Positions 1 to 64,000 of a stretch of 64,000 nucleotides of DNA are shown here, in pieces. The stretch lies in contig OY970243.1 of the NCBI GenBank assembly GCA_963715435.1, positions 1,716,320 through 1,780,319 of the forward strand. Reading direction: 5' to 3'. Every line of letters starts with the position of its first letter. Within the stretch, counting starts at the first letter, position 1. The notes beneath the pieces are model-generated. The model did not search any database. It was not told the origin of the DNA and was given only the letters and a program-made list of their open reading frames with translations. The translations under genes and the position numbers were made by a program. The stretch is from Vulcanimicrobiota bacterium (GTDB taxonomy: Bacteria > Vulcanimicrobiota > Vulcanimicrobiia > Vulcanimicrobiales > Vulcanimicrobiaceae).

Positions 1-977
1 CCCGCGCGACCGACATGCACGAACAAGCCTTCGTCACGCTCGGCTGCGATGTCCGTAACGCGCACGGTTACTTGATCGCCGAATCCAAGCACGCGCGACT
101 GCGCGGAGCGACCATCGACTTTCGCATGCCCAGCGTCGGTGCGACGAAGAACGCGATGCTCGCGGCCGTCCTCGCCGAAGGAACGACGACGCTCAAGAAC
201 GTCGCGATGGAGCCCGAGGTCGTCGATCTTGCGAATTTTCTCGTTGCCATGGGCGCGAAGGTGCAAGGACAGGGAACGGACACGATCGTCGTCGACGGCG
301 TCGACGAGCTGCACGGCGTCGAATACGAAATCATCTCCGACCGCATCGTGGCCGGAACGCTTCTGCTTGCCGGCGCGGTCACGCGCGGCGACGTAACGGT
401 GACGAAGTGCCGGCCGGATCTTCTGCGCGCCGCGCTGGAGAAGTTCGTCGAATGCGGAATCGTGACGATGACCGGCGACGACTGGATCCGCGTCAAAGCG
501 GACGGCATCACGGGTGGAACCGACATTCTCACCGCGCCGCATCCGGGGTTCCCAACCGATCTCCAGCCGCAGATGGTAGCGTTTCTCTGCACGTGCCCCG
601 GCACGAGCGTGGTCGAGGAATCGATCTTCAACGCGCGTTTCTCGTACGTCAACGAACTGGCGCGCATGGGCGCTGACGTCAAAGTGACGATGGAGAGCAA
701 TGCGGCCGTCATAAAGGGCGTTCGTCAGCTTTCGGGCGCACCCGTCGAAGCGCCGGACATTCGCGCCGGAGCCGGCCTCGTCGTTGCCGGATTGGCGGCC
801 GCCGGCGAGACCGAAATCATCGGTCTGGAGTACATCGACCGGGGCTATGAGCGCTTGGAAGAGCTGCTCTCTGATTTGGGAGGCCAGGTACAGAGAAGCA
901 GCGGCGTCACGCCGCTGAACGAGCCTGCCGGCTTCTTCGAAACCAGCGAATACCCACGAATTTCCGCCGCCGGATAA
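1..977 (+). CDS. murA: UDP-N-acetylglucosamine 1-carboxyvinyltransferase (MurA), 5'-truncated at window edge
   Basis: ORF 15..977 reads as the C-terminal ~320 aa of MurA (GATKNAMLAAVLAEG, PGFPTDLQPQ, EESIFNARF, IDRGYE). The frame is open to base 3, so the gene starts left of the window. Confidence 0.9.
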   Translation, partial: RATDMHEQAFVTLGCDVRNAHGYLIAESKHARLRGATIDFRMPSVGATKNAMLAAVLAEGTTTLKNVAMEPEVVDLANFLVAMGAKVQGQGTDTIVVDGVDELHGVEYEIISDRIVAGTLLLAGAVTRGDVTVTKCRPDLLRAALEKFVECGIVTMTGDDWIRVKADGITGGTDILTAPHPGFPTDLQPQMVAFLCTCPGTSVVEESIFNARFSYVNELARMGADVKVTMESNAAVIKGVRQLSGAPVEAPDIRAGAGLVVAGLAAAGETEIIGLEYIDRGYERLEELLSDLGGQVQRSSGVTPLNEPAGFFETSEYPRISAAG

Positions 978-1045
978 CACACTAAGCACGAAGAGGTACC
1001 GATCAATCTTGGCTAACGTAACTTCGTTCGTTTGGGGCGCCCTAG

Positions 1046-2125
<1,080 letters not shown>

Positions 2126-2174
2126 GTCGCACGTAAACCGGATCGTCGATGCGAGCGTCGAGCGCCTCGAAGAG

Positions 2175-2792
2175 GTGCTCGAAGACGCCGCAAACGTCGT
2201 GTTCGCGGGTGGAACGCTCATCTTTCCGACCGACACCAGCTACGCTCTAGCGTGCGATCCGTACCGCGACGATGCCGTCGATCGTATCTACGCCGCACTG
2301 GGACGTCCCGATCAGCGCCCGCTGACGATTCACGTGGCGTCGGCTGCGGAGTTCTTAGAGTTCGCCGGCGATAATAAGCTCGCGGTGCTGGTCGCCAAGC
2401 GTTTTTTGCCGGGACCGCTGATCGTGCTGATTCGGAAGCCGCGTTTTATTAGCGACGATTTAGCGGCCGGGCTGCAAACGATCGCGTTCCGGGTTCCCGA
2501 CGAGGCGTTGGCGACTGCGCTCCTGGAGCGATGCGGACCGCTCGCCGGCGTATCTGCAAACCCGCCGGGCGGCCCGCGGTATCGCGGCGACGGCGATTGC
2601 GGGGTGCTTCCGCCGGCCGATCTACTCGTCCAACACGGACCGACGCTTTACGACCGCGAATCGACCATCGTCGATCTCACCGGTTCGCACGCCCGTCTGC
2701 TTCGAGAAGGCGTCGTGCCGGAGGCGCGCCTTGCGGAACTTCTCGGCCCAATCGAACGTCCTACGGTAAAGGTACGCACGCAACGACTATGA
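2175..2792 (+). CDS. tsaC: L-threonylcarbamoyladenylate synthase, YrdC/YwlC (TsaC) family
   Basis: 205-aa single-domain protein with FPTDTSYALACDP, FRVPD and SANPPG, typical of the YrdC/Sua5 fold. GTG start is as given by the ORF track. Confidence 0.75.
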   Translation: MLEDAANVVFAGGTLIFPTDTSYALACDPYRDDAVDRIYAALGRPDQRPLTIHVASAAEFLEFAGDNKLAVLVAKRFLPGPLIVLIRKPRFISDDLAAGLQTIAFRVPDEALATALLERCGPLAGVSANPPGGPRYRGDGDCGVLPPADLLVQHGPTLYDRESTIVDLTGSHARLLREGVVPEARLAELLGPIERPTVKVRTQRL

Positions 2793-3544
2793 TCCGAAGT
2801 TTTCTGGCCATCGCCCTCAGCCTGGCGTTCCTCGCTCCGGCGCCGCGTCCGCATCCTGCCGCGCCGGCCGGACAAGGGCCCGCGCCCGTTTCGCCTCCGC
2901 CCGCGGGAGCGCCGTCGCCGCAGCCGCAGGCTGCGGCCGGCCAAGCGGCATTCGATCTCGGCGTGTGGACGGTGCACGCGAGTTCCGTCGATGCAAATTT
3001 CAAGAACGGAGACTTTAGCACGAATCAAAAAGTGCTGATGACGCGCGCCGGCGGTGACGTCACCGCCGATAAAGCCAACGGCAACTACAAAAAGCAGATC
3101 GTTTATTTGGTCGGGCACGTCGTCATGCATGACACCAGCGGCAACTACGGCGGCCTTGCCAGCGGCGCGACGGCGAAATCGAGCGGTCCGTCGACGTTGA
3201 CTGCGGATCGCGCGGAGATCGACGGCGCGGCGAAGCTCTATAAAGCGATCGGGAACGTGCATTACGTCGAAAGCGACACCGTGGTCGACTCTCAAAACGG
3301 CACGCTCAACGACGAAACCCACGATCTCTATCTCACCGGCAACGTGCATATCACGCAGGGAACGCGTAAGGTCGACGCCGATAGCGTCGTTTACAACACG
3401 GTAAGCGGCGAAGCGCACGCTCAAGGCAACGTGACGATGCAGTTCCCAGGACAGCTGCATCGCGGCCTCGCGACGCCCAGGCCGTTGAACGTTCCGAAGA
3501 ATCCCATCACTAAACCGGTGGGAAGCGCGCCGCCGCCTTTATAA
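2789..3544 (+). CDS. secreted LptA/OstA-like domain protein
   Basis: ATG at M87 of ORF 2531..3544 overlaps the upstream stop (ATGA). Signal peptide MIRSFLAIALSLAFLAPA, then a Pro/Ala-rich linker, then repeated OstA-like strands (ADRAEIDG, GNVHYVE, GNVHITQG, GNVTMQF). Confidence 0.6.
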   Translation: MIRSFLAIALSLAFLAPAPRPHPAAPAGQGPAPVSPPPAGAPSPQPQAAAGQAAFDLGVWTVHASSVDANFKNGDFSTNQKVLMTRAGGDVTADKANGNYKKQIVYLVGHVVMHDTSGNYGGLASGATAKSSGPSTLTADRAEIDGAAKLYKAIGNVHYVESDTVVDSQNGTLNDETHDLYLTGNVHITQGTRKVDADSVVYNTVSGEAHAQGNVTMQFPGQLHRGLATPRPLNVPKNPITKPVGSAPPPL

Positions 3545-3549
3545 CGTCC

Positions 3550-4827
3550 ATGGCATCGCACGACACGGCGCCGTCGCTCTTCTCTCGCCCCGAAAACGTG
3601 CCGCTTGCCGCTCGCATGCGACCGCGTTCGCTCGACGAGTTCGTCGGTCAACAAGACGTGCTCGGACCCGGTCGCGCGCTGCGCCGCGCAATCGAAGCCG
3701 ATGCGGTGCCGTCGATGATCTTGTGGGGACCGCCCGGCTCCGGCAAGACGACGCTCGCGGAAATCGTCGCCCATCGCACGGGCGCGTACTTCGAGCGGCT
3801 TTCTGCCGTAAGTGCAGGTGTCGCCGATTTGCGCCGTGTGATGGCCGAGGCGAAAGTCCGGGCGCGCGCCGGCACGCGCACGGTGCTGTTCATCGATGAA
3901 ATTCATCGCTTCAACAAAGCCCAGCAAGACGCGGTTCTGCCATACGTCGAGGACGGAACCGTCACCTTGATCGGCGCTACTACAGAGAATCCGTCGTTCG
4001 AGGTGAACTCGGCGCTTCTATCGCGTGCGCGCGTCTTCGTTCTCAAAGCTTTGAGCGACGAGGACGTCGCAACAATCGCCGATCGCGCCCTAACCGACAC
4101 GCAGCGCGGGTTGGGCGATCGCTCGGTCGTGCTGGAGCCGGATGCGCGCACGACGCTGGTCGATCTCGCCAACGGCGACGCTCGCACGGCGCTCAATGTG
4201 CTAGAGTTCGCAGCCGGAACGGCTCCGCTGCACGACGGAAAACGAATCGTCGGACGTGCGCTCGTGCTCGACGCCATGCAGCGCCGGGCTACCTCGTACG
4301 ATAAGGGCGGCGAGGCGCATTACGATACGATCAGTGCGTTCATCAAATCGATACGTGCCAGCGATCCCGACGCCGCCGTGTACTGGCTCGCACGGATGAT
4401 CGACGGCGGCGAAGACCCGCTCTTCATCGCGCGCCGTCTCGTGATCTTGGCCTCCGAGGACGTCGGCCTTGCGGACTCGCGCGGATTGTCGGTCGCGATT
4501 GCGGCGCAGCAGGCCGTCCACTTCGTCGGTATGCCCGAAGGGTTCTTTCCGCTCGCGCACGCGACGCTGTACTTGGCTCGGGCGCGTAAGAGCAACAGCG
4601 TCGGACGCGCGTACGGTGCGGCTATGCAGGACGTCGAAGAAACGCGCAACGATCCGGTGCCGCTCCACTTGCGCAACGCTCCGACCGGATTGATGCGGCG
4701 CCTAGGCTACGGTAAAGACTATCACTATGCCCACGACGACTATAGCGTAAAACAGTTTAATCTTCCCGAGAATCTAAAAGGCCGCACCTACTATGAGCCG
4801 GGAGAAAACGATAAAGGAAGCCAGTGA
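3550..4827 (+). CDS. rarA: replication-associated recombination protein A (AAA+ ATPase RarA/MgsA)
   Basis: Walker A GPPGSGKTT and Walker B/sensor FIDEIHRFNKAQQD. MgsA C-terminal domain present (YDxISAFIKSIRASDPDAA, PLHLRNAPT). Confidence 0.9.
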   Translation: MASHDTAPSLFSRPENVPLAARMRPRSLDEFVGQQDVLGPGRALRRAIEADAVPSMILWGPPGSGKTTLAEIVAHRTGAYFERLSAVSAGVADLRRVMAEAKVRARAGTRTVLFIDEIHRFNKAQQDAVLPYVEDGTVTLIGATTENPSFEVNSALLSRARVFVLKALSDEDVATIADRALTDTQRGLGDRSVVLEPDARTTLVDLANGDARTALNVLEFAAGTAPLHDGKRIVGRALVLDAMQRRATSYDKGGEAHYDTISAFIKSIRASDPDAAVYWLARMIDGGEDPLFIARRLVILASEDVGLADSRGLSVAIAAQQAVHFVGMPEGFFPLAHATLYLARARKSNSVGRAYGAAMQDVEETRNDPVPLHLRNAPTGLMRRLGYGKDYHYAHDDYSVKQFNLPENLKGRTYYEPGENDKGSQ

Positions 4828-4925
4828 TTTCGTCACACCCCGAGGCGACACGGGATGAAGTTTACTATGGTAAACGAGTTCCGGGCCAACGAAGGTGTGG
4901 CGGACTCAGTGGCTTCCCAGAACAG

Positions 4926-4960
4926 AAAAAAAGGCGGCCTAGTTTTTTTCCTAGACCGCC
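4926..4960. terminator. intrinsic-terminator-like hairpin; the canonical stem plus U7 tail is on the minus strand
   Basis: ggcggcctag (4933-4942) pairs with ctagaccgcc (4951-4960) at 9/10 positions, with an 8-nt loop. On the minus strand the stem is followed by T7 (rc of A7 at 4926-4932). On the plus strand the tail is only moderately U-rich. Confidence 0.4.
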
Positions 4961-5041
4961 AGTTTCCCGTTGCTACTTCTCGGAGTGTGCGTTGGAGCTT
5001 CGCACGAACGTTATGGTAAAGTACCCGGCTGAGAGTGCCCT

Positions 5042-6217
5042 GTGAGCTCGCAACTTTCTGCGCGCGTCTATCTCGACTACGCGGCGACTACTCCCTTACG
5101 AGCCGAAGCAGCGGATGCCATGACCCTGGCGCTAAGCGAGGGTCCATTCAATCCCAGTTCGCTGCACGCCGAGGGCCGGCGCAGTCGCGCGATACTCGAT
5201 GACGCCCGCGAACGCGTCGCTCGAATTCTCGGCGTCGCGCGCAAGGGGATTACGTTTACCGGCAGCGGTACCGAAGCCGACAACTTAGCCGTCGTGGGAA
5301 CCGCGCGAGCCGCAGCTCGCATCGGAGGCGGGCGGCACGTGGTCGCAACGACGATCGAACACCACGCGGTGCTGCACGCTCTCGATTCTCTCGCCTGCGA
5401 CGGTTTCGAAGTAACTCTGGTTCCCGTCGACGAGCGGGGTCTCGTGGATCCGAAAGCGTTCGCCGGCGCGCTGCGCGACGATACGGTACTTGCGTCGGTC
5501 ATGTATGCCAACAACGAAATCGGCACGATTCAGCCTATCGAGCAGCTGGCGGCGATCGCGCGTTCAAGAAGCATCCCGTTTCATACCGACGCGATCCAGA
5601 CGCCGTCGTGGCTGCCGCTCGACACGCGCGCTCTCGGCGTCGATGCGCTATCGCTTTCGGCGCATAAGTTTTACGGCCCTAAAGGGGTAGGCGTTCTTGC
5701 AGTCGGCGGCGCGATTCCGATTGAGCCGCTGGTGCGCGGCGGCGGTCAAGAGTTCGGGCGGCGATCCGGAACCGAAAACGTCGGCGGTATCGCCGGTTTG
5801 GCGCGTGCCCTCGAGCTTGCCGAACAGGAGCGGCCGAGAGCGCGGGAGCGCGTGGCCGCGCGGCGCGACCGTCTGGAGCGCGGAATAATGGATGCGATAC
5901 CCGACCTTCGGCTCAACGGCGAAGGTGCGCCGCGCCTGCCTAATGTGGCCAACGTGAGCTTCGCCGGCATCGCGTCCGACGAGTTGCTCTTGCGTTTGGA
6001 TTTGGCCGGCGTTGCCGTGTCGGCCGGCAGCGCCTGCACGTCCGGGGTTCTGGAGCCCAGCCACGTCATCGCGGCATTGGGCGTCGACGATCGTTGGAAA
6101 AAGGGTGCGATTAGGTTTTCGCTCGGCATCGATACATCCGACGCGGACATCGATCGCGCGCTCGAAGCGGTGAAGGCGGTGGTCGCCGACTTGCGGCGCG
6201 TTCGCGCCGGCGCGTAA
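5042..6217 (+). CDS. cysteine desulfurase (class V aminotransferase, NifS/IscS family)
   Basis: PLP-lysine motif SAHKFYGPKG, active-site Cys loop SAGSACTSG, and RSGTEN. GTG start. Confidence 0.85.
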   Translation: MSSQLSARVYLDYAATTPLRAEAADAMTLALSEGPFNPSSLHAEGRRSRAILDDARERVARILGVARKGITFTGSGTEADNLAVVGTARAAARIGGGRHVVATTIEHHAVLHALDSLACDGFEVTLVPVDERGLVDPKAFAGALRDDTVLASVMYANNEIGTIQPIEQLAAIARSRSIPFHTDAIQTPSWLPLDTRALGVDALSLSAHKFYGPKGVGVLAVGGAIPIEPLVRGGGQEFGRRSGTENVGGIAGLARALELAEQERPRARERVAARRDRLERGIMDAIPDLRLNGEGAPRLPNVANVSFAGIASDELLLRLDLAGVAVSAGSACTSGVLEPSHVIAALGVDDRWKKGAIRFSLGIDTSDADIDRALEAVKAVVADLRRVRAGA

Positions 6218-6346
6218 GCAAATCCACTACCAGTCGGCGGAGGCGCCTTCTTGGTAAATGGGGGCGGCTTCGCGTAATGGCCAGTCCAAGAGGGGATATT
6301 AACGGCGCGGCCCGAAACTGCGGCCGGCCTTGGAGGGCAGGCGAGC

Positions 6347-6751
6347 GTGACCTCAGACTACAGCAGCTTGGTTCGCGACATCCTCGTCGGTGTCGGCGTG
6401 TTTTTATTCGGTCTGGGCATTTTTATTGCGATGCTATCGCTCTCGAAGACCCTCGGGCGGCTCAACACAACTCTGGACGGGATCGACCGGCAGTTGGAAA
6501 ACCTGGGCGAGCCCGTGGCTAAGACCCTCGGCCACGTCGACGGCATCGCCGGCACCGCAGACCACACCCTTGCCCGCCTTGGCGCAGTAGTCGGGTCGCT
6601 CGAAAACATGGCCGGAAGCCTATCCGACACGGCGGCGTTGGCCAAGCGCGCCGTAACGCCGGCCATCGTCAACGTCGGCGCCGCGGTCAGCGGCGTAAGC
6701 GCTGGTTTACGACGCTTGGTTACGGGAAAGAAGTCCACAGACCAACCCTAA
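6347..6751 (+). CDS. DUF948-like membrane-anchored coiled-coil protein
   Basis: N-terminal TM (ILVGVGVFLFGLGIFIAMLSL) followed by a helical region with the repetitive L..L..T... pattern. GGAGGG lies upstream of the GTG start. Sits next to a YtxH-like gene, as in the known DUF948/YtxH pairing. Confidence 0.55.
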   Translation: MTSDYSSLVRDILVGVGVFLFGLGIFIAMLSLSKTLGRLNTTLDGIDRQLENLGEPVAKTLGHVDGIAGTADHTLARLGAVVGSLENMAGSLSDTAALAKRAVTPAIVNVGAAVSGVSAGLRRLVTGKKSTDQP

Positions 6752-6769
6752 GCTAGGAGTCGGTTTATT

Positions 6770-7135
6770 ATGAGCAACGGTAGAGGCGGAGGTGGATTCT
6801 TCGTCGGCTTTCTTATCGGCGCAATCGTCGGCGGCGCTGCCGCCGTTTTGCTTTCGCAGGAAGAAACGCGAGACATTTTCGTTGGAAAGATGCGCGAAGC
6901 GGGTAATTTCGCCAAAGATGCCACCGAGGATTTGCGCGGTAAGGTGGGCGACGTGACGTCGCAGTGGCAATCGAGCGCGTCGGAACTGTACGAACGCGGC
7001 CGCCAGGTTGTTGAGAACGCCCGTACGACGCTCGATGTAGCGGTCGAAGACGGGCGCGATACGGCCGATCAAACGCGCAACGATTTAGAAAACCAAGCCA
7101 TGTCATCTCGAGCGGAGTCGAGGGACGGGGGATAA
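6770..7135 (+). CDS. YtxH-like general stress protein
   Basis: GGGFFVGFLIGAIVGGAAAVLL N-terminal segment followed by a long charged helical region, the typical YtxH architecture. Confidence 0.6.
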   Translation: MSNGRGGGGFFVGFLIGAIVGGAAAVLLSQEETRDIFVGKMREAGNFAKDATEDLRGKVGDVTSQWQSSASELYERGRQVVENARTTLDVAVEDGRDTADQTRNDLENQAMSSRAESRDGG

Positions 7136-7141
7136 AACGAA

Positions 7142-7486
7142 TTGGACATCAAGGTCAACGTACGTGAGGCGCCGGGTGACTGTTACGTCGTCGATTTGAG
7201 CGGCGAAATAGACGTCTACACGTCGCCGAAAGTCAAGGATGCTATCGGCGAGCTGATCGATCGAGGAGTCTACCATCTCGTGATCAATCTCGAGAAGGTT
7301 CGCTACATCGACTCGACGGGGCTCGGGGTTCTGATTGGCGGGTTAAAGCGCGTGCGCGAGCATGGCGGGTCCGTCAATTTGGTCTGCACCAACCCGCAGA
7401 TCAAGAAAATTTTCGACATTACCGGCCTCGTGAAGATTTTCGGCATTTTCGACAACGAAGAGTCGGCGATGAAGGCGCTCGTGTGA
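7142..7486 (+). CDS. anti-sigma factor antagonist (STAS domain, SpoIIAA/RsbV type)
   Basis: 114 aa with the conserved phospho-serine context YIDSTGLGVLIG. First gene of a three-gene partner-switching operon. Confidence 0.85.
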   Translation: MDIKVNVREAPGDCYVVDLSGEIDVYTSPKVKDAIGELIDRGVYHLVINLEKVRYIDSTGLGVLIGGLKRVREHGGSVNLVCTNPQIKKIFDITGLVKIFGIFDNEESAMKALV

Positions 7487-7920
7487 ATCAAGCGGTCGAG
7501 CAGTTGAGTTCCGATCTGGTCGAGTTGCGCATTCCAAGCCGAGCCGAATGGGTTGCTCTAGCGCGCCTGGCTGTTGCCGCCGTGGCCAATCGGTTACGTT
7601 TTTCAATCGAAGACATCGAGGACATCAAGCTTGCGGTGGCGGAAGCGTGCACTGCGGTGATTCAGCACGAACGGCACGGCGAGTTCATCGACCTCACCTG
7701 CGAGACGTCCTCGAATGGGCTTCGAGTTCGCGTTCGTGATGCCGGAAGGCAATCGCTTCCTCGAGACAACGGCCGAACGATGGATCTCGACGAAGCGCGG
7801 ATTGCAGGATTGGGAGTATTTCTCATTCGTACGTTGATGGACGAGGTCGCGTACGATGCCGATCCCGATACGGGAACGGACCTCGTAATGGTTAAGAAAC
7901 TGCAGGGTCGATCGGCGTAA
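7483..7920 (+). CDS. anti-sigma factor serine kinase (SpoIIAB/RsbW type, HATPase_c)
   Basis: 145 aa with a 4-nt overlap to the STAS gene. Motifs AVAEACTAVIQH...GLGVFLIRTLMDEV match the Bergerat-fold anti-sigma kinase. Confidence 0.8.
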   Translation: MNQAVEQLSSDLVELRIPSRAEWVALARLAVAAVANRLRFSIEDIEDIKLAVAEACTAVIQHERHGEFIDLTCETSSNGLRVRVRDAGRQSLPRDNGRTMDLDEARIAGLGVFLIRTLMDEVAYDADPDTGTDLVMVKKLQGRSA

Positions 7921-7924
7921 CGGC

Positions 7925-8731
7925 GTGACCGAACGTGACGACTCGCGCCCGGACCGCGAACGGACGCGCGCGCTCTTTTCGCATTTTACGCACGCGCGTA
8001 AGCGACACGATCGCCATCCCGAGCGCCAGGACGAAGAATACGAAACATTGCGCGACGAACTCGTCGTCGCGCACCTGAATCTCGTGCGGTTCTTGGCGGT
8101 CAAATTCGCCAATCGCGGCGAGCCGCTCGACGACCTCGTGCAAGTAGGCACCGTCGGGCTGCTCAAGGCCATCGATCGCTTCGAGATCGATCGCGGCGTC
8201 GAGTTCACGACGTACGCCACGCCGACGATCGTCGGCGAGATCAAGCGCTACTTCCGCGACAAAGGCTGGGCCGTGAAAGTCCCGCGTCGGCTGCAAGAGC
8301 TCAATCTCGCGGTGAACCGAGCTAGCGACAAGCTCGCGATCGAACTGGGGCGGAGTCCCACGGTCGGAGAACTTGCGGCGCACCTCAACGCGAGCGAGGA
8401 AGAAATCCTCGAAGCGCAAGAGTTGGGGCAAGCGTATAATTTGCTCTCGCTCGACAGCGAAGTTTCCGGCGAGACCGAGAAAAAATCGCAAACGCTGGCA
8501 GACACGGTCGGGGTGAACGACGCGGGCTTGGAGCTGCTCGAGGATCGAGCCAATCTAGAACGCGCGTTCAACGTGCTCACCGGACGCGAGCGAGTCATCA
8601 TCTATTTACGCTTCTACGAATCGGTATCGCAGACCGAGATCGCCAAACGGCTCAACGTTTCGCAGATGCACGTTTCGCGGTTACAGGCAAAGGCGCTCGA
8701 AAAGCTCCGCGCCGTGCTCGCCGAACAGTAA
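7925..8731 (+). CDS. RNA polymerase sigma factor, SigB/SigF/SigG subfamily
   Basis: Region 2 (DDLVQVGTVGLLKAIDRFE, FTTYATPTIVGEIKRYFRD), region 3, and the region 4 HTH (SQTEIAKRLNVSQMHVSRL). Confidence 0.85.
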   Translation: MTERDDSRPDRERTRALFSHFTHARKRHDRHPERQDEEYETLRDELVVAHLNLVRFLAVKFANRGEPLDDLVQVGTVGLLKAIDRFEIDRGVEFTTYATPTIVGEIKRYFRDKGWAVKVPRRLQELNLAVNRASDKLAIELGRSPTVGELAAHLNASEEEILEAQELGQAYNLLSLDSEVSGETEKKSQTLADTVGVNDAGLELLEDRANLERAFNVLTGRERVIIYLRFYESVSQTEIAKRLNVSQMHVSRLQAKALEKLRAVLAEQ

Positions 8732-8733
8732 CT

Positions 8734-10014
8734 CTAGGGCGCGACGTAGATCCGGTTGCGCCCGGCTCGCTTGGCTTCGTAGCAGGCTTCGTCGGCGCGG
8801 CGTATTGCGTGCGCCGCGCTTTCGACCGTGCCGTCGATGGAAATGACGCCGATGCTCGCACTGACGCGAAGCGCTTGACCATCCCACATCAAGGACGCGT
8901 CGCTGACGGCGTGGAGGATATCGGTAGCGATGCTTTTCGCGTGGGACGGCGGACAACCGCGTAAGAGCGCCACGAACTCGTCGCCTCCGACGCGCGCCAG
9001 CAGGTCGACGCGGCGTAGTTTTGCGTTGGTGGCCGAAGCCAGGGCGATGAGTAGCCGGTCTCCGGCTTCGTGTCCATGCGTATCGTTAATCGGCTTGAAC
9101 TCGTCGAGATCGAAGTACAACAGTGCATGTGTCAACCCGCCGGCGCGCGCCTCGGCCAGCGCTTCGTCGAGGACGCGTTCGAGCGAGCGCCGGTTGTGTA
9201 CGCCGGTGAGCGGATCGTGCGACGCCTCGAAGGTCAGCTGGCGTTCGCGTTCGTACTCCGCCGTAATGTCGCGATATACGACGATCGAATATACGCTTTC
9301 CGCGTGCTTCTGTTTGATGGGACGCCCGCTCGCATCGGCCCAAAAACGCGACCCGTCGGAGCGATATAACGCAAGTACGCCCTGCACGGGCTCACCCTCG
9401 AGCAGCCGGTTGCGAAAATTGAACAGCGTCGTCATGTTCGTCTCCGGGCCGACGAGAAACTCCGAAGCGCGGCCGACGAGATCCTCACGCCGATAACCGA
9501 CGAGCCGCAGGAACATTTCGTTGACGTACGTGATCGCCCACTGATCTCCGCGCTCGCGGCGCTCGAAAACCGCCATCGCATCACTGGCTTGGTCTATAGC
9601 CGCCGAAAGGAGTTCGAGATTCTCTTGCGTCCTGACGCGGTCGGTGACGTCGCGCTGAATGGCGACGGCGCCTAAGAGTCTCCCAACATCGTCGCACATA
9701 GGTCGCATGTTGAGGTGGGCCCAGAACGTCGTTCCGTCTTTGCGATAACGCAGCGTCTCCAACCCCACCGGCAGCTTAGCGATCAGCGTTTGCGTGCAGC
9801 GCTCGACCACGTTGCGGTCGGTCTTGGGACCGTACAGGAGGTCTGGGGAACGTCCGATCGCCTCGTCAGGACGGTAACCGGTCTGACGTTCGAACATAGG
9901 GTTGACGTACCGGATTCGGAATGCTTTCGGTCCGGGGACATAGTCATAGACGATCACGGCGTCGTTGGCGTTCTCGACCGCCGCAATCAGGAAAGGCTCG
10001 ACCCCGCGCTCCAT
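8734..10014 (-). CDS. PAS-PAS-GGDEF diguanylate cyclase
   Basis: Two PAS-like modules (FRIRYVNPMFERQTGY; ITYVNEMFLRLVGY). C-terminal GGDEF domain with an intact RVGGDEFV active site. Confidence 0.85.
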   Translation of the reverse strand: MERGVEPFLIAAVENANDAVIVYDYVPGPKAFRIRYVNPMFERQTGYRPDEAIGRSPDLLYGPKTDRNVVERCTQTLIAKLPVGLETLRYRKDGTTFWAHLNMRPMCDDVGRLLGAVAIQRDVTDRVRTQENLELLSAAIDQASDAMAVFERRERGDQWAITYVNEMFLRLVGYRREDLVGRASEFLVGPETNMTTLFNFRNRLLEGEPVQGVLALYRSDGSRFWADASGRPIKQKHAESVYSIVVYRDITAEYERERQLTFEASHDPLTGVHNRRSLERVLDEALAEARAGGLTHALLYFDLDEFKPINDTHGHEAGDRLLIALASATNAKLRRVDLLARVGGDEFVALLRGCPPSHAKSIATDILHAVSDASLMWDGQALRVSASIGVISIDGTVESAAHAIRRADEACYEAKRAGRNRIYVAP

Positions 10015-10100
10015 GGATCGGAGTTCTGCGCCGTTGCGGCCAGCCCCGGCTTGGCGGTAGGAAAAGCGGGGAGGGGTCTGATATCATCTTGGGCTAGCCC

Positions 10101-12710
10101 ATGAAGTCTCAAGAACTCAGACAAGCCTGGATCGATTTTTTCGTTTCCAAGGGGCATAAGCTGTTGCCCCCGGCGACGCTCGTTCCGCACGAGATGTCGA
10201 CGACGCTTTTCACCATCGCCGGCATGGAGCAGTTCGTCCCAGTCTTTCTCGGAGAGCAGCCGCCGCCCGCGCCTAGTGCGGTAACGGTCCAGCGCTGCCT
10301 ACGGGTTGCCGGCGCGAAGAGCGACATCGAAAACGTGGGTCGCACCGGACGTCACGGCACGTTCCTCGAGATGCTCGGCAACTTCAGCTTCGGCGGCTAC
10401 TACAAGCGCGAAGCGATCGAAATGGCTTGGGAGTTCGTCATCAAAGTTCTCGAGCTCCATCCGAGCAAGCTTTACGTCACGGTGCACGTCGCCGACGACG
10501 AAGCCGAGCGCATTTGGGTCGACGAAATCGGGCTCGACCCGTCGCGCGTCACGCGCTTCGACGAAGACAACTTCTGGACGATGGGTTCGACCGGTCCGTG
10601 CGGCCCTTGCAGCGAAATTTTCTACGATACGGGTGCGGAGAACGCGAGCGGGCCGGAAGATACGGGACCGAATCTCGGCAACCGGTACGTCGAGTTTTGG
10701 AATCTTGTCTTTCAGCAATATAATCGCACGTCTGACGGCAAGCTCGTCGATCTGCCACGAAAGGCGATCGATACGGGCGCGGGGTTCGAGCGCGTGCTCG
10801 CACTGAGCAATGGCGTCGCGTCGATGTACCAAACCGATCTCTTCACCGACATCGTCGCGGCGATGCCGCCGGCCGCTCAGAGTTCGCTTTCGCCGGAGGG
10901 GCGTGACACGCGCCGGAACATAGTCGCGGATCACGCGCGCGCTGCGACGTTTCTCATCAACGACGGAATCTATCCGTCGAACACCGATCGCGGCTACGTC
11001 CTGCGGTTTCTCATCCGGCGGGCGATTCGCAACGGAAAGCTGTTGGGTTTTCCGAATGGATTTCTCACGGAGCTCGTCCCGGCCGTCGTCAAATCGCTCG
11101 AGCCGGGGTATCCCGAGCTGCGTCAAAACGTCGCGCGCATTCAATCGGCGATGCGCACCGAGGAGCAAACGTTTGACCGGACGCTCGAGCGCGGCACGGC
11201 AATGCTCGACCGCTTGATCGACGATGCGATTGCGAACTGCACGCGGTTGGTCGGCGGCGAAGACGCTTTCATGCTTCACGACACCTACGGCTTTCCGATC
11301 GAGCTGACGCGCGAGATCACCGGCGAGCGCGGCGCCGCCGTCGACACGGTTGGCTTCGAACGGCTCATGAACGAGCAGCGCGAGCGCGCGCGGAGCGACG
11401 CGGCCGCCAAACGCGCCGTCGTCTCGCTGGCGGAAGTTCCCGCGATCAAGAGCGAGTTCACCGGTTATGATGGTCTCCAGGGTGAAGGCGAAGTCGTGGC
11501 GATCCTTGCGGGCGACAAGCCGGCGCAAACGTTGACGACCGGACAAGAAGGGACGCTGATTCTCGACCGCTCGTCGTTTTACGCCGAGCGCGGCGGACAG
11601 ATCGGCGACCGCGGAATCGTGAGCGGCGAAGCCGGCACGTTCGAAGTGCGCGATACGCAGTACATGGGTGACGCAATCGCTCACATCGGCGTCGTAACCG
11701 GCGGCGAAATGTCCATCGGCGAACGCGTCCAAACGGAAGTCTACGACTGGTGGCGCCGCGAGATTCGCCGCCATCATACTTCGGCGCATCTGCTGCAGCG
11801 CGCGCTCAAAGACGTGCTCGGCGACGAGGTCGTGCAGGCCGGTTCGTGGGTCGGCATCGACCGCATGCGCTTCGATTTCCGTTGGCCCGGCGGTGCGCTC
11901 ACTCCGGAACAAAAACGTTCGGTCACCCATCGCGTCAACGAGATGATTCGCGACGACTCGCATCTCGTCACGCGCCTTCTTCCGCTCGATCGAGCGCGCG
12001 AAACCGGCGCGATATGGATGGCCGGTGAGAAGTACGGCGACTTGATACGCGTCGTCCAAGCAGGTCCGTCGGTCGAGTTTTGCGGGGGAACGCATTCGCA
12101 CACGACCGGCGAACTCGGAATGTTCCTGATCCTGTCGGAGTTCTCGGTCGGCAGCGGTATTCGCCGCATAGAGTCGTGCGTGTCGGACGCTGCCGAAGCG
12201 TTCGTGACGCGTCAGAGCGACCTCGTCGCCACGCTGTCGTCGTCCTTGGCAACCACGCCCGACGAGCTCGCCGAACGGATTTCAAAACTTCAGCGCGAGG
12301 TTCGCGATCTGCAGACCGGCCTGGGTCAACTCAAGGCCCGGCTGGCAGCCGCCGATGCGCAGGCGTACGTCGAGCGCGCAGAGCGTAAAGGAGATCGCAG
12401 CTTCGTCGGCGCCGTCGTGCACGAAGCCAACGGTGAAGCGTTGCGCCACTTGAGCCAGGCGATTCGCAACCGTCTGCCGTCGGGCGTCATCGCGCTGGCC
12501 GGCGTCGACAATGGAAGCGTCAGCATCTTGGTGAGTGCTAGCGACGATCTGGTTCGTGGAGGCGTGCACGCGGGCAATCTCGTCAAGCTCGCCGCACCGC
12601 TGGTCGGCGGCAAAGGCGGCGGTCAGCCGGCGCAGGCGCAAGGCGGCGGAAAGAACGCGGGCGGCGCCGAGGCAGCGGTGCGCGCGATTCGCGACGCAGT
12701 ACTGGCGTGA
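10101..12710 (+). CDS. alaS: alanine--tRNA ligase
   Basis: 869 aa. N-terminal class II core (FTIAGMEQF, RHGTFLEMLGNFSFG), editing-domain HTSAHLL...CGGTH zinc motif, and a C-terminal DHHA1-like domain. Confidence 0.95.
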   Translation: MKSQELRQAWIDFFVSKGHKLLPPATLVPHEMSTTLFTIAGMEQFVPVFLGEQPPPAPSAVTVQRCLRVAGAKSDIENVGRTGRHGTFLEMLGNFSFGGYYKREAIEMAWEFVIKVLELHPSKLYVTVHVADDEAERIWVDEIGLDPSRVTRFDEDNFWTMGSTGPCGPCSEIFYDTGAENASGPEDTGPNLGNRYVEFWNLVFQQYNRTSDGKLVDLPRKAIDTGAGFERVLALSNGVASMYQTDLFTDIVAAMPPAAQSSLSPEGRDTRRNIVADHARAATFLINDGIYPSNTDRGYVLRFLIRRAIRNGKLLGFPNGFLTELVPAVVKSLEPGYPELRQNVARIQSAMRTEEQTFDRTLERGTAMLDRLIDDAIANCTRLVGGEDAFMLHDTYGFPIELTREITGERGAAVDTVGFERLMNEQRERARSDAAAKRAVVSLAEVPAIKSEFTGYDGLQGEGEVVAILAGDKPAQTLTTGQEGTLILDRSSFYAERGGQIGDRGIVSGEAGTFEVRDTQYMGDAIAHIGVVTGGEMSIGERVQTEVYDWWRREIRRHHTSAHLLQRALKDVLGDEVVQAGSWVGIDRMRFDFRWPGGALTPEQKRSVTHRVNEMIRDDSHLVTRLLPLDRARETGAIWMAGEKYGDLIRVVQAGPSVEFCGGTHSHTTGELGMFLILSEFSVGSGIRRIESCVSDAAEAFVTRQSDLVATLSSSLATTPDELAERISKLQREVRDLQTGLGQLKARLAAADAQAYVERAERKGDRSFVGAVVHEANGEALRHLSQAIRNRLPSGVIALAGVDNGSVSILVSASDDLVRGGVHAGNLVKLAAPLVGGKGGGQPAQAQGGGKNAGGAEAAVRAIRDAVLA

Positions 12711-12711
12711 G

Positions 12712-13401
12712 ATGACGCGAATCGTCCTCGCCATCGCGCTGCTCCTAGCCGCGGTCGCCGCGACGCCGGAGGAGCTCGATTCGCAGTACGTTTTGCAGCG
12801 GTACGGCGTAGCAATCGAGACGGTTCCCGTTCCCAAAGCGGTCATCTTCACCTATACGGTTTCGCAGGCGGGGCCGAGCAACATGGATCAGCGGCACGTG
12901 GTCTATCGCAGCGGATTGCAGGTGCGCGACGAGACGCTCGCGGTCGACGGCGTCGCGCTGGTGCATAAAGTAGTCAGCTTCGCGCGGCGCGAAGATCGCT
13001 ACCAGGTTTCGCGGATCGCGCCGAAGGCCGCATCGTACGAGATGCTCTTCGTACGCGCGCTCAAAGACGGCCACCACGTCGATTATCAGTACGACGCAGC
13101 GCCGCTGCTGCGCGGTGCGAACGTCGCCGTCGATCGCGTAACGATCGACGGAATCAAGTATCTGCCGAAGGATGTCGGCTTCAAGACCGAAGCGCAGGAC
13201 GTACGCGGTAACGCGCACGTCGAGTACGCGGCGTTCGGGAAATACTGGATGCCGGTTTTGGCCGAGGTCACAGCCGTGGTCAACGGTAAGCCGGCGCGGG
13301 AGCGGATCGTCTGGAGCGATTACCGTTTTCCACAATCGCTTCCGCCCTCAACGTTCGAACCGCCTCGGCCGCTGCCGCATCCCACGATCGCGCCGTTTTG
13401 A
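12712..13401 (+). CDS. hypothetical secreted protein
   Basis: ATG at M60 of ORF 12535..13401, immediately after the alaS stop. Signal peptide MTRIVLAIALLLAAVAA. No family recognised. Confidence 0.5.
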   Translation: MTRIVLAIALLLAAVAATPEELDSQYVLQRYGVAIETVPVPKAVIFTYTVSQAGPSNMDQRHVVYRSGLQVRDETLAVDGVALVHKVVSFARREDRYQVSRIAPKAASYEMLFVRALKDGHHVDYQYDAAPLLRGANVAVDRVTIDGIKYLPKDVGFKTEAQDVRGNAHVEYAAFGKYWMPVLAEVTAVVNGKPARERIVWSDYRFPQSLPPSTFEPPRPLPHPTIAPF

Positions 13402-13411
13402 CGGCACCCTC

Positions 13412-14554
13412 GTGCGGCTAAAGCCGGCGTTGGCCGCAGGAATCGTTGCGGCCGCCTTTACGGCCGTTCTTTCGCATCTGCGCGCGACTCCGTACGACAA
13501 TTACGTCTATCTGGCACAAGCGTGGCTCCAAGGGCACTCGTGGATCGACTGGCCGGGCGCGTGGATCGATGCGCTGCCGTACGGCGGACGCTATTACGTC
13601 ATCGAAGCGCCGCTGCCGGCGATTTTGCTGCTGCCGTACGTCGCCGCAGCCGGCTTGCATGCGAACCAAACGCTGCTATCGATTCTGTTGTGCGGCGTCG
13701 CGATCGGCGCGGCGTGGGAGCTCGGCGAGCGCTTCGGTTTGTCGCGGGCGAGCAATGCGTGGATTTGCGCGTTTCTGCTGGCCGGTACGGATTTGTTGTG
13801 GTGCGCGACCTTCGGCGACGTCTGGTTCATCGCGCACGTTAGCGCGGTCGCCTTTACGATGCTCGCGCTGGCGGAAATTGCGGGAAAGCGGCGGCCGTGG
13901 CTCGTCGCGCTGTGGGCGGCGTGCGCGTTCGAGTCGCGTTTCTCGCTCGTCCTTGCGGTGCCCGTCTACCTTGTCATGCTGAGCGCAGGCGATCGCCGGT
14001 TCCGCTTCACAATCGCTCAGTTTGCCGCCGTATTCGTTCCCGTCGCGCTGTTGTGGCTATGGTATAACGAAGCGCGATGGGGTACGTGGAACGACATCGG
14101 CTACGTCGCTTGGTACCATCAAGATCAAGCCGGAATGCCGACCGGCTCGCCGTTCCGCTTGGAGTACCTGCGGTACCAGCTGTTGTCGTTCTTCGTTCAG
14201 GGACCGACGCAGCTTGCGGAGTTTCCCGGACTTCGGCCGGAGATTTCGGGCGTTGCCTTAACGTGGACTTCGCCCGCACTGATTCTCGCGTTGTTTGCAC
14301 GCTCGCCGCTGCGCTGGACGATCGGTTTGTGGGTTCTTGCCTTACTGACCGCCGCTCCGAACTTTCTGTACTACGTCAACGGTTTCGCGCAGTTCGGCAT
14401 GCGCCACGCGCTCGACTTCGAACCGTTCCTCGTCGCGCTCATGATGCTCGCGGTACGGGACCGCTTCCCCCAATGGGGCTACGTGCTGATTGCGTACTCG
14501 TGCGTCGTGGGCTGTTGGGGAATCTGGTACTGGCAAACGTTCGTCAGAACGTAA
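13412..14554 (+). CDS. polytopic membrane protein, probable GT-C type glycosyltransferase
   Basis: GTG at residue 81 of ORF 13172..14554. About 10 predicted TM helices with an early extracytoplasmic loop (YDNYVYLAQAWLQG), as in ArnT/PMT-like enzymes. The family assignment is tentative. Confidence 0.45.
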   Translation: MRLKPALAAGIVAAAFTAVLSHLRATPYDNYVYLAQAWLQGHSWIDWPGAWIDALPYGGRYYVIEAPLPAILLLPYVAAAGLHANQTLLSILLCGVAIGAAWELGERFGLSRASNAWICAFLLAGTDLLWCATFGDVWFIAHVSAVAFTMLALAEIAGKRRPWLVALWAACAFESRFSLVLAVPVYLVMLSAGDRRFRFTIAQFAAVFVPVALLWLWYNEARWGTWNDIGYVAWYHQDQAGMPTGSPFRLEYLRYQLLSFFVQGPTQLAEFPGLRPEISGVALTWTSPALILALFARSPLRWTIGLWVLALLTAAPNFLYYVNGFAQFGMRHALDFEPFLVALMMLAVRDRFPQWGYVLIAYSCVVGCWGIWYWQTFVRT

Positions 14555-14980
14555 CTAGATGCTGCGGAGCGGGACCGGAAGTCCGCCGATCGGGCGGCGA
14601 GCGCGCGCGGCTTGCGGCGGTTGCGGCGGTGCCGGGGGCAGATCATTTGCATCGGCTTCCTGGTACGCGCCGTAACGAAGCGCGAGAGCGTATGCGACGT
14701 AATCGTTGTACGTTTCCACTTCGCCGCCAATCGTGAAGCAGTGCACTATCCACATCGGCACGGTGACGAACATTCCGACGCCGGTAAAGAGCGCCAGCGA
14801 CATGAGAATGCCGCGAACGTAGTTCCCGACATAGTACGATTCGCCGCCCACGATTCCGAGAACGATCGTCAGGACGAGCGCGAGATTGGAATCTTTGGAA
14901 TAGCGCTGGTACTCGTAGGCAAACGTCGCTTGCGCTTCGGGGCGCATGCGCAGAGCCAGCATCTGGGCGTACGGTGTCAC
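14555..14980 (-). CDS. TM2 domain-like membrane protein
   Basis: Two adjacent TM helices with a LGIVGGESYYVGNYVRGIL core resembling the TM2 signature, and a Pro-rich C-terminal tail. Confidence 0.5.
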   Translation of the reverse strand: MTPYAQMLALRMRPEAQATFAYEYQRYSKDSNLALVLTIVLGIVGGESYYVGNYVRGILMSLALFTGVGMFVTVPMWIVHCFTIGGEVETYNDYVAYALALRYGAYQEADANDLPPAPPQPPQAARARRPIGGLPVPLRSI

Positions 14981-15012
14981 CTGTTTGATCCTCCCTGACT
15001 AGGTACGCGCCA

Positions 15013-16770
15013 CTATTCGCGGTGTTTCACCGCCGACAAATCGTCGTAAGCGGCCCGTAAGCCTCCGGGCCCGGAGGCCGGACTTCCACACACCGTCCCC
15101 ACGCAAACATACGCCGCCGGGCGGGGTTGGTCGGGTACGCCCAGGGAGGCGCCGGACGCGCTCGTGCGCACCGAAACGAAGGGACCCGGCAGACGGAAGG
15201 CCGCCTCCCTGAACTCCGCCGTCTCCCCGGCGTCGCCAAGGATACGGACGGCTACGTCCTGTGAAAGGTATCGGCTGAGGGCGCGTGCGTACGGCGCCGC
15301 AAAGGGGCCCGCCGCCGCGTAGGTGCGGGCGTAGAGAGCGAGGGTTCGTTCTGCGGCTTCGCGCCACGACGCTTCGCCCGTGAGCGTGGCCAATCGCAGC
15401 AGCGTCTCGGAAAAGAGCCCGTTGTCGACGATTGGCCGATCCGGCACCTCCAGCCGTCCCAACATCTCGCCGCCCCGCCGATCGTAAAAGCCGCCATCCT
15501 CGGCGGAGAACCGTCCAAGGACGGCGGTCGCCAAGGATTCCGCGCGCTCGAGGAAGCGCAGCTCGCCGGAAATTTCGTGCGCGTCGAGCAGCGCGCGGGC
15601 GTAGGCGACTTGATCGGTCAATAGGCCGCAGACGCGCGGCTGACCATCCGGCTCGACGAAGTGATACGCAAGTCCGTCGCCGTCGAGCAGTCGCGCGTTC
15701 ACGGCATCGAGCGTGGCCATCGCGTCGGCGACCAATCCGTCGTCGTCGAGCGCGAGTCCCGCCCAGGCAGTTGCGCCTGCAAGCGCGCACGTCCAGTTCG
15801 TGTAGGACGTCCGATCGACGTACGGTGCGCCGCGAGCGCGGCGCTCCTCGAGCGGCAACGCGTAATACTCCTCGTCCGCGTCTTGACTGCCGGCAAAGAA
15901 ACCGGTGTGCGGATCGCGCAGCACGCCCCGCACGTATCGTGACGCGGAGACGAGCGTCTCGCGAAGCCCGCTCGATCTTCCGTAGAGCACGAGCTGCGCG
16001 AGAACGCGCAAGAGCCCGGCGTGATCCTCGGCCATCTTTTCGAAATGCGGCACCGACCAATCGCGCGTCGTCGAATACCGGAAAAAGCCGCCCTCGACGT
16101 GATCGTACATTCCGCCGCGCGCCATGCCAAGCATCGTTTTGGCAACCACTTCGTACAGTCGTTGTTCGTGCGATAGCCGCCACTCCGTGAGTAAGAACTC
16201 GAGCATCTCGGGCTGAGGAAACTTCGGCGCGTCGCCGAAGCCGCCGAACTCGTCGTCGTAGGATTCGAGCACCTGTTCCGTGAGCCGCACGATCATGGTC
16301 CGGCGAAGATCGTCGGGCGACGACGACCGATACGTTGCCCCTCGCGAGCCAAGCTCGCCGGCGCGTCGCGCAATCGCACCTTTCTCCTCGGTGTAGAAGT
16401 TCGCGATCTCGTCGAGCGCGCGGCGCATTTGCTGCGGCGGAAGGTACGTCGCGCCGGTCAGAGTGGAGCCGTCCGGCGAAAGGAATGCGGTCGTCGGCCA
16501 TCCGCCCATGTTGTACCGCGCGTTGACGTCGGGGCGGCGGTCGTTGTCGACGCGAACGGGGACGAACCGTTCGTTGATGGTTGCGATGACGCCGGGATCG
16601 GAGTACGACGTTTCGTCCATCACGTGGCACCAGTGACACCACACAGCGGAAATCGAAAGCAGAATCGGCTTGTCTTCCGAACGCGCTCGTTCGAAGGCTT
16701 GCGTTCCCCACGGCATCCAACCGATCTCACTCGCGCGATTCGGACGTGGCGAAAATCGAAAATCATCCAT
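15013..16770 (-). CDS. thioredoxin-domain protein, DUF255/YyaL family
   Basis: N-terminal ISAVWCHWCHVM thioredoxin-like motif followed by an alpha/alpha-toroid (N-acylglucosamine epimerase-like) region. 585 aa. Confidence 0.85.
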   Translation of the reverse strand: MDDFRFSPRPNRASEIGWMPWGTQAFERARSEDKPILLSISAVWCHWCHVMDETSYSDPGVIATINERFVPVRVDNDRRPDVNARYNMGGWPTTAFLSPDGSTLTGATYLPPQQMRRALDEIANFYTEEKGAIARRAGELGSRGATYRSSSPDDLRRTMIVRLTEQVLESYDDEFGGFGDAPKFPQPEMLEFLLTEWRLSHEQRLYEVVAKTMLGMARGGMYDHVEGGFFRYSTTRDWSVPHFEKMAEDHAGLLRVLAQLVLYGRSSGLRETLVSASRYVRGVLRDPHTGFFAGSQDADEEYYALPLEERRARGAPYVDRTSYTNWTCALAGATAWAGLALDDDGLVADAMATLDAVNARLLDGDGLAYHFVEPDGQPRVCGLLTDQVAYARALLDAHEISGELRFLERAESLATAVLGRFSAEDGGFYDRRGGEMLGRLEVPDRPIVDNGLFSETLLRLATLTGEASWREAAERTLALYARTYAAAGPFAAPYARALSRYLSQDVAVRILGDAGETAEFREAAFRLPGPFVSVRTSASGASLGVPDQPRPAAYVCVGTVCGSPASGPGGLRAAYDDLSAVKHRE

Positions 16771-17044
16771 CGGTGTCTGCGTACCCGCGAAGGAAGGAGG
16801 TGAGATACAGAAGCGCGATCACGGCGTAGATCGCCAGCGCGACTAACCCGGAAGCCTGCGCGTGCAGGCCCCAAGCAATCGCAAAAAAGAGAGCGAACGC
16901 AAGGCTGATTGCCGCGTACCGCCGATGGATGCTCGGTGCCATTCCGTAGAGTTCCGCATCGTAATAACCGCCGCGCGTACGGCTGCGTAAAAACGCAATT
17001 GCCGCGATGAAGAGTGCAAGCGCGAGGCCTCCCATATTCCACAT
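16763..17044 (-). CDS. small membrane protein (3 TM), hypothetical
   Basis: 93-aa ORF with three hydrophobic helices. 8-nt overlap with the start of the downstream DUF255 gene. Confidence 0.4.
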   Translation of the reverse strand: MWNMGGLALALFIAAIAFLRSRTRGGYYDAELYGMAPSIHRRYAAISLAFALFFAIAWGLHAQASGLVALAIYAVIALLYLTSFLRGYADTDG

Positions 17045-17067
17045 AGGCGTTTTGTGGCCCCCTTCGC

Positions 17068-17304
17068 TTGGGAATCACAAATCCCATGGGACAACGAGAT
17101 CCAATCATCGTCGAACGAGATGGCGGCAGCTCCGCGGGGATTGCAGTCCTTGCTATCGTGATCGTCGCGATACTCGTCGCGCTCTTCGTGTGGCATCCGT
17201 GGTCGACGTCGACGTCGTCGTCCTCAACGACGACTATTACGCAACCAGGCGCTCCCGGTCAAGGATCGTCCACCCAGAAGACTACCGTAACGTCGCCGAC
17301 GTAA
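17068..17304 (+). CDS. small single-TM protein with Ser/Thr-rich tail, hypothetical
   Basis: 78 aa with TM helix GIAVLAIVIVAILVALFVW followed by the low-complexity tail STSTSSSSTTTITQ. Confidence 0.35.
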   Translation: MGITNPMGQRDPIIVERDGGSSAGIAVLAIVIVAILVALFVWHPWSTSTSSSSTTTITQPGAPGQGSSTQKTTVTSPT

Positions 17305-17320
17305 GAAGGGGCAATCAACT

Positions 17321-17482
17321 ATGGCAGGCATCCTCTGGGCGATCATCGTTATACTCTTCATCATCTGGCTCATCGGGTTCTTCGCAGTACATCTGACCGG
17401 TGGCCTGATCCACATCGCGCTGGCAGTGGCGGTCATCCTGTTGATCGTGAACCTGTTTAGCGGACGGGGAGCGAGGGTGTAG
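17321..17482 (+). CDS. lmo0937-family small membrane protein (53 aa, not in ORF track)
   Basis: Hand translation gives MAGILWAIIVILFIIWLIGFFAVHLTGGLIHIALAVAVILLIVNLFSGRGARV. AAGAAGGGG lies 8-16 nt upstream of the ATG. The two-helix pattern and the G-G-L-I-H core match this family. Confidence 0.6.
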   Translation: MAGILWAIIVILFIIWLIGFFAVHLTGGLIHIALAVAVILLIVNLFSGRGARV

Positions 17483-17511
17483 CGGCGGTAACCCGTCGAA
17501 AGACGGCCGCA

Positions 17512-19140
17512 ATGCCGTCATCATCGAAGCGATCTCGAGCGAGCCGGCGACCCGGCTCGCTCGAAACGTATCAGAAGAAGCGCGACTTCGGGATTACGTC
17601 TGAGCCGCGCGGTAAAAAGTTAGCAGCTTCGAACCGCCTGAAGTTCGTCGTCCAAATGCATCGCGCGAGCCGGCTGCACTACGATTTCCGGCTCGAAGCC
17701 GACGGCGTGCTGGCGTCGTGGGCAGTCCCCAAAGGGCCGACGCTTGCGCCGGGCGATCGCCGCCTGGCGATGCACGTCGAGGATCACCCGATGGATTACC
17801 GTGACTTCGAGGGCAACATCCCCGAAGGGCAATACGGCGCGGGCAACGTCATCGTCTGGGACATGGGCACGTACTCGCTTGCCGAAGGCGACGACCCGGC
17901 CGAAGAGATCGCAAGCGGAAAAATGAAGTTCGTTCTGCACGGCAAGAAGCTGCGCGGATTGTTCACGCTCGTACGCATCAAAGGGCGCGAGGGCGAATCA
18001 GGCGACCCATGGCTGCTCTTCAAAGACCGCGACGAGTACGCCGACCCGAAGTTCGACCCTGCCGATCATCCAAAATCGGTGAAGACGGGAAAGACGCTTG
18101 CAGACGTTGCGCGCGATCCGCGCGCGAAAACGTGGCAATCCAAACCGAGCGCGCGTCACGCGGCCGTTCCCAAGCTCGCCGAACGCGCACGCCGCGAGCG
18201 GCTGCCTCAGCTCAAGAGCGTCATGCTCGCAACCCTGATCGACGCGGCGTTCGACGACGACGACTGGCTCTTCGAGATCAAGTGGGACGGCTATCGTGCG
18301 GTTTGCACGATCGACGAGAAGGGAAATCTTTCGCTCGTTTCGCGCAACGGCTTGGACATGCTCAAACGGTTCCCGTGCTTCTCGGAACTCAAAGACGCGT
18401 TTGCAAGCGTACCGATCGTCGTGGACGGCGAAATCGTCAGCCTCGATGCCGAGGGGCGATCGGCATTTCAGCGTCTTCAGGAGTCGCAAAAGAAGAGCGC
18501 CGTACTGACTTACGCCGCGTTCGATCTCATTTACGCGGACGGGCGCGACTTGCGCAAAATGCCGCTGGAAGAACGCAAAGCGCTGCTCGCGCGTCTCATC
18601 CGGGACGACGAGCTCGTGCTCTTCTCTAAGCACATCGTCGGCAAAGGCAAATCGCTGTTCGCGCAGGCGAAACAGAAGCGGCTCGAAGGCATCGTCGGCA
18701 AAAAGCGCGATTCGGTGTATCAAGAGCGGCGCAGCCCCGACTGGGTCAAGATCAAAGCTCAGCTCGAGCAAGAGTTCGTCATCGGCGGTTACACTGAGCC
18801 GCGCGGGAGCAGAAAGGGTTTCGGCGCGCTGTTGCTCGGCGCGTACGACGGCAACAAGTTCCGCTACGTCGGTCACGTCGGGACGGGATTCTCGCATAAG
18901 TTCTTGCTGGAGCTGCACGCCAAGCTTCGCTCGATCGAACGGAAGACGTCGCCGTTCGATACGCCGGTCGAAGGAAACATGCAAGCCCATTGGGTCAAAC
19001 CCGAGCTCGTAGCGGAAATCCGGTTCACGGAATGGACGCGCGATATGCTGCTGCGCCAACCCGCGTTTCTCGGGTTGCGGACCGATAAAGATGCGAACGA
19101 AGTGGTCCTCGAGCTGCCCAAGCACGTGAGCAGCCCGTGA
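17512..19140 (+). CDS. ligD: ATP-dependent DNA ligase LigD, 3'-phosphoesterase plus ligase domains
   Basis: PE domain (FVVQMHRASRLHYDFRLE, WAVPKGPT, HVEDHPMDY). Ligase adenylation motif EIKWDGYR and an OB domain. Confidence 0.9.
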   Translation: MPSSSKRSRASRRPGSLETYQKKRDFGITSEPRGKKLAASNRLKFVVQMHRASRLHYDFRLEADGVLASWAVPKGPTLAPGDRRLAMHVEDHPMDYRDFEGNIPEGQYGAGNVIVWDMGTYSLAEGDDPAEEIASGKMKFVLHGKKLRGLFTLVRIKGREGESGDPWLLFKDRDEYADPKFDPADHPKSVKTGKTLADVARDPRAKTWQSKPSARHAAVPKLAERARRERLPQLKSVMLATLIDAAFDDDDWLFEIKWDGYRAVCTIDEKGNLSLVSRNGLDMLKRFPCFSELKDAFASVPIVVDGEIVSLDAEGRSAFQRLQESQKKSAVLTYAAFDLIYADGRDLRKMPLEERKALLARLIRDDELVLFSKHIVGKGKSLFAQAKQKRLEGIVGKKRDSVYQERRSPDWVKIKAQLEQEFVIGGYTEPRGSRKGFGALLLGAYDGNKFRYVGHVGTGFSHKFLLELHAKLRSIERKTSPFDTPVEGNMQAHWVKPELVAEIRFTEWTRDMLLRQPAFLGLRTDKDANEVVLELPKHVSSP

Positions 19141-20099
19141 GCGCCGCCGAACGCGTGCCGGTGAAAATCGGGTCGCGCACGCTCTCGCTGTCGAATCTCG
19201 ACAAAGTATTGTGGCCGCGCGACGGCTATACCAAAGGCGACCTCATCGAATACTACCGTTCCGTTGCGCCGGCGATATTACCGCATCTCAAGGATAGGCC
19301 GCTCACCCTCCAGCGTTACCCCAACGGCATCGACGGCGAATCGTTCTTCGAAAAGCGACTACCCAAGGGGGTTCCGGATTGGGTCGATCGCGTTACGACC
19401 ACCGCCGCCGAAGGCGGCCGGAAAATTACGTACGTGGTATGCAACGACGAGCCGACGTTGATTTACGTTGCCAATCTCGCGTCGATCGTGCTCCACGTGT
19501 GGACGTCGGGCACCGAAACGCTCGACGAACCCGACTTCGTTTTCTTCGACCTCGATCCGGGCGAGAAGTGCACCTTACAGAACCTGGCCGAAGTGACGCT
19601 TGCCATGCGCGAAGCGATGCGCGCGATCGGTCTCGACGGTTTGGTGAAGACGTCGGGCGGGATGGGATTACATTTCTTCGTTCCGCTCGTCGACGGCTAT
19701 TCGTACGAGTCGGTCAAGCTGTTTGCCGAGCTCGCGGCGCGGCACGTCGCACGCGAAAAGGACGGTGCGGTTTCGCTCGAACGCACCATCAAAAAGCGCG
19801 ATCCGAAGGCCGTTTATCTCGACTATCAGCAAGTCGGACGCGGCAAGACTTACGTGGTGGCATACTCCGTTCGCGCGCGCGACGGAGCGCCGGTGTCGAT
19901 GCCGCTGAAATGGCCCGAAGTCGAAGCGTTCGCGCGGAAACGCGGCGTGGTGGCCCCGTGGGACGAATTCGCCAAGTTCAACATCCGGACGGCCGGAAAG
20001 CGCCTCAAGGCCGAAGGAGACCTGTGGGGCGGCAAGGCCTGGAAGAAGCAACGGCTCGAGCCCGCCATTGCAAAAGCCCAGAAGCTGTGGGTACAATAG
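19137..20099 (+). CDS. LigD polymerase/primase domain protein (stand-alone)
   Basis: LSNLDKVLWP, FFEKRLP, FDLDPG and KTSGGMGLH are AEP-primase LigD-Pol motifs. 4-nt overlap with the upstream ligase gene. Confidence 0.9.
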   Translation: MSAAERVPVKIGSRTLSLSNLDKVLWPRDGYTKGDLIEYYRSVAPAILPHLKDRPLTLQRYPNGIDGESFFEKRLPKGVPDWVDRVTTTAAEGGRKITYVVCNDEPTLIYVANLASIVLHVWTSGTETLDEPDFVFFDLDPGEKCTLQNLAEVTLAMREAMRAIGLDGLVKTSGGMGLHFFVPLVDGYSYESVKLFAELAARHVAREKDGAVSLERTIKKRDPKAVYLDYQQVGRGKTYVVAYSVRARDGAPVSMPLKWPEVEAFARKRGVVAPWDEFAKFNIRTAGKRLKAEGDLWGGKAWKKQRLEPAIAKAQKLWVQ

Positions 20100-20105
20100 C
20101 CATCT

Positions 20106-20939
20106 ATGGCGCATGCAATTTGGTCCGGAGCAATCAATTTTGGGCTGGTAACGATCCCGGTGAAGTTGTTCACCGCCGTGAAAACCGACGAGCTGTCTTT
20201 CAACCTGCTGCACAAAAAGGACGAAGGCCGCATCAAGTACGAGCGCGTCTGCAGCGTTGAAGAGAAGCCCGTTCCGTGGGACGAGATCGTCAAGGGATAC
20301 GAGTACGAGAAGGGCGAGTACGTCATTCTCACCGACGAAGATTTCAAGAAGGTCAATCCGGAAGCGACGCAATCCGTCGACATTTTGGAGTTCGTCGAAA
20401 TCGAGAAGATCAATCCGATGTTCTTCGACAAGCCGTACTATCTCGAGCCGACCAAGCAGGGACGCCACGCCTACGCGCTATTGCGAGAAGCGCTGCAACA
20501 CAGCAGCCGCGTCGCCATAGCGCGGGTGGTTATTCGCACCAAAGAGTACATCGCCGCGGTAAAGCCGGTCGATGACGCGCTCGTTCTCGAGCTCATGCAC
20601 TGGGCGGGCGAGATCGTCGATTCCGGTTCCCTCGATCTTCCCGAACATACCAAGCTTCCGGAAGCGGAAATGAAAATGGCGCGCATGCTCATCGACACGA
20701 TGACCGTCGACGAGTTCGAGCCCGAGAAGTTCAACAACAAATATCACGACGAGCTGCTTGCGATGATCGAAGCGCGCGCCGCCGGCAAAGAACTGCCCAC
20801 ACCGAAGAAGGTTTCGAAACCTTCGAAGGTGGTCAACCTCATGGACGTGCTTACACAATCGCTGGAACAAAGCAAGAAGCGCCGCACCGCCTCTCAAGAC
20901 AAACCTGCGCCAAAACGCAAGAAAAAGACTGCCGCTTAA
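20106..20939 (+). CDS. ku: Ku DNA end-binding protein
   Basis: MAHAIWSGAINFGLVTIPVKLFTAV and the YEYEKGEYV core, with a basic Lys-rich C-terminal tail. Confidence 0.95.
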   Translation: MAHAIWSGAINFGLVTIPVKLFTAVKTDELSFNLLHKKDEGRIKYERVCSVEEKPVPWDEIVKGYEYEKGEYVILTDEDFKKVNPEATQSVDILEFVEIEKINPMFFDKPYYLEPTKQGRHAYALLREALQHSSRVAIARVVIRTKEYIAAVKPVDDALVLELMHWAGEIVDSGSLDLPEHTKLPEAEMKMARMLIDTMTVDEFEPEKFNNKYHDELLAMIEARAAGKELPTPKKVSKPSKVVNLMDVLTQSLEQSKKRRTASQDKPAPKRKKKTAA

Positions 20940-20945
20940 AACCTC

Positions 20946-21008
20946 GGGGTGTCCCGGCCTCACTAATTTTCAGGTTAATCGTTCGGCCGGGACACCCGCT
21001 GGCTTTTT
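20946..21008. terminator. bidirectional stem-loop between convergent ku and AIM24-like genes
   Basis: ggggtgtcccggcc (20946-20959) pairs with ggccgggacaccc (20985-20997), a 13-bp GC-rich stem with a 25-nt AT-rich loop. It is followed by gctggcttttt on the plus strand and by gaggtttt on the minus strand. Confidence 0.5.
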
Positions 21009-21050
21009 AATAGCGGCTTTTCTTGGTTTTAGCTTCGGTTTGTCTCTCGC

Positions 21051-21815
21051 TTATTTCCCGAACATGTCCTTTAGCACGGCGCCGGCGATGCCGCCGGCGA
21101 TACCTGCTTGGGTGGTTTGCGTTACGGCTTCTTTGCCCATGTACGGCATGAGGGCGTGCGCGAGGTTGGGCAGCGTTAGCGTTTGGAGCCACACCTTTCC
21201 GGGACCGGTGAGATGCGCGATGAAGAGTCCGTCGCCACCGAAGAGCGCGTTGGTGATGCCGCGCATCATGCGAATGTCGAAGTTGACGGAATCTTGGAAC
21301 ATGCCGATGTGGCCGGGATGAACTTGAATCGACTCGCCCGGCTGAAGATCGTAGATCACGATCTCTCCGCCGAGCTCGACCCAGGCGCTGCACGTGCCCG
21401 CGAGCTTTTGCAAAACGAAACCGTTGCCGCCGAAGATGCCGGCGCCGAGCGACTGCTGGAATCCGATGGAGAGTTCGAGACCCTGCGTCGCGCAGAGAAA
21501 GCCGTGCCGGTGAATCATGAAACCGTGATCCGGCTGCACGTCGACTTGTAGGATTTGGCCCGGCACCTTTGCGGCGAAGGCGATTAAGCCGTTTCCGCCC
21601 GGTGCTGTGTATTCCGTCATGAAGATGCCGCCGCCGGAGAGCGCGCGGCCGAGCACGCCGAAGATACCTTTTGCCCCGGCGGTCATGGTCGTCGTCTTGA
21701 GCGCAACGTTTTCGGTCATCCACGAAAACTCGCCGGGTTCGGCGACGACCGTGTCACCCGGTTCGAGCCCGATCTCGAGAACGGGCAAGGTGGTTCCCGT
21801 GATCTTGCTTTTCAT
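21051..21815 (-). CDS. AIM24/TIGR00266-family protein
   Basis: [21 protein letters not shown]...AEPGEFSWM and GPGKVWLQT are characteristic of the DUF124/AIM24 fold. Confidence 0.8.
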   Translation of the reverse strand: MKSKITGTTLPVLEIGLEPGDTVVAEPGEFSWMTENVALKTTTMTAGAKGIFGVLGRALSGGGIFMTEYTAPGGNGLIAFAAKVPGQILQVDVQPDHGFMIHRHGFLCATQGLELSIGFQQSLGAGIFGGNGFVLQKLAGTCSAWVELGGEIVIYDLQPGESIQVHPGHIGMFQDSVNFDIRMMRGITNALFGGDGLFIAHLTGPGKVWLQTLTLPNLAHALMPYMGKEAVTQTTQAGIAGGIAGAVLKDMFGK

Positions 21816-23029
21816 TATTCAAGCGCCTCCTTGAGGGTGGACGAGGCCTGTTCGCCGCGCGCGCTCGCAATACCCATCGCGAACGCGAGCACCGCAAATC
21901 CCAGCGATTCAACGCTGGCAAAGCGCGCGCCGTAGGTAGCCAGCAAACCGGTCGAGATTGGCGGCGCGACGATACCCGATAGCGAGTCCAGCGAAGAACT
22001 CGTGCCGAGCACCATGCCTTGCTCGCGGTCCGAAGCGGTGTTGCTAATCAACGCGGTGATGCCGGTGTTGGTGAACGCCATTCCGATGGAAAACAGCACC
22101 ATCGTTACGAGCATCGTTGCAAGTGTATGAACGAACGGGACGCCTGCAAACGATCCGACGAGCGATGCGAGCCCAACGTTCGACATGGCTCGGTCGCCAA
22201 GTCGCGCGGATGCGCGGCCCACCACGAAGCCGTTCATTGCGACGTTGAACACGGCAAACGCAGAGAACAGATAATCCGTCTCGGTGAGCCCGTAACCCAA
22301 CTGGCGCTGTAAAAAGAGCGCGAAGGCGGCGAACCATCCGTACTGCCCTAACGAGATCGCAAGTTTCTGCCAGAGGAGACGGCCCAAGCGCGGGCGGCGG
22401 AAGGAGGCCAGGATTTCGCCCAAGCCGATGCTTTTTGACTCTGCTTCTTTGGCCTTTGTACGCGATTCGGGCAGCATGACGATGGTGAGCACCAGCGTTA
22501 CGAACTGCAGTGCAGCCGCCGCCAAGAACGGCACTGCAAACCCGAAGTGCGCAAACAGAATTCCTCCGGCGAACGGTCCGAAAACCATGCCGGCGGCAAA
22601 CATCGCCATGATGTAGCCAAATGCGCGCGACCGTTCCTTCGGCGCGACGAGATCGGCGACGTATGCTTGCGTAATGCTGATGTTGCCGCCGGATATACCT
22701 TCCACGATGCGCGCGACGAAGACGACGCCCATAACGGGTAACGCGAGACTCGCCGCGATATTGGGAGCAACGCCCAGCATCGCCCAACCTAGCGTAGCCC
22801 CAATCTGGCTGATGATGAGCACCATCTTGCGGCCGATCCGATCGGAAACGTTGCCCCACAGCGGCGCCGAGACGAGCTGGCAGAACGAAAACGTCGCGAA
22901 GAGCATGCCGACAACCAAGGCCGACGCGCCAAAATGCGTCACGAAATACGGCAGCATCGGAATCAGCATGCTGAAACCGAGAATGTCGATGAACGTAACG
23001 CCGAGGATCGGTAGAAGCTTACGTATCAT
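21815..23029 (-). CDS. MFS transporter
   Basis: 12 TM helices and the [10 protein letters not shown] loop 2-3 MFS signature. Confidence 0.85.
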
Positions 23030-23982
23030 TCGGGCGACTCTACCGGCAAGATTATCGGTGAGAGTCGCTCGCTCTTGCGAAGGAGGTCCAGTTTGTACGG
23101 CCGGCTCAAGTCAATGGTGGTCATGAGGCGGTGCAGGGCATCGAGTCCCGTCAAGCGCTGGCCTTCTAGCGCAACGAGAACGTCGCCCGCTTGCAAACGG
23201 GCCGTATCGGCGGGACTTCCGGGTTCCACCGAATCCACCAGAATTGCGCGACGATCGTCGAGCCCGAAGCGTCGCGCGGCCGCGGGTGCAAGCACGACGT
23301 CCTGCGCGGCAATTCCAAGATAGCCCCGTCGCACCTTGCCGTCGCGGATCAACAGTGCGGCGACGTGCTTAGCCGTATTGACGCCGATCGCGAAGCATAA
23401 ACCCTGTCCGGGAAGAACGGCCGTGTTGACCCCGACCACGTTTCCGTCGCTCGTAACGAGCGGTCCGCCGGAGTTGCCTGGGTTGAGCGCAGCGTCCGTT
23501 TGGACGATGTTGTCCATCATGCGTCCCGACTGCGATCGCAGGCTGCGGCCGAGCGCGCTGACGACGCCGGCCGTTACGGTATACGCGAGTCCGAACGGAT
23601 TTCCGACCGCGATGACGAGTTGTCCGGGTCGCAACGCCGACGAATCGCCAAGCGTTGCGTACGCGAGCTCCGGCGCGTCGATGCGCACCACCGCCAAGTC
23701 CGAATGCGGATCATCGCCGACGAGTCGCGCCGGCAACTCGCGTCCGTCGAGCAGCGCCGCCGTGACTTGATCGGCTCCATGCACCACGTGGCTATTGGTC
23801 AATACGAAGCCGTCAGGAGTAAAGATGAAGCCCGATCCGTTTCCGCCGCGGCGTCCGCTGCGTGCCTCGATGCAGACGACGGCCGGACTGACGCGCTCGG
23901 CCGCCGCGGTGACGGCTTCAGAATAGGGGTCGAGGAGGGCCGGTGCTTGCGCGCCTACGAGACTAAGAGGCATGGTGGTCAC
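23026..23982 (-). CDS. S1C (HtrA/DegP-like) serine protease with PDZ domain
   Basis: Catalytic triad context TNSHVV, DLAV and GNSGGPL. C-terminal PDZ domain ([18 protein letters not shown]). Confidence 0.85.
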
Positions 23983-24058
23983 TCAGAACCGCTACTGCAA
24001 CGGCCGGTTGCGGGCAGGTGCCCATTCGGGCGGCGCGAATCGGGTCCGGTCGCTGCTT

Positions 24059-24145
24059 GCCCAGATGGCGGAATTGGTAGACGCGCTGGTTTCAGGTACC
24101 AGTGGTGGCAACATCGTGGGGGTTCGAGTCCCTTTCTGGGCACCA
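24059..24145 (+). tRNA. tRNA-Leu (anticodon CAG), type II with long variable arm, CCA encoded
   Basis: Acceptor stem GCCCAGA/TCTGGGC. Anticodon arm CTGGT-TTCAGGT-ACCAG. T-loop GGTTCGAGTCC. Long variable arm and a 3' ACCA. Confidence 0.9.
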
Positions 24146-24178
24146 AAATAAAAAGCGTACTTGCGACGCTTTTATTTT
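24146..24178. terminator. A-tract/T-tract hairpin directly after tRNA-Leu
   Basis: aaataaaaagcgt-acttgcg-acgcttttatttt. The GC core of the stem is short (4 bp), so termination may be weak or bidirectional. Confidence 0.4.
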
Positions 24179-24280
24179 GCGCCGTAAGCAGAGCAAGCTG
24201 CATCAAAAAACGCTCAAACGTTGACGAGACACGTTTTCGAGCAAGTGCCTTCGAGGCGGCGCGGTGAATAATCGCCGTGT

Positions 24281-26350
24281 ATGCATAGAGTCGTTTTCTT
24301 CATTTTCGCGCTACTGACAGCGCTGATCGTTCCATTGCCGATGGTGGCCGCGGACGCGGTTCCGCTTCAACCGGCTCATCCCACCCAGATCGATTGGAAC
24401 CTCACGCCCGAACAAATAACATCGACGTGCACTGCGCAGATCGCGGCCTTTGACGCTGCCGTGAAGCAGGTCATGGCGGTCCGCGGCCGACGCACGTTTC
24501 AGAATACGCTGCTTCCGCTCGAAAATGCGGAATCCGATTTGAACGACCGCTTGGTCGCCCAGGGCTTTCTCTTCAATATGGCCATCGACAAACCCGTACG
24601 CGACGCTTCCGATCGCTGCAACATCGCCCAAAGCGATTACTTTTCAGCCTTCGGAGCGCGGCCGGACGTTTATCGCGCGCTGGTCGAGGTCCAGCGCAGC
24701 GGCACCGCGCGCACCGATGCCGACAAGAAGCTTTTGGAGTACTACCTCGTGAGCGCGCGCCAGTCCGGAGCCGGGCTTTCTCCGGAGAAGCGTAAGTCGT
24801 TCATCGCTCTCTCCAACGAACTGACCGATCTGGGCAGCAAGTGGGAGGAAACCCTAAACAACGACGCTGCCACGGTCAACATCACGTCCGAGCAAGCGCA
24901 AAGTTTGCCGTTGGGATTCGTAAAGACGCTGACTCGGAACGCGGACGGTGCGTATACGGTTAAGGTAAACGAAAGCACGGTTACCCCGTTTCTGCAGAAC
25001 GAGCGCGACGCCGCGGCCCGAAAAACTTACTACATCGCCTATAACAATCGCGCCGTGGCCAACGTCGCGGTGCTCGAAAATGCTATCCGCGTGCGATATC
25101 GGCTGGCGCGTTTGCTCGGATACGACTCGTGGGCGGCATACCGATTGGCCGACCGTATGGCCAAAACACCCGAACGCGTGCTCACGTTCGAACGTTCGCT
25201 GGACGCAAAGCTGCTGCCGCAAGCCAAGCTCGATCTCGCCGGATTAGCTCAGCTCAAAGCAAACGACACCGGCGATGTCAACGCGAGCATCGACCCGTGG
25301 GACGTCTCCTATTACTACAATCAGCTAATCAAGACGAAGTATTCGGTGGATAACGAAAAAATACGTCAATATTTTCCGGTCGACGTCGTCATCGATCGCA
25401 TCATGAACCTCTATCACAAGATCCTTGGCGTGACGTTCGTGAAGGTTTCCGATCCCGAGGCTTGGGCGCCTGACGTCATTAGCTACAACGTCTTCGACAC
25501 CAAGAGCGGCAAGTTTGTCGGCACTACCTATTTCGATCTCTATCCTCGGCCCGGCAAGTTCTCGCACTTTGCGAACTGGCCGCTGCTGCCCGCCCGTAAA
25601 CTGCGCGACGGAACGTATCGTCCGCCCGTGACGGCTATCTTGGGCAACTGGCCGCGCCCTGCGCCGGGTTCGCCCGCGTTGCTTTCGCATCAAGACGTGA
25701 TTACGTTCTTCCACGAGTTCGGACATAACTTGGCGGCACTGCTCGGGACCGCCCCTTACGAAACGCTTAGCGGCGGATTCCGTCAGGATTTCGTCGAGGC
25801 GCCTTCGCAGATGCTGGAAAACTTCATGTGGGAGCCGTCGATTCTCAAAGAAATCAGTTCAAACGTCACGACCGGATCTCCGCTGCCCGACGATCTGATC
25901 GCGAAAATGGTCGCGGCCCGTTACGTCGACGAGGCATACTTCACGGTCGGCCAGATCAAACTCGGAATGGTGGACATGGCGTATCACTCGTCCGGGCCGA
26001 ACGTCGATACGACGTCCGTTTGGGGGCAAATCTCGTCTGAATACACTCCGCTTGCAATGGTTCCGGGAACGCATCCGCAAGCCTCGTTCGGACATCTCTT
26101 CGGTTACGATGCGGGTTACTATAGCTATTTGTGGGCGCTCGTCTATGCACAAGACATGTTCACGGCGTTCAAGAACGGCGGCCTGGAAAATCCGGCCGTC
26201 GGAATGCGCTACCGTGAAACCATTCTGGAGCCGGCGCGCACGTACGAACCCGATGTAGAAGTTCGTAACTTCCTAGGGCGCCCGATGAGTACGGATGCGT
26301 TTTACAAGCAGTTCGTGACGGCTCCGGAGCCCACAGCAACGCCGCACTAA
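24281..26350 (+). CDS. M3-family zinc oligopeptidase (thimet/Dcp-like), secreted
   Basis: Signal peptide, HEFGH zinc motif (FFHEFGHNLAALL) and the downstream E ligand region (FVEAPSQMLENF). Confidence 0.85.
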   Translation: MHRVVFFIFALLTALIVPLPMVAADAVPLQPAHPTQIDWNLTPEQITSTCTAQIAAFDAAVKQVMAVRGRRTFQNTLLPLENAESDLNDRLVAQGFLFNMAIDKPVRDASDRCNIAQSDYFSAFGARPDVYRALVEVQRSGTARTDADKKLLEYYLVSARQSGAGLSPEKRKSFIALSNELTDLGSKWEETLNNDAATVNITSEQAQSLPLGFVKTLTRNADGAYTVKVNESTVTPFLQNERDAAARKTYYIAYNNRAVANVAVLENAIRVRYRLARLLGYDSWAAYRLADRMAKTPERVLTFERSLDAKLLPQAKLDLAGLAQLKANDTGDVNASIDPWDVSYYYNQLIKTKYSVDNEKIRQYFPVDVVIDRIMNLYHKILGVTFVKVSDPEAWAPDVISYNVFDTKSGKFVGTTYFDLYPRPGKFSHFANWPLLPARKLRDGTYRPPVTAILGNWPRPAPGSPALLSHQDVITFFHEFGHNLAALLGTAPYETLSGGFRQDFVEAPSQMLENFMWEPSILKEISSNVTTGSPLPDDLIAKMVAARYVDEAYFTVGQIKLGMVDMAYHSSGPNVDTTSVWGQISSEYTPLAMVPGTHPQASFGHLFGYDAGYYSYLWALVYAQDMFTAFKNGGLENPAVGMRYRETILEPARTYEPDVEVRNFLGRPMSTDAFYKQFVTAPEPTATPH

Positions 26351-26520
26351 CGAGCCTGCCAGGACGGATGAAGAGCCTTCGCCGGTCAAACCACCCCGTA
26401 CACGACGACGATGCCGATCGTCAGAGCTGCCGCGTGCCTGCGCTAACCGTCGTCTTGCTCGTAGCGCTGGCCGTAGCAGCTCTTACACTTTTACATTGGA
26501 AGAGGTTCTAGCAACCTCGC

Positions 26521-27168
26521 TTACGGTTTGACGTTCGGATTCTTTTCTGCGAATGCACCGTCCGGATTCGGTTTCACCCAAACGATCAGATCCCATATTG
26601 ACGGAAAGTGAAAGATCGTAACGACGTCTTTTGCATCGGGGACCTTTTTCATCGCCACCAGCGTCGCTGCAGTAGGATGGTTCAAATCGCCGCCCGCTTT
26701 GACGAATGCTTGATCCATGACGTAGTGATCGTAGGTCTTTTCCCCAGTCGAGGGATCGATTGCGACCCAGTGAATGTGACCGTCGAACTCGTACCAGCGA
26801 CCGGGATCGACGCCCCACAACGACGGTCGGGCGGGACTGCCGCTGGTCAACACGGAGAAGTCTGCACCCAGCAGCGCACCGTTCTTGTCGTACCACAACT
26901 GGCTGGGGTGCTTTGGATCCGCGGATTGCCACTGGAGATTGGCGTAACTGATTGCGCCGGTGTTATCTTCGTTGGTGTAGCGAATGTAGCCGGCACGTTC
27001 GGCATCAGCGGCAGTTGGGAAGCGTGCCATGAGATCGCGCTGAATCGCCGCGACGAAGGCCGCCTCCGACTGGGAGGGCATTCCGGTCTTGGTCGGGTTC
27101 TGGTCGGCCGAGGCGGCCGCCGCGGTCAAGGCGATGGCGGCGAACAGGGCACATGCAAAGCGTTTCAT
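26521..27168 (-). CDS. hypothetical secreted protein
   Basis: ATG at M14 of ORF 26521..27207 gives the signal peptide MKRFACALFAAIALTAAAASA. No family recognised. Confidence 0.5.
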   Translation of the reverse strand: MKRFACALFAAIALTAAAASADQNPTKTGMPSQSEAAFVAAIQRDLMARFPTAADAERAGYIRYTNEDNTGAISYANLQWQSADPKHPSQLWYDKNGALLGADFSVLTSGSPARPSLWGVDPGRWYEFDGHIHWVAIDPSTGEKTYDHYVMDQAFVKAGGDLNHPTAATLVAMKKVPDAKDVVTIFHFPSIWDLIVWVKPNPDGAFAEKNPNVKP

Positions 27169-27249
27169 CGTCCGATTGTAGGTGTGTCCCGTCACCGGTT
27201 CCATCAACGGACTCTCAAAGTTGCGCCTATACGAAACGCCGGCGAGCGG

Positions 27250-28506
27250 CTAGGGTCCGAAGTCGGCTCTGAAGACGTAGGTGCCTTCGACCGCTTGGCA
27301 GTTAACTCGCTTCGGGGAGTACGTCGATTTCTCGGCAGCGGTCAGTACGGCGTTGTCGACGACCGCATCTCCGCTCGATTTATAGATCTTTGCGCTTGCG
27401 ATTTTACCGCTGGGTGCGATCGTTACGGCAACCTGCGCGGAGACTTTTTGCTTAGGCCACTGCGACTTCGGCAAATCGGGAGCCGCCGCATTAACGACCT
27501 CCGGCTCGGCGTAAGGTTTTGCGCACGCCGTCGCAACGAGTGCAGACTGCCCAGCCTGCAGCGGCGCGGCATGTACTGGTGCGGGAACGAGCGTTTGAAA
27601 AACGAGTGTTAGGGCGGCAAAGAGCATGAAGACACCTCCGATAGCGAGATAGTTTACGTGCGCGTTGGCGGCCGGACCGTCGCCCATGAGCCGTTCGATA
27701 CGCGCGACTAGCGCGTTGCGTGATCCGAATGCGCCCGGCGTCAGCAACGGTGAGCCTTTCTCGGCGATTCGTTTTCCCAGCGCAGCCAGGCTGACGGCGT
27801 ATTCGCGGGGCTCGCCGATGCGAAGTGCGGCACGATCGTCGCAGGCCGCCTCGCGTTCGGCCGAGAGCCGGCGCCCCGCGAGCTGCACCCACGGATTCCA
27901 AAAAAAGATGGCTTCGACGATGCGCTGCAGAGCGTTCGCGACGACGTCGCCGCGGCGAACGTGCGCGAGTTCGTGTTCGATCGCGCATCGTAAGTCTTTG
28001 GGATCGAGCGCGCTCGCGAGTTCGGCAGGCAGCAGGATTGCAGCCGACCGTAATCCGGTCGCGACGGGAATCACAAGGTCGCGCGATGTCAAGATCGGAA
28101 CGCTGTCGACGGTGGAGTGCTGCACCGCGCCGCCGATGAGGCGCGCGATGCGATACAGACTTAGGCTTAGCCGTCCCAAACCGATCGACGCTCCCGCGAC
28201 CCACAATGCGGCGACGACGATTTCCAGATGGATATTGGCCGCACCGCTTGCTACGGTTCCGGCAAACACGAACGAATACGTACCGCTTCTCGATTCGAGG
28301 GCGTGCGCGAACGCCGGGGCGAGATACGAGCCGAAACGCGTAAAAAGGGTCAACGCCGGAATCGCAACGAGCGCTGCGAGCGTAATGAGCCAAGCGGCGT
28401 ATCGCGTCGCCGCATCGCGTGAAGGCACGAAGCGCAGCAGCAGGCTGGTCGCCGCAACCGCGATGAGACCCTGCCATAACGAGGTGACGACGAACGTAAC
28501 GATCAT
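27250..28506 (-). CDS. BlaR1/MecR1-type M56 peptidase sensor with C-terminal TonB_C-like domain
   Basis: Four N-terminal TM helices and the zinc motif HELAHVRRGD. The C-terminal ~90 aa (AQVAVTIAPSGKIASAKIYKSSGDAVVDNAV) resemble the TonB C-terminal domain rather than a penicillin-binding domain. Confidence 0.8.
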   Translation of the reverse strand: MIVTFVVTSLWQGLIAVAATSLLLRFVPSRDAATRYAAWLITLAALVAIPALTLFTRFGSYLAPAFAHALESRSGTYSFVFAGTVASGAANIHLEIVVAALWVAGASIGLGRLSLSLYRIARLIGGAVQHSTVDSVPILTSRDLVIPVATGLRSAAILLPAELASALDPKDLRCAIEHELAHVRRGDVVANALQRIVEAIFFWNPWVQLAGRRLSAEREAACDDRAALRIGEPREYAVSLAALGKRIAEKGSPLLTPGAFGSRNALVARIERLMGDGPAANAHVNYLAIGGVFMLFAALTLVFQTLVPAPVHAAPLQAGQSALVATACAKPYAEPEVVNAAAPDLPKSQWPKQKVSAQVAVTIAPSGKIASAKIYKSSGDAVVDNAVLTAAEKSTYSPKRVNCQAVEGTYVFRADFGP

Positions 28507-28907
28507 CCGGTCGCCTTTCGCTTGCGAGCCAGTGCCTTTTGAATCCGGGCTAGATCGTCGCTGCTCAAACGCGCCTCATCGAGCAGCGTCACCGCGAGTT
28601 TGCCCGGAGAGTTTCCGAAAAAGCGGTGCAGCAATTGACGTACGGCCGAATCGGCAGCTTGCGTTCGCGCAACTAGAGGCCGATAGACGAAGGCGCGTCC
28701 CTCTTCATCGTGTGCCACGTAGCCTTTCAGCTCGAGCGTGCGCAGCGTGGAGAGCACCGTGTTATACGCCAGCGGCGGCGATCCGACGCCGGCGGTGACG
28801 TCGGCTACGGTTCCGGTGCCGTTGTTCCACAGCACTTCCATGAGGCGCAGCTCGTGGTCGGTCAAAGTGCTGGAGCGCTTACGCGGCATTGAGGCGCCGG
28901 ACTGCAA
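28503..28907 (-). CDS. BlaI/MecI/CopY-family transcriptional repressor
   Basis: Winged-helix LTDHELRLMEVLWN...TVLSTLRTLELKGYV. 4-nt overlap with the downstream M56 gene. Confidence 0.85.
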   Translation of the reverse strand: MQSGASMPRKRSSTLTDHELRLMEVLWNNGTGTVADVTAGVGSPPLAYNTVLSTLRTLELKGYVAHDEEGRAFVYRPLVARTQAADSAVRQLLHRFFGNSPGKLAVTLLDEARLSSDDLARIQKALARKRKATG

Positions 28908-28925
28908 CTAGTTTCATAGGAGTAG

Positions 28926-28954
28926 ATCCTACGCCGAAAATCGCGGTGTGTCAA
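28926..28954 (-). promoter_or_regulatory. sigma70-like promoter for blaI-blaR1 (TTGACA-17-TAGGAT) flanked by ACTAG-core palindromes
   Basis: The minus strand reads ctagTTGACAcaccgcgattttcggcgTAGGATctact. The 8-bp palindrome AACTAGTT lies between the -10 element and the ATG, with a related AATCTAGTTG just upstream of the -35 element. Confidence 0.4.
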
Positions 28955-28962
28955 CTAGATTA

Positions 28963-29520
28963 CTAAGAGTTCGACTGCCTTGAGGATTCCCAATCGACGC
29001 GCTCGATTGCGTACACGTATATGGGGATGCCCAGCCGGCTTTCGTCGAGCCGCTTGATTCTCGTCATTCCGTTGCGTTCGGCAACGCGCATCGAGGGCTC
29101 GTTGGCAAGCGCGATGAACGAGACGACGCGATCGACGCCCAGATGCTCGAACGCCCAATCGCGGCACGCCCGCGCCGCTTCGGTCGCGTATCCGTTGCCC
29201 CAAGCGTCGGCCGCCAGCATGTACGCGACCTCGACGTCTTCGCGCGCGTCCACGTCGTCCCAATGCAGAAGGCCAATCTGTCCGAGGTACGTCGAGTCGG
29301 AGAGGCGTTCGACGACCAATACCGAGTATCCAATCTGGTCGTACGACCGAAGGATGTTATCGATCATTCGCGCGACGCGATCTTGATCGTAGGTTGCGGG
29401 ATAATAGCGCATGACCAGCGGGTCGCTCGTCAAACGATAGGCGTGCTCGAAGTCGTCCTTGCGGTATCTGCGCAGCCGCAATCGCGCGGTCCGAAGTTCT
29501 TCGAGTGCGGGTCTAGTCAC
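28963..29520 (-). CDS. GNAT N-acetyltransferase (RimJ/RimL-like)
   Basis: GTG at residue 60 of ORF 28963..29697, overlapping the upstream VOC stop by 8 nt. Motifs LRLRRYRKDD and AWGNGYATEAARA. Confidence 0.7.
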   Translation of the reverse strand: MTRPALEELRTARLRLRRYRKDDFEHAYRLTSDPLVMRYYPATYDQDRVARMIDNILRSYDQIGYSVLVVERLSDSTYLGQIGLLHWDDVDAREDVEVAYMLAADAWGNGYATEAARACRDWAFEHLGVDRVVSFIALANEPSMRVAERNGMTRIKRLDESRLGIPIYVYAIERVDWESSRQSNS

Positions 29521-29932
29521 GATCCGTCTGCGGGGCGCTCTGCAGCTCGATCCCGTTACCGCTTGGATCGCGAACGTAAAACGACGTTCGATCGCCTTCG
29601 ACGCGCTCTTCGCCGATTTCGACCCCGTGTGCCGCGAGGTGTGCGCGAAGCGCAGTCGGGTCGTGCGATGCAACCGCGAGCGCGACGTGATCGGCATTGC
29701 GGCCCCCCACGATCGCGGGCCGCGCCCAGGCTCCCGCGGGAGCGGAGATATCGACGAGATCGAGATGCGACGAGCCGGCGCGAAGCTCGATCATCCCGTG
29801 TTGCGGCAAGCGCGTTTCGACCGAACAGCCCGCCACGCGTTCGTAAAAAGCAACCGCCTTCTCCAGATCGACGACGAGAAGCAGGACATGGTCGATTCCC
29901 CGCAACTCGATGGGGCGCGCGCTGTCGCTCAT
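29513..29932 (-). CDS. VOC/glyoxalase-family protein
   Basis: ATG at M53 of ORF 29513..30088. Motifs GIDHVLLLVVDLEKAVAFYE...HVALAV...DPSGNGIELQ match the paired beta-alpha-beta-beta-beta modules of the fold. Confidence 0.75.
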   Translation of the reverse strand: MSDSARPIELRGIDHVLLLVVDLEKAVAFYERVAGCSVETRLPQHGMIELRAGSSHLDLVDISAPAGAWARPAIVGGRNADHVALAVASHDPTALRAHLAAHGVEIGEERVEGDRTSFYVRDPSGNGIELQSAPQTDRD

Positions 29933-30078
29933 TCGGCTCACTTTTACAACCCGGCGGCCGAATCCGGCGTATGCGCCTATTAGGGTTCGGCAGACGGTAT
30001 TGGAAGGGCCCGCGTTCCCTCCGCTACCGCGAGATATACCGGCAGCATTTGAGCCGAGTCCGGCGAAACCGCCCACGC

Positions 30079-30813
30079 ATGGTAGCACTCCTCACAGGCG
30101 GTAGTCGCGGCATCGGTGCTTCGGCGGTTCGCGCACTGCATCGCGACGGTGTCGAAGTTGCGTTCACGTATTCCAGTAATGCCGAGTCCGCGACGCAGCT
30201 CGCGAACGAGCTAGGCGATCGCGCGTTTGCGCTCCGTTGCGACCTCGCCGATTACGATGCGCTGCCGCCCGTTTTAAACGCATGCGTCGAGCGGTACGGC
30301 CGCATCGACGTGCTCGTCAACAACGGCGCCATTTTCGAGGACAATCCGTTCTTCGACAACGACTACGCGTCGTGGCGCCGCGGTTGGGAGCGAACGTTTT
30401 CGATCAACCTTTTCGGCGGCGTGCATCTGACCTATCTCGCGCTGCAGCGCATGCGCGCGCAAGGATCCGGAAAGATCGTCAACGTGGCTTCGCGATCGGC
30501 GCATCGCGGCGAACTGAACGTCGCCGACTATGGCGCCAGTAAAGCCGCTCTCGTGAACTTCACCAAGTCGATCGCACGCTCTTGCGGCCGTTACGGCATC
30601 AAAGCCATCGCTATCGCGCCAGGCTTCATCGAAACCGATATGGCGGCGCCGGATCTGTCGACACGCCGCGCTGAGCTCGAAGCTGAGGTCCCGCTGGGTT
30701 ACATCGGCAGCGCCGACGAGGTCGGTGAAATCATAGCGTTCTTTGCCTCGAGCAAAGGCGACTACGCCAGCGGTGCGACGATCGATCTCAACGGCGGAAG
30801 TTACGTTCGATGA
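30079..30813 (+). CDS. SDR-family oxidoreductase (FabG-like)
   Basis: ATG at residue 313 of ORF 29143..30813. Motifs TGGSRGIG, NNGA and the catalytic YGASKAAL. Confidence 0.85.
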   Translation: MVALLTGGSRGIGASAVRALHRDGVEVAFTYSSNAESATQLANELGDRAFALRCDLADYDALPPVLNACVERYGRIDVLVNNGAIFEDNPFFDNDYASWRRGWERTFSINLFGGVHLTYLALQRMRAQGSGKIVNVASRSAHRGELNVADYGASKAALVNFTKSIARSCGRYGIKAIAIAPGFIETDMAAPDLSTRRAELEAEVPLGYIGSADEVGEIIAFFASSKGDYASGATIDLNGGSYVR

Positions 30814-31397
30814 AAAACGGCTACACGGAGCTTCCTCCCGGCAAGATCGCGAATGTCGTGACTTGCCTGGAGATGCTCGCAGAACCGCAGCAGCTTCGAC
30901 CCGAACGTGCGGACGGTGCGCTGACCGTCGCGCGCTGGGAACGGCCGGCGCTCGACGAATACCGCACGCTGTTTCGGCGAGTCGGCGCACCCTATCTGTG
31001 GTTTTCGCGCCTCGAGCTCGACGACGAAGCGCTCGCGCAGACCATCTACGATCCGGACTGCGAGATTTACGTCGCGCGCGATCGCGCGGCCGTCGTGGGC
31101 TGGTTCGAGCTCGATTTTCAGGCGGATCAGTGCGAGCTGCGGTTCTTCGGACTCGTTGCCGAGGCGATTGGAACCGGTGCCGGACGTTGGCTCATGAATC
31201 GCGTCCTGGAGCGCGCGTGGGCGCGCCCTATCCGACGCTTCTGGCTGCATACGTGCAATCTCGATCACCCCGGCGCGATGAATTTCGATTGCCGTTCGGG
31301 ATTTGCGCCGTTCAAGCGTGAGATCGAGATTCACGAGGATCCCCGCCTGAACGGTTTGCTGCCGCGCGACGTCGCGCCGGACGTGCCGATACTCTAA
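30810..31397 (+). CDS. GNAT-family acetyltransferase
   Basis: 195 aa with an acetyl-CoA loop-like FGLVAEAIGTGAGRWLM. 4-nt overlap with the SDR gene. Confidence 0.65.
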   Translation: MKNGYTELPPGKIANVVTCLEMLAEPQQLRPERADGALTVARWERPALDEYRTLFRRVGAPYLWFSRLELDDEALAQTIYDPDCEIYVARDRAAVVGWFELDFQADQCELRFFGLVAEAIGTGAGRWLMNRVLERAWARPIRRFWLHTCNLDHPGAMNFDCRSGFAPFKREIEIHEDPRLNGLLPRDVAPDVPIL

Positions 31398-31936
31398 GGC
31401 CGCGCCGTCGTCGAGCTCGGGCTAGAGATCGACCCGCGTTCCGTGGCGCGCGCGCTTGGCGTAAACCGCAACGCGTCGCGAAACTCTCGCACCGAATCCG
31501 TCAGCATCTTCACTTGCTGCGGCTCCGCCTTGTCGCGCAGTTGCGGAAACGCCTTTTCCTCCTCGTCATCGATATGCTCGAGTATCGCCTCGCGCAGCTT
31601 GGAAGCGGTCGATTCAAACTCGGACTCATCGCCCTCCTTGAGCATCGTGTCGAGCTCGAACACCAGGAGATCGGCTTCCGCCGTTTCGTGATAGAGATGT
31701 TGCGCCTCCGACTTCTTACCGGCGAGTTGCGCGAGCGCGGGGTACAGCAAGTTCTCTTCCGTTGCGTTGTGTATCGTCAACGCCGCTTTGAGCTGCTCGA
31801 GCACCCCTTTGCGCCGCTCCGTTTCTCGGGCATTTGCAAGCTGCTCCAAAAGCGCTTTTACAACGTTATGATCGTTGATCAGGATCTCGACGGCATCGTG
31901 TCCGCGGGCGGGAAGTTCTCCACTATTCGGTTGCAT
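31394..31936 (-). CDS. hemerythrin HHE cation-binding domain protein
   Basis: ATG at M46 of ORF 31394..32071. Motifs ILINDHNVV, IHNATEENLLYP and ILEHIDDEE give the His/Glu ligand pattern. Confidence 0.75.
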   Translation of the reverse strand: MQPNSGELPARGHDAVEILINDHNVVKALLEQLANARETERRKGVLEQLKAALTIHNATEENLLYPALAQLAGKKSEAQHLYHETAEADLLVFELDTMLKEGDESEFESTASKLREAILEHIDDEEEKAFPQLRDKAEPQQVKMLTDSVREFRDALRFTPSARATERGSISSPSSTTARP

Positions 31937-32062
31937 CGTGTACCTCTGTGTAAAAGGAGTCGATATGGCATACCCGAGGCGTCGAACGCCAAACGCGCAA
32001 AAAAGCAGGCGCCCAAACTCTCGAGTTCCAATCATGCCGTTGTGAGCTCGAGCCCGATCGCG

Positions 32063-32902
32063 GTGCGGCATTCATCCGTGCTCCTTTGCCCGCCGGCGCA
32101 CTTTACCGTACGCGACGTCAAAAATCCATTCATGGATCCGGCGCAAGCGGTCGATTCGGCGCGAGCGCTAGAACAGTGGGAAGCGCTGCGGGCGGCGTTT
32201 ACGACCGCCGGCGTGGCCTCGCACATCGTCGATCCGGTCGACGATCTGGAAGACATGGTCTTCGCAGCCAATCAAGCCTTCGTCGGCAACGGCTCCCTCC
32301 ATGCCCGCTTTGCCGTTCCGAGCGCTATGCGATATCCGTCACGGCGCCGCGAAGTGCCGTACTTTGCGCGCTGGTTGACAGACCACGGCTTCGACGTTCT
32401 CGATCTCGGCCTCGATGTCGACGCGGGGGACTATCTCGAAGGACACGGCGATTTGTTGGCGCATCCCGGGGATGCGCACGTTTGGGCCGGTTTCGGCTTG
32501 CGCTCGTCGCCGTCGGGCCTCGCGCGGTTTTCAGCGGCAATGAAAGCCGAGAGCATTCGTGTGACGCCGCTGGAGCTCGCCGACGAACATTTTTATCACC
32601 TCGATACGTGCTTCGCTCCGCTTAACTCCGAAGCCGCACTGATTTACGCACCCGCCTTCACCCGCGACGCGCTCGCTGCACTGCGCCGCGGGTGGCGGCG
32701 CCTGCACGAAGTGGACGGTAAAGACGCGTTGGCGTTTGCCTGTAACGGCATCGCGGTTAACGGCTATTTCATCGTTGCGCATCCCTCAGATGCCGTCGTG
32801 GATGCCGTGCGCGTCGAAGGGCTCGTGCCGCTGGTCGTCGACGCCTCGGAGTTCGAAAAGGCCGGCGGCAGCGTCTTCTGCATGAAGACGTTCTTGGATT
32901 AA
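32063..32902 (+). CDS. amidinotransferase / guanidino-group-modifying enzyme superfamily protein
   Basis: LLCPPAHFTV, FYHLDTCF and the C-terminal nucleophile motif GGSVFCM. Start is uncertain: GTG 32063 or GTG 32042 within ORF 31514..32902. Confidence 0.7.
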   Translation: MRHSSVLLCPPAHFTVRDVKNPFMDPAQAVDSARALEQWEALRAAFTTAGVASHIVDPVDDLEDMVFAANQAFVGNGSLHARFAVPSAMRYPSRRREVPYFARWLTDHGFDVLDLGLDVDAGDYLEGHGDLLAHPGDAHVWAGFGLRSSPSGLARFSAAMKAESIRVTPLELADEHFYHLDTCFAPLNSEAALIYAPAFTRDALAALRRGWRRLHEVDGKDALAFACNGIAVNGYFIVAHPSDAVVDAVRVEGLVPLVVDASEFEKAGGSVFCMKTFLD

Positions 32903-32905
32903 GCG

Positions 32906-33685
32906 CTAGAAGCGGATCGATAGACAGCTCAAGCCGCCGTCCATCTTCCGGTATTCCGACATGTCGAGCGTAACGACGTGCAACCCGCGCTTTTCAATAG
33001 CTTCTTGCAGCCTCGGATACCCGGCGGCCAGCAGAACGACGTCGTTCACGCGCACGCAGTTGGCGCCGTACGCTTCGCTCGGCGCGGGGACGATCGCGTC
33101 GGCAGCATCGAGCGGTATCCGCGAGCGCAGCGCTTCGTCGACAACAAAGATTCCGTCGCCGAGGTACGACATGCCGCTCTTGAGGTGCAGAATATCGTCG
33201 AGGTCCCGGATATCCACGAAAACGGTATCAATACCGGCATGGCCGAGCCACGCAGCCAGTTGTTCCGCGCCGTCGCGATTGGTGCGATGCGAAATGCCGA
33301 CGAAAACGCGGTCGTCGCATTCGCAGACGTCGCCGCCGTCGAGCGTTCCGGGCGACACGATCGACGCTATATCGTCGAAATGCCGTGCCAGCGCAGTGCG
33401 AATCGGCATCGTTTCGCCGGCGCGGCTTTTCGCGCCGGGCAGCGTGATGATGGCATGGCCGCGGGCGACGATTGCGGTATCTTCGACGAACGTCGAATCG
33501 GGAAACGCGTCGTCCGCTTCGAGCACAGTGACCTCGACGCCGGCATCGCGCAGAGCCGAACGATATGCGCGATGCTGCGCCAACACTTTATCGAGATCCG
33601 GGGAGCCGAGCGCCGAACTGGTGAGGCCTTGTGCGAACGTATTTCCCGGCATGCGCACGAGTGCCCGCGAAAATCCGTAGCTCAC
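32906..33685 (-). CDS. dimethylarginine dimethylaminohydrolase-like (DDAH family) enzyme
   Basis: GTG at residue 85 of ORF 32906..33937, overlapping the MFS stop (GTGA). Motifs ALVRMPGNTF, PDSTFVEDTA and the catalytic Cys in DGGLSCLSIRF. Confidence 0.8.
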   Translation of the reverse strand: MSYGFSRALVRMPGNTFAQGLTSSALGSPDLDKVLAQHRAYRSALRDAGVEVTVLEADDAFPDSTFVEDTAIVARGHAIITLPGAKSRAGETMPIRTALARHFDDIASIVSPGTLDGGDVCECDDRVFVGISHRTNRDGAEQLAAWLGHAGIDTVFVDIRDLDDILHLKSGMSYLGDGIFVVDEALRSRIPLDAADAIVPAPSEAYGANCVRVNDVVLLAAGYPRLQEAIEKRGLHVVTLDMSEYRKMDGGLSCLSIRF

Positions 33686-34917
33686 GACGACCTCGCCGTG
33701 GCGGCAAGGCGCGCCATGACCGCCGTCGCCATCAACGCCGGCGGAATCCCCGCCAGCTGCAGCACGCCCAGGCCGCGCCAGGCAAACGCAAAGCCGTAAA
33801 CTTCGGCAATCGCTCCAAATAACGTCGGCGCGATGAACGCCGCCAAAAACACCCACGTCAACGAAACGCCGAGCGCGCTTCCGCAGTGCTCTTCGCCGCC
33901 GATCTCCGCGAAGCCGAGTACCGCAACGCCGAACCATCCTTCAGCGGCGAATCCCAATCCCGCGCAGACCAGCGCGATGAACCAGACCGGAGTCGCCGGC
34001 GTCATCGCTCCAAAGAGTAGCGATAGAGCGGCGGTGACGACGCAGACGGTCCCCAGCGGCAGCGCGCGTTTCCCGCCGAAAATACCGTCGCTCGCCCAAC
34101 CCCAGAACACGCGTCCGGCGATGGCGGCGAGCTGCGACAATGTGAACATGCCGATCGCCATTGGAAGCGGCGCGTTGACTTCGTGAACGAGCGTGAGCGT
34201 GAGAAACGCCATGACGGCGAGCTGGGAGCAGACCAAGATCATCGACACCAGGGTCATCAAGATCAAACGTCCGTCGCGCGCGATCGAGACCATCTCCGCA
34301 ATCATGGCGCGTACCGAAACGCGCTCGCCTTCCAGCTCGACCGGTTCGCGATAGAGCAGCGACGTAAGTCCGCACGACACGATCGTGACGACGCCGGCTG
34401 CCGCCAGCGCCCATTGATAATCAAAATGCAATGCGATCGCGGGAAGTGCGATCGATCCAATGACGCCGGCCACGGGCACCCCGCACTGCCGGATCCCCAT
34501 GGCGAGGCCGCGTTCTTCCTTTTTGAAAAAGTAGACGATAGCGTGGCTTCCCGACGGCGTTACCGCCGCGAACCCTGTACCGTACACCAGCAGCCAGAAG
34601 AGCAGCCAACCGAAGTTTGCCACCGCCGAGGCCGCGAGTAGCGCCGCGCCCATGAAGAGTCCGGTCCACAGCACCACCGCTTTGTCGCCGAAGCGGTCGG
34701 TAAGCATACCAGCGACGGCGGTCATGATTAGCGATCCGGCCATTTGTACTGAAAGCACGATGCCGAGCTGCGTTTGGCCGAGATGAAACGCGCTCTCGAA
34801 AAACGGCAGCAGCGTTCCCGTAGCCATGATAAAGAGCGACGCGCCGATCATCGCGCCCGTGAAGAGCGCGAGCACTTCATACCGCGATTCGGGCATGGGA
34901 TTATGCGGTCGGACCAT
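33682..34917 (-). CDS. MFS transporter
   Basis: Start placed at M222 of ORF 33682..35580; M229 at 34896 is the alternative. 12 TM helices with a LTDRFGDK loop signature. The upstream 221 codons are Arg-rich antisense to dagK-like and are rejected. Confidence 0.8.
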   Translation of the reverse strand: MVRPHNPMPESRYEVLALFTGAMIGASLFIMATGTLLPFFESAFHLGQTQLGIVLSVQMAGSLIMTAVAGMLTDRFGDKAVVLWTGLFMGAALLAASAVANFGWLLFWLLVYGTGFAAVTPSGSHAIVYFFKKEERGLAMGIRQCGVPVAGVIGSIALPAIALHFDYQWALAAAGVVTIVSCGLTSLLYREPVELEGERVSVRAMIAEMVSIARDGRLILMTLVSMILVCSQLAVMAFLTLTLVHEVNAPLPMAIGMFTLSQLAAIAGRVFWGWASDGIFGGKRALPLGTVCVVTAALSLLFGAMTPATPVWFIALVCAGLGFAAEGWFGVAVLGFAEIGGEEHCGSALGVSLTWVFLAAFIAPTLFGAIAEVYGFAFAWRGLGVLQLAGIPPALMATAVMARLAATARSS

Positions 34918-35085
34918 AGAGGGTTGTGCGCGCGGCGTGCGGCACGTACCTGCGTGGACTCCCGCGAGGAAGCCAAGCGGCACGCCGTAACGTTCGCGAT
35001 CTGCGCGTGGGACGGCGTTCGCGCTGCTTGCCTTCTCGCGGCAGAAGCGCATCCCTCGACAGCATCGGGATGACAAGACGCCGCC

Positions 35086-35916
35086 GTGCGCGCACTCCTG
35101 ATACTCAATCCCGAATCGCGACGAGGCCGTGAGATGGCGCCTACGCTGCGCAACGATCTGCGGCGGTGCGGCATTGAGACGGTCGACGACAGAGCGCACG
35201 AGGTCGGCGTGGACTGCGTCGTGTCCGCCGGTGGCGACGGAACGCTCACGCGCGCGATGGCGCGCGCCATCGAACTGCGCGTCCCCATCGGCCTGGTGCC
35301 GTTGGGAACGTTCAACGATCTGGCGCGAACGCTCAACGTTCCGTTCGACCTCGCGTCGGCATGTGCGACGATCGGCGCGGGTCACACGCGGACGATCGAC
35401 GTCGCGCGCGTCAACGGCGTGTATTACGCGAGCGAAGCGAGCATCGGCGTGTCCAGCCGCATCGCGCGCATTCAGACGACCGCTGACAAGCGCCGCTTCG
35501 GAATATTGGCCGTGATTGCGACCGCGCTGCGGGCGTTTTGGTACGTGCGACCGATGCGCGTGACGCTCACCTTCGACCAAAACTCCGCGCGCTTCAAGAC
35601 GGTTCAGCTAACCGTAGCGAACAGTCACCGTTTCGGCGGCGTTTTCAACGTCGCGGACGCCGCGATCGACGACGGCTGGCTCGACGTCTATTCCATCGAA
35701 ATCGATAACGCGCGCGAGGCGCTTTCCGTCGCGCGCGCCGTCCTAAGCGGCAAGCGGCACGACGCTCCCGGATTGCGGACCTATCGCTCGACGAAGTTCC
35801 ACGTGCACACGAAGCGCCGGCATCGGATCAGTGCCGACGGCGAACCTGCCGGGCAGACGCCGGCGACGTTCGAAGTTCTTCCGAAAGCGCTTCGCGTCTA
35901 CGTTCCTCGGGAGTGA
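35086..35916 (+). CDS. diacylglycerol/lipid kinase family protein (YegS/DagK-like)
   Basis: MRALLILNPESRRG and the GGDGTL catalytic-domain motif. Confidence 0.85.
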   Translation: MRALLILNPESRRGREMAPTLRNDLRRCGIETVDDRAHEVGVDCVVSAGGDGTLTRAMARAIELRVPIGLVPLGTFNDLARTLNVPFDLASACATIGAGHTRTIDVARVNGVYYASEASIGVSSRIARIQTTADKRRFGILAVIATALRAFWYVRPMRVTLTFDQNSARFKTVQLTVANSHRFGGVFNVADAAIDDGWLDVYSIEIDNAREALSVARAVLSGKRHDAPGLRTYRSTKFHVHTKRRHRISADGEPAGQTPATFEVLPKALRVYVPRE

Positions 35917-35917
35917 T

Positions 35918-36895
35918 ATCATTCGTTACCGTAACTTAGGAAACTCCGGATTGAAGCTGTCCACGATCGGCCTGGGCTCGTGGCTGACGTTCGGCAACAC
36001 GGTCGAGCGCGAGACGGCGCGCGCCTGCATTCTGCGCGCGTGGGAACTCGGCGTCAACTTCATCGATACGGCCAACGTGTACGCGCGAGGCGCCGCTGAG
36101 GAGACGCTCGGCCCGATCGTCAAGGAACTGGAACGCGGCGAGCTGGTGTTGGCGACGAAGGTGTACTTTCCGATGGGCGACGGTGCCAATCAGCACGGTC
36201 TCTCGTGCAAGCACGTTCGCGATCAAATCGATCGCTCGCTCGCGCGGCTGCGCGTCGATTACGTCGATCTCTACCAATGCCACCGCTACGACGTTGCGAC
36301 GCCGTTCGAAGAGACGTGCGCGGCAATGAACGATTTGGTTCGCGTAGGAAAGATTCTCTATTGGGGTGTTTCCGAGTGGACCGCCGACCAGATCGCCGCT
36401 GCGGTCACATTGTGTACCGCACGGGGCTGGGCCGTGCCCGTCAGCAATCAGCCGCAATACAGCGCGCTGTGGCGCCGCATCGAGGCGCGCGTCTTGCCAG
36501 TGTGCCGGCATTACGGCGTGGGGAACGTCGTCTGGTCGCCGTTGGCGATGGGCATTCTCAGCGGAAAGTATACCGATGCCTCGCATCCGCCGTCGGGGTC
36601 CCGCGCGTCGAGCGCTTACAAAGAAATGATGGAGGACTACTTCAAACAGCCGGTGCTCGATGCGGTGCAATCGATTCGGCCGTTGGCGGCGCGTGCCGGC
36701 TGTTCGTTGAGTCAGCTCGCGCTAGCGTGGTGCTTGCGACACTCTGAGATAACCAGTACTATCGTCGGTGCTACAAAGGTCGAGCATGTTGAGGAAAACG
36801 CGGCGGCGGCGGACTTGGACGTCGATCCTGCGATCTTTATAGAGATGGACCGCATCCTCGCGCCGGTGACGCCGCACGAGCCGTATTTGGCCTAG
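35918..36895 (+). CDS. aldo/keto reductase
   Basis: IRYRNLGNSGLKLSTIGLGSW, the DTANVY active-site context, and HRYD. The homologous N-terminus begins at an ATC/ATT codon (35918/35921). The only canonical in-frame start is ATG 35831, 86 nt inside dagK-like. Confidence 0.75.
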   Translation: MIRYRNLGNSGLKLSTIGLGSWLTFGNTVERETARACILRAWELGVNFIDTANVYARGAAEETLGPIVKELERGELVLATKVYFPMGDGANQHGLSCKHVRDQIDRSLARLRVDYVDLYQCHRYDVATPFEETCAAMNDLVRVGKILYWGVSEWTADQIAAAVTLCTARGWAVPVSNQPQYSALWRRIEARVLPVCRHYGVGNVVWSPLAMGILSGKYTDASHPPSGSRASSAYKEMMEDYFKQPVLDAVQSIRPLAARAGCSLSQLALAWCLRHSEITSTIVGATKVEHVEENAAAADLDVDPAIFIEMDRILAPVTPHEPYLA

Positions 36896-36905
36896 TTTTG
36901 CGAAT

Positions 36906-37034
36906 CTAATTCCATTTGGTCGGTCCCCAGCCCGTGAAGCCGGAGAGCCGGGGTGCGACTTCGATCACATGGGTGAAAGAGAGCACCGGGCGTTCTTCTT
37001 TCGGGATGGTGACTTTTTTCCGAGGGGCTTTCAT
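36906..37034 (-). CDS. untracked 42-aa ORF (candidate small peptide 'A')
   Basis: Hand translation gives MKAPRKKVTIPKEERPVLSFTHVIEVAPRLSGFTGWGPTKWN. GGAAGGA lies 7 nt upstream of the ATG. By hand count its third-position GC is higher than that of the competing 68-aa frame (36892..37098). Confidence 0.35.
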   Translation of the reverse strand: MKAPRKKVTIPKEERPVLSFTHVIEVAPRLSGFTGWGPTKWN

Positions 37035-37094
37035 CGTCGTGTCCTTCCGTACTCATCGTACACCCGCACGTACGAAAACGACATGACGTTTGTT

Positions 37095-39329
37095 TCATGT
37101 GCCGGCGTCGGCGCCGGCGTGAAACACGTACTTCACGATGAGACGGTCGATAGTGGCGCCGGCGGCCGGACTGCCGTAATTGACGTAGAGCTCGTTGCCG
37201 CCGCGGAAGCGCTCGTGAAATGCAACGGCGAGGTTGTTGCCGATTTGCGTTGCAAAGCCGCCGTATCCGTTAATGTCGCGTAACGCGACCGTGAACGTGC
37301 TTTCGTCGCCGAGATTAACGCCCAGCGTCACGCTGCGCAGCCACTGCGAATCGAGCACCCCGGTCGTCATCGAGCGTTCGTACGTCCCGTCGTAGCTGAG
37401 CCCGAGCGTAACGATGCGGGCAACCGGGCGGGCGGTCGATGCGGTAAAGAGGTGCACGTAGTTACCGCCAAACGGTCCCCACGAATAGTTCACGTCGACC
37501 GGCGACGGCGTCCCGTCGCCATAACCGGCCGGAATCTGGTAAAGGTTGTACGGCTGCGTCACTCCGTCGCGATAGCACGGATAGCCGGTGAACGTCGACT
37601 GATATTCGATCGGACCGCTGCAGTTCGGCCCCGAGGGGATTCCATATTGCCGCAGCTGGCCGACGGCGACGCCTGCACCGTCGATCGAAAAGTTATTTTT
37701 GAACGTCACGTTGAGGAGCGACTGTGTGTCGGCCTGATGGACCGCTCCCGTTTCATCGATAAAGCGATCGACGCCCGTGAACCACGTCCAATTCTTGATT
37801 CCGGGCGTCGACCCGACGAAGTTGAAAAACGCCATCGGCCCACGAACGTCCGAGATCGGCGTGTAGCCGTCGATCGGGTTGTAGTTGGGCGCCGTATCCA
37901 TGTAACTGGTGAAAACCTCCCAGTTAGGTTTGTGGATGTCGACGCTCGCCTGCGAGAAGTCGGCGTGTCCCTGCGGGACCCAGCTGCCGTCTTCGAATGC
38001 GTGGTCGACGAACCACACGAGACCGTTATGGTAGTTGCGGCCTTGCGCGCCGAACTCCATCGTGTCGTCGTCGCCGGAGATGCTGTGGTGCGCGAGCACG
38101 CCGTCGCTCCAATAATAGAACGTGCCGTCGGGAAGCGCGTGCTCGTAACCATAGGCTTCGTCCGCAAACGTGTTGCCGGTGGTTTGGTCGAAGCCGCGAA
38201 ACGCGAGCACGCCGAAGCTCTGCTTGCCGAACGTCCCTTCCGTCTTTGCTCCCCAGTCGAACGGTCCAATATCGGGGGAATAGAAAATGAGGTTTGGCGC
38301 GGTCGTGATGCCCCCGGACGGCGTGCGCGAGCCCGACGACGCGTTGATGAAGTTTGCGCCCTGCGCGAAAAACGGACGATACTCGACGAGCTGTCGTTGG
38401 AACTCTTGCGGAACGATCGTTTGTTGATCGATCTCAACGTTGGAGAAATCGGGATTCGCGGTGCCGACGAAACTGATCGTCGGCGTCAGCGGGTAGCTCA
38501 CGTCCAAACCGTAGTTGCGCACCTTCATCGGCAAGAACTCGCCGTTGGCTTGCTGGAAGAGCTCGCGTTCGCCGCCGGCGCTTTCCAATCCGAAGATGTC
38601 CGCCCGTCCCTGGCCGCGGCCGCCGCCGGCGATCTTGATCCCAGTCGCCGACGGCCAAAAGCGCGTGTCGTTGAACTGCGGCCAGTTGCCGGATGGGGCG
38701 TCCTGCATGATGCCGCTGTATCCCCAGACGTAGTGCTCGCCGCGCGCCGCGACTTGCCGGACGAACTGAATGTGCCAGGTTTGTGACCCACTAATCTTGA
38801 GCGCCGAGAGGGGAATGACCATGACGGCCTTCCAGTTACCGTTCTCGACCTTGGCAGCGGCTAACCAGCGCGGACGGTAACGGACGTTCTCGTTCGCCTG
38901 CTCGTAGCGTACGCCGCGCGGGGTGGTCTCGAAGTAGTATGAGGTGCTTCCGGCGCCGCTCGTGTCGAGGCCTATCCCGACGAAATCGTCGATGCCGAAG
39001 CCGCTGTCGTTGGTTGCCTGCGTCGCCGTGATCGTCGTCCCCCGTTGGGCCGCCTTGAACGCGATGTAGAGACTCTTGTTGTCGTAGAGCACGTAAGCCG
39101 TGGTTTCGTGCGGGGCCGCCGACCGGGTCGTGACGTTCTCCCAGGGGCCGCTGCCGTTGGGAACCTCGCCGGCCGCCCACGCTGGGTCGCTCAGGGAGGG
39201 GTCGAGGGATAGGGGGTGAGGTGCGCGCGCCACCGGAAACGAAAACTTCTGCTCTACAACGGCGTATACGGGGGTAGCAGAGAACGCCACTCCCAGGAGC
39301 GTTGCGAGGACGAGACCGGCAGGTTTCAT
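37095..39329 (-). CDS. large secreted protein, CBM9/DOMON-like N-terminal domain (DUF5916-like)
   Basis: Signal peptide MKPAGLVLATLLGVAFSATPVYA. N-terminal LSDPAWAAG...YVLYDNKSLYIAFKA is typical of family-9 CBM-like modules. The remainder is beta-rich and rich in Tyr/Gly/Asn. The family call is tentative. Confidence 0.5.
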   Translation of the reverse strand: MKPAGLVLATLLGVAFSATPVYAVVEQKFSFPVARAPHPLSLDPSLSDPAWAAGEVPNGSGPWENVTTRSAAPHETTAYVLYDNKSLYIAFKAAQRGTTITATQATNDSGFGIDDFVGIGLDTSGAGSTSYYFETTPRGVRYEQANENVRYRPRWLAAAKVENGNWKAVMVIPLSALKISGSQTWHIQFVRQVAARGEHYVWGYSGIMQDAPSGNWPQFNDTRFWPSATGIKIAGGGRGQGRADIFGLESAGGERELFQQANGEFLPMKVRNYGLDVSYPLTPTISFVGTANPDFSNVEIDQQTIVPQEFQRQLVEYRPFFAQGANFINASSGSRTPSGGITTAPNLIFYSPDIGPFDWGAKTEGTFGKQSFGVLAFRGFDQTTGNTFADEAYGYEHALPDGTFYYWSDGVLAHHSISGDDDTMEFGAQGRNYHNGLVWFVDHAFEDGSWVPQGHADFSQASVDIHKPNWEVFTSYMDTAPNYNPIDGYTPISDVRGPMAFFNFVGSTPGIKNWTWFTGVDRFIDETGAVHQADTQSLLNVTFKNNFSIDGAGVAVGQLRQYGIPSGPNCSGPIEYQSTFTGYPCYRDGVTQPYNLYQIPAGYGDGTPSPVDVNYSWGPFGGNYVHLFTASTARPVARIVTLGLSYDGTYERSMTTGVLDSQWLRSVTLGVNLGDESTFTVALRDINGYGGFATQIGNNLAVAFHERFRGGNELYVNYGSPAAGATIDRLIVKYVFHAGADAGT

Positions 39330-39400
39330 CGGTATACCAGCGTCACTCGCATCTGAGCGCGACGTCCTCAGAAAGCCATCAAAGATTTATGGAGCGCCTG

Positions 39401-40813
39401 ATGAGCGTCTACGAATTCGGACCATTCTTGCTCGATTCCGAGCGCATGCTGCTGCTCGATCGCGGCGAACCCGTATCGCTCGGACCAAAAGTCGTCGAGA
39501 CGCTGCTCGCACTGATCGAGCATCCCGGCGAAGTGCTCACCAAGAGTGCGCTGCTCGATCGCATCTGGCCCGAAGGTTACGTCGACGAAGCGAATCTGGC
39601 GCAAAACGTTTACGTGCTGCGTAAGACCTTGCGCGCGCGCTGGGACACCGACGCAATCGAGACGATCCCGCGCCGAGGATACCGTTTCGCGCGCATCGTT
39701 GCTCGCCGTGAGAATTTGCCGCTGGCCGAGCCGGCTGCGGCTTTGCGGCGCCGCCCGGTCTGGGGCTTTGCTGCTGCCGCGGGCGCGGCATTCCTACTGG
39801 TGGCGATACTCCTAGCGGCCGCACTCGTCCCTCACGGCGCTTCGGCTCGCACCGCGCTCTCGCCCGAAGGCGCGCGGTTGTACGAAATCGGCCGCTATTA
39901 CTGGAACATGCGGACGCCCGACGGCATGCAAAAGAGCCTGCAGTATTTCGGGCGCGTAGTCGATACCGATCCGCACAACCCGCGCGGATACGCCGCGCTC
40001 GCCTCGGCGAACGCGCTGATGGCGGACTACGAATACGGCAGTGCCGCGCCAAAGACGTATTACGCGCGGGCGCAGGCCTACGCGCGTAAGGCGCTTGCAA
40101 TCGATTCCAGCTCCGGCGAAGCTTATGCCGTGCTCGGCATGATCGGGTCGATGAAATACTCGACGGACGAGGATATGGCAAACGCGCTCGATCAGCTCGA
40201 GCGCGCGATTGCGCTCGACCCCGGCAGCGGTCCGGCGCACGAATGGTACGGCGTCGCGCTGTTCGAGCGCGGCCGTTTCAACGACGCGTACTCGCAACTG
40301 CGTACTGCCGCCCAGCTCGATCCGCTTTCGGTCGCGACGTCGGCGTGGTTGAGCAGCGCCGCCTATCACGAGCATCGGTACGATGACGCGATTGCTTACG
40401 CGCGCGAAACGCTCGATCTCTCGCCGCAGCGGCACGACGTCTTGCAGACGATCGGCTTATCGTACGAGGCGCTGGGCGATCGCGAGCGCGCGCTTGGCGC
40501 GTATCGGAAGCTGGCGCGGTCGTGTTCCGACTGCCGCGCGCAAGCCGCTGCGTTGATGGCCGGCCTCTTCGCGCGCTCGAACCGCATTTCCGATGCGCGC
40601 GCCGAGCTTGCGATAGCGCAGGCGCATCCGAAGGAGGTCTCTCCCGATGACCTCGCAGTGGCCCTGGCCGCAATCGGCGAACGCGCGACCGCGCTGTCGC
40701 TGCTCAGCCGCACGCCGCATGCGTTCGTTCGAGCGGAAATGGCCACCGATCCGCGCTTTGCCGCGCTGCGCGCGGATCCGCGCGTTGCGCAGAAGCTCGG
40801 CGTCGGCTCTTAA
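39401..40813 (+). CDS. CadC/OmpR-type winged-helix transcriptional regulator with TM segment and TPR domain
   Basis: ATG at M34 of ORF 39302..40813, with GGAG 6 nt upstream. trans_reg_C motifs (YEFGPFLLD, LIEHPGEVLTK, RRGYRF), one TM helix, and C-terminal TPR repeats. Confidence 0.75.
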   Translation: MSVYEFGPFLLDSERMLLLDRGEPVSLGPKVVETLLALIEHPGEVLTKSALLDRIWPEGYVDEANLAQNVYVLRKTLRARWDTDAIETIPRRGYRFARIVARRENLPLAEPAAALRRRPVWGFAAAAGAAFLLVAILLAAALVPHGASARTALSPEGARLYEIGRYYWNMRTPDGMQKSLQYFGRVVDTDPHNPRGYAALASANALMADYEYGSAAPKTYYARAQAYARKALAIDSSSGEAYAVLGMIGSMKYSTDEDMANALDQLERAIALDPGSGPAHEWYGVALFERGRFNDAYSQLRTAAQLDPLSVATSAWLSSAAYHEHRYDDAIAYARETLDLSPQRHDVLQTIGLSYEALGDRERALGAYRKLARSCSDCRAQAAALMAGLFARSNRISDARAELAIAQAHPKEVSPDDLAVALAAIGERATALSLLSRTPHAFVRAEMATDPRFAALRADPRVAQKLGVGS

Positions 40814-42447
40814 GCCGTTCCCGTCGCGCGGGCGACGACACGCTCGACCTTTACGAGACGCGTCTTCGTCCAGCGGTCGTGCAGCAGCACGCGGCGCTTG
40901 AAGACGCTCAAAGGCACGATGAGCCACCATAAGAACCCGACGATGATGTAACGAGCGATCGTTCGTAAGATGCCCGGTTTGCGGAAGTCGACCGTAACGA
41001 CGCGCAATCCGGTGATCATCATGCCGAAGGTCTGACCGGCGAGCCCGACGAGCAGCGCAAGATAGACGGGAAGCCAGAAGCCGAAACCAAGCCGCCGCAG
41101 CGCCGCGTTGAGCGTATCGGCATTCAACGGCTCGTACGCTCCAAAAAGATGGAGCATCACGCCGCCGCTTTCACTGACCGCAAATGGACCGACGGTCAAC
41201 GGTGTGGCAGTCGGCGCCGGGGACGCCGTTGGAGAGGGCTGGGCGGTTGGTGCCGACTTTGCGGCGGTAACCGTGCCTTTTCCGTTACGATCTTTGCCGT
41301 TGACGTGTATCGAACCGCCCGGAATATTGATGTCCACGTGTCCCGGCGAGACGTCGGCAACGTCGGAATCGCCGGCGTTGCCGAGCACGCGTACCGGAGC
41401 GACGCTTCCTCCGAACGACGTGATCACGGCGGCTACGACTACCGCATCGATGAGATACGCCGCAGCGCGTCGCCACCAGCCGGCGCAGTCGCGCTCGCCG
41501 ACGGTTGTGGTTCCGGGTGCGGCGACCGCCGGCGGCTCCTCGCCGCGCTCGCGCGCAAACCACGCGCGGGCCGATTCGTATGCGGGTGTCGACATGAACG
41601 CGCGCAGCGACGCGATACGCGTGGTCGCGTAGGGTTCGCTTCCCAGCCACACCCCCCAGCGGAAGATCGTATCCGATTCGATCTCGACCTGCTGCTGCGC
41701 GAAGACGTCGAAATCCACTTTACGCGCAAACTCGTGAAACGCGCTCACGCCCATCGCCCGGATCGCTGCATCGATCGATCCGCAGCAAAGTAAGCCGACC
41801 TTGTCGCACGTCGTCGTGCAGCGCCGCAGCCAGCCGCCGAAGATCAGGGCGACGATCGGGTTCTCGTTGCCGTTGACGCTGAGCAGTGAAAGAAACCGTG
41901 TATGTCCGGCAGCGATGTGTCCGAGCTCGCGGCCGATTGCAAACGCCAATTCGTCGTCTTTGAATACTTCGATCCAATGGCTCGACAGTACGAGCGAATA
42001 CGGTTCGCCGAAACCGAGAGCGGCAACGGGCACGAAGTTATCTTCGCGCACGAAGACCAGCGGCATCGGAATCTCAAGCGCTGCGCATGCGTTCTTGACG
42101 ATGGAGAATACGCGCGGATACTGCGCTTCGTGCACGCGAACGCTCGACCCGAGCAAACGCCCGCGCGCCAAGGTGACGTAGACCATCGCTACGACGATAA
42201 ACAGCGCTACTTGCGACGCACCGATCGATTCGTGCAGCACGTACCCGATTAAAAGTGCGGCTGGTAGCGCTAAGATCGCGGTCCACCAAAAGGCTATCCG
42301 CTCGTACGGATCGCGTAAGGAAAATGGACCTTCGAAGAGAGGGATGCCCACGGGTGGGGTTTGGTTGGCTCTGGCTGCGGCACCCGCCGTTCGGCGAGTC
42401 GCGGCCCCGCTATCCCTCGGGACGCGCGCGTTTTTGCATCCGGGCAA
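40810..42447 (-). CDS. M48-like peptidase domain (HExxH replaced by RELGH) fused to RDD domain
   Basis: AFAIGRELGHIAAGH aligns to the M48 HELGH motif with Arg (CGC) at the first His position. C-terminal RDD-type membrane domain (WWRRAAAYLIDAVV). Start is uncertain: ATG 42447 or GTG 42351. Confidence 0.65.
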   Translation of the reverse strand: MPGCKNARVPRDSGAATRRTAGAAARANQTPPVGIPLFEGPFSLRDPYERIAFWWTAILALPAALLIGYVLHESIGASQVALFIVVAMVYVTLARGRLLGSSVRVHEAQYPRVFSIVKNACAALEIPMPLVFVREDNFVPVAALGFGEPYSLVLSSHWIEVFKDDELAFAIGRELGHIAAGHTRFLSLLSVNGNENPIVALIFGGWLRRCTTTCDKVGLLCCGSIDAAIRAMGVSAFHEFARKVDFDVFAQQQVEIESDTIFRWGVWLGSEPYATTRIASLRAFMSTPAYESARAWFARERGEEPPAVAAPGTTTVGERDCAGWWRRAAAYLIDAVVVAAVITSFGGSVAPVRVLGNAGDSDVADVSPGHVDINIPGGSIHVNGKDRNGKGTVTAAKSAPTAQPSPTASPAPTATPLTVGPFAVSESGGVMLHLFGAYEPLNADTLNAALRRLGFGFWLPVYLALLVGLAGQTFGMMITGLRVVTVDFRKPGILRTIARYIIVGFLWWLIVPLSVFKRRVLLHDRWTKTRLVKVERVVARATGTA

Positions 42448-42589
42448 AAACGCTACTCGCTTCGGCCTTCGCTGACGCCCTCCGTGGCTTCGCTCGGCCC
42501 TCAGACGCCCTCGGGATTAGCGGGTGCCGCTCCGGCCGGTGATAGCGGATGCCTAAGCCGCGCCAACAAATTTATTTTTCGGCTGGGGG

Positions 42590-42636
42590 TTGACCGGGGC
42601 GTATGCATGCATTATTGTACTAGTGTACTAGTTCAA
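42590..42636 (+). promoter_or_regulatory. sigma70-like promoter (TTGACC-17-TATTGT) overlapped by a 22-bp near-palindromic operator
   Basis: TTGACC at 42590-42595 and TATTGT at 42613-42618. ttgtactagtgtactagttcaa (42615-42636) is self-complementary at 18/22 positions and contains a tandem GTACTAGT. Confidence 0.45.
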
Positions 42637-42673
42637 TAAGAGATTGGACTAGGCGTCCCGAAAGGATACCACT

Positions 42674-42793
42674 ATGATCCGGTTCACGACCAACCGCCCC
42701 GACCCCGAAATGGCCCGCGAGGCCCGCACCCCCGTTCGTCTGCCCGAGCAGATGGCGTCCGGTCTCTTCCAAGGCTGGGGCCCGAAGTTCTAA
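42674..42793 (+). CDS. untracked 39-aa ORF (candidate small peptide 'B'), first gene of the GntR/ABC operon
   Basis: Hand translation gives MIRFTTNRPDPEMAREARTPVRLPEQMASGLFQGWGPKF. AAAGGA lies 7 nt upstream of the ATG. 34 of 39 third positions are G/C by hand count. The stop is 15 nt before the gntR ATG. Confidence 0.5.
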   Translation: MIRFTTNRPDPEMAREARTPVRLPEQMASGLFQGWGPKF

Positions 42794-42808
42794 GGTACCG
42801 CAGCTAAG

Positions 42809-43215
42809 ATGCCGGCCGTCCTCACGGTCGATCCGCGCAGTGGAGTTCCAATCTACCTGCAGATCATCGAGCAGATCAAACGATCCGTCGCTCTGGGGAT
42901 CTTGCAAGCGGGCGAACAGCTCCCTACCGTCAAGCAGTTAGCGTTGGATCTTACCGTCAACCCGAACACCGTTGCGCGAGCCTATCGCGATCTCGAACGC
43001 GACAGCGTCATCGAGACATCCCCCGGAAGGGGATCGTTCGTCCGCGGCAACGGTGTAGCGTCTTCGGCGAAAGCCGCCGCGAATGACATCGCACGCGACG
43101 CGATCGACGCGGCCTTACGCGAAGCCAAGTCGGTCGGACTCTCCCGCAGCGACCTGCGCGAACTCATCGATGCCGCCGTCAACCGGTGGTTCCCGGAGGA
43201 GCAACAGCAGCTTCC

Positions 43216-43219
<4 letters not shown>
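42809..43219 (+). CDS. GntR-family transcriptional regulator, YtrA subfamily
   Basis: 136 aa. PIYLQIIEQIKRSV...LPTVKQLALDLTVNPNTVARAYRDLE forms the winged HTH, followed by a short C-terminal helical domain. Confidence 0.85.
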
Positions 43220-44084
<865 letters not shown>

Positions 44085-44088
<4 letters not shown>

Positions 44089-45149
44089 GTTACGTCGAGT
44101 GGCTGCGCGTTCGCGGCTGTTTAAAGTGGACGGCGATCGTGCTGGTCGTATGCGTGGCATTCGTTCTCTTCGCGCGTTTCACGTTTCTCGAGATCCGTCC
44201 GAACCAGCACGGCTTCTCCGGCATCTTTATCGGCAGCCAAGATCTGGCGGACTTCGAGCGCGGCTCCAACCAGACGCAAACCAAGCTTCGCGACGGGACG
44301 TTCCGGACCGTTATCGACAACGCCGTGACCGGCACGCGCATTACGATCGACGATCACGGCTACTGGGGCAAGCACGTCGAGATTTTCGAAAAGAAGCCGC
44401 CCGCCGGCGTCCACCCGACGAAGATCGGCTTCGCCGACATTCACGCGCAGCGTCTCACGGTTCCCGGCGGCAGTCTGGTGAAGATCGACACGGGCGCGCT
44501 CGTTCCCGAAGACTTGGACTACTATTTTATTATGGCGGCGATCGTCGCGTTGATCGTAGCCACGATTTTGGGGGCTCCGTTCGCGCGCGAGAACGAGGGA
44601 CACCTCGAACTTGCCCTCACCAAGCCGATCTCGCGCATCAATCTCGCACTGCAAACGATAGCGAGCGACTTCGCGGGTATCGTCGCGGCGTGGGTGATGA
44701 CCGTAATATTCCTTATCATCGGTCATACGATATTCGAAGCACCGAACTATACCTACGGTCCGACCGACACCGTCGTGCTTGTCGTCGGTCTGCTCGGCGC
44801 ATTCTCGTGGTACGCGCTGCTCAACGCTTCAACGGCATCGATGAAGCGCGCTTACGGCGGAGTACTCGGCACGGCATGGCCGGTCGCGATCGGGCTGAGC
44901 GGCATCGCTCACGCCCCGTTGGGAGACTCGCCGCTCGCCGATTTCATTCGTTGGGTCGGCACGACGCTGTCGTGGCTGTTTCCGATCACCTATCTGCACT
45001 TTGCGTCCATCTCCGGAATCGCATCGCGAGAGCATAGCGCGCTTACGACGTCTCCGCTCCCGCCTGAAGCCGTCATCGTTATTCTGGCCGTTCTCGCTCT
45101 CGTTTACGGCGCGGCCGCCATCTACCAGTGGCGGCGCGTGGAGGCTTAA
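44085..45149 (+). CDS. ABC-2-like permease, paralog 1
   Basis: ATGA overlap with the ATPase gene. N-terminal TM, a ~130-aa external loop, then five TM helices. Paralogous to 45309..46337. Confidence 0.6.
44094..44119 (+). repeat. 26-nt exact repeat, copy 1 (5' end of permease paralog 1)
   Basis: gtcgagtggctgcgcgttcgcggctg is identical to 45318..45343. Confidence 0.9.
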
Positions 45150-45155
45150 ACCGTC

Positions 45156-45308
45156 ATGGAGATCTTAGGAACCAACTTCACCCTTTCGCTCGGCGCTTGG
45201 AGGCTCCGTTTCGTGCTGGCGATTGAAGACACCGAGGCACAGCCTGTGCCGCGAGCGCATGTGCCGCATCGCATGCGCGTCGTTCCCGAAGACGAGTACG
45301 TCCGCTAA
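45156..45308 (+). CDS. 50-aa inter-paralog ORF, possibly a relic of a duplicated ABC ATPase 3' end
   Basis: MEILGTNFTLSLGAWRLRFVLAIEDTEAQPVPRAHVPHRMRVVPEDEYVR, with its stop TAA abutting the next ATG. Its tail ...MRVVPEDEYV resembles the ATPase tail ...VRVVDLNLEDIFLY, and the 10-mer tgcgcgtcgt is shared. Confidence 0.25.
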   Translation: MEILGTNFTLSLGAWRLRFVLAIEDTEAQPVPRAHVPHRMRVVPEDEYVR

Positions 45309-46337
45309 ATGGGCTATGTCGAGTGGCTGCGCGTTCGCGGCTGCCTGAAGTGGGTCGCGATCGTGCTCGGCGCACTCTTTCTCATCGGGGTCATCCTGCG
45401 CGTCGCGCTTGTGGGTCGCCAAGACTACACGAGTTGGGCTGTTAATCTCAAATCCGATCCCGGCTCGAAAGTGACGGAGACGACGCTGCCGAACGGAACG
45501 CGGCGCACGGCGATCGAGGACCCCGCCAAGCAGTTGCGCGTCATCGTATTCGACCGCGGCTGGCAAGGCAAGCGCATCGAGATTTACGATTACTCCGAGC
45601 ACGGCTCCAACGACTTGAAACACGTCGGGGTGGTGATGGGTTCGGTCAACGTTAATCGCTTGCCGTCGGGGCACGGAACGTTCACCGTCATCGACACCAA
45701 CGGCGAGACCGACTTCATCAGCTACGTGGTCGGCGCCGCATTTGCCGCTTTCATCGTCGCGACGGTGCTCGGTGCGCCGTTCGCACGCGAGGGCGACGGG
45801 CACTTAGAGATCGCGCTCACCAAGCCGGTCCCGCGCTCGCGCTATAGCATGGAAGCGTTGGGGATCGATGCGCTGGGTATCGTCGCGGCCTTCTTCACGA
45901 CCATCGTTTTCGCGATCGCCGTCCACGCCATTTTCGAAATACCGCACATCGTCTTCACCGCGAGCGATGCATTGGCGCTGATGGTTGCAATCCTGGCTCC
46001 GATAGCGTGGTATGCGATGTTATCGGCTGCTACGGCTTCGTTGCGGCGCGGCTACGGCGCGGTACTCGGCTTCGCGTGGCCGGTCGCAGGCGTACTGCTG
46101 GCGCTGGGTTACGCACAACCCGACGGAAACGCCATTCTAGCGATCGTTCACAACATCGCCTGGGTGTTCGATCTTTTTAACCCTCTCGCGCACATCAGTC
46201 TGCATCACGAGGACATCCAAATCGGCGGTCCGGCGGTCTTCGGCATTTCATACGAAAATCAGATCGCCGTGCTGGCCATCCTGACAATCCTGTACGGCGC
46301 CCTGTCGATCGTGCAGTGGCGCCGCATCCAAGCATAG
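45309..46337 (+). CDS. ABC-2-like permease, paralog 2
   Basis: Same topology as 44085..45149. N-terminus MGYVEWLRVRGCLKW compares with MSYVEWLRVRGCLKW in paralog 1. Conserved E(L/I)ALTKP and STASxxRxYG blocks. Confidence 0.6.
   Translation: MGYVEWLRVRGCLKWVAIVLGALFLIGVILRVALVGRQDYTSWAVNLKSDPGSKVTETTLPNGTRRTAIEDPAKQLRVIVFDRGWQGKRIEIYDYSEHGSNDLKHVGVVMGSVNVNRLPSGHGTFTVIDTNGETDFISYVVGAAFAAFIVATVLGAPFAREGDGHLEIALTKPVPRSRYSMEALGIDALGIVAAFFTTIVFAIAVHAIFEIPHIVFTASDALALMVAILAPIAWYAMLSAATASLRRGYGAVLGFAWPVAGVLLALGYAQPDGNAILAIVHNIAWVFDLFNPLAHISLHHEDIQIGGPAVFGISYENQIAVLAILTILYGALSIVQWRRIQA
45318..45343 (+). repeat. 26-nt exact repeat, copy 2 (5' end of permease paralog 2)
   Basis: Identical to 44094..44119. 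Confidence 0.9.
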
Positions 46338-46438
46338 TCCTAAAGTCCCGCGCAGCAAAAGATAGGTACTTTCCCCAGTACCGGCCTTGACGGCTACCGG
46401 GTAGCATAAGACTGGGCCGAAAAGGATTTATCTTTCCG

Positions 46439-46732
46439 ATGAGCAGCACGAACGAACGCTTCTACGTCCTGGACGAGGGATATAGGCTAATATTGGCGCC
46501 GCCGCCGGCGCCAGACGATCCTATGAACGAGTTGTATGAAGCGACGACCGCGGCGGACGCCCTGCCGCCCGAGATCGATTACGCCGTTAGGAACTTGACG
46601 AGGGGTTGGGACCGCGATAGTGCACCGAAAGAAGCGTCGATGATGGTGAGCGGCATGTGGCTTTCGGTCGCGCCGCTGCAGGGGCCGGTCGGGCCGCACT
46701 TCGCGATCCGCGTAGAACGCGCAGTCGCTTAA
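46439..46732 (+). CDS. hypothetical 97-aa protein immediately upstream of TfuA
   Basis: ORF with high third-position GC. No recognisable family. Pro-rich segment APPPAPDDP. Confidence 0.5.
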   Translation: MSSTNERFYVLDEGYRLILAPPPAPDDPMNELYEATTAADALPPEIDYAVRNLTRGWDRDSAPKEASMMVSGMWLSVAPLQGPVGPHFAIRVERAVA

Positions 46733-46777
46733 CACAGCGCTGCAGGCTTGCATTTGCGGCTCGCAAAGTTGCCGCAC

Positions 46778-47410
46778 ATGAGCGCCTGCTCGCTCTGCGT
46801 GTTCTGCGGCCCTTCGTTGCCGCCTGAAGATCGCGTGGTGTCGCCGAGCGTCGTTTACGTGCCGCCCGCGAGTCGCGGAGATGTGGCTCGTGCTGCAGAA
46901 CGCTTCGACGCGTTGCTCATTATCGACGGCGTTTTCCATCACGATCTGGCACCGACGCCGCGGGAAGTGTACGATGCACTCGTGCGCGCTCGCGTTTTCG
47001 GAGCGTCCAGCATGGGTGCGCTACGTGCGGCCGAGTGCGCAGCGTACGGCGCGGTTCCGCTCGGCATAATCGCCCGTTGGTATCTGCGCGAGACGATCGA
47101 CGGCGACGATGAGGTCGCCGTACTGGTCGACCCGCAGACGCAGCGGACGCTCACGGTGCCCAGCGTCAACGTCCGGTACGTTGCGGCGCTGGCAGTTCGG
47201 CGCGGCTTGATGGATCGTACGTCGGCGAGTGAGTGGGTAAGCAGCGCGCGCGACATTTTTTACATGGATCGAACCTGGGAGAGTGCGATCGAACGCGCAC
47301 CGCTCAAAGTACGCAAAGCGTTGGGCCTCATCGCATGTAAAGAAGGCGACCTCAAACGCTGGGACGCGCGCTTCGCACTTCGTTCCGTACGAAGGCGTTT
47401 AGCCGCATGA
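46778..47410 (+). CDS. TfuA-like protein
   Basis: ATG at M11 of ORF 46748..47410. CVFCGPSL..., PPASRGDV, IIDGVF and GASSMGALRAAE are TfuA-domain hallmarks. Confidence 0.8.
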   Translation: MSACSLCVFCGPSLPPEDRVVSPSVVYVPPASRGDVARAAERFDALLIIDGVFHHDLAPTPREVYDALVRARVFGASSMGALRAAECAAYGAVPLGIIARWYLRETIDGDDEVAVLVDPQTQRTLTVPSVNVRYVAALAVRRGLMDRTSASEWVSSARDIFYMDRTWESAIERAPLKVRKALGLIACKEGDLKRWDARFALRSVRRRLAA

Positions 47411-48675
47411 CTGCGTTGCAGTTGCCGTCGTCCGAGCTTAAAGCGCCCGGTTCGTACGACCGCAGCGTTTCCGTGGAGAAAACGCTCGCCGTCGTACCAG
47501 AGCTTCGCCGGCGTTTCGGTATCACTCGCCTCGCCGACACGACTCGGCTGGACCGGCCGGATATTCCCACCTTCTCGGCCGTCGTTCCGCATTCGGATCT
47601 GCTGAGCGTATTCAACGGCAAAGGTGCGACGCGTGACGCTGCGCTCGTGAGCGCCGTGATGGAAGCTGTGGAACGGCAAGTGATGGGGGCGCCCGCCGTT
47701 GCAACGCACCGTCGCCGGGTCCGCGACGTGTGCCGCGTTCTCGATCTCGACGCGCTGGGACTGTTGCCGCAAGCGCGGGATCTCGAAGCGCAATGCGCGT
47801 GGGGCACGGATCTGCTTTCCGGCGACGACGTACCGGTGCCGATGCATGCGATCCAATGTCCTTGGTATGGCGAGCGGCTTTTTCCGATGTCGAGCAGCAA
47901 CGGCGTAGCCGCGGGAAATACGTTGACTGAAGCGCTCTATCACGGCCTGGCAGAGCTCGTCGAGCGTCACGTGTGGTCGCTGTTTTACGTGCGCTGCGAG
48001 CTAGTTCCGCGGTTTTACCGGCCTGATGCGATCGATAGCGCCGCGGCGGAGATGCTCTCTTTTCCGACCGGCGACGCCTATATCGATGGACTCGCTCGCC
48101 GCATCGAAGAAGCCGGACTGATACTGCGCGTGATGATCTTGCGGGAGGACGATCTTCCGGTCGTGGCGCTCGCAACGACGATCGAGCCCGGGTCGGACCC
48201 GCCGATGGCTCATCAAGGCTTGGGATGTTCGCTCTCGCCGGCGCACGCCGTCGGTCGCGCGATTACGGAATGCGTTCAGAGCCGTGTCGTCGACATTCAA
48301 GGAGCGCGGGACGATCTTTTGCGCCCCGACGATCCGTCGCGGGTAACCGGCGAACACACGCGGCGTCCGCGCTTATTGCCGAAGGATCGCTGGTTTTTGG
48401 ATCTCCCGGCGCGCGCGCTGATGCTGCACGAAATTTCCGATCGGAGCAGCCGCGATCTGGCCAAAGACCTTCGGCTCGTGCTCGAGCTGCTCGACGAGGC
48501 CGGCCTCGGGCCGATCGTAGCAATCCCCATCTCACCCGCCGATATTCCGGTTTCCGTCGTGCGCATCGTCGCGCTGCGCCTGGAAAATACGTTCAGCTCG
48601 GGCAGAATCGGCCGCCGTGGAACGGCACTCTTTAGTCCATTCCATCTCGTAAAGGAGAAGATGTCATGCCTATGA
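47407..48675 (+). CDS. YcaO-domain protein (TfuA-associated type)
   Basis: ATGA overlap with TfuA. Motifs GKGATRDAALVSAVMEAVER and SSSNGVAAGNTLTEALYHGLAELVERH match the YcaO ATP/Mg-binding core. Confidence 0.85.
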   Translation: MTALQLPSSELKAPGSYDRSVSVEKTLAVVPELRRRFGITRLADTTRLDRPDIPTFSAVVPHSDLLSVFNGKGATRDAALVSAVMEAVERQVMGAPAVATHRRRVRDVCRVLDLDALGLLPQARDLEAQCAWGTDLLSGDDVPVPMHAIQCPWYGERLFPMSSSNGVAAGNTLTEALYHGLAELVERHVWSLFYVRCELVPRFYRPDAIDSAAAEMLSFPTGDAYIDGLARRIEEAGLILRVMILREDDLPVVALATTIEPGSDPPMAHQGLGCSLSPAHAVGRAITECVQSRVVDIQGARDDLLRPDDPSRVTGEHTRRPRLLPKDRWFLDLPARALMLHEISDRSSRDLAKDLRLVLELLDEAGLGPIVAIPISPADIPVSVVRIVALRLENTFSSGRIGRRGTALFSPFHLVKEKMSCL

Positions 48676-48962
48676 CGCCACAGCAAATCAAGAACGTCGC
48701 CACCGGCTTCGTTCACATACTCGTCATGCATTCGGAAGTCTACGACGCATGGATTACCGTCGCTGAGACCGGAAACGCCGCGAGCATCGGAAAGTTTGTA
48801 CAAGACTGCATGTTTCTTCAGAGTGCGCCGACCGAAGACGAGATTGCAGCCATGGACCGTCATCTGGGAACGGCGATGCAGCAAGACGTGGCCACCTTCA
48901 GGCAGATGCGACCGGATGCTCCAGTGGTTCTCGCCATTTGCGGCGAGGAGCACGGCACCTAG
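48666..48962 (+). CDS. hypothetical 98-aa protein overlapping the YcaO stop
   Basis: AAGGAG lies 8 nt upstream of ATG 48666, and the ORF overlaps the ycaO end by 10 nt. Acidic, helical-looking sequence. No family recognised with confidence. Confidence 0.5.
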   Translation: MPMTPQQIKNVATGFVHILVMHSEVYDAWITVAETGNAASIGKFVQDCMFLQSAPTEDEIAAMDRHLGTAMQQDVATFRQMRPDAPVVLAICGEEHGT

Positions 48963-48965
48963 TTA

Positions 48966-51635
48966 TTAACCGGTAGCTTCACGGCGCACGTACCACGTTG
49001 CCAGCTGCGTACGCGACGAGACGCCGACCTTGTTGAAGAGATTTGAGATGTGAACCTCAACGGTGCGCTGGCTTAGAACCAGCGTATCCGCGATTTGCTG
49101 ATTGCTGTTTCCTGCCGCTACGAGAGATGCGACTTGAAGTTCCCGTGCCGTCGGTTTGACGAATGTATCATTTGCCGGCTTGGCTGCGGCTCCGAGCCAT
49201 TTGATTCCTAACGCCGCGAGACGCGTGCTTGCCGCGACATCGCTTTTACTTTGCATGGTGGCGGCAAGATCGGCGTAAACGTTCAGTCCGAGTTCCCGCG
49301 CGTGCGGTATTTCCGCGCTCAGGTCCGGCAGCTGACCCATAAGGCCGCGGGCGATGGCTTTGGCGAGACTATTGTGGATCGAATGCCAGGGTGTCTTCGG
49401 TGTCCACCATGGTTTCGACGCCAGAAGTGCAAGGGTCGCGTCATCGCGCAAGCGGTGCGCCAGGAGTACTATCGACAACGCCGGCATGTACACGTGAGGG
49501 TCGGCCGGTTTATCCAGTTGTGAAAGAAGATGCGATAGAACGGTTCGCGCCGTCTTTGGTTCCGATTCAGCCGTTGCGACCGCCCACCACGCTGCCAGCG
49601 GAACGTACCACCCTTCGCGGTGCCCTAAAAGAAACGCCGAAACATCGGCTTCGATGGGCTTCCGATAAGGCGAACCGATCTGCCGAAGGGCGGCAATGGC
49701 CGCCGCCACAGTAAAGAAGCGGCGTTTCGCAGTGGGGCGAACGGTAGTGCCGTCGACGATCCCCGCGATTCTCGCCTCGGCACGATCCCAGCTGCCCCCC
49801 AAAAAATCCGAAAGCGTTAGAAAATACTCGTCGGCAGGAGTCGGTTCGCTGTCGCCTCTCGCGCGGAAACGTTCCTGGATCAGCGGTTCGAGGACGCGGG
49901 TTCCATATTCCCAATGGCTCAAGATGAGTCGCGGTGCGTTGCGCTGGTCGCTCGTAATTCCGACACGGCCCATCAGCGTAGCTTCATCGGCGATCGCCAC
50001 GGCTTCGTCGATCAGGGTCGCGGCCGCCTCATGCCGCCCGTGCAGCGCCAGAACGAACGCTTTAAAATTGCGCATTCGAATTTTGACTTGAAACGGCAGC
50101 TCGCAGGGTAGCGCAAGCAGCTGCTTTTCGAGCGTATCGGCGAGCTCGAGATTCGCATTGCACGCCGCGAACCAAAATGCGGCCGACATCACGTGAGCGC
50201 GATCCTCATCGGTGGTCATGGTCGGCAGAAATCGCGCGTAGGTGGACTCGGCCGCCGACACCTGATCGCTAAAGCATTGGGCGATAATGAGTCGAGCGAT
50301 TGCCGGTCCCGGGATCCCCGTTCCGGCATCGCCGAGTACCCTTAGCCCGCGTTCGAGAACGGTAACCGCTTCCGAATCCCGATCCAGTGCGAAGAGTGCA
50401 TCTGCGTAATCGGGCAAAAACGTTCTCGCGACGTCGGCCGGCGGCTCGGCAAACGTCAGGGCGCGAGCAGATGCGCTAACGGTGAGACGCATCTGACCTG
50501 AGGCGGCTGCTTTTTTCGCGACACCCGCCAAAACGTTAAACGCCCCCGCCCGATCGCCGCACTCGGCCAATTGCGATGCCAGCGTTTGAAGATCTTCAAG
50601 CGTTGGCGAGTCGAGCCGCTGTAGCGCCGCTATGATCTTTCTCCGGTATGGAACAGGCACGGCAATCGTGTGCCGAATGCCCTCCGCTATGAGGGCGTGG
50701 TCGAACTCCACCCCGAGTTCGGTGATGCGGAGAAAGCGGCCGATCGCAGACCCTACCAACGCGTCGAGCGTCTGGGGTTCGGGCCACAGTTGTTCGAGTA
50801 ATCGATAACCTATGGGACCATCCATGAGCGAGCAGATCTGAAGAAACTCTCGCAGCTCCGGCGTGGCGGTTTGAACGTCACGCGCAATCGCACTCCGCCG
50901 GCTTGAGGCCACGTCGTCAATCGACGGTCGAGCGACCCTACCGATTGCTCTCGAGAGAGCGACGATATCGAGCGGATAGCCGCGCGCATGATTTACGACG
51001 GCATCGACGATTTCCGCGGGCGCATCAGCCATCAGGCGTCGCGCGACGGCCGTGGCGGACTCGCCGTCGAGGGGCTGTAACGGTATGTCGATCTCGGGAA
51101 CCGGCAAGACGCTTTCCATTTGTGGGCGCTTGGCAAAAAGTCCGACGATGGCGCGATCCGCTAACGTTGTCATTGTGTCGCGGATCAGTTGCAGTGAGTC
51201 GCGATCGGCCCATTGTGCGTCGTCCAGTGCGAGCAATACCGGCCGATCCAGCGTAACGCCCTCGAGGAGGCGCGCAAACGCTTGCGCCGCTGATTCGGGC
51301 TTCCCACTCTCGAGAAGGGCTTCGAGACCCGTAACGTAGCGTGCGCGTTCGTTACCGATTGCTTCAAGCGCGCTGCGTAAGAATTGTCGTACCACCGTTA
51401 AAGGTATCTGCGATTGAACCGCATAGCACGTTGCCCTCGCGACGATCCACTTATCCCGTTGGGCTGCGAGCGCGCCTGCGTGTAACAGCGTCGACTTGCC
51501 GATGCCGGCATCGCCCTCGATCCCGATGATGAGCGGAACGCCGTCTTTGCGCGAGCGCTCGAACCCGCGCGCGATACTTCCCAACTCTCGCGAACGGCCA
51601 GTCAGCTCTACCGCAGAATGCTCTTCTGCGTCCAT
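48966..51635 (-). CDS. LuxR-family regulator with N-terminal AAA (STAND/LAL-type) ATPase domain
   Basis: 889 aa. Walker A GDAGIGKST, a long helical/TPR-like middle region, and a C-terminal LuxR HTH (LTARELQVASLVAAGNSNQQIADTLVLSQRTVEVHISNLFNKVGV). Confidence 0.85.
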   Translation of the reverse strand: MDAEEHSAVELTGRSRELGSIARGFERSRKDGVPLIIGIEGDAGIGKSTLLHAGALAAQRDKWIVARATCYAVQSQIPLTVVRQFLRSALEAIGNERARYVTGLEALLESGKPESAAQAFARLLEGVTLDRPVLLALDDAQWADRDSLQLIRDTMTTLADRAIVGLFAKRPQMESVLPVPEIDIPLQPLDGESATAVARRLMADAPAEIVDAVVNHARGYPLDIVALSRAIGRVARPSIDDVASSRRSAIARDVQTATPELREFLQICSLMDGPIGYRLLEQLWPEPQTLDALVGSAIGRFLRITELGVEFDHALIAEGIRHTIAVPVPYRRKIIAALQRLDSPTLEDLQTLASQLAECGDRAGAFNVLAGVAKKAAASGQMRLTVSASARALTFAEPPADVARTFLPDYADALFALDRDSEAVTVLERGLRVLGDAGTGIPGPAIARLIIAQCFSDQVSAAESTYARFLPTMTTDEDRAHVMSAAFWFAACNANLELADTLEKQLLALPCELPFQVKIRMRNFKAFVLALHGRHEAAATLIDEAVAIADEATLMGRVGITSDQRNAPRLILSHWEYGTRVLEPLIQERFRARGDSEPTPADEYFLTLSDFLGGSWDRAEARIAGIVDGTTVRPTAKRRFFTVAAAIAALRQIGSPYRKPIEADVSAFLLGHREGWYVPLAAWWAVATAESEPKTARTVLSHLLSQLDKPADPHVYMPALSIVLLAHRLRDDATLALLASKPWWTPKTPWHSIHNSLAKAIARGLMGQLPDLSAEIPHARELGLNVYADLAATMQSKSDVAASTRLAALGIKWLGAAAKPANDTFVKPTARELQVASLVAAGNSNQQIADTLVLSQRTVEVHISNLFNKVGVSSRTQLATWYVRREATG

Positions 51636-51700
51636 ACTATACTCGCGAACTACGGACGACGGAGGCAGGCGACCTGCCGCCGCTCACGGTAAAACGAAAT

Positions 51701-53317
51701 ATGCGAAAGGCGCTTTGGCTGCTGGCCGGTTTACTGTTGCTCCCCGGTTGCGACGGCACGAATGCCAGGCTCGTCCACCTCGGTCAACCGGCGGCTGCGG
51801 GTCTATTGCGGATCGCGACCATGGCCGATCCGACGACGCTGAATCCCTATCTCACGACGAGCGATCTCGGTTACGATCTCGCTTCACTGACGTACTCGTA
51901 TCTCGTCGTTTCGGACGACCGGGGTCACCTTATCGGTGATCTTGCAACGGAAATTCCGACGAGGGCCAACGGCGGCATCTCCGCCGACGGCCTGACCTAC
52001 GTGTATCACCTGCGCCGCAACGTCCGCTGGCACGACGGCTTGTCCTTCACGGGCCGCGACGTCGCGGCTTCGTGGCGCGCTATCGTCGATCCCCAGCACC
52101 CCGTCGTCGAACGGGAAGGCTACGATCGGATCGCATCGATCGGTTTGCCGGATCCGTTCACGCTGGTCGTGCGTTTGCGCGAGCGCTATCCGCCGTTCGT
52201 CACGCGTTTCTTCGCACCGCTGCAGGACGGCGGGAAGCCCGTTCTGGCAGCGCACATCTTGAAACGCGTTCGCGATTTCGTTTCCGGTGAGTTGGCGACG
52301 AATCCCGTCGGGACCGGGCCGTTTCGGTTCGAATCTTGGGCGCGCGGCGATAGCATAAGGTTCGTGCGTAACCTCGCGTACTTCCGGGGGCGGCCGCGAG
52401 TGTCGAGAATCATCGTTCAACTGATCCCCGACGCTCAAACGGCGGCGCTCGCGCTGTCCACCGATAACGTGGACCTTATCGTCGAGGCGCAGCCGGCGCT
52501 GCTCGCACAGTATCGATCCGTACCTGGGGCAACCGTTAGAACCGTGCCCTTGAACGCGCAGGTTCAACTCCTCATCGATTGCGCGCGACCGTTCTTGCGA
52601 GATGCGGCGACGCGACGCGCCATTGCGTACGCAATACCGTATCCTGTGATACTCGGAAGCATTATGCACCGTTTATGGCCGCAAGGCAGCAACATGATAG
52701 CACCGACGGCTATTGGATACGAACCGCTTCCTGCGTATACGTTCGATCTAAAGAAAGCTGCGGCCGAACTCGATACGGCGGGCTGGCGCCCGGGCAGGGA
52801 CGGCATCCGTCAACGCGGCGGTAAACGCCTGGAAATAACGCTCGCCACGCTCGCCGGTGCTGCGACGTTCGAACGAATAGCGGTCGTGATGCAGACATCG
52901 CTTCGCCGGCTGGGCATCGATGCGACCATCAAGCCGTATGCATATCAAGTGCTCGATGCACCCAATGGGCCGATCCGCGGCGGGACGTACGATTTGTCTC
53001 TATTCGGCAGTTCGCTGAACTGGGATCCCGATGCCTACGACGAACTGGCGTGCGACCGCTGGTATCCGCGCGGCGCAAACTTGACGCGGTTCTGCAATAA
53101 AGAGATCGATATGCTGGAGCGAGCCGGTTTACGGACCGACGACGTCGCGTCCCGCACGGCGATTTATCGCAAGATCATGCGCATTTTATGGGCCGATTTG
53201 CCCTACGTTCCCATCAATGATGGACGGCGACTTGTCGTTACTTCGCGCCGTCTGCGCAACTACCGTCCGAACCCGACGGTAACGCCGTGGTGGAACGCGT
53301 GGCAGTGGGCAGTTTGA
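51701..53317 (+). CDS. ABC transporter substrate-binding lipoprotein, family 5 (peptide/nickel type)
   Basis: Lipobox LLLLPGC. SBP_bac_5 motifs (YHLRRNVRWHDG, GTGPFRFESW). Confidence 0.85.
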   Translation: MRKALWLLAGLLLLPGCDGTNARLVHLGQPAAAGLLRIATMADPTTLNPYLTTSDLGYDLASLTYSYLVVSDDRGHLIGDLATEIPTRANGGISADGLTYVYHLRRNVRWHDGLSFTGRDVAASWRAIVDPQHPVVEREGYDRIASIGLPDPFTLVVRLRERYPPFVTRFFAPLQDGGKPVLAAHILKRVRDFVSGELATNPVGTGPFRFESWARGDSIRFVRNLAYFRGRPRVSRIIVQLIPDAQTAALALSTDNVDLIVEAQPALLAQYRSVPGATVRTVPLNAQVQLLIDCARPFLRDAATRRAIAYAIPYPVILGSIMHRLWPQGSNMIAPTAIGYEPLPAYTFDLKKAAAELDTAGWRPGRDGIRQRGGKRLEITLATLAGAATFERIAVVMQTSLRRLGIDATIKPYAYQVLDAPNGPIRGGTYDLSLFGSSLNWDPDAYDELACDRWYPRGANLTRFCNKEIDMLERAGLRTDDVASRTAIYRKIMRILWADLPYVPINDGRRLVVTSRRLRNYRPNPTVTPWWNAWQWAV

Positions 53318-53318
53318 G

Positions 53319-54116
53319 CTAGACGTGCTCCCACAAGATGCGCGTGTATAGAACGTTGAAACCGCATGCCCTAAAGTTGGTTTCCGAGGTGCTACCGATG
53401 GGCGCCGATGCGCGCGCGTAACGGGCCCCCGCTTCGCGTGCCCGAGCCAGGCGGTCGCGAATCATCGCGCGATGATAACCGTTCCCGCGATGCGCGTCCA
53501 AGGTCGAGCCCGCGACGAGACTGGCGAGTTCGCCATGCACCAGCAGCGCGCTGGTGGCGACGATGCCATCACCGTTGCGCGCGGCCAGCGCGATGACGCC
53601 CGTCTGCGATGCGATCGTCGTGGCGAGAAAGACGCCCTCGTCTTTGCTGACGTACCGGTTACTGAAGCCGGCGTACGATGCGCGTCCCCATGCGGCGCGA
53701 TCGCTCTCCTCCGTAATGCGTTCGTCGCGAGCCACCGCAGCAGTCGTTAAGTCGACTGCCAATACGTTGTTGCGAACGCGCGGTACGTAAGCGGCTCGCG
53801 CGAGCTCTCGTTCGAGTGACGGATCGGCCAGCGGATTGACCCAGGCGCGCGACGGCGCGCCCCGGTCGTGATAGAACCGCGTCAGCAGTTCGATGTCCGT
53901 GCCCTCTACGGGACCGTCCAGCGCGATGCTGGTTGCTTGCGAGAGCGGTGATGCAACACCCGTGAACGTGGCCACACCGCCAGCAATTTCCAGGTAGTCG
54001 AAGCCGGCATCCGGACGCAATCGCTTTGCGGCTTCGTAAAATCCGCGCAGCAGAAGGCACTCCGACGCTTCGATGAGGGCTGCCAACTCGCACGTCGGCA
54101 GCACCGCTCGCTTCAA
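53319..54116 (-). CDS. GNAT-like acetyltransferase
   Basis: The C-terminal half (HRGNGYHRAMIRDRLARAREAG...NFRACGF) fits the acetyl-CoA binding region of GNAT enzymes. Confidence 0.55.
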   Translation of the reverse strand: MKRAVLPTCELAALIEASECLLLRGFYEAAKRLRPDAGFDYLEIAGGVATFTGVASPLSQATSIALDGPVEGTDIELLTRFYHDRGAPSRAWVNPLADPSLERELARAAYVPRVRNNVLAVDLTTAAVARDERITEESDRAAWGRASYAGFSNRYVSKDEGVFLATTIASQTGVIALAARNGDGIVATSALLVHGELASLVAGSTLDAHRGNGYHRAMIRDRLARAREAGARYARASAPIGSTSETNFRACGFNVLYTRILWEHV

Positions 54117-55309
54117 AAGATGAACCCGGTGCGCACTGCCGGGCGTTCGTACTTGAATCCCTCTTTGTGCACGCTGTAGAGGTAAATATCCGGGATGAGG
54201 GGATCGCCGCTGACGTTGAACCGGAATTGCCCGACGAGCGTCGTGAACGTGCCGCCTTGCTGCATCGAAGTCAGCAGCGAAAAGCGCGACGTGGCGCTGG
54301 AACGCTGCTGAGCCGCCATGATGAGCTGCGCGGCCGCATACGCGTAGGCGGAGAAGGCGGTGACCTGTCCGACCTTACGTTCGAAATCGTTGAGCAAATA
54401 TACGGAGCTGGGTACGCGTTCGAGCGGCGGCATCGACGACGCGACGAGCGCTCCGTCGAGAATGCGTTGGTAGCGATCGATCGTGTCGGGATTATAGAAG
54501 CCGTCGCTTGCGCCGAAGTCGCCGGTATATCCGGCTAAGCGCAGCGCTTCGGCGACCGGGCCGAGATCGGCGGTCTTTCCTGCCAGAAGGACGTAGTTCG
54601 GGGTGCGATCGAGCACCGTGCGCGCGGCGGCGGCCGGATCGGTCTTGTCTTGCGGAAAGAGCAAGACATCGGCGTTGTGGTGATTGGTTTTGGCTTGCTG
54701 CACGAACGCACGGGCGACGTCGTACCCGTAATCGCCGTCGAGTGCGATGGCGATGCAAGCGGAGGTCTTTTTCGTCAGTACGGCGCTCGCAAAGAGCTGG
54801 CCCGAATCGCTGTCGTTAGCGGGGAGCCGATAGACGTTATGGAATCCGCGCCGCGTAATCGCATCCGCAGTTAGCGTGGGAACGACGAGTGCGAAATTCT
54901 GATTGGCGTACTGCGAAAGCGCGTCGAGGGTCATCGGGGTCGTAAGGTTGCCGATCATGGCGAGAACGGTCGGGTCGGACGCAGCGGAGCTCACGTTGCT
55001 TCGCGAAAGCGCGGTGTTGGCTTGATCGTCGAACGCGCGCCACGCCCACACGTAGAGGGCCGACGGCGTATATAAGTTCGCTTCGTCGACGGCGGCCTGG
55101 ACGCCGCGAATGATCTCTTGGCCGTATTTCTGAAGCGGCCCCGACAACGTTACGTTGATGCCGATTGTGAGCTGGCGCAGAAACTGTCCGTTCGGCGGCA
55201 GCGGTTTTGGCGTGACGAAGATCTGTGCCCCGGCAGGTGCAGTCGTGCTTGCCGCGGCGCCGGCAGCCGCCGCCAAGAACGAACCGCGCGAAATGTTACC
55301 GGAACGCAT
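54113..55309 (-). CDS. periplasmic binding protein type 1 (LivJ/amide-like ABC substrate-binding protein)
   Basis: Signal sequence plus a bilobal PBP1 pattern (IGINVTLSGPLQKYG, VVPTLTAD). Confidence 0.7.
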   Translation of the reverse strand: MRSGNISRGSFLAAAAGAAASTTAPAGAQIFVTPKPLPPNGQFLRQLTIGINVTLSGPLQKYGQEIIRGVQAAVDEANLYTPSALYVWAWRAFDDQANTALSRSNVSSAASDPTVLAMIGNLTTPMTLDALSQYANQNFALVVPTLTADAITRRGFHNVYRLPANDSDSGQLFASAVLTKKTSACIAIALDGDYGYDVARAFVQQAKTNHHNADVLLFPQDKTDPAAAARTVLDRTPNYVLLAGKTADLGPVAEALRLAGYTGDFGASDGFYNPDTIDRYQRILDGALVASSMPPLERVPSSVYLLNDFERKVGQVTAFSAYAYAAAQLIMAAQQRSSATSRFSLLTSMQQGGTFTTLVGQFRFNVSGDPLIPDIYLYSVHKEGFKYERPAVRTGFIF

Positions 55310-56147
55310 AACCTGCCGCAGTCGTCACCAGAAAGATCAGCGAAAATACCATGTTTGCCATAAAGATGCGCTCGTTGAGTACGAAGACGTTCTCGGCCCG
55401 CTCGAAGAGCCGGTCTTCGTAGAGCACGAGCGCCGCCGCGGCAATGATGCCGAGATAATACGCGTATCCCGCCACGTCGACGAACCCCGCGAGCGCGAGC
55501 AGCACTACCATCCCGGAATGGAGCAGTCCGGGAAGCAGACGTCCGGCGGACTCGCCGAAATGCGCGGGCAGCGATCGCAGTCCCTGCGCGCGGTCGACGC
55601 TTAGGTCCATGAACGCGTAGATCACGTCGAATCCCGCAACCCAAATCGTGACGGCGAAGAAGAGAAGAACTGCGGTCGGGCTGATCTTGCCCGTGATGCC
55701 GATATAGGCGCCCAGCGGCGCGAGCGCGTCGACCGCTCCCAAGACGAAGTGCACCAGCCACGTAAACCGTTTGCATAGCGGATAGATCAGCAGGAGCAGC
55801 ACCGCGACCGGCATCAGCTTGACGCACAGCGGGTTGAGCATCCACGCCGCCCACAGCAGCACGGCCAACCCCAGGACGATCGCCCATACCATGGATGCGG
55901 GCGAGAGCGCGCCGCTGGCAACGGCGCGCCGCGCAGTGCGGGGATTTTTCGCGTCGATATCGCGATCGAGAAACCGATTTGCTGCCATGGCCGCGGTGCG
56001 CGCGCCAAGGACCGCCAACGTGATCCAACCCAGCTGCGACCACGACGGAAAGCCATGTGCGGCCATGATCGCGCCGACGTATGCAAACGGCAGCGCGAAG
56101 AGCGTGTGCTCTATGCGGATCTCGCGTAAGAACAGCGCGACTTTCAT
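55296..56147 (-). CDS. UbiA-family aromatic prenyltransferase (futalosine-pathway MqnP-like)
   Basis: ATG at M15 of ORF 55296..56189 (ATGA overlap with the UbiD stop). Motifs ARTAAMAANRFLDRDID and DxxYAxxD. Paired with a UbiD-family gene. Confidence 0.85.
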   Translation of the reverse strand: MKVALFLREIRIEHTLFALPFAYVGAIMAAHGFPSWSQLGWITLAVLGARTAAMAANRFLDRDIDAKNPRTARRAVASGALSPASMVWAIVLGLAVLLWAAWMLNPLCVKLMPVAVLLLLIYPLCKRFTWLVHFVLGAVDALAPLGAYIGITGKISPTAVLLFFAVTIWVAGFDVIYAFMDLSVDRAQGLRSLPAHFGESAGRLLPGLLHSGMVVLLALAGFVDVAGYAYYLGIIAAAALVLYEDRLFERAENVFVLNERIFMANMVFSLIFLVTTAAGYAFR

Positions 56148-57655
56148 TTGAACAAACGTCCGTATGCGACGGGTCCCTGGCCCGACCATTCATCCGGATG
56201 CAGGGTGGCTGCGATCTTGTCGAGATCGTATTCTTTCCAGCGCTTGGTGACGCGCTCGCGGGTGGACGCATCCATGATCATATCGGGGGGCCACTCGCGC
56301 GTGTAGCCTTCGGATGCATCCTTGCGCGTGGCGTCGATGCCGATCTTCGTGCCGTAAGCGATCGTATACGAGCCGTGATCGAGATCGTCGACGGGGCCGG
56401 GCATCATCACGAGGTCGCGATCCGGCGCGAGGTTGTTGAGCACGAACCAGGCGGCGCTACGCGTATCCTGCACGTCAACGTCGGCATCGACGATCACGAG
56501 CACGCGCGTCAGCATCATCATGTGGCCCAAACCCCACAGCGCATTCATCACTTTCTTAGCATGACCGGGATACGCTTTGCGGATGGAAACGATCGCGAGG
56601 TTGTGAAAGCCGCCTTCCACGGGCAGATTCATGTCGACGACTTCGGGCAGCACCATCTGCAAGAGAGGAAGAAAGATGCGTTCCGTCGCTTTGCCCAGCC
56701 AAGCGTCTTCCATCGGCGGCTTTCCCACCACGGTTGCCGGATAGATCGGATTGCGGCGATGCGTTATGCACGTGACGTGAAACGTGGGATAGTTGTCCGC
56801 CAGGCTATAGACCCCGGTGTGATCGCCGAACGGGCCCTCGACGCGCAGGTCGCCGTTATCGACGTATCCTTCCAGCACGAACTCGGCTTCGGCGGGGACT
56901 TTGAGGTCGACGGTCTTGGCAGGCGTCAGCTTTACCGGTTCGCCGCGCAGCAGTCCGGCAAATGCGAACTCGTCGAGCACCGGCGGCAGCGGTGCGGTCG
57001 CCGCATACGTAAGCACCGGCTCCGTACCGATCGCGACCGCTACCGGTATTTTATTGCCCCACGCGGAGGCGTGCGCGCGGCCTTGCTTGTGCCGTTGCCA
57101 ATGCATGCCGGTTTCGCGTTTTCCGTAGACCTGCATGCGATACATACCGACGTTCGGACGATCGGTGCGCGGATCTTTGGTAATTACCAGCGGCAAGGTG
57201 ACGAACGGACCGGCGTCGAGCGGCCACGTCGTAAGAATGGGAAGCTTCGTAAGATCCGGGTCGCGGATAACGACGTCGTGCACCGGCGCGTCGCGTACCG
57301 TCTTCGGAATCGCGTTTGCCAACGGCGCAAGCCGCATCAGCGCGCCGATTTTCTCGACGAACGACGCGCCCGGCGGCGAAACGTCGAGCAGCGCGCGAAC
57401 GCGCGACGCGACATCGTCGAGCGAACTCGCATCCAGCGCCATCGCGATGCGGCGGCGCGAGCCGAACTGGTTCGTGAGCACGGGAAACTTAGAACCGCGT
57501 ACGCTGTTGAATAGCAATGCCGGACCGCCGGCCTTGACGACCCGGTCGGTGATCTCGGCGATCTCCAGCCGCGGGTCGACGGCTGCGTCGATCGCGTGGA
57601 GTTCGCCGGCGTTGCGTAAAGCGTCGACAAAGGCGCGCAAAGACGCGAAGGGCAT
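56144..57655 (-). CDS. UbiD-family decarboxylase (menaquinone/ubiquinone type)
   Basis: 503 aa. MPFASLRAFVDALRNAGEL..., GMYRMQVY and GPFGDHTG are conserved UbiD blocks. Confidence 0.9.
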   Translation of the reverse strand: MPFASLRAFVDALRNAGELHAIDAAVDPRLEIAEITDRVVKAGGPALLFNSVRGSKFPVLTNQFGSRRRIAMALDASSLDDVASRVRALLDVSPPGASFVEKIGALMRLAPLANAIPKTVRDAPVHDVVIRDPDLTKLPILTTWPLDAGPFVTLPLVITKDPRTDRPNVGMYRMQVYGKRETGMHWQRHKQGRAHASAWGNKIPVAVAIGTEPVLTYAATAPLPPVLDEFAFAGLLRGEPVKLTPAKTVDLKVPAEAEFVLEGYVDNGDLRVEGPFGDHTGVYSLADNYPTFHVTCITHRRNPIYPATVVGKPPMEDAWLGKATERIFLPLLQMVLPEVVDMNLPVEGGFHNLAIVSIRKAYPGHAKKVMNALWGLGHMMMLTRVLVIVDADVDVQDTRSAAWFVLNNLAPDRDLVMMPGPVDDLDHGSYTIAYGTKIGIDATRKDASEGYTREWPPDMIMDASTRERVTKRWKEYDLDKIAATLHPDEWSGQGPVAYGRLFK

Positions 57656-57684
57656 GGCCCTTTATCGTACGCTGGTCCTCTGGG

Positions 57685-58635
57685 CTACGCCTGTATATGC
57701 GCGGGAAGCGTCGCGACGAAGCGCGCTCCGCCGCCGGGCGCCGCGTCGACAGTGACCGCTCCCTCGTGGGCGTTTGCTATCCAGCGGACGATCGCCAAAC
57801 CCAGACCGGTGCCGCTCTCGTCCTGCGTGCGGCGGTAGAAACGCTCGAAGACGCGCTCGCGATCCTCGGGGGCAACGCCGTCGCCGTCGTCCTCGACGAC
57901 GATCGAGCACGTCCGGCCGTTACGCGACGACGAAATGGTCACGCGGCTGCGCGCGTGGCGGACGGCATTCTCGAGCAAGTTCCATGCGAGCTCGCGCAGG
58001 CGCCGCTCGTCGCCGTCAACGATCGCGCTTTCGGTCGCCGTTTCGATGCGAACGTTGCGCGCGTTCGCCGCCGTGCCGGCGTCGCGCGCGCAGGTCGTAA
58101 CGACGTACGCTAGGTCGACAGGCTCGCACTGCAATACCGCGCGTCCCGGATTGCGCGCGAGCGTCAGCAGGTTCGAGATGAGCGCCGAGGCTTCGAGCGC
58201 TTCACGCGTGATGGTATCGAACGCTTCGGTTGTATGCGGGGGCGATAGATTGCGCGACGCTTGCGCGACGCTCGCAATCGCGGTAAGCGGCGATCGCAGC
58301 TCGTGTGCGGCGTCGGCGGCGAAGACACGTTCCCGCTCCCGCGCCGCTGCCAGCGGCGCGATGGTCAGTCGCGCCATGACGTAGGACGCGGCAGCGACTA
58401 CGACGATCGGCGGCACGTCGGCCGCAAGAATTGAAAAGGCAACGCGACGCATGGCGGCGGCGAGTCCGGCGGCGCCTTCAGCCGTTCCCAGCGCGGGGGC
58501 GAGCAGCGAGGCGTACTCGCGCTGCATGAACGCGTACGCGCCGGCATCGAGGGCGGCGAGGACGCAGACAAAGATGAGAAGATAGAGGCCGGCGGTGCGA
58601 AGGATCAAGACTGCAAGCGGTATCCGACGCCCCAC
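57685..58635 (-). CDS. sensor histidine kinase
   Basis: Two TM helices, H-box AAHELRSPLTAI, N box and G box (GTGLGLAIV). GTG start overlaps the regulator gene; TTG 58608 is an alternative. Confidence 0.85.
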   Translation of the reverse strand: MGRRIPLAVLILRTAGLYLLIFVCVLAALDAGAYAFMQREYASLLAPALGTAEGAAGLAAAMRRVAFSILAADVPPIVVVAAASYVMARLTIAPLAAARERERVFAADAAHELRSPLTAIASVAQASRNLSPPHTTEAFDTITREALEASALISNLLTLARNPGRAVLQCEPVDLAYVVTTCARDAGTAANARNVRIETATESAIVDGDERRLRELAWNLLENAVRHARSRVTISSSRNGRTCSIVVEDDGDGVAPEDRERVFERFYRRTQDESGTGLGLAIVRWIANAHEGAVTVDAAPGGGARFVATLPAHIQA

Positions 58636-59273
58636 ACGGTTTCGATGATGCCGTTGGCGCCTAGTTTTTTGAGCTTTCGGCGCAACTGGCTGACGTACAC
58701 GTCGACGATATTGCTCGAGCCTTCGAAGTCGTAATCCCAGATGCGTTCGAGCACTTGCGCGCGCGACAGCGCGATGCCGGCATTACGCGCGAAAAGCTCG
58801 AGCAGACGGAACTCGGTTGCGCCCAGATCGAGCGGACGCGAATCGTAGGTCGCCGTACGTGCGCCGAGGTCGACGCGGAGCTTGCCGACTTCGAGCACGT
58901 TCATCAGCGGACGGTCGCCGCGCCGCAGGATCGCGCGCAGGCGCGCGATGAGTTCCTGTTCGACGAATGGTTTGGCAAGGTAGTCGTCCGCACCGCAGTC
59001 TAAGCCGCGGACGCGGTCTTCGACCGCGTCGCGCGCGGTGAGCATGAGAATCGGTGTTTGCACGCCTTCCGCCCGCGCGCCCCGCGCGACCGCGAAGCCG
59101 TCCAATCCGGGAAGACCGACGTCAACGATCGCCGCGTCGTAGCACTGGCGCAGCAGGTGATCGAGACCGGCCTCGCCGTCGGTTACCACGTTCGCGGCGA
59201 ACTTCTGCGCCTCGAGCATGGTTTGCACCGCTCGCGCGATCGAGAGATTGTCCTCGACGACCAGGATGCGCAT
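58605..59273 (-). CDS. OmpR-family response regulator
   Basis: ATG at M114 of ORF 58605..59612. Receiver domain MRILVVEDN...IVDVGLPGLDG and a winged-helix C-terminus (VWGVGYRL). Confidence 0.9.
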   Translation of the reverse strand: MRILVVEDNLSIARAVQTMLEAQKFAANVVTDGEAGLDHLLRQCYDAAIVDVGLPGLDGFAVARGARAEGVQTPILMLTARDAVEDRVRGLDCGADDYLAKPFVEQELIARLRAILRRGDRPLMNVLEVGKLRVDLGARTATYDSRPLDLGATEFRLLELFARNAGIALSRAQVLERIWDYDFEGSSNIVDVYVSQLRRKLKKLGANGIIETVWGVGYRLQS

Positions 59274-59299
59274 GATGTCAGGATTCGCAGACTTCCGGC

Positions 59300-60463
59300 T
59301 CAATACTTCAAGGGCGGAGGAAAGGCAATCGTCATCGCGCCGCCGAGCGTGGGAACCTGGCCAGGCGATCCGATCGGGGACACCTCCTGGACGAGCAGGC
59401 GCACCGGCCCAATCATACCGGCGGCGTAATAGGTGAAGTCCCGCACGACGGCCGGGTTCGCCTGGGCGTCGTACCGGATCCCTAGATAGGCGTGCGAGAT
59501 GGGATAGAACTTCAGGCGGGCGTAACCGCCGCTGCTCCACTGGTTCGTCCCGGCGCCGTCGGCGTTGTGATCGTCGCCCCACCACTGCTCGGCTTGCAAA
59601 TCGAACTTCCATAGCGACGCATGCGCCAGCAAACCGTACCGCTGATACGGATCGTCGAACGGTTTGCTGCCGGTCAGCAAAATGTTACGCGAGCCGTTGA
59701 GCAACGCGCCGCCAAAATCGAACTCGGCGTCCTTATGCTGTAGTACGGTTTCATCGAGCCATAGGCCGGTTTCCGGAATTGCCGGCGTCGTCGTCTCGCC
59801 GGTATTCACGGGCTTCCCGCCGTAAGCGGCGCCTTTGAACTCACTGACCGCGAACGTAAAGTCAGCTCGCAGATTTCCGATTTGCCGTTCGGTCCACTGG
59901 CCCCATCGAGGCGACGACAATGGAAGATCGTTGAGACCGACGTGTGCGGTGTAGTAGCCGTATTGCTGCAAGTCGTCCAAACGCTCGCCGGGCGATTGCG
60001 CCAGGGGCAGTTCGAACAGACCGAACCGGTACGAGGAGTTCGTGTGTGCGTTGTAGTCGGTTAGGAATCCCAAATAGAGGGCGGACGGGCCTCCGCCCGC
60101 GCCGAGGCTGTAGTGAATGAAGAGCGAGATGTTGCCGAAGTCCTCGTTGCCCAGAACGATGCCGCCGGGGGTCCAACGGCGCGAGCCCGGCGCCGGATTC
60201 TCCGAATACGACATTTGATACCGAATCGCCAGCACCGTGGTGCCGTGCTTGGGCAACGGCAGGCGGTACCCATGCGTGCGAAAGTAAACGCCGAATGCGT
60301 TGAGTTCGGGCATCACGGAGTGGCACGCCGTACAATGGAGACGATAGCGTTGCGCGAAGATGGGAATCGCCGAGGCCGGCGCAGCGCTCGCCAGCGCGAG
60401 CAGCATCGTCGCAGCCAAGGCGACGGCAACGTGTGCCGCTCTACTGCGCAACGATGGATCCAC
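59300..60463 (-). CDS. secreted CxxCH-motif protein with beta-barrel-like body
   Basis: The GTG 60463 start gives signal peptide ...RSRAAHVAVALAATMLLALASAAPASA; ATG 60523 is the alternative. Mature N-terminus IPIFAQRYRLHCTACHSVMPELNAFG carries the heme c motif. About 340 aa of alternating aromatic/Gly sequence follow, ending ...PPPLKY. Confidence 0.55.
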   Translation of the reverse strand: MDPSLRSRAAHVAVALAATMLLALASAAPASAIPIFAQRYRLHCTACHSVMPELNAFGVYFRTHGYRLPLPKHGTTVLAIRYQMSYSENPAPGSRRWTPGGIVLGNEDFGNISLFIHYSLGAGGGPSALYLGFLTDYNAHTNSSYRFGLFELPLAQSPGERLDDLQQYGYYTAHVGLNDLPLSSPRWGQWTERQIGNLRADFTFAVSEFKGAAYGGKPVNTGETTTPAIPETGLWLDETVLQHKDAEFDFGGALLNGSRNILLTGSKPFDDPYQRYGLLAHASLWKFDLQAEQWWGDDHNADGAGTNQWSSGGYARLKFYPISHAYLGIRYDAQANPAVVRDFTYYAAGMIGPVRLLVQEVSPIGSPGQVPTLGGAMTIAFPPPLKY

Positions 60464-60926
60464 GCATGTTCGCCGAGTAATGATAGAAGCAGCCGTAGAG
60501 ATACGTGCCCGCCTTGTCGGCAAGGATCGTTTGCGACGCCGCGCCGGCCTGTAATGCGCCGCTGCTCCAGCCTCCAGAGAGCGTCGCGCCAGTCTGGCTC
60601 AACGCACTCGACTTGAAGGGATACTTGCTGGGAAACTGCTTCTCGTTACTGGTGTCTGCCGCGGGAATGGATGTCGAGGTATGATTGAACCCGTCGGCGT
60701 TCTTGAAAACGATGGAGTCGCCCACCGCAACGTCGAGCACGGGAGGTTTGATCGCAATGCTCGGCCCGTACGGCGTGTTCGTAACTTGTTGATAGACTGT
60801 GAGATTGAGGTCGACGGTGTGCGACACACCGCCGCCTCCGCCCCCGCCCCCGCCAGTGGAACCGATGCCGTTTGGCGTACACGCTGCGAGGGCAATCAAC
60901 AGCGCAATGGCGTTCGCCGGCCTCAT
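60441..60926 (-). CDS. cupredoxin (type 1 copper) lipoprotein
   Basis: Lipobox LAAC and a Gly9 linker. Copper ligands: His (GFNHTS) and C-x2-H-x4-M (GCFYHYSANM). Confidence 0.75.
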   Translation of the reverse strand: MRPANAIALLIALAACTPNGIGSTGGGGGGGGGVSHTVDLNLTVYQQVTNTPYGPSIAIKPPVLDVAVGDSIVFKNADGFNHTSTSIPAADTSNEKQFPSKYPFKSSALSQTGATLSGGWSSGALQAGAASQTILADKAGTYLYGCFYHYSANMRGSIVAQ

Positions 60927-61441
60927 CGCGCGGTCACCTTTGAAGCGACGGCGTCGACGACGTCGCCGGCCAAGTCTGTCGATGCGAGCATCGTCTTGAC
61001 GAATCGTCCGTCGGCGTCGAATACGTAGACGAATGTCGTATGCGCCTCGCGGTACCCGTTCTTGCCGGTCTCGGCAATGACGCCGAAGCGATTCATGACG
61101 GTACGCACGTCCGCCACGGCGCCGCCGGCAACGAGCCAGTGATGCGAATCGGCGCAGAACGTGCGCGCGATCTTGCGCATATCGGCGAGGGAGTCGTGCT
61201 CAGGATCGAGCGTGATCGTTACGAGCGTGGCATCGATCTTGCGCCGCGCGAGCCTGCGGGCAGCCTGCGCGAACTGCGCGTCGATCAGCGGACATGCGTC
61301 GCTGCAATGCGCCGAGATGAACGTGATCGCGACGGGGCGCCCGCGCAAGGACTCGAGGGTAAACGCGTGGCCGTTTTGATCGATCAGCTGCGGAGATCCG
61401 GCTTGCAGCAGCGCCACCACGAGCGCGAAAACGCCGATCAA
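60923..61441 (-). CDS. SCO1/SenC-family copper chaperone (thioredoxin fold)
   Basis: CxxxCP motif (AHCSDACP) and the conserved downstream His region. 4-nt overlaps with both flanking cupredoxin genes. Confidence 0.85.
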   Translation of the reverse strand: MIGVFALVVALLQAGSPQLIDQNGHAFTLESLRGRPVAITFISAHCSDACPLIDAQFAQAARRLARRKIDATLVTITLDPEHDSLADMRKIARTFCADSHHWLVAGGAVADVRTVMNRFGVIAETGKNGYREAHTTFVYVFDADGRFVKTMLASTDLAGDVVDAVASKVTAR

Positions 61442-62010
61442 CGCTGAAGGTCCGGGCCGGGCTTTGCGCCGGCTTTGACGACGATCACGTCGCGCATGCC
61501 GAGGCTATAGTGGTACGCGCACCCGATGATGTAGGCTCCGGCTTTGACGAGCTTGGCTTTGACGGTTTGTCCTGGATTGAGATTGCCGCTCGCATAACCG
61601 AGGCCGAACTTACCTCGGCCGTGCGCCGTGGGCGACAGGGACGGATTCGCCGGGAAATGCGCCGGTGGTTTACCGGCCTTTTCGATGACGTTGAGCGTAT
61701 GCGAATTGGTTTTTGAAAGATTGCGAATCGTCACCGTCGTGCCGGGTGGAAACGCGAGTACTTGTGCCTTCTTCGTCTGCGTGAAACCGCCGACCTTACC
61801 CCACGTCGGATCCTTCTTCGATCCTACGCCTTCGCCGGGAAGCTCTTCGCCGATCGTGTGTTTTGGAAGATTATCCGGAAGCGTGAATGAGATGTCGAAC
61901 GGCATCGCCGGCGTTAACGACGAGGATACCGCGCTCGTGCGGCCGCCGCCGCAGGCCGCCAGCGCGCTTCCGAGCGCCAGCGACAATGCCGCTACTCCAA
62001 GTTTTTTCAT
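61438..62010 (-). CDS. cupredoxin (type 1 copper) lipoprotein, paralog
   Basis: Lipobox LAAC. Ligands NSHTLN and GCAYHYSLGM. Confidence 0.75.
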   Translation of the reverse strand: MKKLGVAALSLALGSALAACGGGRTSAVSSSLTPAMPFDISFTLPDNLPKHTIGEELPGEGVGSKKDPTWGKVGGFTQTKKAQVLAFPPGTTVTIRNLSKTNSHTLNVIEKAGKPPAHFPANPSLSPTAHGRGKFGLGYASGNLNPGQTVKAKLVKAGAYIIGCAYHYSLGMRDVIVVKAGAKPGPDLQR

Positions 62011-62049
62011 GCGACGACTATAAAACCGGCAGATGAAAAAAGTATTAAG

Positions 62050-62745
62050 CTAGGAACCCGCGTGAAGAAGAACGGCCGCTGTTGCGGCCGTTCCAGTTGT
62101 CTTAGTGAACGGGATCCCACCCGCCGCCGCTGGGGGCGTCGGCGTCGGTCCGCCTCCGCCTTTGGACGGCGGCGTTGCTTGCGGACCCGGTTTTGCGCCT
62201 GCCTTGACGATGAGAATGTCGCGCATGCCGAAGCTATAGTGGAACGCGCATCCGATCATGTACATGCCCGCTTTTGCGAGGACGACCGTGACTGAATGTC
62301 CCGGCTTGATGGGCCCGCTGGCATAGCCGATCTCCAATTTCCCTGCGCCATGCTTCGTAGTCGATAACGCCGGGTTGCTCGGGAAGCGCGCGCGCGTTCC
62401 GAAGATCTGTTTGACTACGTTGAACGTGTGCGTTGTGCTATTCGAGAGGTTGTGAATCGTAATCTTCGTTCCCGGCGGAAACGCAAGCGTTTGCGACCAA
62501 TGCGATTGCGTGAATCCGCCGACCATGCCCTCTTTCATCTTGGCCGTACCGAGCTTGGTCGGCAGATCCTCGCCGATCGTGTGCTTCGGAAGCGTCGCGT
62601 CGATCGCGAGATCGTCGACGGCTGGAAGGGCGTACGACATGCCGCCGCCCATTCCGGCGTTCGGCCCTAAACTACGTCCGCCGCCGCAAGCGGCCAGTAT
62701 GCCTGCCGCCAGAGCGAGCGAGAGTGCTGCAAACTTTCTAAACAT
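62050..62745 (-). CDS. cupredoxin (type 1 copper) lipoprotein, paralog with C-terminal extension
   Basis: ATG at M145 of ORF 62050..63177, with GGAGGA upstream. Lipobox LAAC. Ligands TTHTFN and GCAFHYSFGM. Extra 42-aa Pro/Thr/Gly tail ending in a hydrophobic segment. Confidence 0.75.
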   Translation of the reverse strand: MFRKFAALSLALAAGILAACGGGRSLGPNAGMGGGMSYALPAVDDLAIDATLPKHTIGEDLPTKLGTAKMKEGMVGGFTQSHWSQTLAFPPGTKITIHNLSNSTTHTFNVVKQIFGTRARFPSNPALSTTKHGAGKLEIGYASGPIKPGHSVTVVLAKAGMYMIGCAFHYSFGMRDILIVKAGAKPGPQATPPSKGGGGPTPTPPAAAGGIPFTKTTGTAATAAVLLHAGS

Positions 62746-62806
62746 GTATTCCTCCGGGAGCGTCGGTTCGTACGTCGTCAGCCTACCGGGGTGAAATGAA
62801 GAAAGT

Positions 62807-63625
62807 TTAAATCGTAATGCTGTCGCGCATCGCGGCCGCGATATTCTGCAGAGCAGGGTCGCCGGCGGCGTCGTGAAGCGTCCGCACGAAGGCGTCGCGT
62901 GCTTCGGAGCGGCGCCCTTGGCGCAGGAGAACGGCCCCAAGGGCAAACTCCGCCCGGGCGTAGGTTGGGGAAAGCGACAGCGCCGCGTGCAGCTCGCGCT
63001 CGGCTGAGTCGAGATGCCCCAAGCGTTCCTCGGCGAGCGCCAGGTCGTAATGAGCGACCGCGTACGCGGGATTGGCTCGCAACAGTTTGCCGAAGTCCTC
63101 GCGTGCGGAGATGGAATCGCCGGCCTGCAAAGCGACGATGCCGCGGGCGTAGAGAGCCCGCGCCGAATCGGGCGCAAGCGCGAGAAAACGGTCGGCGACG
63201 CTGCGTGCCTCGCGCAGGTCGTGGCGCTGAATGTCGACCGAGATTAGGTTGGCCATGGCTGCGAGAAAACCGGGATCGAGGCCGATTGCGTCGCGTAGCT
63301 GACGCGCGGCGTCGTCGTAACGCTCGAGATTCGCGTCCGCAATCGCTAAGTCGTAGCGCGCAGTCGAACCCTTGGGCTCCGGTGGATTCAACGCCACGAT
63401 CCGGCTGAACTCGTCCGCGGCGCCTTTCCAATCGTGTCCGGCCAAATCGTCAAGGCCGATGCGGAAGCGCTCTTCCACCTCGCGCTGCGTTGCGAGCGCG
63501 CGAAGCGCCGGCACCGACGTCGTGCGCGGCACCGGCGTCATCGAGGGATACGTCTGGGCGAGCGCGATCGCGGTTGAGAGGAGCGTTGCAAGGATCGCGA
63601 GCGCGCCGGCGAGAGCGAGCCGCAT
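62807..63625 (-). CDS. secreted TPR-repeat protein
   Basis: Signal peptide MRLALAGALAILATLLSTAIALA followed by about 6 TPR-like repeats (A..Y..A......A...F..A). Confidence 0.75.
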   Translation of the reverse strand: MRLALAGALAILATLLSTAIALAQTYPSMTPVPRTTSVPALRALATQREVEERFRIGLDDLAGHDWKGAADEFSRIVALNPPEPKGSTARYDLAIADANLERYDDAARQLRDAIGLDPGFLAAMANLISVDIQRHDLREARSVADRFLALAPDSARALYARGIVALQAGDSISAREDFGKLLRANPAYAVAHYDLALAEERLGHLDSAERELHAALSLSPTYARAEFALGAVLLRQGRRSEARDAFVRTLHDAAGDPALQNIAAAMRDSITI

Positions 63626-63628
63626 GAC

Positions 63629-63895
63629 TTAACGGCTAGCCGGTTCGGTTGGAAGCTCGGCGGCATTCCAGGCATTCGCCGACGCCGCATGCTCCGGCTT
63701 ACAATCCCAGCCCTTGCGCCCGGCCGAAGTGATCGCGCCCAGCAGCGCCGGCGACGACGAGGGAACGAGCTGCCCGGCCAGGAGATCTTCAGCCTGGGCG
63801 GCGCCTGCTAGAGCGACGCGGCCGCCGAAAAATGATCCCGCCAGAAAGGCGGACGCGAGGATCAAACGGGCGAGGGCACTTGACATCAGTTTCAA
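63629..63895 (-). CDS. small secreted hypothetical protein
   Basis: 88 aa with an N-terminal hydrophobic signal-like segment. 3-nt gap to the TPR gene. Confidence 0.4.
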   Translation of the reverse strand: MKLMSSALARLILASAFLAGSFFGGRVALAGAAQAEDLLAGQLVPSSSPALLGAITSAGRKGWDCKPEHAASANAWNAAELPTEPASR

Positions 63896-63905
63896 TTATA
63901 GCCGA

Positions 63906-64000
63906 ATGTCTAAAGAAACCGTGAATCGCACGCTAGGTGCGCTGGCGGTGCTGGGCTCGCTCGTCTTCAGCACTCCGGCGGTCGCACAGGTGCCCCTTGT
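63906..64000 (+). CDS. 5' fragment of a secreted protein (runs off the window)
   Basis: ATG 63906, then MSKETVNRTLGALAVLGSLVFSTPAVAQVPL, which looks like a signal peptide. Only 31 codons are visible. Confidence 0.3.
   Translation, partial: MSKETVNRTLGALAVLGSLVFSTPAVAQVPL

Follow-up and report, generated by a model that had tools for sequence, protein, structure and literature searches.

The TfuA–YcaO pair

The analysed stretch of 64,000 nucleotides (hereafter the window) carries the two genes of the pair on its forward strand. One (46778..47410) encodes TfuA (210 aa), the partner that delivers sulfur to YcaO; the other (47407..48675) encodes YcaO itself (422 aa), an enzyme that activates backbone amides with ATP. 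The original prediction of a translationally coupled TfuA–YcaO pair is borne out: Pfam strongly supports both domains (PF07812, E 3.2e-29, and PF02624, E 1.8e-52, respectively), and the stop codon of TfuA overlaps the start codon of YcaO in an ATGA at 47407-47410. The public genome annotation starts TfuA at ATG 46778, not at TTG 46748. Throughout the YcaO clade the TfuA partner is either coupled or fused; in many relatives it is joined N-terminally to YcaO as a single protein, such fusions (560-657 aa) being common. Two motifs of YcaO, SAVMEAVER (S-x3-E-x2-E-R) and ELVERH (E-x2-E-R), which we take from E. coli YcaO structures to be the ATP/Mg-binding motifs, are invariant in 20 homologues.

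At E ≤ 1e-20, YcaO has 225 homologues, and the minority of them that carry an organism name all belong to Eremiobacterota; identity with the actinobacterial YcaOs recovered does not exceed 36%. The top NCBIfam models for both enzymes are those of the McrA-glycine thioamidation proteins, and neither cut-off was reached: YcaO scored 199.4 bits with methan_mark_1 (TIGR03266, cut-off 365) and TfuA 148 bits with NF033432 (cut-off 235.2), and the pair was therefore rejected as an McrA-glycine thioamidation equivalog. The model of the azoline-forming TOMM systems, TIGR03604, gave 68 bits for YcaO against a cut-off of 219. These domain assignments support the view that the pair at 46778-48675 is a TfuA–YcaO of the thioamidation type.

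Neighbouring genes

In the window the pair belongs to an operon of the order B–TfuA–YcaO–A, in which B (46439..46732, 97 aa) and A (48666..48962, 98 aa) are small genes on the forward strand. The original prediction could assign neither of them, and indeed neither has a Pfam or NCBIfam match. Both are called as genes in the source genome. When they are compared with the relative whose YcaO is 82% identical (L001), the differences concentrate at third codon positions (17/15/45 at the three positions for A and 16/12/36 for B), and HMM searches recover both genes in dozens of diverged loci. These properties, together with a Shine-Dalgarno sequence AAGGAG 8 nt before the ATG of A, indicate that A and B are more than chance ORFs of GC-rich DNA.

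A converges, across a spacer of 3 nt, with a gene on the reverse strand (48966..51635) coding for a protein of 889 aa. The latter has the architecture of a LAL/MalT-like STAND LuxR regulator, with an N-terminal AAA_16 domain (residues 10-159, E 2.7e-19), a central TPR_14 (409-436) and a C-terminal GerE domain (829-881, E 1.1e-17). Divergent from the regulator gene lies a gene on the forward strand (51701..53317), overlooked in the original prediction, which encodes a solute-binding lipoprotein of the SBP_bac_5 family (oligopeptide/metal-chelate type; Pfam E 1.2e-66) with the lipobox LLLLPGC at its N-terminus; it is probably an uptake component.

On the other side lies an M48/RDD protein gene on the reverse strand (40810-42447), and a YtrA-type operon occupies positions 42590..46337 of the forward strand. 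This operon begins with a predicted promoter of sigma-70-like type and a palindromic predicted operator (both in 42590-42639). These are followed by a 39-aa ORF (42674-42793), a short GntR regulator of 136 aa (42809-43219, Pfam), an ABC ATPase of DrrA/PmtA type scoring below the NCBIfam cut-offs (43186 or 43216-44088), a permease (44085-45149), a 50-aa ORF (45156-45308) and a second permease paralogous to the first (45309-46337). The palindrome TTATTGTACTAGT/ACTAGTTCAATAA, which forms the predicted operator, shares positions with a -10-like hexamer; palindrome and promoter are both conserved in the related locus L002. Short GntR, ABC ATPase, paired permeases and palindromic predicted operator are together characteristic of the YtrA type.

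Of the ORFs inspected from 37 to 55 kb, none codes for an E1/Ocin-ThiF protein, a dehydrogenase or a lanthionine enzyme, in agreement with the original prediction, and no E1/Ocin-ThiF partner or dehydrogenase was found in any Pfam-annotated neighbourhood of the relatives. Enzymes of thioamitide-type dehydration or AviMeCys tailoring are likewise absent from the 37-55 kb region and from the Pfam-annotated relatives L001-L008.

Conservation of the module in Eremiobacterota

We grouped the well-flanked Eremiobacterota loci by the identity of their YcaO to that of the window: at least 45% (n=36), 40-45% (n=7) and below 40% (n=16). A and the LuxR/LAL regulator occur together in 36/36, 5/7 and 0/16 of these loci, respectively, each of the two being missing from all 16 distant loci. 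A reverse search with the profile of A gave the same picture, as all 11 metagenome loci found show the arrangement A> LAL<, and YcaO, MT, B and OPT are also present wherever the contig is long enough. A was found only in the context of the TfuA–YcaO module. In one locus, L004, there are several paralogues of YcaO, and every one of them is accompanied by a separate A and a separate regulator.

The regulator is the obligate, dedicated partner of the A gene. In 56 of 66 cases no more than 150 nt separates A from a regulator gene; 54 of these pairs are convergent, mostly with overlapping 3' ends. Only 21 of the 66 A genes are as close to YcaO. The adjacency to the regulator persists even at loci where YcaO has moved. 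Regulator paralogues sort by the class of A, and an A gene and its regulator duplicate, and diverge, together. In a comparison of the window with L004, the regulator (44% identity) and A (41%) have diverged faster than YcaO (61%).

B is present in 32 of the 36 loci, where the usual arrangement is LAL< B> OPT> or SBP5> B>; in most loci it thus lies beyond the regulator, co-oriented with OPT or SBP_bac_5 rather than with YcaO. It is missing from the loci at 40-45% identity that keep A and the regulator. Either an OPT transporter (20 loci) or an SBP_bac_5 lipoprotein (8 loci), never both, occurs in 28 of the 36 related loci, and neither occurs in the 16 distant ones. The association of the module with SBP_bac_5 or OPT is thus recurrent. 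Frequent additions in relatives are a SAM methyltransferase and two AhpC/TSA redoxins, none of which occurs in the window. Neither a protease nor an exporter consistently accompanies the module in the Pfam-annotated relatives or in the well-flanked related loci.

The GntR/ABC operon behaves differently. Its homologues are confined to the window and L001-L003, and L001, whose synteny is near-identical, is the only one of the 36 loci to have the operon with its 39-aa ORF. The original prediction had placed the exporter and both regulators in one functional unit. This holds for the LuxR/LAL regulator and does not hold for GntR or the ABC genes. Of the small ORFs, A and B belong to the conserved module and the 39-aa ORF does not. 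Given this distribution and its own promoter and predicted operator, the GntR/ABC operon is best described as a separate, self-regulated unit outside the conserved module.

Protein A as a candidate precursor peptide

The family of A is small, with only 34 representatives among 1.84 billion proteins. Four of its members gave no Pfam or NCBIfam match at E ≤ 10, and A has no sequence or fold match in the PDB (best Foldseek E 2.4). In the predicted structure, residues 5-81 form five helices (pLDDT ~90), and from residue 82 the pLDDT falls below 65 and the tail is disordered. The few invariant or nearly invariant columns of the family alignment (positions 3-55) all lie in the helical part, and the tails, of 12-18 residues, vary between classes. 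This architecture suggests a leader of about residues 1-86 (48666-48923) followed, after a conserved RPDAP junction, by the predicted core peptide VVLAICGEEHGT (48924..48959, forward strand). The family has a junction motif AP(R/H/Q/K). Some members (P0169, P0185, P0168, L036 9399-9890, L013 and L040) are multi-core, with 2-6 tandem core repeats. A has no signal peptide.

Within the clade of the window itself the tail shows strong conservation, P83, A85, P86, V88, C92, G93, E94, H96 and G97 being invariant. About a third of the tails in the family contain Cys (33/101), and many cores, for example APHHVGFMAMMQQ, have neither Cys, Ser nor Thr in their hydrophobic stretch, which speaks for a modification independent of side-chain nucleophiles. 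An azoline-forming TOMM system was rejected on the grounds of the low TIGR03604 score, the absence of a partner gene and the lack of Cys in most cores.

The original prediction held that one of the small ORFs is the substrate of the enzyme pair. The comparative data single out A for this role and speak against the 39-aa ORF and B. For B, with 26 close homologues, AlphaFold predicts a small alpha/beta fold (pLDDT 81, topology b-b-a-a-b-b-b), which Foldseek links only weakly to the folds of Roadblock/LAMTOR and PAS-GAF proteins (E ≥ 0.035). As a conserved, compact folded protein without a variable tail, B was rejected as a precursor; it is a conserved accessory member of the module.

Interpretation

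Three features of a TfuA-associated YcaO system are present here: intact YcaO motifs, an adjacent or fused TfuA and a linked gene of leader/core type. The locus is quite probably the local version of an Eremiobacterota-specific module that makes a ribosomal, backbone-thioamidated peptide. This module is conserved across the soil phylum Eremiobacterota and has not been described before, and a new family of thioamidated ribosomal peptides is its best reading.

The likely substrate of TfuA–YcaO is A, its helical N-terminal part of ~80 residues serving as leader and its disordered tail, RPDAP followed by VVLAICGEEHGT, providing the core. YcaO and ATP would activate a backbone amide of this tail, and sulfide delivered by TfuA would convert C=O to C=S, at a site predicted to lie within VVLAICGEEHGT or at the AP-X junction. 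The modified peptide would presumably be freed by host proteases, since the module has no conserved protease gene. The converging STAND/LuxR regulator would act together with the precursor gene as its dedicated partner, and for the further conserved members, B and the SBP_bac_5 or OPT uptake component, we can only infer roles in the module. In this lineage alone, the GntR/ABC operon may export the product.

Some observations count against a thioamidated peptide. Both enzymes stay below the cut-offs of the only NCBIfam equivalogs for thioamidation, and the module lacks a conserved protease or exporter. The neighbour that A keeps most faithfully is the regulator and not YcaO, and among the members of the window's clade the tail hardly varies.

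The product may be an antibiotic, an imported signal or a metal carrier. That it is a re-imported signal or a thioamide/His/Cys metal carrier, not an antibiotic, is a tentative and somewhat unlikely proposal, which draws support from the A–regulator adjacency and paired duplication, from the importer gene in 28/36 loci and from the lack of a conserved exporter or protease. The peptide would enter the cell via OPT or SBP_bac_5 and be sensed by the STAND/LuxR regulator, perhaps with B. If true, an entire phylum, most of it uncultivated, would be characterised by a RiPP-based circuit for uptake or signalling in which the peptide is paired with a receptor.

The same tight linkage allows another explanation, in which A is a small cytoplasmic protein whose tail, possibly thioamidated, would serve the regulator inside the cell as ligand, co-regulator or anti-activator; this would make the cluster a device of regulation and not a secreted-peptide pathway. 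The overlapping 3' ends, the joint duplication and faster divergence of the two genes, the confidently predicted fold of the leader, the missing signal peptide and the lack of a conserved protease or exporter all agree with it. We nevertheless consider it improbable, because the repeated units and spacers of the multi-core members imply that several peptides are excised and the conserved uptake genes imply an extracellular stage; moreover, long folded leaders are also compatible with ordinary precursors.

It is very improbable that the substrate is not A at all. The pair could modify a housekeeping protein encoded elsewhere, the small ORFs being unrelated neighbours: the top NCBIfam models are of the McrA type, protein substrates of YcaO such as uL16 exist (PMC13063428) and the module is widespread within one phylum. 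Yet A accompanies all the related loci and none of the distant ones, is restricted to the module, has a leader/core architecture with multi-core variants and is duplicated with each YcaO of L004, and the NCBIfam scores lie far under the cut-offs. We give as little credence to thioamidation of B, for instance in its invariant Gly/Pro-rich loop PLQGPVGPH by analogy with McrA thioglycine. B directly precedes TfuA in the window and is widely co-conserved, but its compact fold without a variable tail, its usual position beyond the regulator and its absence from loci that keep A and the regulator argue against this. That YcaO carries out another of its reactions here, for example forming a thiazoline at Cys92 or an amidine, also seems highly improbable: YcaO enzymes catalyse several reactions and Cys occurs in the window's core as in other tails, but TfuA is coupled or fused throughout the clade, most cores lack Cys, many lack Ser/Thr in the hydrophobic stretch, and no annotated neighbourhood offers an E1/Ocin-ThiF partner or dehydrogenase.

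Comparison with known systems

The YcaO/TfuA of methanogens that form McrA thioglycine provide the best-scoring curated models, and the same reaction is expected here. In contrast to that system, the scores are far under the equivalog cut-offs, an MCR is not expected in the host, a bacterium, and a dedicated small precursor gene adjoins the pair. Thioamitides and thioamidated thiopeptides (thioviridamide, thiopeptin) have a TfuA–YcaO pair acting on a ribosomal peptide, as is predicted for our locus, but their dehydratase or phosphotransferase-lyase, cyclase, pyridine synthase and similar enzymes are absent from the Pfam-annotated neighbourhoods; the locus was rejected as a thioamitide cluster on the absence of dehydration/AviMeCys-type enzymes noted above.

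Long-leader precursors of the Nif11 and NHLP families, reportedly described by Haft et al. in 2010, resemble A in having an exceptionally long leader (~80 residues) before a short variable core, and in the possibility of several paralogous precursors per locus. A shows no match to their leader domains in the searches above, and its family, without annotation until now, is separate from them.

In RRNPP and Rgg-SHP circuits, a cytoplasmic TPR receptor is encoded next to a propeptide gene and works with an oligopeptide importer. Here too a small peptide gene adjoins a TPR transcription factor gene, convergently or co-directionally, an oligopeptide uptake component is co-conserved and the putative peptide–receptor pairs duplicate as units. 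The likeness is one of gene organisation alone, as the AAA_16-TPR-GerE STAND regulator falls outside Rap/Rgg/NprR/PlcR/PrgX; our module differs further in its long leader and dedicated YcaO/TfuA.

E. coli YcaO thioamidates a folded housekeeping target, ribosomal protein uL16, independently of TfuA and without a nearby small ORF (PMC13063428). YcaO-dependent backbone thioamidation would be common to both systems, ours having TfuA and a dedicated small ORF.

The thiovarsolin (var) pathway of Streptomyces varsoviensis offers a further parallel: there, varA, varY and varT suffice to make peptides with thioamides, starting from a precursor with repeated cores (Santos-Aberturas et al. 2019, PMC6511847). 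Our module shares with it the minimal set of precursor, YcaO and TfuA, which gives linear peptides in the var system, and the lack of a protease in the cluster; VarA-type precursors can have one to five core repeats, and repeated cores also occur in multi-core A members. The var peptides carry the thioamide after Pro in a repeated APR motif that recalls the AP(R/H/Q/K) of A (PMC6511847). The two systems come from different phyla, the YcaO of the window being at most 36% identical to the recovered actinobacterial ones, and the heme-oxygenase-like, ATP-grasp and amidinotransferase genes are not part of ours. Compared by description, A differs from VarA in its leader, a predicted folded helical domain of ~80 residues, and the obligate STAND/LuxR pairing, B and OPT or SBP_bac_5 belong to the module of Eremiobacterota.

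Organization of the TfuA-YcaO locus

The ORF map and domain scans of the window bear out the original prediction of a TfuA-YcaO pair with neighbouring small ORFs, except that the start of the TfuA gene had to be corrected to 46778. The biosynthetic operon opens with B, a 97-aa ORF (46439-46732, +), followed by the genes for TfuA (46778-47410, +; Pfam E 3.2e-29) and YcaO (47407-48675, +; Pfam E 1.8e-52), which overlap in an ATGA. The first 10 nt of A, a 98-aa ORF (48666-48962, +), lie within the 3' end of YcaO, and AAGGAG is found 8 nt 5' of the ATG of A. The gene for an 889-aa STAND/LuxR regulator with AAA_16, TPR and GerE domains (48966-51635, -) ends 3 nt past the stop codon of A, and the gene for an SBP_bac_5 lipoprotein (51701-53317, +) is divergent from it. 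A 100-nt gap (46338-46438), which contains conserved TTGAC and ACCGG elements, separates B from an upstream GntR/ABC operon. Every protein of the locus is annotated as a gene in the public 3.59-Mb source contig, and named homologues place the host in the Eremiobacterota (Baltobacteraceae/Vulcanimicrobiota).

Further upstream, the neighbours of the cluster are a regulator with Trans_reg_C and TPR domains (39302-40813, +) and an M48 peptidase/RDD membrane protein (40810-42447, -), the latter being the sole protease-like gene near the cluster. Four extra genes lie between the M48 gene and the cluster in the related locus L001, and the M48 protein is absent from the other loci. Rfam gave no RNA match within the locus; its single match in the 64-kb window is a tRNA gene (24059-24142).

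The top curated models for both TfuA and YcaO are the methanogen proteins for McrA-glycine thioamidation, with scores far under the equivalog cut-offs. Judged by sequence, the pair falls into the TfuA-dependent branch of YcaO proteins but outside the McrA systems. Among 20 YcaO homologues spanning 48-82% identity, the motifs SAVMEAVER and ELVERH do not vary. Many of 225 homologues (E <= 1e-20) carry an N-terminal TfuA and a C-terminal YcaO in a single polypeptide, which provides independent evidence that the two proteins act jointly. In two related loci (L007 and L008), 64 aa of a second YcaO persist between TfuA and YcaO as an opposite-strand remnant, and two others (L004, 1-14790; L035, 800-13200) contain two YcaO and/or two precursor-regulator sets with one common TfuA and one common B.

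Conservation of the module

A scan of genome contigs for close relatives with the single YcaO sequence gave no matches, and a YcaO alignment used as query yielded 80 loci. These were annotated by six-frame ORFs, HMMs for A and B, and phmmer for the other proteins of the window and its neighbours. Counts cover the non-redundant loci in which YcaO is flanked by at least 4 kb on either side: 36 with YcaO identity of at least 45%, 7 with 40-45% and 16 below 40%, the last group coming from Acidobacteriota, Actinomycetota, Verrucomicrobiota and methanogens. A and the STAND/LuxR regulator were each present in 36/36, 5/7 and 0/16 of these loci, respectively. B was found in 32/36 loci of the closest group, and in none of the 7 or the 16. 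The uptake component OPT followed the same pattern (20/36, 0/7, 0/16), SBP_bac_5 occurred in 8/36, 2/7 and 0/16, and the two were never combined in one locus (0/36, 0/7, 0/16). The window's ABC permease was detected in a single locus, L001 (1/36, 0/7, 0/16). In the reverse test, a narrow family-A profile run against metagenome contigs returned 11 loci; in 11/11 A converged on the regulator, and YcaO, the SAM methyltransferase, B and OPT were present too where the contig allowed.

Comparative genomics therefore gave a mixed answer to the question, raised by the original prediction, of whether the pair is conserved without a small ORF or exporter: the small ORFs and the LuxR regulator stay beside the conserved pair, and the exporter does not.

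Two further functions recur in the closest group only. In 26/36 loci (0/7 and 0/16 in the others) YcaO and the precursor gene are separated by a SAM methyltransferase gene, and two tandem AhpC/TSA-redoxin genes directly 5' of TfuA-YcaO (for example L005, 6271-7299) occur in 22/36 (0/7, 0/16). This arrangement is typical of the majority of loci in which TfuA and YcaO are fused. Both are absent throughout the 64-kb window, which consequently represents a reduced version of the module.

A family of putative precursors

Word-based searching with A found 11 close relatives only; a profile built from these picked out 34 representatives, almost all of 94-103 aa, among 1.84 billion representative proteins. 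Their N-terminal approximately 80 residues are shared (consensus MT..Q...AAGF.HAL...W...D..A.G...Q...GL...PT..DL.AM..H....L), and the tails beyond vary by class. Three classes are prominent: AP(R/H/Q/K)(H/T)VG with four hydrophobic residues and MQQ(S); a Cys class, (H)VVGxxC(L/I)(A/T)E(D/E), which includes the window tail APVVLAICGEEHGT; and FNG/YNG. An AlphaFold model of A from a 33-sequence alignment predicts a five-helix bundle over residues 5-81 (pLDDT about 90) and a tail disordered from residue 82 (pLDDT <65, the last eight residues <50). Entropy over 98 A sequences did not discriminate leader from tail, because many of those sampled belong to the HVG...MQQ class; tail variability is instead indicated by the differences between classes and by a diverse alignment without conserved tail columns.

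Several family members multiply the putative core. In P0185 the unit RTPRHVGDIALT(Q/K)HTDDVE occurs four times, P0169 combines two leaders with six or more PxHVG units, and an A gene of L036 (9399-9890) encodes DAPSHVGxGFVVQ five times. L013 and L040 have two core units apiece, and L095 (7204-8288) has three A genes in tandem. Taken with the predicted fold, this sequence architecture identifies A as a precursor-like gene. The leader initially gave the impression of a Nif11/NHLP type, which was ruled out, as Pfam (E <= 10), PDB-sequence and PDB-fold searches were all without match; NCBIfam gave none either.

The profile also matched P0173 (474 aa; E 8.6e-07), an otherwise unrelated-looking protein of six near-identical repeats of about 57 aa (…KCDKCKTSIGYVTAGCQVISTNTYQASVEGFQKHLGVDVESGLALIRQAVKPANKAVI…). 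This could reflect either a chance match or a tandem multi-copy precursor of another lineage.

Pairing of precursor and regulator

Among 66 A genes, 56 have a regulator gene within 150 nt, 54 of them convergent and 2 co-directional; most convergent pairs have overlapping 3' ends, by up to 28 nt. The A genes apart from a regulator are extra copies in multi-A loci or lie at contig ends, and only L055 has no regulator. Just 21/66 A genes are next to YcaO, and in seven rearranged loci (L035, L038, L042, L048, L049, L052 and L061) A is beside the regulator with YcaO on the opposite side. The two-set loci L004 and L035 contain two A-regulator pairs, and regulator paralogues cluster by A class, not by genome. 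Between the window and L004, identity falls from 61% for YcaO to 48% for B, 44% for the regulator and 41% for A. Given this adjacency, class sorting and divergence, the regulator is more than a generic cluster-situated activator.

In the window only 3 nt separate the convergent 3' ends of A and the regulator gene (48960-48968), and in L005 (11146-11159) and many other loci they overlap. Such an arrangement leaves no space for terminators, so the two transcripts would necessarily overlap, which suggests control by antisense transcription or transcriptional interference.

B, transporters and the GntR/ABC operon

B contains the invariant segments YVLDEGY.L.LAPPP.PDDP and PLQGP.GPH, and its model (pLDDT 81) has the topology b-b-a-a-b-b-b; conservation and model together describe a compact protein. 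Foldseek returned Roadblock/LC7/LAMTOR and PAS-GAF matches, all weak (E >= 0.035, TM 0.4-0.55), and a fold-family assignment was dropped. In most loci B lies past the regulator, directly 5' of OPT or 3' of SBP_bac_5; in the window it is the first gene of the biosynthetic operon. B may act as a peptide chaperone, a sensor partner or an immunity protein.

At the family level, OPT and SBP_bac_5 both serve the uptake of oligopeptides or metal chelates. Since they occur on an either-or basis, and since no exporter or protease conserved with the module was found across the related loci, the product could be imagined as a re-imported signal or metal carrier, a reading that we consider doubtful.

The GntR/ABC operon comprises a 39-aa ORF (42674-42793, +), a short GntR (42809-43219, +), an ABC ATPase (43186/43216-44088, +) and two paralogous permeases without a Pfam match (44085-45149 and 45309-46337, +); GntR, ATPase and paired permeases have the layout of YtrA-type operons. 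It is preceded by a promoter-like, sigma-70-like TTGACC-17-TATTGT (42590-42618, +) overlapped by the palindrome TTATTGTACTAGT/ACTAGTTCAATAA (42612-42639), so that the whole element spans 42590-42639; both are kept in the relative with 82% YcaO identity. Only the window and L001-L003 have the operon beside the module. On adjacency alone, it may serve as an exporter or in immunity in the window's lineage.

Two small ORFs of this operon deserve comment. The 39-aa ORF has 89% nucleotide identity with L002, against 74-78% for adjacent genes, and a weak codon-position pattern (5/2/6); instead of being a protein gene, it could specify a conserved leader peptide or act as a regulatory RNA. The 50-aa ORF between the permeases (45156-45308, +; MEILGTNFTLSLGAWRLRF...) has no family match. 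It is kept in L001 with differences of 9/3/21, a third-position bias that makes a genuine small gene probable.

Proposed mechanism

The analysis establishes which domains the proteins contain, that TfuA and YcaO are translationally coupled or fused, that the co-occurrence is exclusive and that A is built of a leader and a tail. YcaO chemistry in general is summarized in PMC13063428, and bacterial thioamidation needs TfuA/YcaO (PMC6511847). In the locus described here, sulfide delivered by TfuA would attack a backbone amide in the tail of A and YcaO would then phosphorylate the amide oxygen, giving a thioamide. Two candidate sites are V-G of HVG and the conserved AP-X junction, the latter of which would parallel the Pro-Arg thioamide found in thiovarsolins. 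Host peptidases would free the core or cores, as proposed for thiovarsolins (PMC6511847). Many cores have a hydrophobic stretch without Cys, Ser or Thr, which argues against azoline chemistry.

Comparison with known systems

Acidobacteriota and Verrucomicrobiota TfuA-YcaO loci (YcaO 33-36% identity) have a different conserved ORF of 85-105 aa directly 5' of YcaO, at about 9660-10000 in each of L068, L070, L071, L074, L076, L078, L079, L082 and L088 and at 3596-3901 in L069. Its consensus is MT.QEML..LGLS..EFRDLL.KF..FL.SLN, its tails are variable and often Cys-rich (for example PPVHGICIMECCGRG), and neither Pfam nor NCBIfam contains a match. It is probably a second undescribed family of long-leader precursors for thioamidation; homology with family A was ruled out (hhalign probability 6.8%). 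A regex search for VarA-like repeat precursors beside the actinobacterial YcaOs (L073-L087) gave spurious GC-rich ORFs only.

Few families of thioamide-containing ribosomal peptides have been characterized, and the Eremiobacterota, abundant in peat and oligotrophic soils, are represented by very few cultures, Vulcanimicrobium alpinum among them. Our analysis provides an orphan TfuA-YcaO pair with a concrete, testable candidate substrate, belonging to a precursor family with a folded leader of approximately 80 residues and natural multi-core variants. Across the Eremiobacterota it reveals a module of precursor, STAND/LuxR regulator, small alpha/beta protein and peptide importer. If the product were indeed a re-imported signal or metal carrier, this would extend thioamidated peptides to a new functional role and provide a handle on Eremiobacterota physiology. 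Even on the plain reading, the four genes at 46439-48962 offer a compact set in which TfuA-dependent thioamidation can be studied. The locus is a well-defined lead amenable to experiment, set in an unusual context of regulation and uptake, and its thioamide is predicted.

Searches of the accessible literature found no paper tying Eremiobacterota to YcaO, TfuA or thioamides, or TfuA/YcaO to LuxR/OPT circuits, and the 2021 global TfuA mining survey does not mention Eremiobacterota. The locus is of a known kind, the TfuA-YcaO cluster for thioamidated RiPPs, and "TfuA-related" is probably the label that automated tools would assign to the pair. What is new is the precursor family, its obligate pairing with a STAND/LuxR regulator, B, the association with importers and the Eremiobacterota-wide distribution.

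Follow-up and report, generated by a model that had tools for sequence, protein, structure and literature searches.

The window considered here is a stretch of 64,000 nucleotides from a Vulcanimicrobiota bacterium; its features relevant to the small ORF at positions 42674-42793 are listed in Table 1. The ORF encodes the peptide MIRFTTNRPDPEMAREARTPVRLPEQMASGLFQGWGPKF and is closed by a TAA codon; LPEQMASGLFQGWGPK is a predicted tryptic peptide of the product. A preliminary description had taken this ORF as coding on the basis of several signals, and these were found as described: the AAAGGA stretch ahead of the ATG, the presence of G or C at the third position in 34 of the 39 codons (25/39 and 21/39 at the first and second positions, respectively), the TTGACC-17-TATTGT promoter, the -10 element of which ends 55 nt before the ATG, and the 15 nt which separate the stop codon from the gntR ATG at position 42809. 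One distance had to be corrected, as the TfuA gene, placed 3.6 kb away, starts 3.95 kb past the stop of the small ORF.

Table 1. Features mapped around the 39-codon ORF
Feature	Positions	Strand	Remarks
Type 2 F-x-GWGP small ORF, 42 aa, ...GFTGWGPTKWN	36906..37034	-	last gene of its unit
ToxR/CadC-like regulator	39302..40813	+	Pfam Trans_reg_C + TPR; winged helix, one TM, extracytoplasmic TPR
M48 peptidase-like + RDD membrane protein	40810..42348	-	divergent; Pfam M48, RDD; true start probably near 42348
Sigma-70-like promoter TTGACC-17-TATTGT	42590..42618	+	sole promoter-like site in 42300-43300
Putative YtrA-type operator	42617..42653	+	tandem GTACTAGT-GTACTAGT at 42617-42632; third box TGGACTAGG at 42645-42653
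Shine-Dalgarno AAAGGA of the small ORF	42661..42666	+	7 nt 5' of the ATG
39-aa small-protein gene, type 1 F-x-GWGP family	42674..42793	+	first cistron of the operon
Codons 32-39, FQGWGPKF, motif F-x-G-W-G-P-[KR]-hydrophobic	42767..42790	+	invariant core
TAA + 15-nt gap, putative termination-reinitiation junction	42791..42808	+	gaps 3-31 nt; SD-poor gntR
YtrA-subfamily GntR repressor, 136 aa	42809..43219	+	Pfam GntR, E = 4e-15
ABC ATPase, DrrA/PmtA-like	43216..44088	+	ATG overlaps the gntR stop (ATGA)
ABC-2 (type V) permease	44085..45149	+	extracytoplasmic beta-rich domain between TM1 and TM2; AF2 pLDDT 87.7
Second, paralogous ABC-2 permease	45309..46337	+	single copy in most relatives

Judging from its conservation, the ORF is almost certainly a protein-coding gene, as originally proposed. 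Homologous ORFs, 34-40 aa long, are located 3-31 nt 5' of an orthologous YtrA-type gntR gene in 161 related loci, 81 from genomes and 80 from metagenomes, the latter retrieved by the peptide motif alone. In all the 81 genome loci the small ORF lies directly 5' of gntR. Frameshifts and stops were looked for in the homologues: 79/81 genome loci and 80/80 metagenome loci (159/161 overall) carry an intact ORF, and a frameshift was found in 2/81 genome loci. The isolate names of the two frameshifted loci have the MFD prefix, as those of many other MAGs of the set. The homologues include 71 distinct peptide sequences, the length differences of which are all whole codons, so that indels are in frame, and a Shine-Dalgarno match of at least 4 nt precedes the small ORF in 77/77 related loci. 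Whether the peptide, or the DNA only, is conserved was checked by dN/dS, which is 0.15-0.19 for the small ORF versus 0.11 for gntR. Contigs from a soil metatranscriptome span both the small ORF and gntR. The notion of an RNA leader was rejected, since no Rfam match was found in the 41500-44000 interval, and no conserved RNA structure around the small ORF was supported by RNAalifold in an alignment of 20 loci (-3.2 kcal/mol, 0 compensatory pairs).

The product is a soluble and hydrophilic peptide, rich in Pro, Gly and Arg residues and free of hydrophobic stretches. Signal peptides, TM segments and double-glycine leaders are absent from both the peptide and the alignment, the N-terminus being hydrophilic (M-T-x-F); similarly, the peptide features neither a GG/GA cleavage motif or Sec-type signal, nor a single TM helix of the kind found in YtrG. 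No confident structure and no stable helix were obtained by AF2 (pLDDT <50). In the alignment the N-terminal half is variable and the C-terminal part invariant; the M-T-x-F terminus and a mid motif, R-E-x-R-T-P-V-R-L-P, are conserved as well. No family in Pfam and NCBIfam matches the peptide. Its sequence is already present in public collections, as 'hypothetical protein' where named at all, and the literature search on the F-x-GWGP motif returned nothing relevant.

The F, G, W, G and P residues of the C-terminal motif are invariant in 81/81 loci. The corresponding codons vary synonymously (GGC/GGA/GGT, CCG/CCC/CCT, TTC/TTT), and in the last 9 codons of the ORF pN and pS are 0.10 and 0.41, respectively. 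In GntR-type peptides the last residue varies among hydrophobics, and the penultimate residue is either K or R. The stop is found exactly two codons past GWGP in 161/161 GntR-type loci, and is either TAA or TAG in all of them, at least 9 independent TAA/TAG changes being recognizable. TGA, which makes up 31% of the stops of long ORFs at these loci, is used in none. The fixed position of the stop and the avoidance of TGA would also fit a function in cis linked to termination. Two readings of the tail as a modified peptide were set aside: a Lys-Trp crosslink, of the streptide or darobactin type, since Lys is replaced by Arg in 20/81 loci and radical-SAM genes are missing in the annotated contexts, and a ComX-like product, since no prenyl-transferase gene is found among the annotated contexts.

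The claim that the small ORF is the first cistron of a GntR/ABC operon holds. The gene directly precedes those of a YtrA-type repressor and of an ABC system, and the unit peptide-GntR-ABC ATPase-ABC-2 permease(s) is conserved in nearly all of the 178 related loci. The repressor belongs to the YtrA subfamily according to its AF2 model, made by a winged helix and two C-terminal helices, and its length, 136 aa, is within the approximately 120-140 aa of the subfamily. The closest NCBIfam models are Rv1152 and PmtR, and the closest solved structures (3BY6, 4HAM, 3NEU, 4R1H) are those of regulators of about 125 aa, which we take to be YtrA-type. The Staphylococcus aureus Pmt models NF047563 and NF047565 rank among the best NCBIfam matches, with scores far under the equivalog cut-offs (68 vs 200 bits and 131 vs 350 bits). 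A sequence search of solved structures gave no match for the permease encoded at 44085..45149, which was placed by fold comparison only: Foldseek retrieved the NosY, ABCG2, ABCG25 and KpsM TM domains, with probability ~1 and weak E-values, and a weak GldF/ABC2 match was also noticed. In most related loci the two permeases of the window match the same single gene. The hypothesis that the peptide is fused to GntR by read-through or frameshifting was rejected, since only in part of the loci is the gap divisible by 3. When such a fusion was modelled by AF2 as a monomer with tethered peptide, from a 40-sequence alignment, the peptide had pLDDT <50 and no docking on the repressor monomer was predicted, which is a weak negative.

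Shuffled sequences contain on average 0.3 promoter-like sites, versus the one found in the 42300-43300 interval. The tandem GTACTAGT boxes overlap the -10 element and the transcription start. The box pattern is unique in the window, 0 occurrences being expected by chance, and the same boxes (TGTACTAGTAC ... GGTACTAG) are found 5' of the small ORF in relatives. On these grounds the GTACTAGT boxes probably serve as a YtrA-type operator. At the opposite side of the ORF, gaps of 7, 10, 16 and 19 nt to gntR are common. An SD-like match is missing at 34/77 gntR starts, and measures 3 nt only at another 9. More than half of the gntR starts are SD-poor, and therefore the small ORF probably also feeds ribosomes to gntR; translational coupling, already suggested in the preliminary description, is thus plausible. 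The distance between the motif and the next start is not constrained in the family.

The gene upstream, on the opposite strand, encodes an M48-like protein in which the HExxH motif is replaced by RELGH, RQLGH, RELSH, CELGH or REIGH. This holds for 37/37 sequences (the window and 36 relatives), HExxH, the mark of active M48 peptidases, being found in 0/37. Homologues are located upstream, on the opposite strand, in 35/77 loci; at roughly half of the 77 loci the upstream flank, as far as it is available, did not reveal the gene. The ToxR/CadC-like regulator, the TM segment of which corresponds approximately to residues 153-180 and the TPR domain to residues 190-503, has homologues ahead of the peptide operon in most of the loci whose flank is long enough to tell. 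The dead M48-RDD neighbour and the ToxR-like TPR sensor, along with the M56 BlaR1-like proteins described below, are candidate partners of the peptide, as suggested by gene context.

Small proteins carrying the F-x-GWGP motif form a previously undescribed family. A profile search sorted them into 88 clusters at 50% identity, nearly all made by full-length proteins of 34-54 aa, and all called 'hypothetical' where a name exists. All its occurrences so far come from genomes of Eremiobacterota (Vulcanimicrobiota) or from metagenomes of soil and peat, and the F-x-GWG[PTA] motif is confined to these small ORFs in 1.37 Mb of DNA translated in six frames. Some members have 4, 10 or 12 residues past GWGP. 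Other members are the first gene of operons which encode BlaI and an M56-pentapeptide (BlaR1-like) protein, and are preceded by the same operator type; in these M56 proteins the HExxH motif is intact (HELAH). Stand-alone copies are few, and correspond to one type 1 lineage and the type 2 family. The stand-alone type 1 paralogue, 39 aa long and identical in five assemblies, has its own TTGACA-17-TAAGAT promoter, a palindromic operator and an SD, and faces a convergent gene 29 nt on its 3' side. Neither the BlaI-type operons nor the stand-alone copy have a transporter nearby. The type 2 ORF of the window lies behind the gene of a 744-aa DUF5916-like protein, and no cistron follows it; it is conserved in locus L001 and in profile hits P0091-P0095, and the same gene context is found in L176. 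Another hit, P0021 (186 aa, four profile matches), appears to be a translated repeat element, and was not retained as a family member. The exact sequence of the L029 peptide is absent from records.

Taken together, the data make it somewhat better than an even chance that the ORF encodes a disordered small protein which acts in trans in envelope-stress regulons by a C-terminal docking motif, and is in addition coupled to gntR translation. The operon, from the peptide gene to the permease genes, would probably be autorepressed at the GTACTAGT operator. Once the repressor has left the operator, the small ORF would be translated from its strong SD, and ribosomes ending at its TAA could start anew 15 nt further on, at the gntR ATG with its poor SD. 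The next start, that of the ATPase gene, overlaps the end of gntR (ATGA). The released peptide would act in trans: by its F-x-G-W-G-P-[KR]-hydrophobic-COOH tail, the putative docking motif, it would bind a conserved partner taking part in signalling of the envelope-stress or antibiotic type. With low confidence, this partner is best sought in the M48/M56 membrane proteins, namely the divergent dead M48-RDD protein at this locus and the BlaR1-like M56 proteins in BlaI-type operons, and more precisely in their peptidase-like domain facing the cytoplasm. Binding of the peptide to the M48/M56 domain may modulate the inactivation or the sequestration of the winged-helix repressor. An action in trans is favoured because a stand-alone copy, members in BlaI operons and a terminal type 2 gene exist, and because the motif is restricted to small ORFs and lies at no fixed distance from the next start.

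A different destination of the peptide may be imagined. The ABC-2 transporter encoded in the same operon could pump out the 39-mer, which has no leader, or only a C-terminal piece of it that includes F-x-GWGP. Once outside, the peptide could be sensed, and the TPR domain which the ToxR-like regulator encoded nearby exposes in the periplasm is one possible sensor. The order signal gene, regulator and machinery would then resemble that of comC-comDE. In GntR-type operons the peptide is always encoded along with an ABC exporter, the repressor and the ATPase are closest to the PmtR and PmtA models, and the TPR domain of the conserved neighbour is extracytoplasmic and has a peptide-binding fold. 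Exporter and TPR sensor suit export of the peptide and a role inside the cell about equally. The type 2 gene, which follows that of a large DUF5916-like protein, and the alternation of a variable N-terminal half and an invariant C-terminal part, as in pro-peptides, point in the same direction. Yet the peptide is hydrophilic, with neither a signal peptide nor a TM segment nor a double-glycine leader. The conserved unit includes no processing or modifying enzyme. The permease has the type V/ABC-2 fold, characteristic of pumps which extrude lipophilic or amphipathic cargo, and BlaI-type operons and the stand-alone copy lack a nearby transporter. Moreover, the 'mature' motif is invariant over deep divergence, unlike quorum-sensing pheromones, which diversify fast. 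Export is on balance unlikely.

In a broader and rather doubtful reading, F-x-GWGP mini-proteins would constitute a peptide-signalling layer specific to Eremiobacterota, serving as outputs of three envelope-sensing regulators (YtrA-type, BlaI-type, ToxR-like TPR) and being read by a dedicated receptor. The latter would be either the dead M48-RDD protein, working as a pseudo-protease receptor, or the periplasmic TPR sensor, reached after ABC-2 export. If true, this layer would represent a previously unknown leaderless-peptide wiring of stress regulons.

The preliminary description also considered a regulatory leader peptide. In such a scheme the nascent F-x-GWGP-K-F end would act in cis, delaying the elongating or terminating ribosome, perhaps when a small molecule is sensed, and thereby setting re-initiation on the repressor gene. 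The invariant residues, found within 8 codons from the stop, the conserved two-codon spacing of the latter from GWGP at GntR-type loci and the lack of TGA would all be accounted for, as would the tight gap to a repressor start which is often SD-less. The peptide length, 34-40 aa, approximates the capacity of the ribosomal exit tunnel, and the occurrence of the same peptide before two unrelated repressor families would suit a portable translational device. However, stand-alone and terminal members have nothing 3' to regulate, so that a downstream cistron is not a feature of every member, and variants with 4, 10 or 12 residues after GWGP exist. Spacing to the next start is not fixed, and there is no conserved RNA structure which a stalled ribosome could remodel. 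Conservation extends to the M-T-x-F N-terminus and the R-E-x-R-T-P-V-R-L-P mid motif, and the two residues closest to the stop vary (K/R, followed by any of several hydrophobics). A literature search on arrest peptides upstream of repressors returned nothing relevant. The leader alternative is disfavoured, and we regard it as decidedly improbable.

Preferred early on was a RiPP precursor modified by the TfuA/YcaO pair (46748-48675), located approximately 4 kb downstream. Size and position of the small ORF, which heads an exporter operon near TfuA/YcaO in the window, and the conserved C-terminus of the peptide are suitable, and the likeness to thioviridamide- and thiovarsolin-type RiPPs resides in the presence of a precursor-sized ORF a few kb from TfuA/YcaO. 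In contrast to those systems, the co-occurrence is not conserved: TfuA and YcaO are found in 0/178 related loci, among them loci in which the downstream flank extends for 6 kb and GntR is 83-87% identical. A homologue of the 97-aa ORF is present in loci L001 and L087, but the sequences of these two end before the expected TfuA position, and therefore the closest relatives are not scorable for TfuA. Members of the peptide family are found also in BlaI operons and as stand-alone genes, no RiPP precursor family matches the peptide, no modifying or processing enzyme is encoded in the conserved peptide-GntR-ABC unit, and two family-less ORFs of about 100 aa (46439-46732 and 48666-48962), which directly flank TfuA/YcaO, are closer candidates. 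That the peptide is a substrate of the neighbouring pair is thus largely refuted and scarcely credible, which corrects a tempting mis-annotation of the small ORF as a thioamide precursor.

Several known systems share one or more features with the locus described. The ribosome-arrest and leader peptides TnaC, SpeFL and SecM are short ORFs heading operons; their invariant residues lie near the place of stalling or stopping, and their length is close to that of the exit tunnel. Their action is confined to cis, by way of Rho sites or RNA structures, and they differ from the family described here, in which no RNA element is conserved, spacing is variable and stand-alone copies exist. Part of the family heads operons made by a BlaI-type repressor and an M56 protease, as in BlaI/BlaR1 (MecI/MecR1), but the sensor has pentapeptide repeats in place of the penicillin-binding domain. 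We know of no small first-cistron peptide described in BlaI systems; a precedent for an additional operon-encoded protein modulating the repressor is MecR2, an anti-repressor of 289 aa, ROK-like. In Staphylococcus aureus PmtR/PmtABCD, the ABC-2 type exporter is under the control of a YtrA-type repressor, as is probably the case here. The Pmt system exports PSM peptides, which lack signals and form amphipathic helices, and small peptides are both its cargo and its inducer. PSMs are encoded elsewhere in the genome, whereas the peptide described here is Pro/Gly-rich, predicted to be unstructured and encoded inside the operon.

The family, which counts no fewer than 88 clusters and over 160 loci, had 'hypothetical protein' as its sole name where looked up. 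In this candidate phylum a highly conserved, soluble mini-protein is encoded before YtrA-type repressors, and also before BlaI-type ones. In MbrR, the YtrA-like repressor of the Streptococcus salivarius MbrR-MbrAB module, a classical ligand domain is missing, and contact between the repressor and its cognate ABC ATPase determines how active the repressor is (bioRxiv 10.64898/2026.02.18.706565). Such repressors thus answer to protein partners and not to small ligands. The module shares with the locus the association of a YtrA-like repressor with ABC genes, but does not include a small peptide gene. This is found in the ytrGABCDEF operon of Bacillus subtilis, where a small first-cistron protein, YtrG, precedes the YtrA-type repressor and ABC genes, and is a functional product, not a mere leader (PMC13729164, PMC12772383). 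The peptide gene described here occupies the same position, directly before the genes of a YtrA-type GntR repressor and an ABC transporter. YtrG is, however, a monotopic transmembrane protein (PMC13729164, PMC12772383), while the peptide is hydrophilic, TM-less and marked by F-x-GWGP, and the two have no evident sequence relationship. The switching of YtrA-type repressors, which have no ligand domain of the classical kind, is only beginning to be understood, MbrR sequestration and YtrG being the cases at hand; the F-x-GWGP family, with one motif and a few candidate partners, would offer an easily testable handle on how small winged-helix repressors communicate with membrane (pseudo)proteases and ABC-2 pumps.

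The short frame at the head of the gntR operon was correctly placed by the preliminary description, as were its promoter, its Shine-Dalgarno (SD) sequence and the short gap preceding gntR (see table). Third codon positions are G or C in 34 of 39 codons, as had been counted, and positions 1 and 2 in 25/39 and 21/39, respectively. Two copies of the direct repeat GTACTAGT, found nowhere else in the window, overlie the -10 element and the putative site of transcription initiation. The interval between the M48-RDD gene and the small ORF contains nested inverted repeats (GCGGCACCCGC/GCGGGTGCCGC and CCGCTATC/GATAGCGG) and a 10-bp hairpin, GCGTTTTTGC-6-GCAAAAACGC; it is possibly a small palindromic repeat.

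Features of the window discussed in the text
Feature	Position	Strand	Remarks
Type 2 F-x-GWGP ORF, 42 aa	36906-37034	-	MKAPRKKVTIPKEERPVLSFTHVIEVAPRLSGFTGWGPTKWN (...GFTGWGPTKWN); own SD GGAAGGA
ToxR/CadC-like regulator	39302-40813	+	winged helix, one TM segment, TPR domain
M48 peptidase-like + RDD protein	40810-42447	-	
Inverted repeats and hairpin	42377-42548		
Promoter TTGACC-17-TATTGT	42590-42618		sole promoter-like site of the region
SD AAAGGA	42661-42666		7 nt 5' of small-ORF ATG
Small ORF (type 1), 39 aa	42674-42793	+	MIRFTTNRPDPEMAREARTPVRLPEQMASGLFQGWGPKF, then TAA
GntR regulator, 136 aa	42809-43219	+	starts 15 nt past small ORF; closest to YtrA-type models Rv1152 and PmtR, and to ~125-aa solved regulators 3BY6/4HAM
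ABC ATPase, DrrA/PmtA-like	43216-44088	+	ATG overlaps gntR stop (ATGA)
ABC-2 permeases, two tandem paralogues	44085-45149 and 45309-46337	+	
TfuA and YcaO	46748-48675	+	

The small ORF is almost certainly coding, judging from its sequence conservation, and founds an undescribed small-protein family. A scan with the GntR protein, one genome per prokaryotic species, returned 80 loci (GntR identity 73-93%), mostly titled Eremiobacterota or Vulcanimicrobiota (Baltobacteraceae, Cybelea, Tumulicola), and in essentially all of them the peptide is matched by tblastn immediately 5' of gntR. Of 81 loci, 79 have the ORF intact; the remaining two are frameshifted and come from MAGs named with the MFD prefix, like many with intact copies. 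The ORF starts with ATG and measures 34-40 codons (52 in L070), and in 77/77 loci it is preceded by an SD match of 4 nt or more. The end F-x-G-W-G-P-[KR]-[FLVIA]-stop is found in 81/81 loci, and among 71 distinct peptide sequences every length difference amounts to whole codons. Codons change synonymously within the invariant motif (GGC/GGA/GGT, CCG/CCC/CCT, TTC/TTT). Pairwise dN/dS of close pairs is 0.15-0.19, versus 0.11 for gntR, and the last nine codons have a pN of 0.10 and a pS of 0.41. No Rfam match was found around the ORF, and RNAalifold on 20 diverse loci (-3.2 kcal/mol, 0 compensatory pairs) gave no supported structure. Frame maintenance, in-frame indels, purifying selection and the lack of a supported RNA structure all agree with the coding status proposed earlier. 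At the transcript level only, soil metatranscriptome contigs from relatives cover the last two-thirds of the ORF and run on into the beginning of gntR. A few loci reside in bins labelled otherwise, four as Acidiferrales or Acidoferrum (L006, L009, L069, L076) and one as Alphaproteobacteria (L071); their GntR proteins are 74-84% identical to those of Eremiobacterota loci, and mis-binning is more likely than transfer.

The motif alone, searched in metagenome contigs, identified 80 loci, all 80 with gntR 6-31 nt downstream. The family profile, run against 1.84 billion proteins, matched 88 clusters (50% identity), the great majority over their full length of 34-54 aa. Such sequences are already in public collections, where any name given is 'hypothetical protein'. 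According to tblastn of every window protein against related loci, the conserved unit consists of the peptide, GntR and the ABC ATPase together with a single permease or a pair, in line with the role of first cistron assigned to the small ORF. Both window permeases match one single gene in most related loci, and two separate genes are found in the closest relatives only (e.g. L001, L002, L008). The AF2 model of the first permease (pLDDT 87.7) has a single TM helix, then an external domain rich in beta structure and another five TM helices, a predicted fold resembling that of type V/ABC-2 exporters, NosY, ABCG2 and KpsM among them. A larger order recurs in some loci, as at 37095-40813 in the window: DUF5916-like (-), ToxR-like (+), sometimes M48-RDD (-), and the peptide operon (+). 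The distant member L161 shows this larger order as well.

Most likely, the peptide acts in trans, docking on a partner inside regulons of the envelope-stress type, and the small ORF would additionally couple its translation to that of gntR. The gntR start has no SD-like match in 34/77 loci and only a three-base match in 9 more, and the gaps separating it from the small ORF are short; ribosomes that complete the small ORF are therefore probably needed to translate gntR. This coupling is a cis effect, for which a conserved peptide is not required.

That the small ORF is a purely cis-acting leader is unlikely. In GntR-type operons the stop falls exactly two codons past GWGP in 161/161 loci, and is TAA or TAG, with at least nine changes on the tree, but never TGA, which makes 31% of the long-ORF stops in the same loci. 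A fixed, TGA-free stop is compatible with a termination-linked mechanism, as with a precise, non-leaky C-terminus for a docking motif. Outside the GntR type, however, the spacing is looser, with variants having 4, 10 or 12 residues after GWGP, and the next start codon lies at no fixed distance from the motif. Furthermore, some family members do not precede gntR at all. L018 carries a second member, MTYRPELTNAELPRSARTRIRLPEDKTSTGIFPGWGPRL, as a stand-alone gene (1045-1164, -) with a strong TTGACA-17-TAAGAT promoter, two AACTAAAT-N-TTTAGTT operator copies and TAGGAGG as its SD; it is followed, 29 nt further on, by a subtilase gene in convergent orientation. The identical peptide was found in the same context in five assemblies, and the stand-alone member is present in L018 and L164-L168. 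In L018 the stand-alone gene lies 4.7 kb from the peptide-GntR operon of the same genome. Other members (P0071, P0084, P0036) are the first cistron ahead of genes for a repressor of the BlaI type and a BlaR1-like M56 protein that carries pentapeptide repeats, and operons of this kind (L162, L169, L171) share the operator type of the L018 stand-alone copy. The BlaR1-like proteins of L162 (609-2471) and L169 (4534-6528) have an intact M56 HELAH, and C-terminal pentapeptide repeats replace the penicillin-binding sensor domain. The type 2 ORF of the window, in turn, is the terminal gene of its unit, located 3' of the gene for a 744-aa DUF5916-like protein and facing a convergent gene; its peptide sequence is conserved in L001, L175 and L176 and also in five database clusters. 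A six-frame reading of 1.37 Mb gave no F-x-GWG[PTA] outside mini-protein ORFs.

Of the preliminary description, the coding status and the first-cistron position hold, and the proposed RiPP precursor for TfuA/YcaO does not: by tblastn, TfuA and YcaO occur in 0/178 related loci, including loci where the downstream flank reaches 6 kb and GntR is 83-87% identical, the nearest relatives being not scorable, since L001 and L087, where the 97-aa ORF 5' of TfuA has a homologue, stop short of the place where TfuA would lie. The peptide was rejected as their substrate because both genes lie outside the conserved unit; in the annotated contexts of distant members the operon finishes after the permease. 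The combination of TfuA/YcaO with family-less flanking ORFs of 97 and 98 aa (46439-48962) was seen in the window only, and as candidate substrates the flanking ORFs lie nearer than the 39-aa one.

As to the partner of the putative trans-acting peptide, AF2 (40-sequence paired alignment) was used to model a natural fusion in which the peptide reads through in frame into GntR. The repressor is a confident winged helix followed by two helices; peptide pLDDT is <50, so docking on the GntR monomer is not predicted. The membrane M48/M56 peptidase fold is the sole protein class common to GntR-type and BlaI-type contexts, and is therefore tentatively taken as the leading candidate. A homologue of M48-RDD lies 5' of the peptide operon, on the opposite strand, in 35/77 loci. 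A ToxR-like TPR regulator homologue is found 5' in most loci with sufficient flank, and immediately precedes the peptide where the M48-RDD gene is absent. At the HExxH position of M48-RDD (~41917-41931) the window and 36 relatives feature RELGH, RQLGH, RELSH, CELGH or REIGH (37/37): the first His is changed to Arg (once to Cys), the catalytic Glu to Gln in 7. Since the motif is replaced in all, the protein is, by sequence, a conserved pseudo-protease, and a sequencing error does not account for the change. Translation probably begins ~33 codons after the TTG listed as its start.

Among the papers searched for F-x-GWGP, none describes it as a peptide of comparable kind. The nearest positional analogue is YtrG, first cistron of B. 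subtilis ytrGABCDEF, the functionality of which has recently been shown (PMC13729164); YtrG is a transmembrane protein, in contrast to the Eremiobacterota peptide. PmtR and PmtA are the closest named models for GntR and the ATPase, with scores far under the model cut-offs. In MbrR-MbrAB, YtrA-type repressors can be switched via protein contacts with their own ABC ATPase (bioRxiv 10.64898/2026.02.18.706565).
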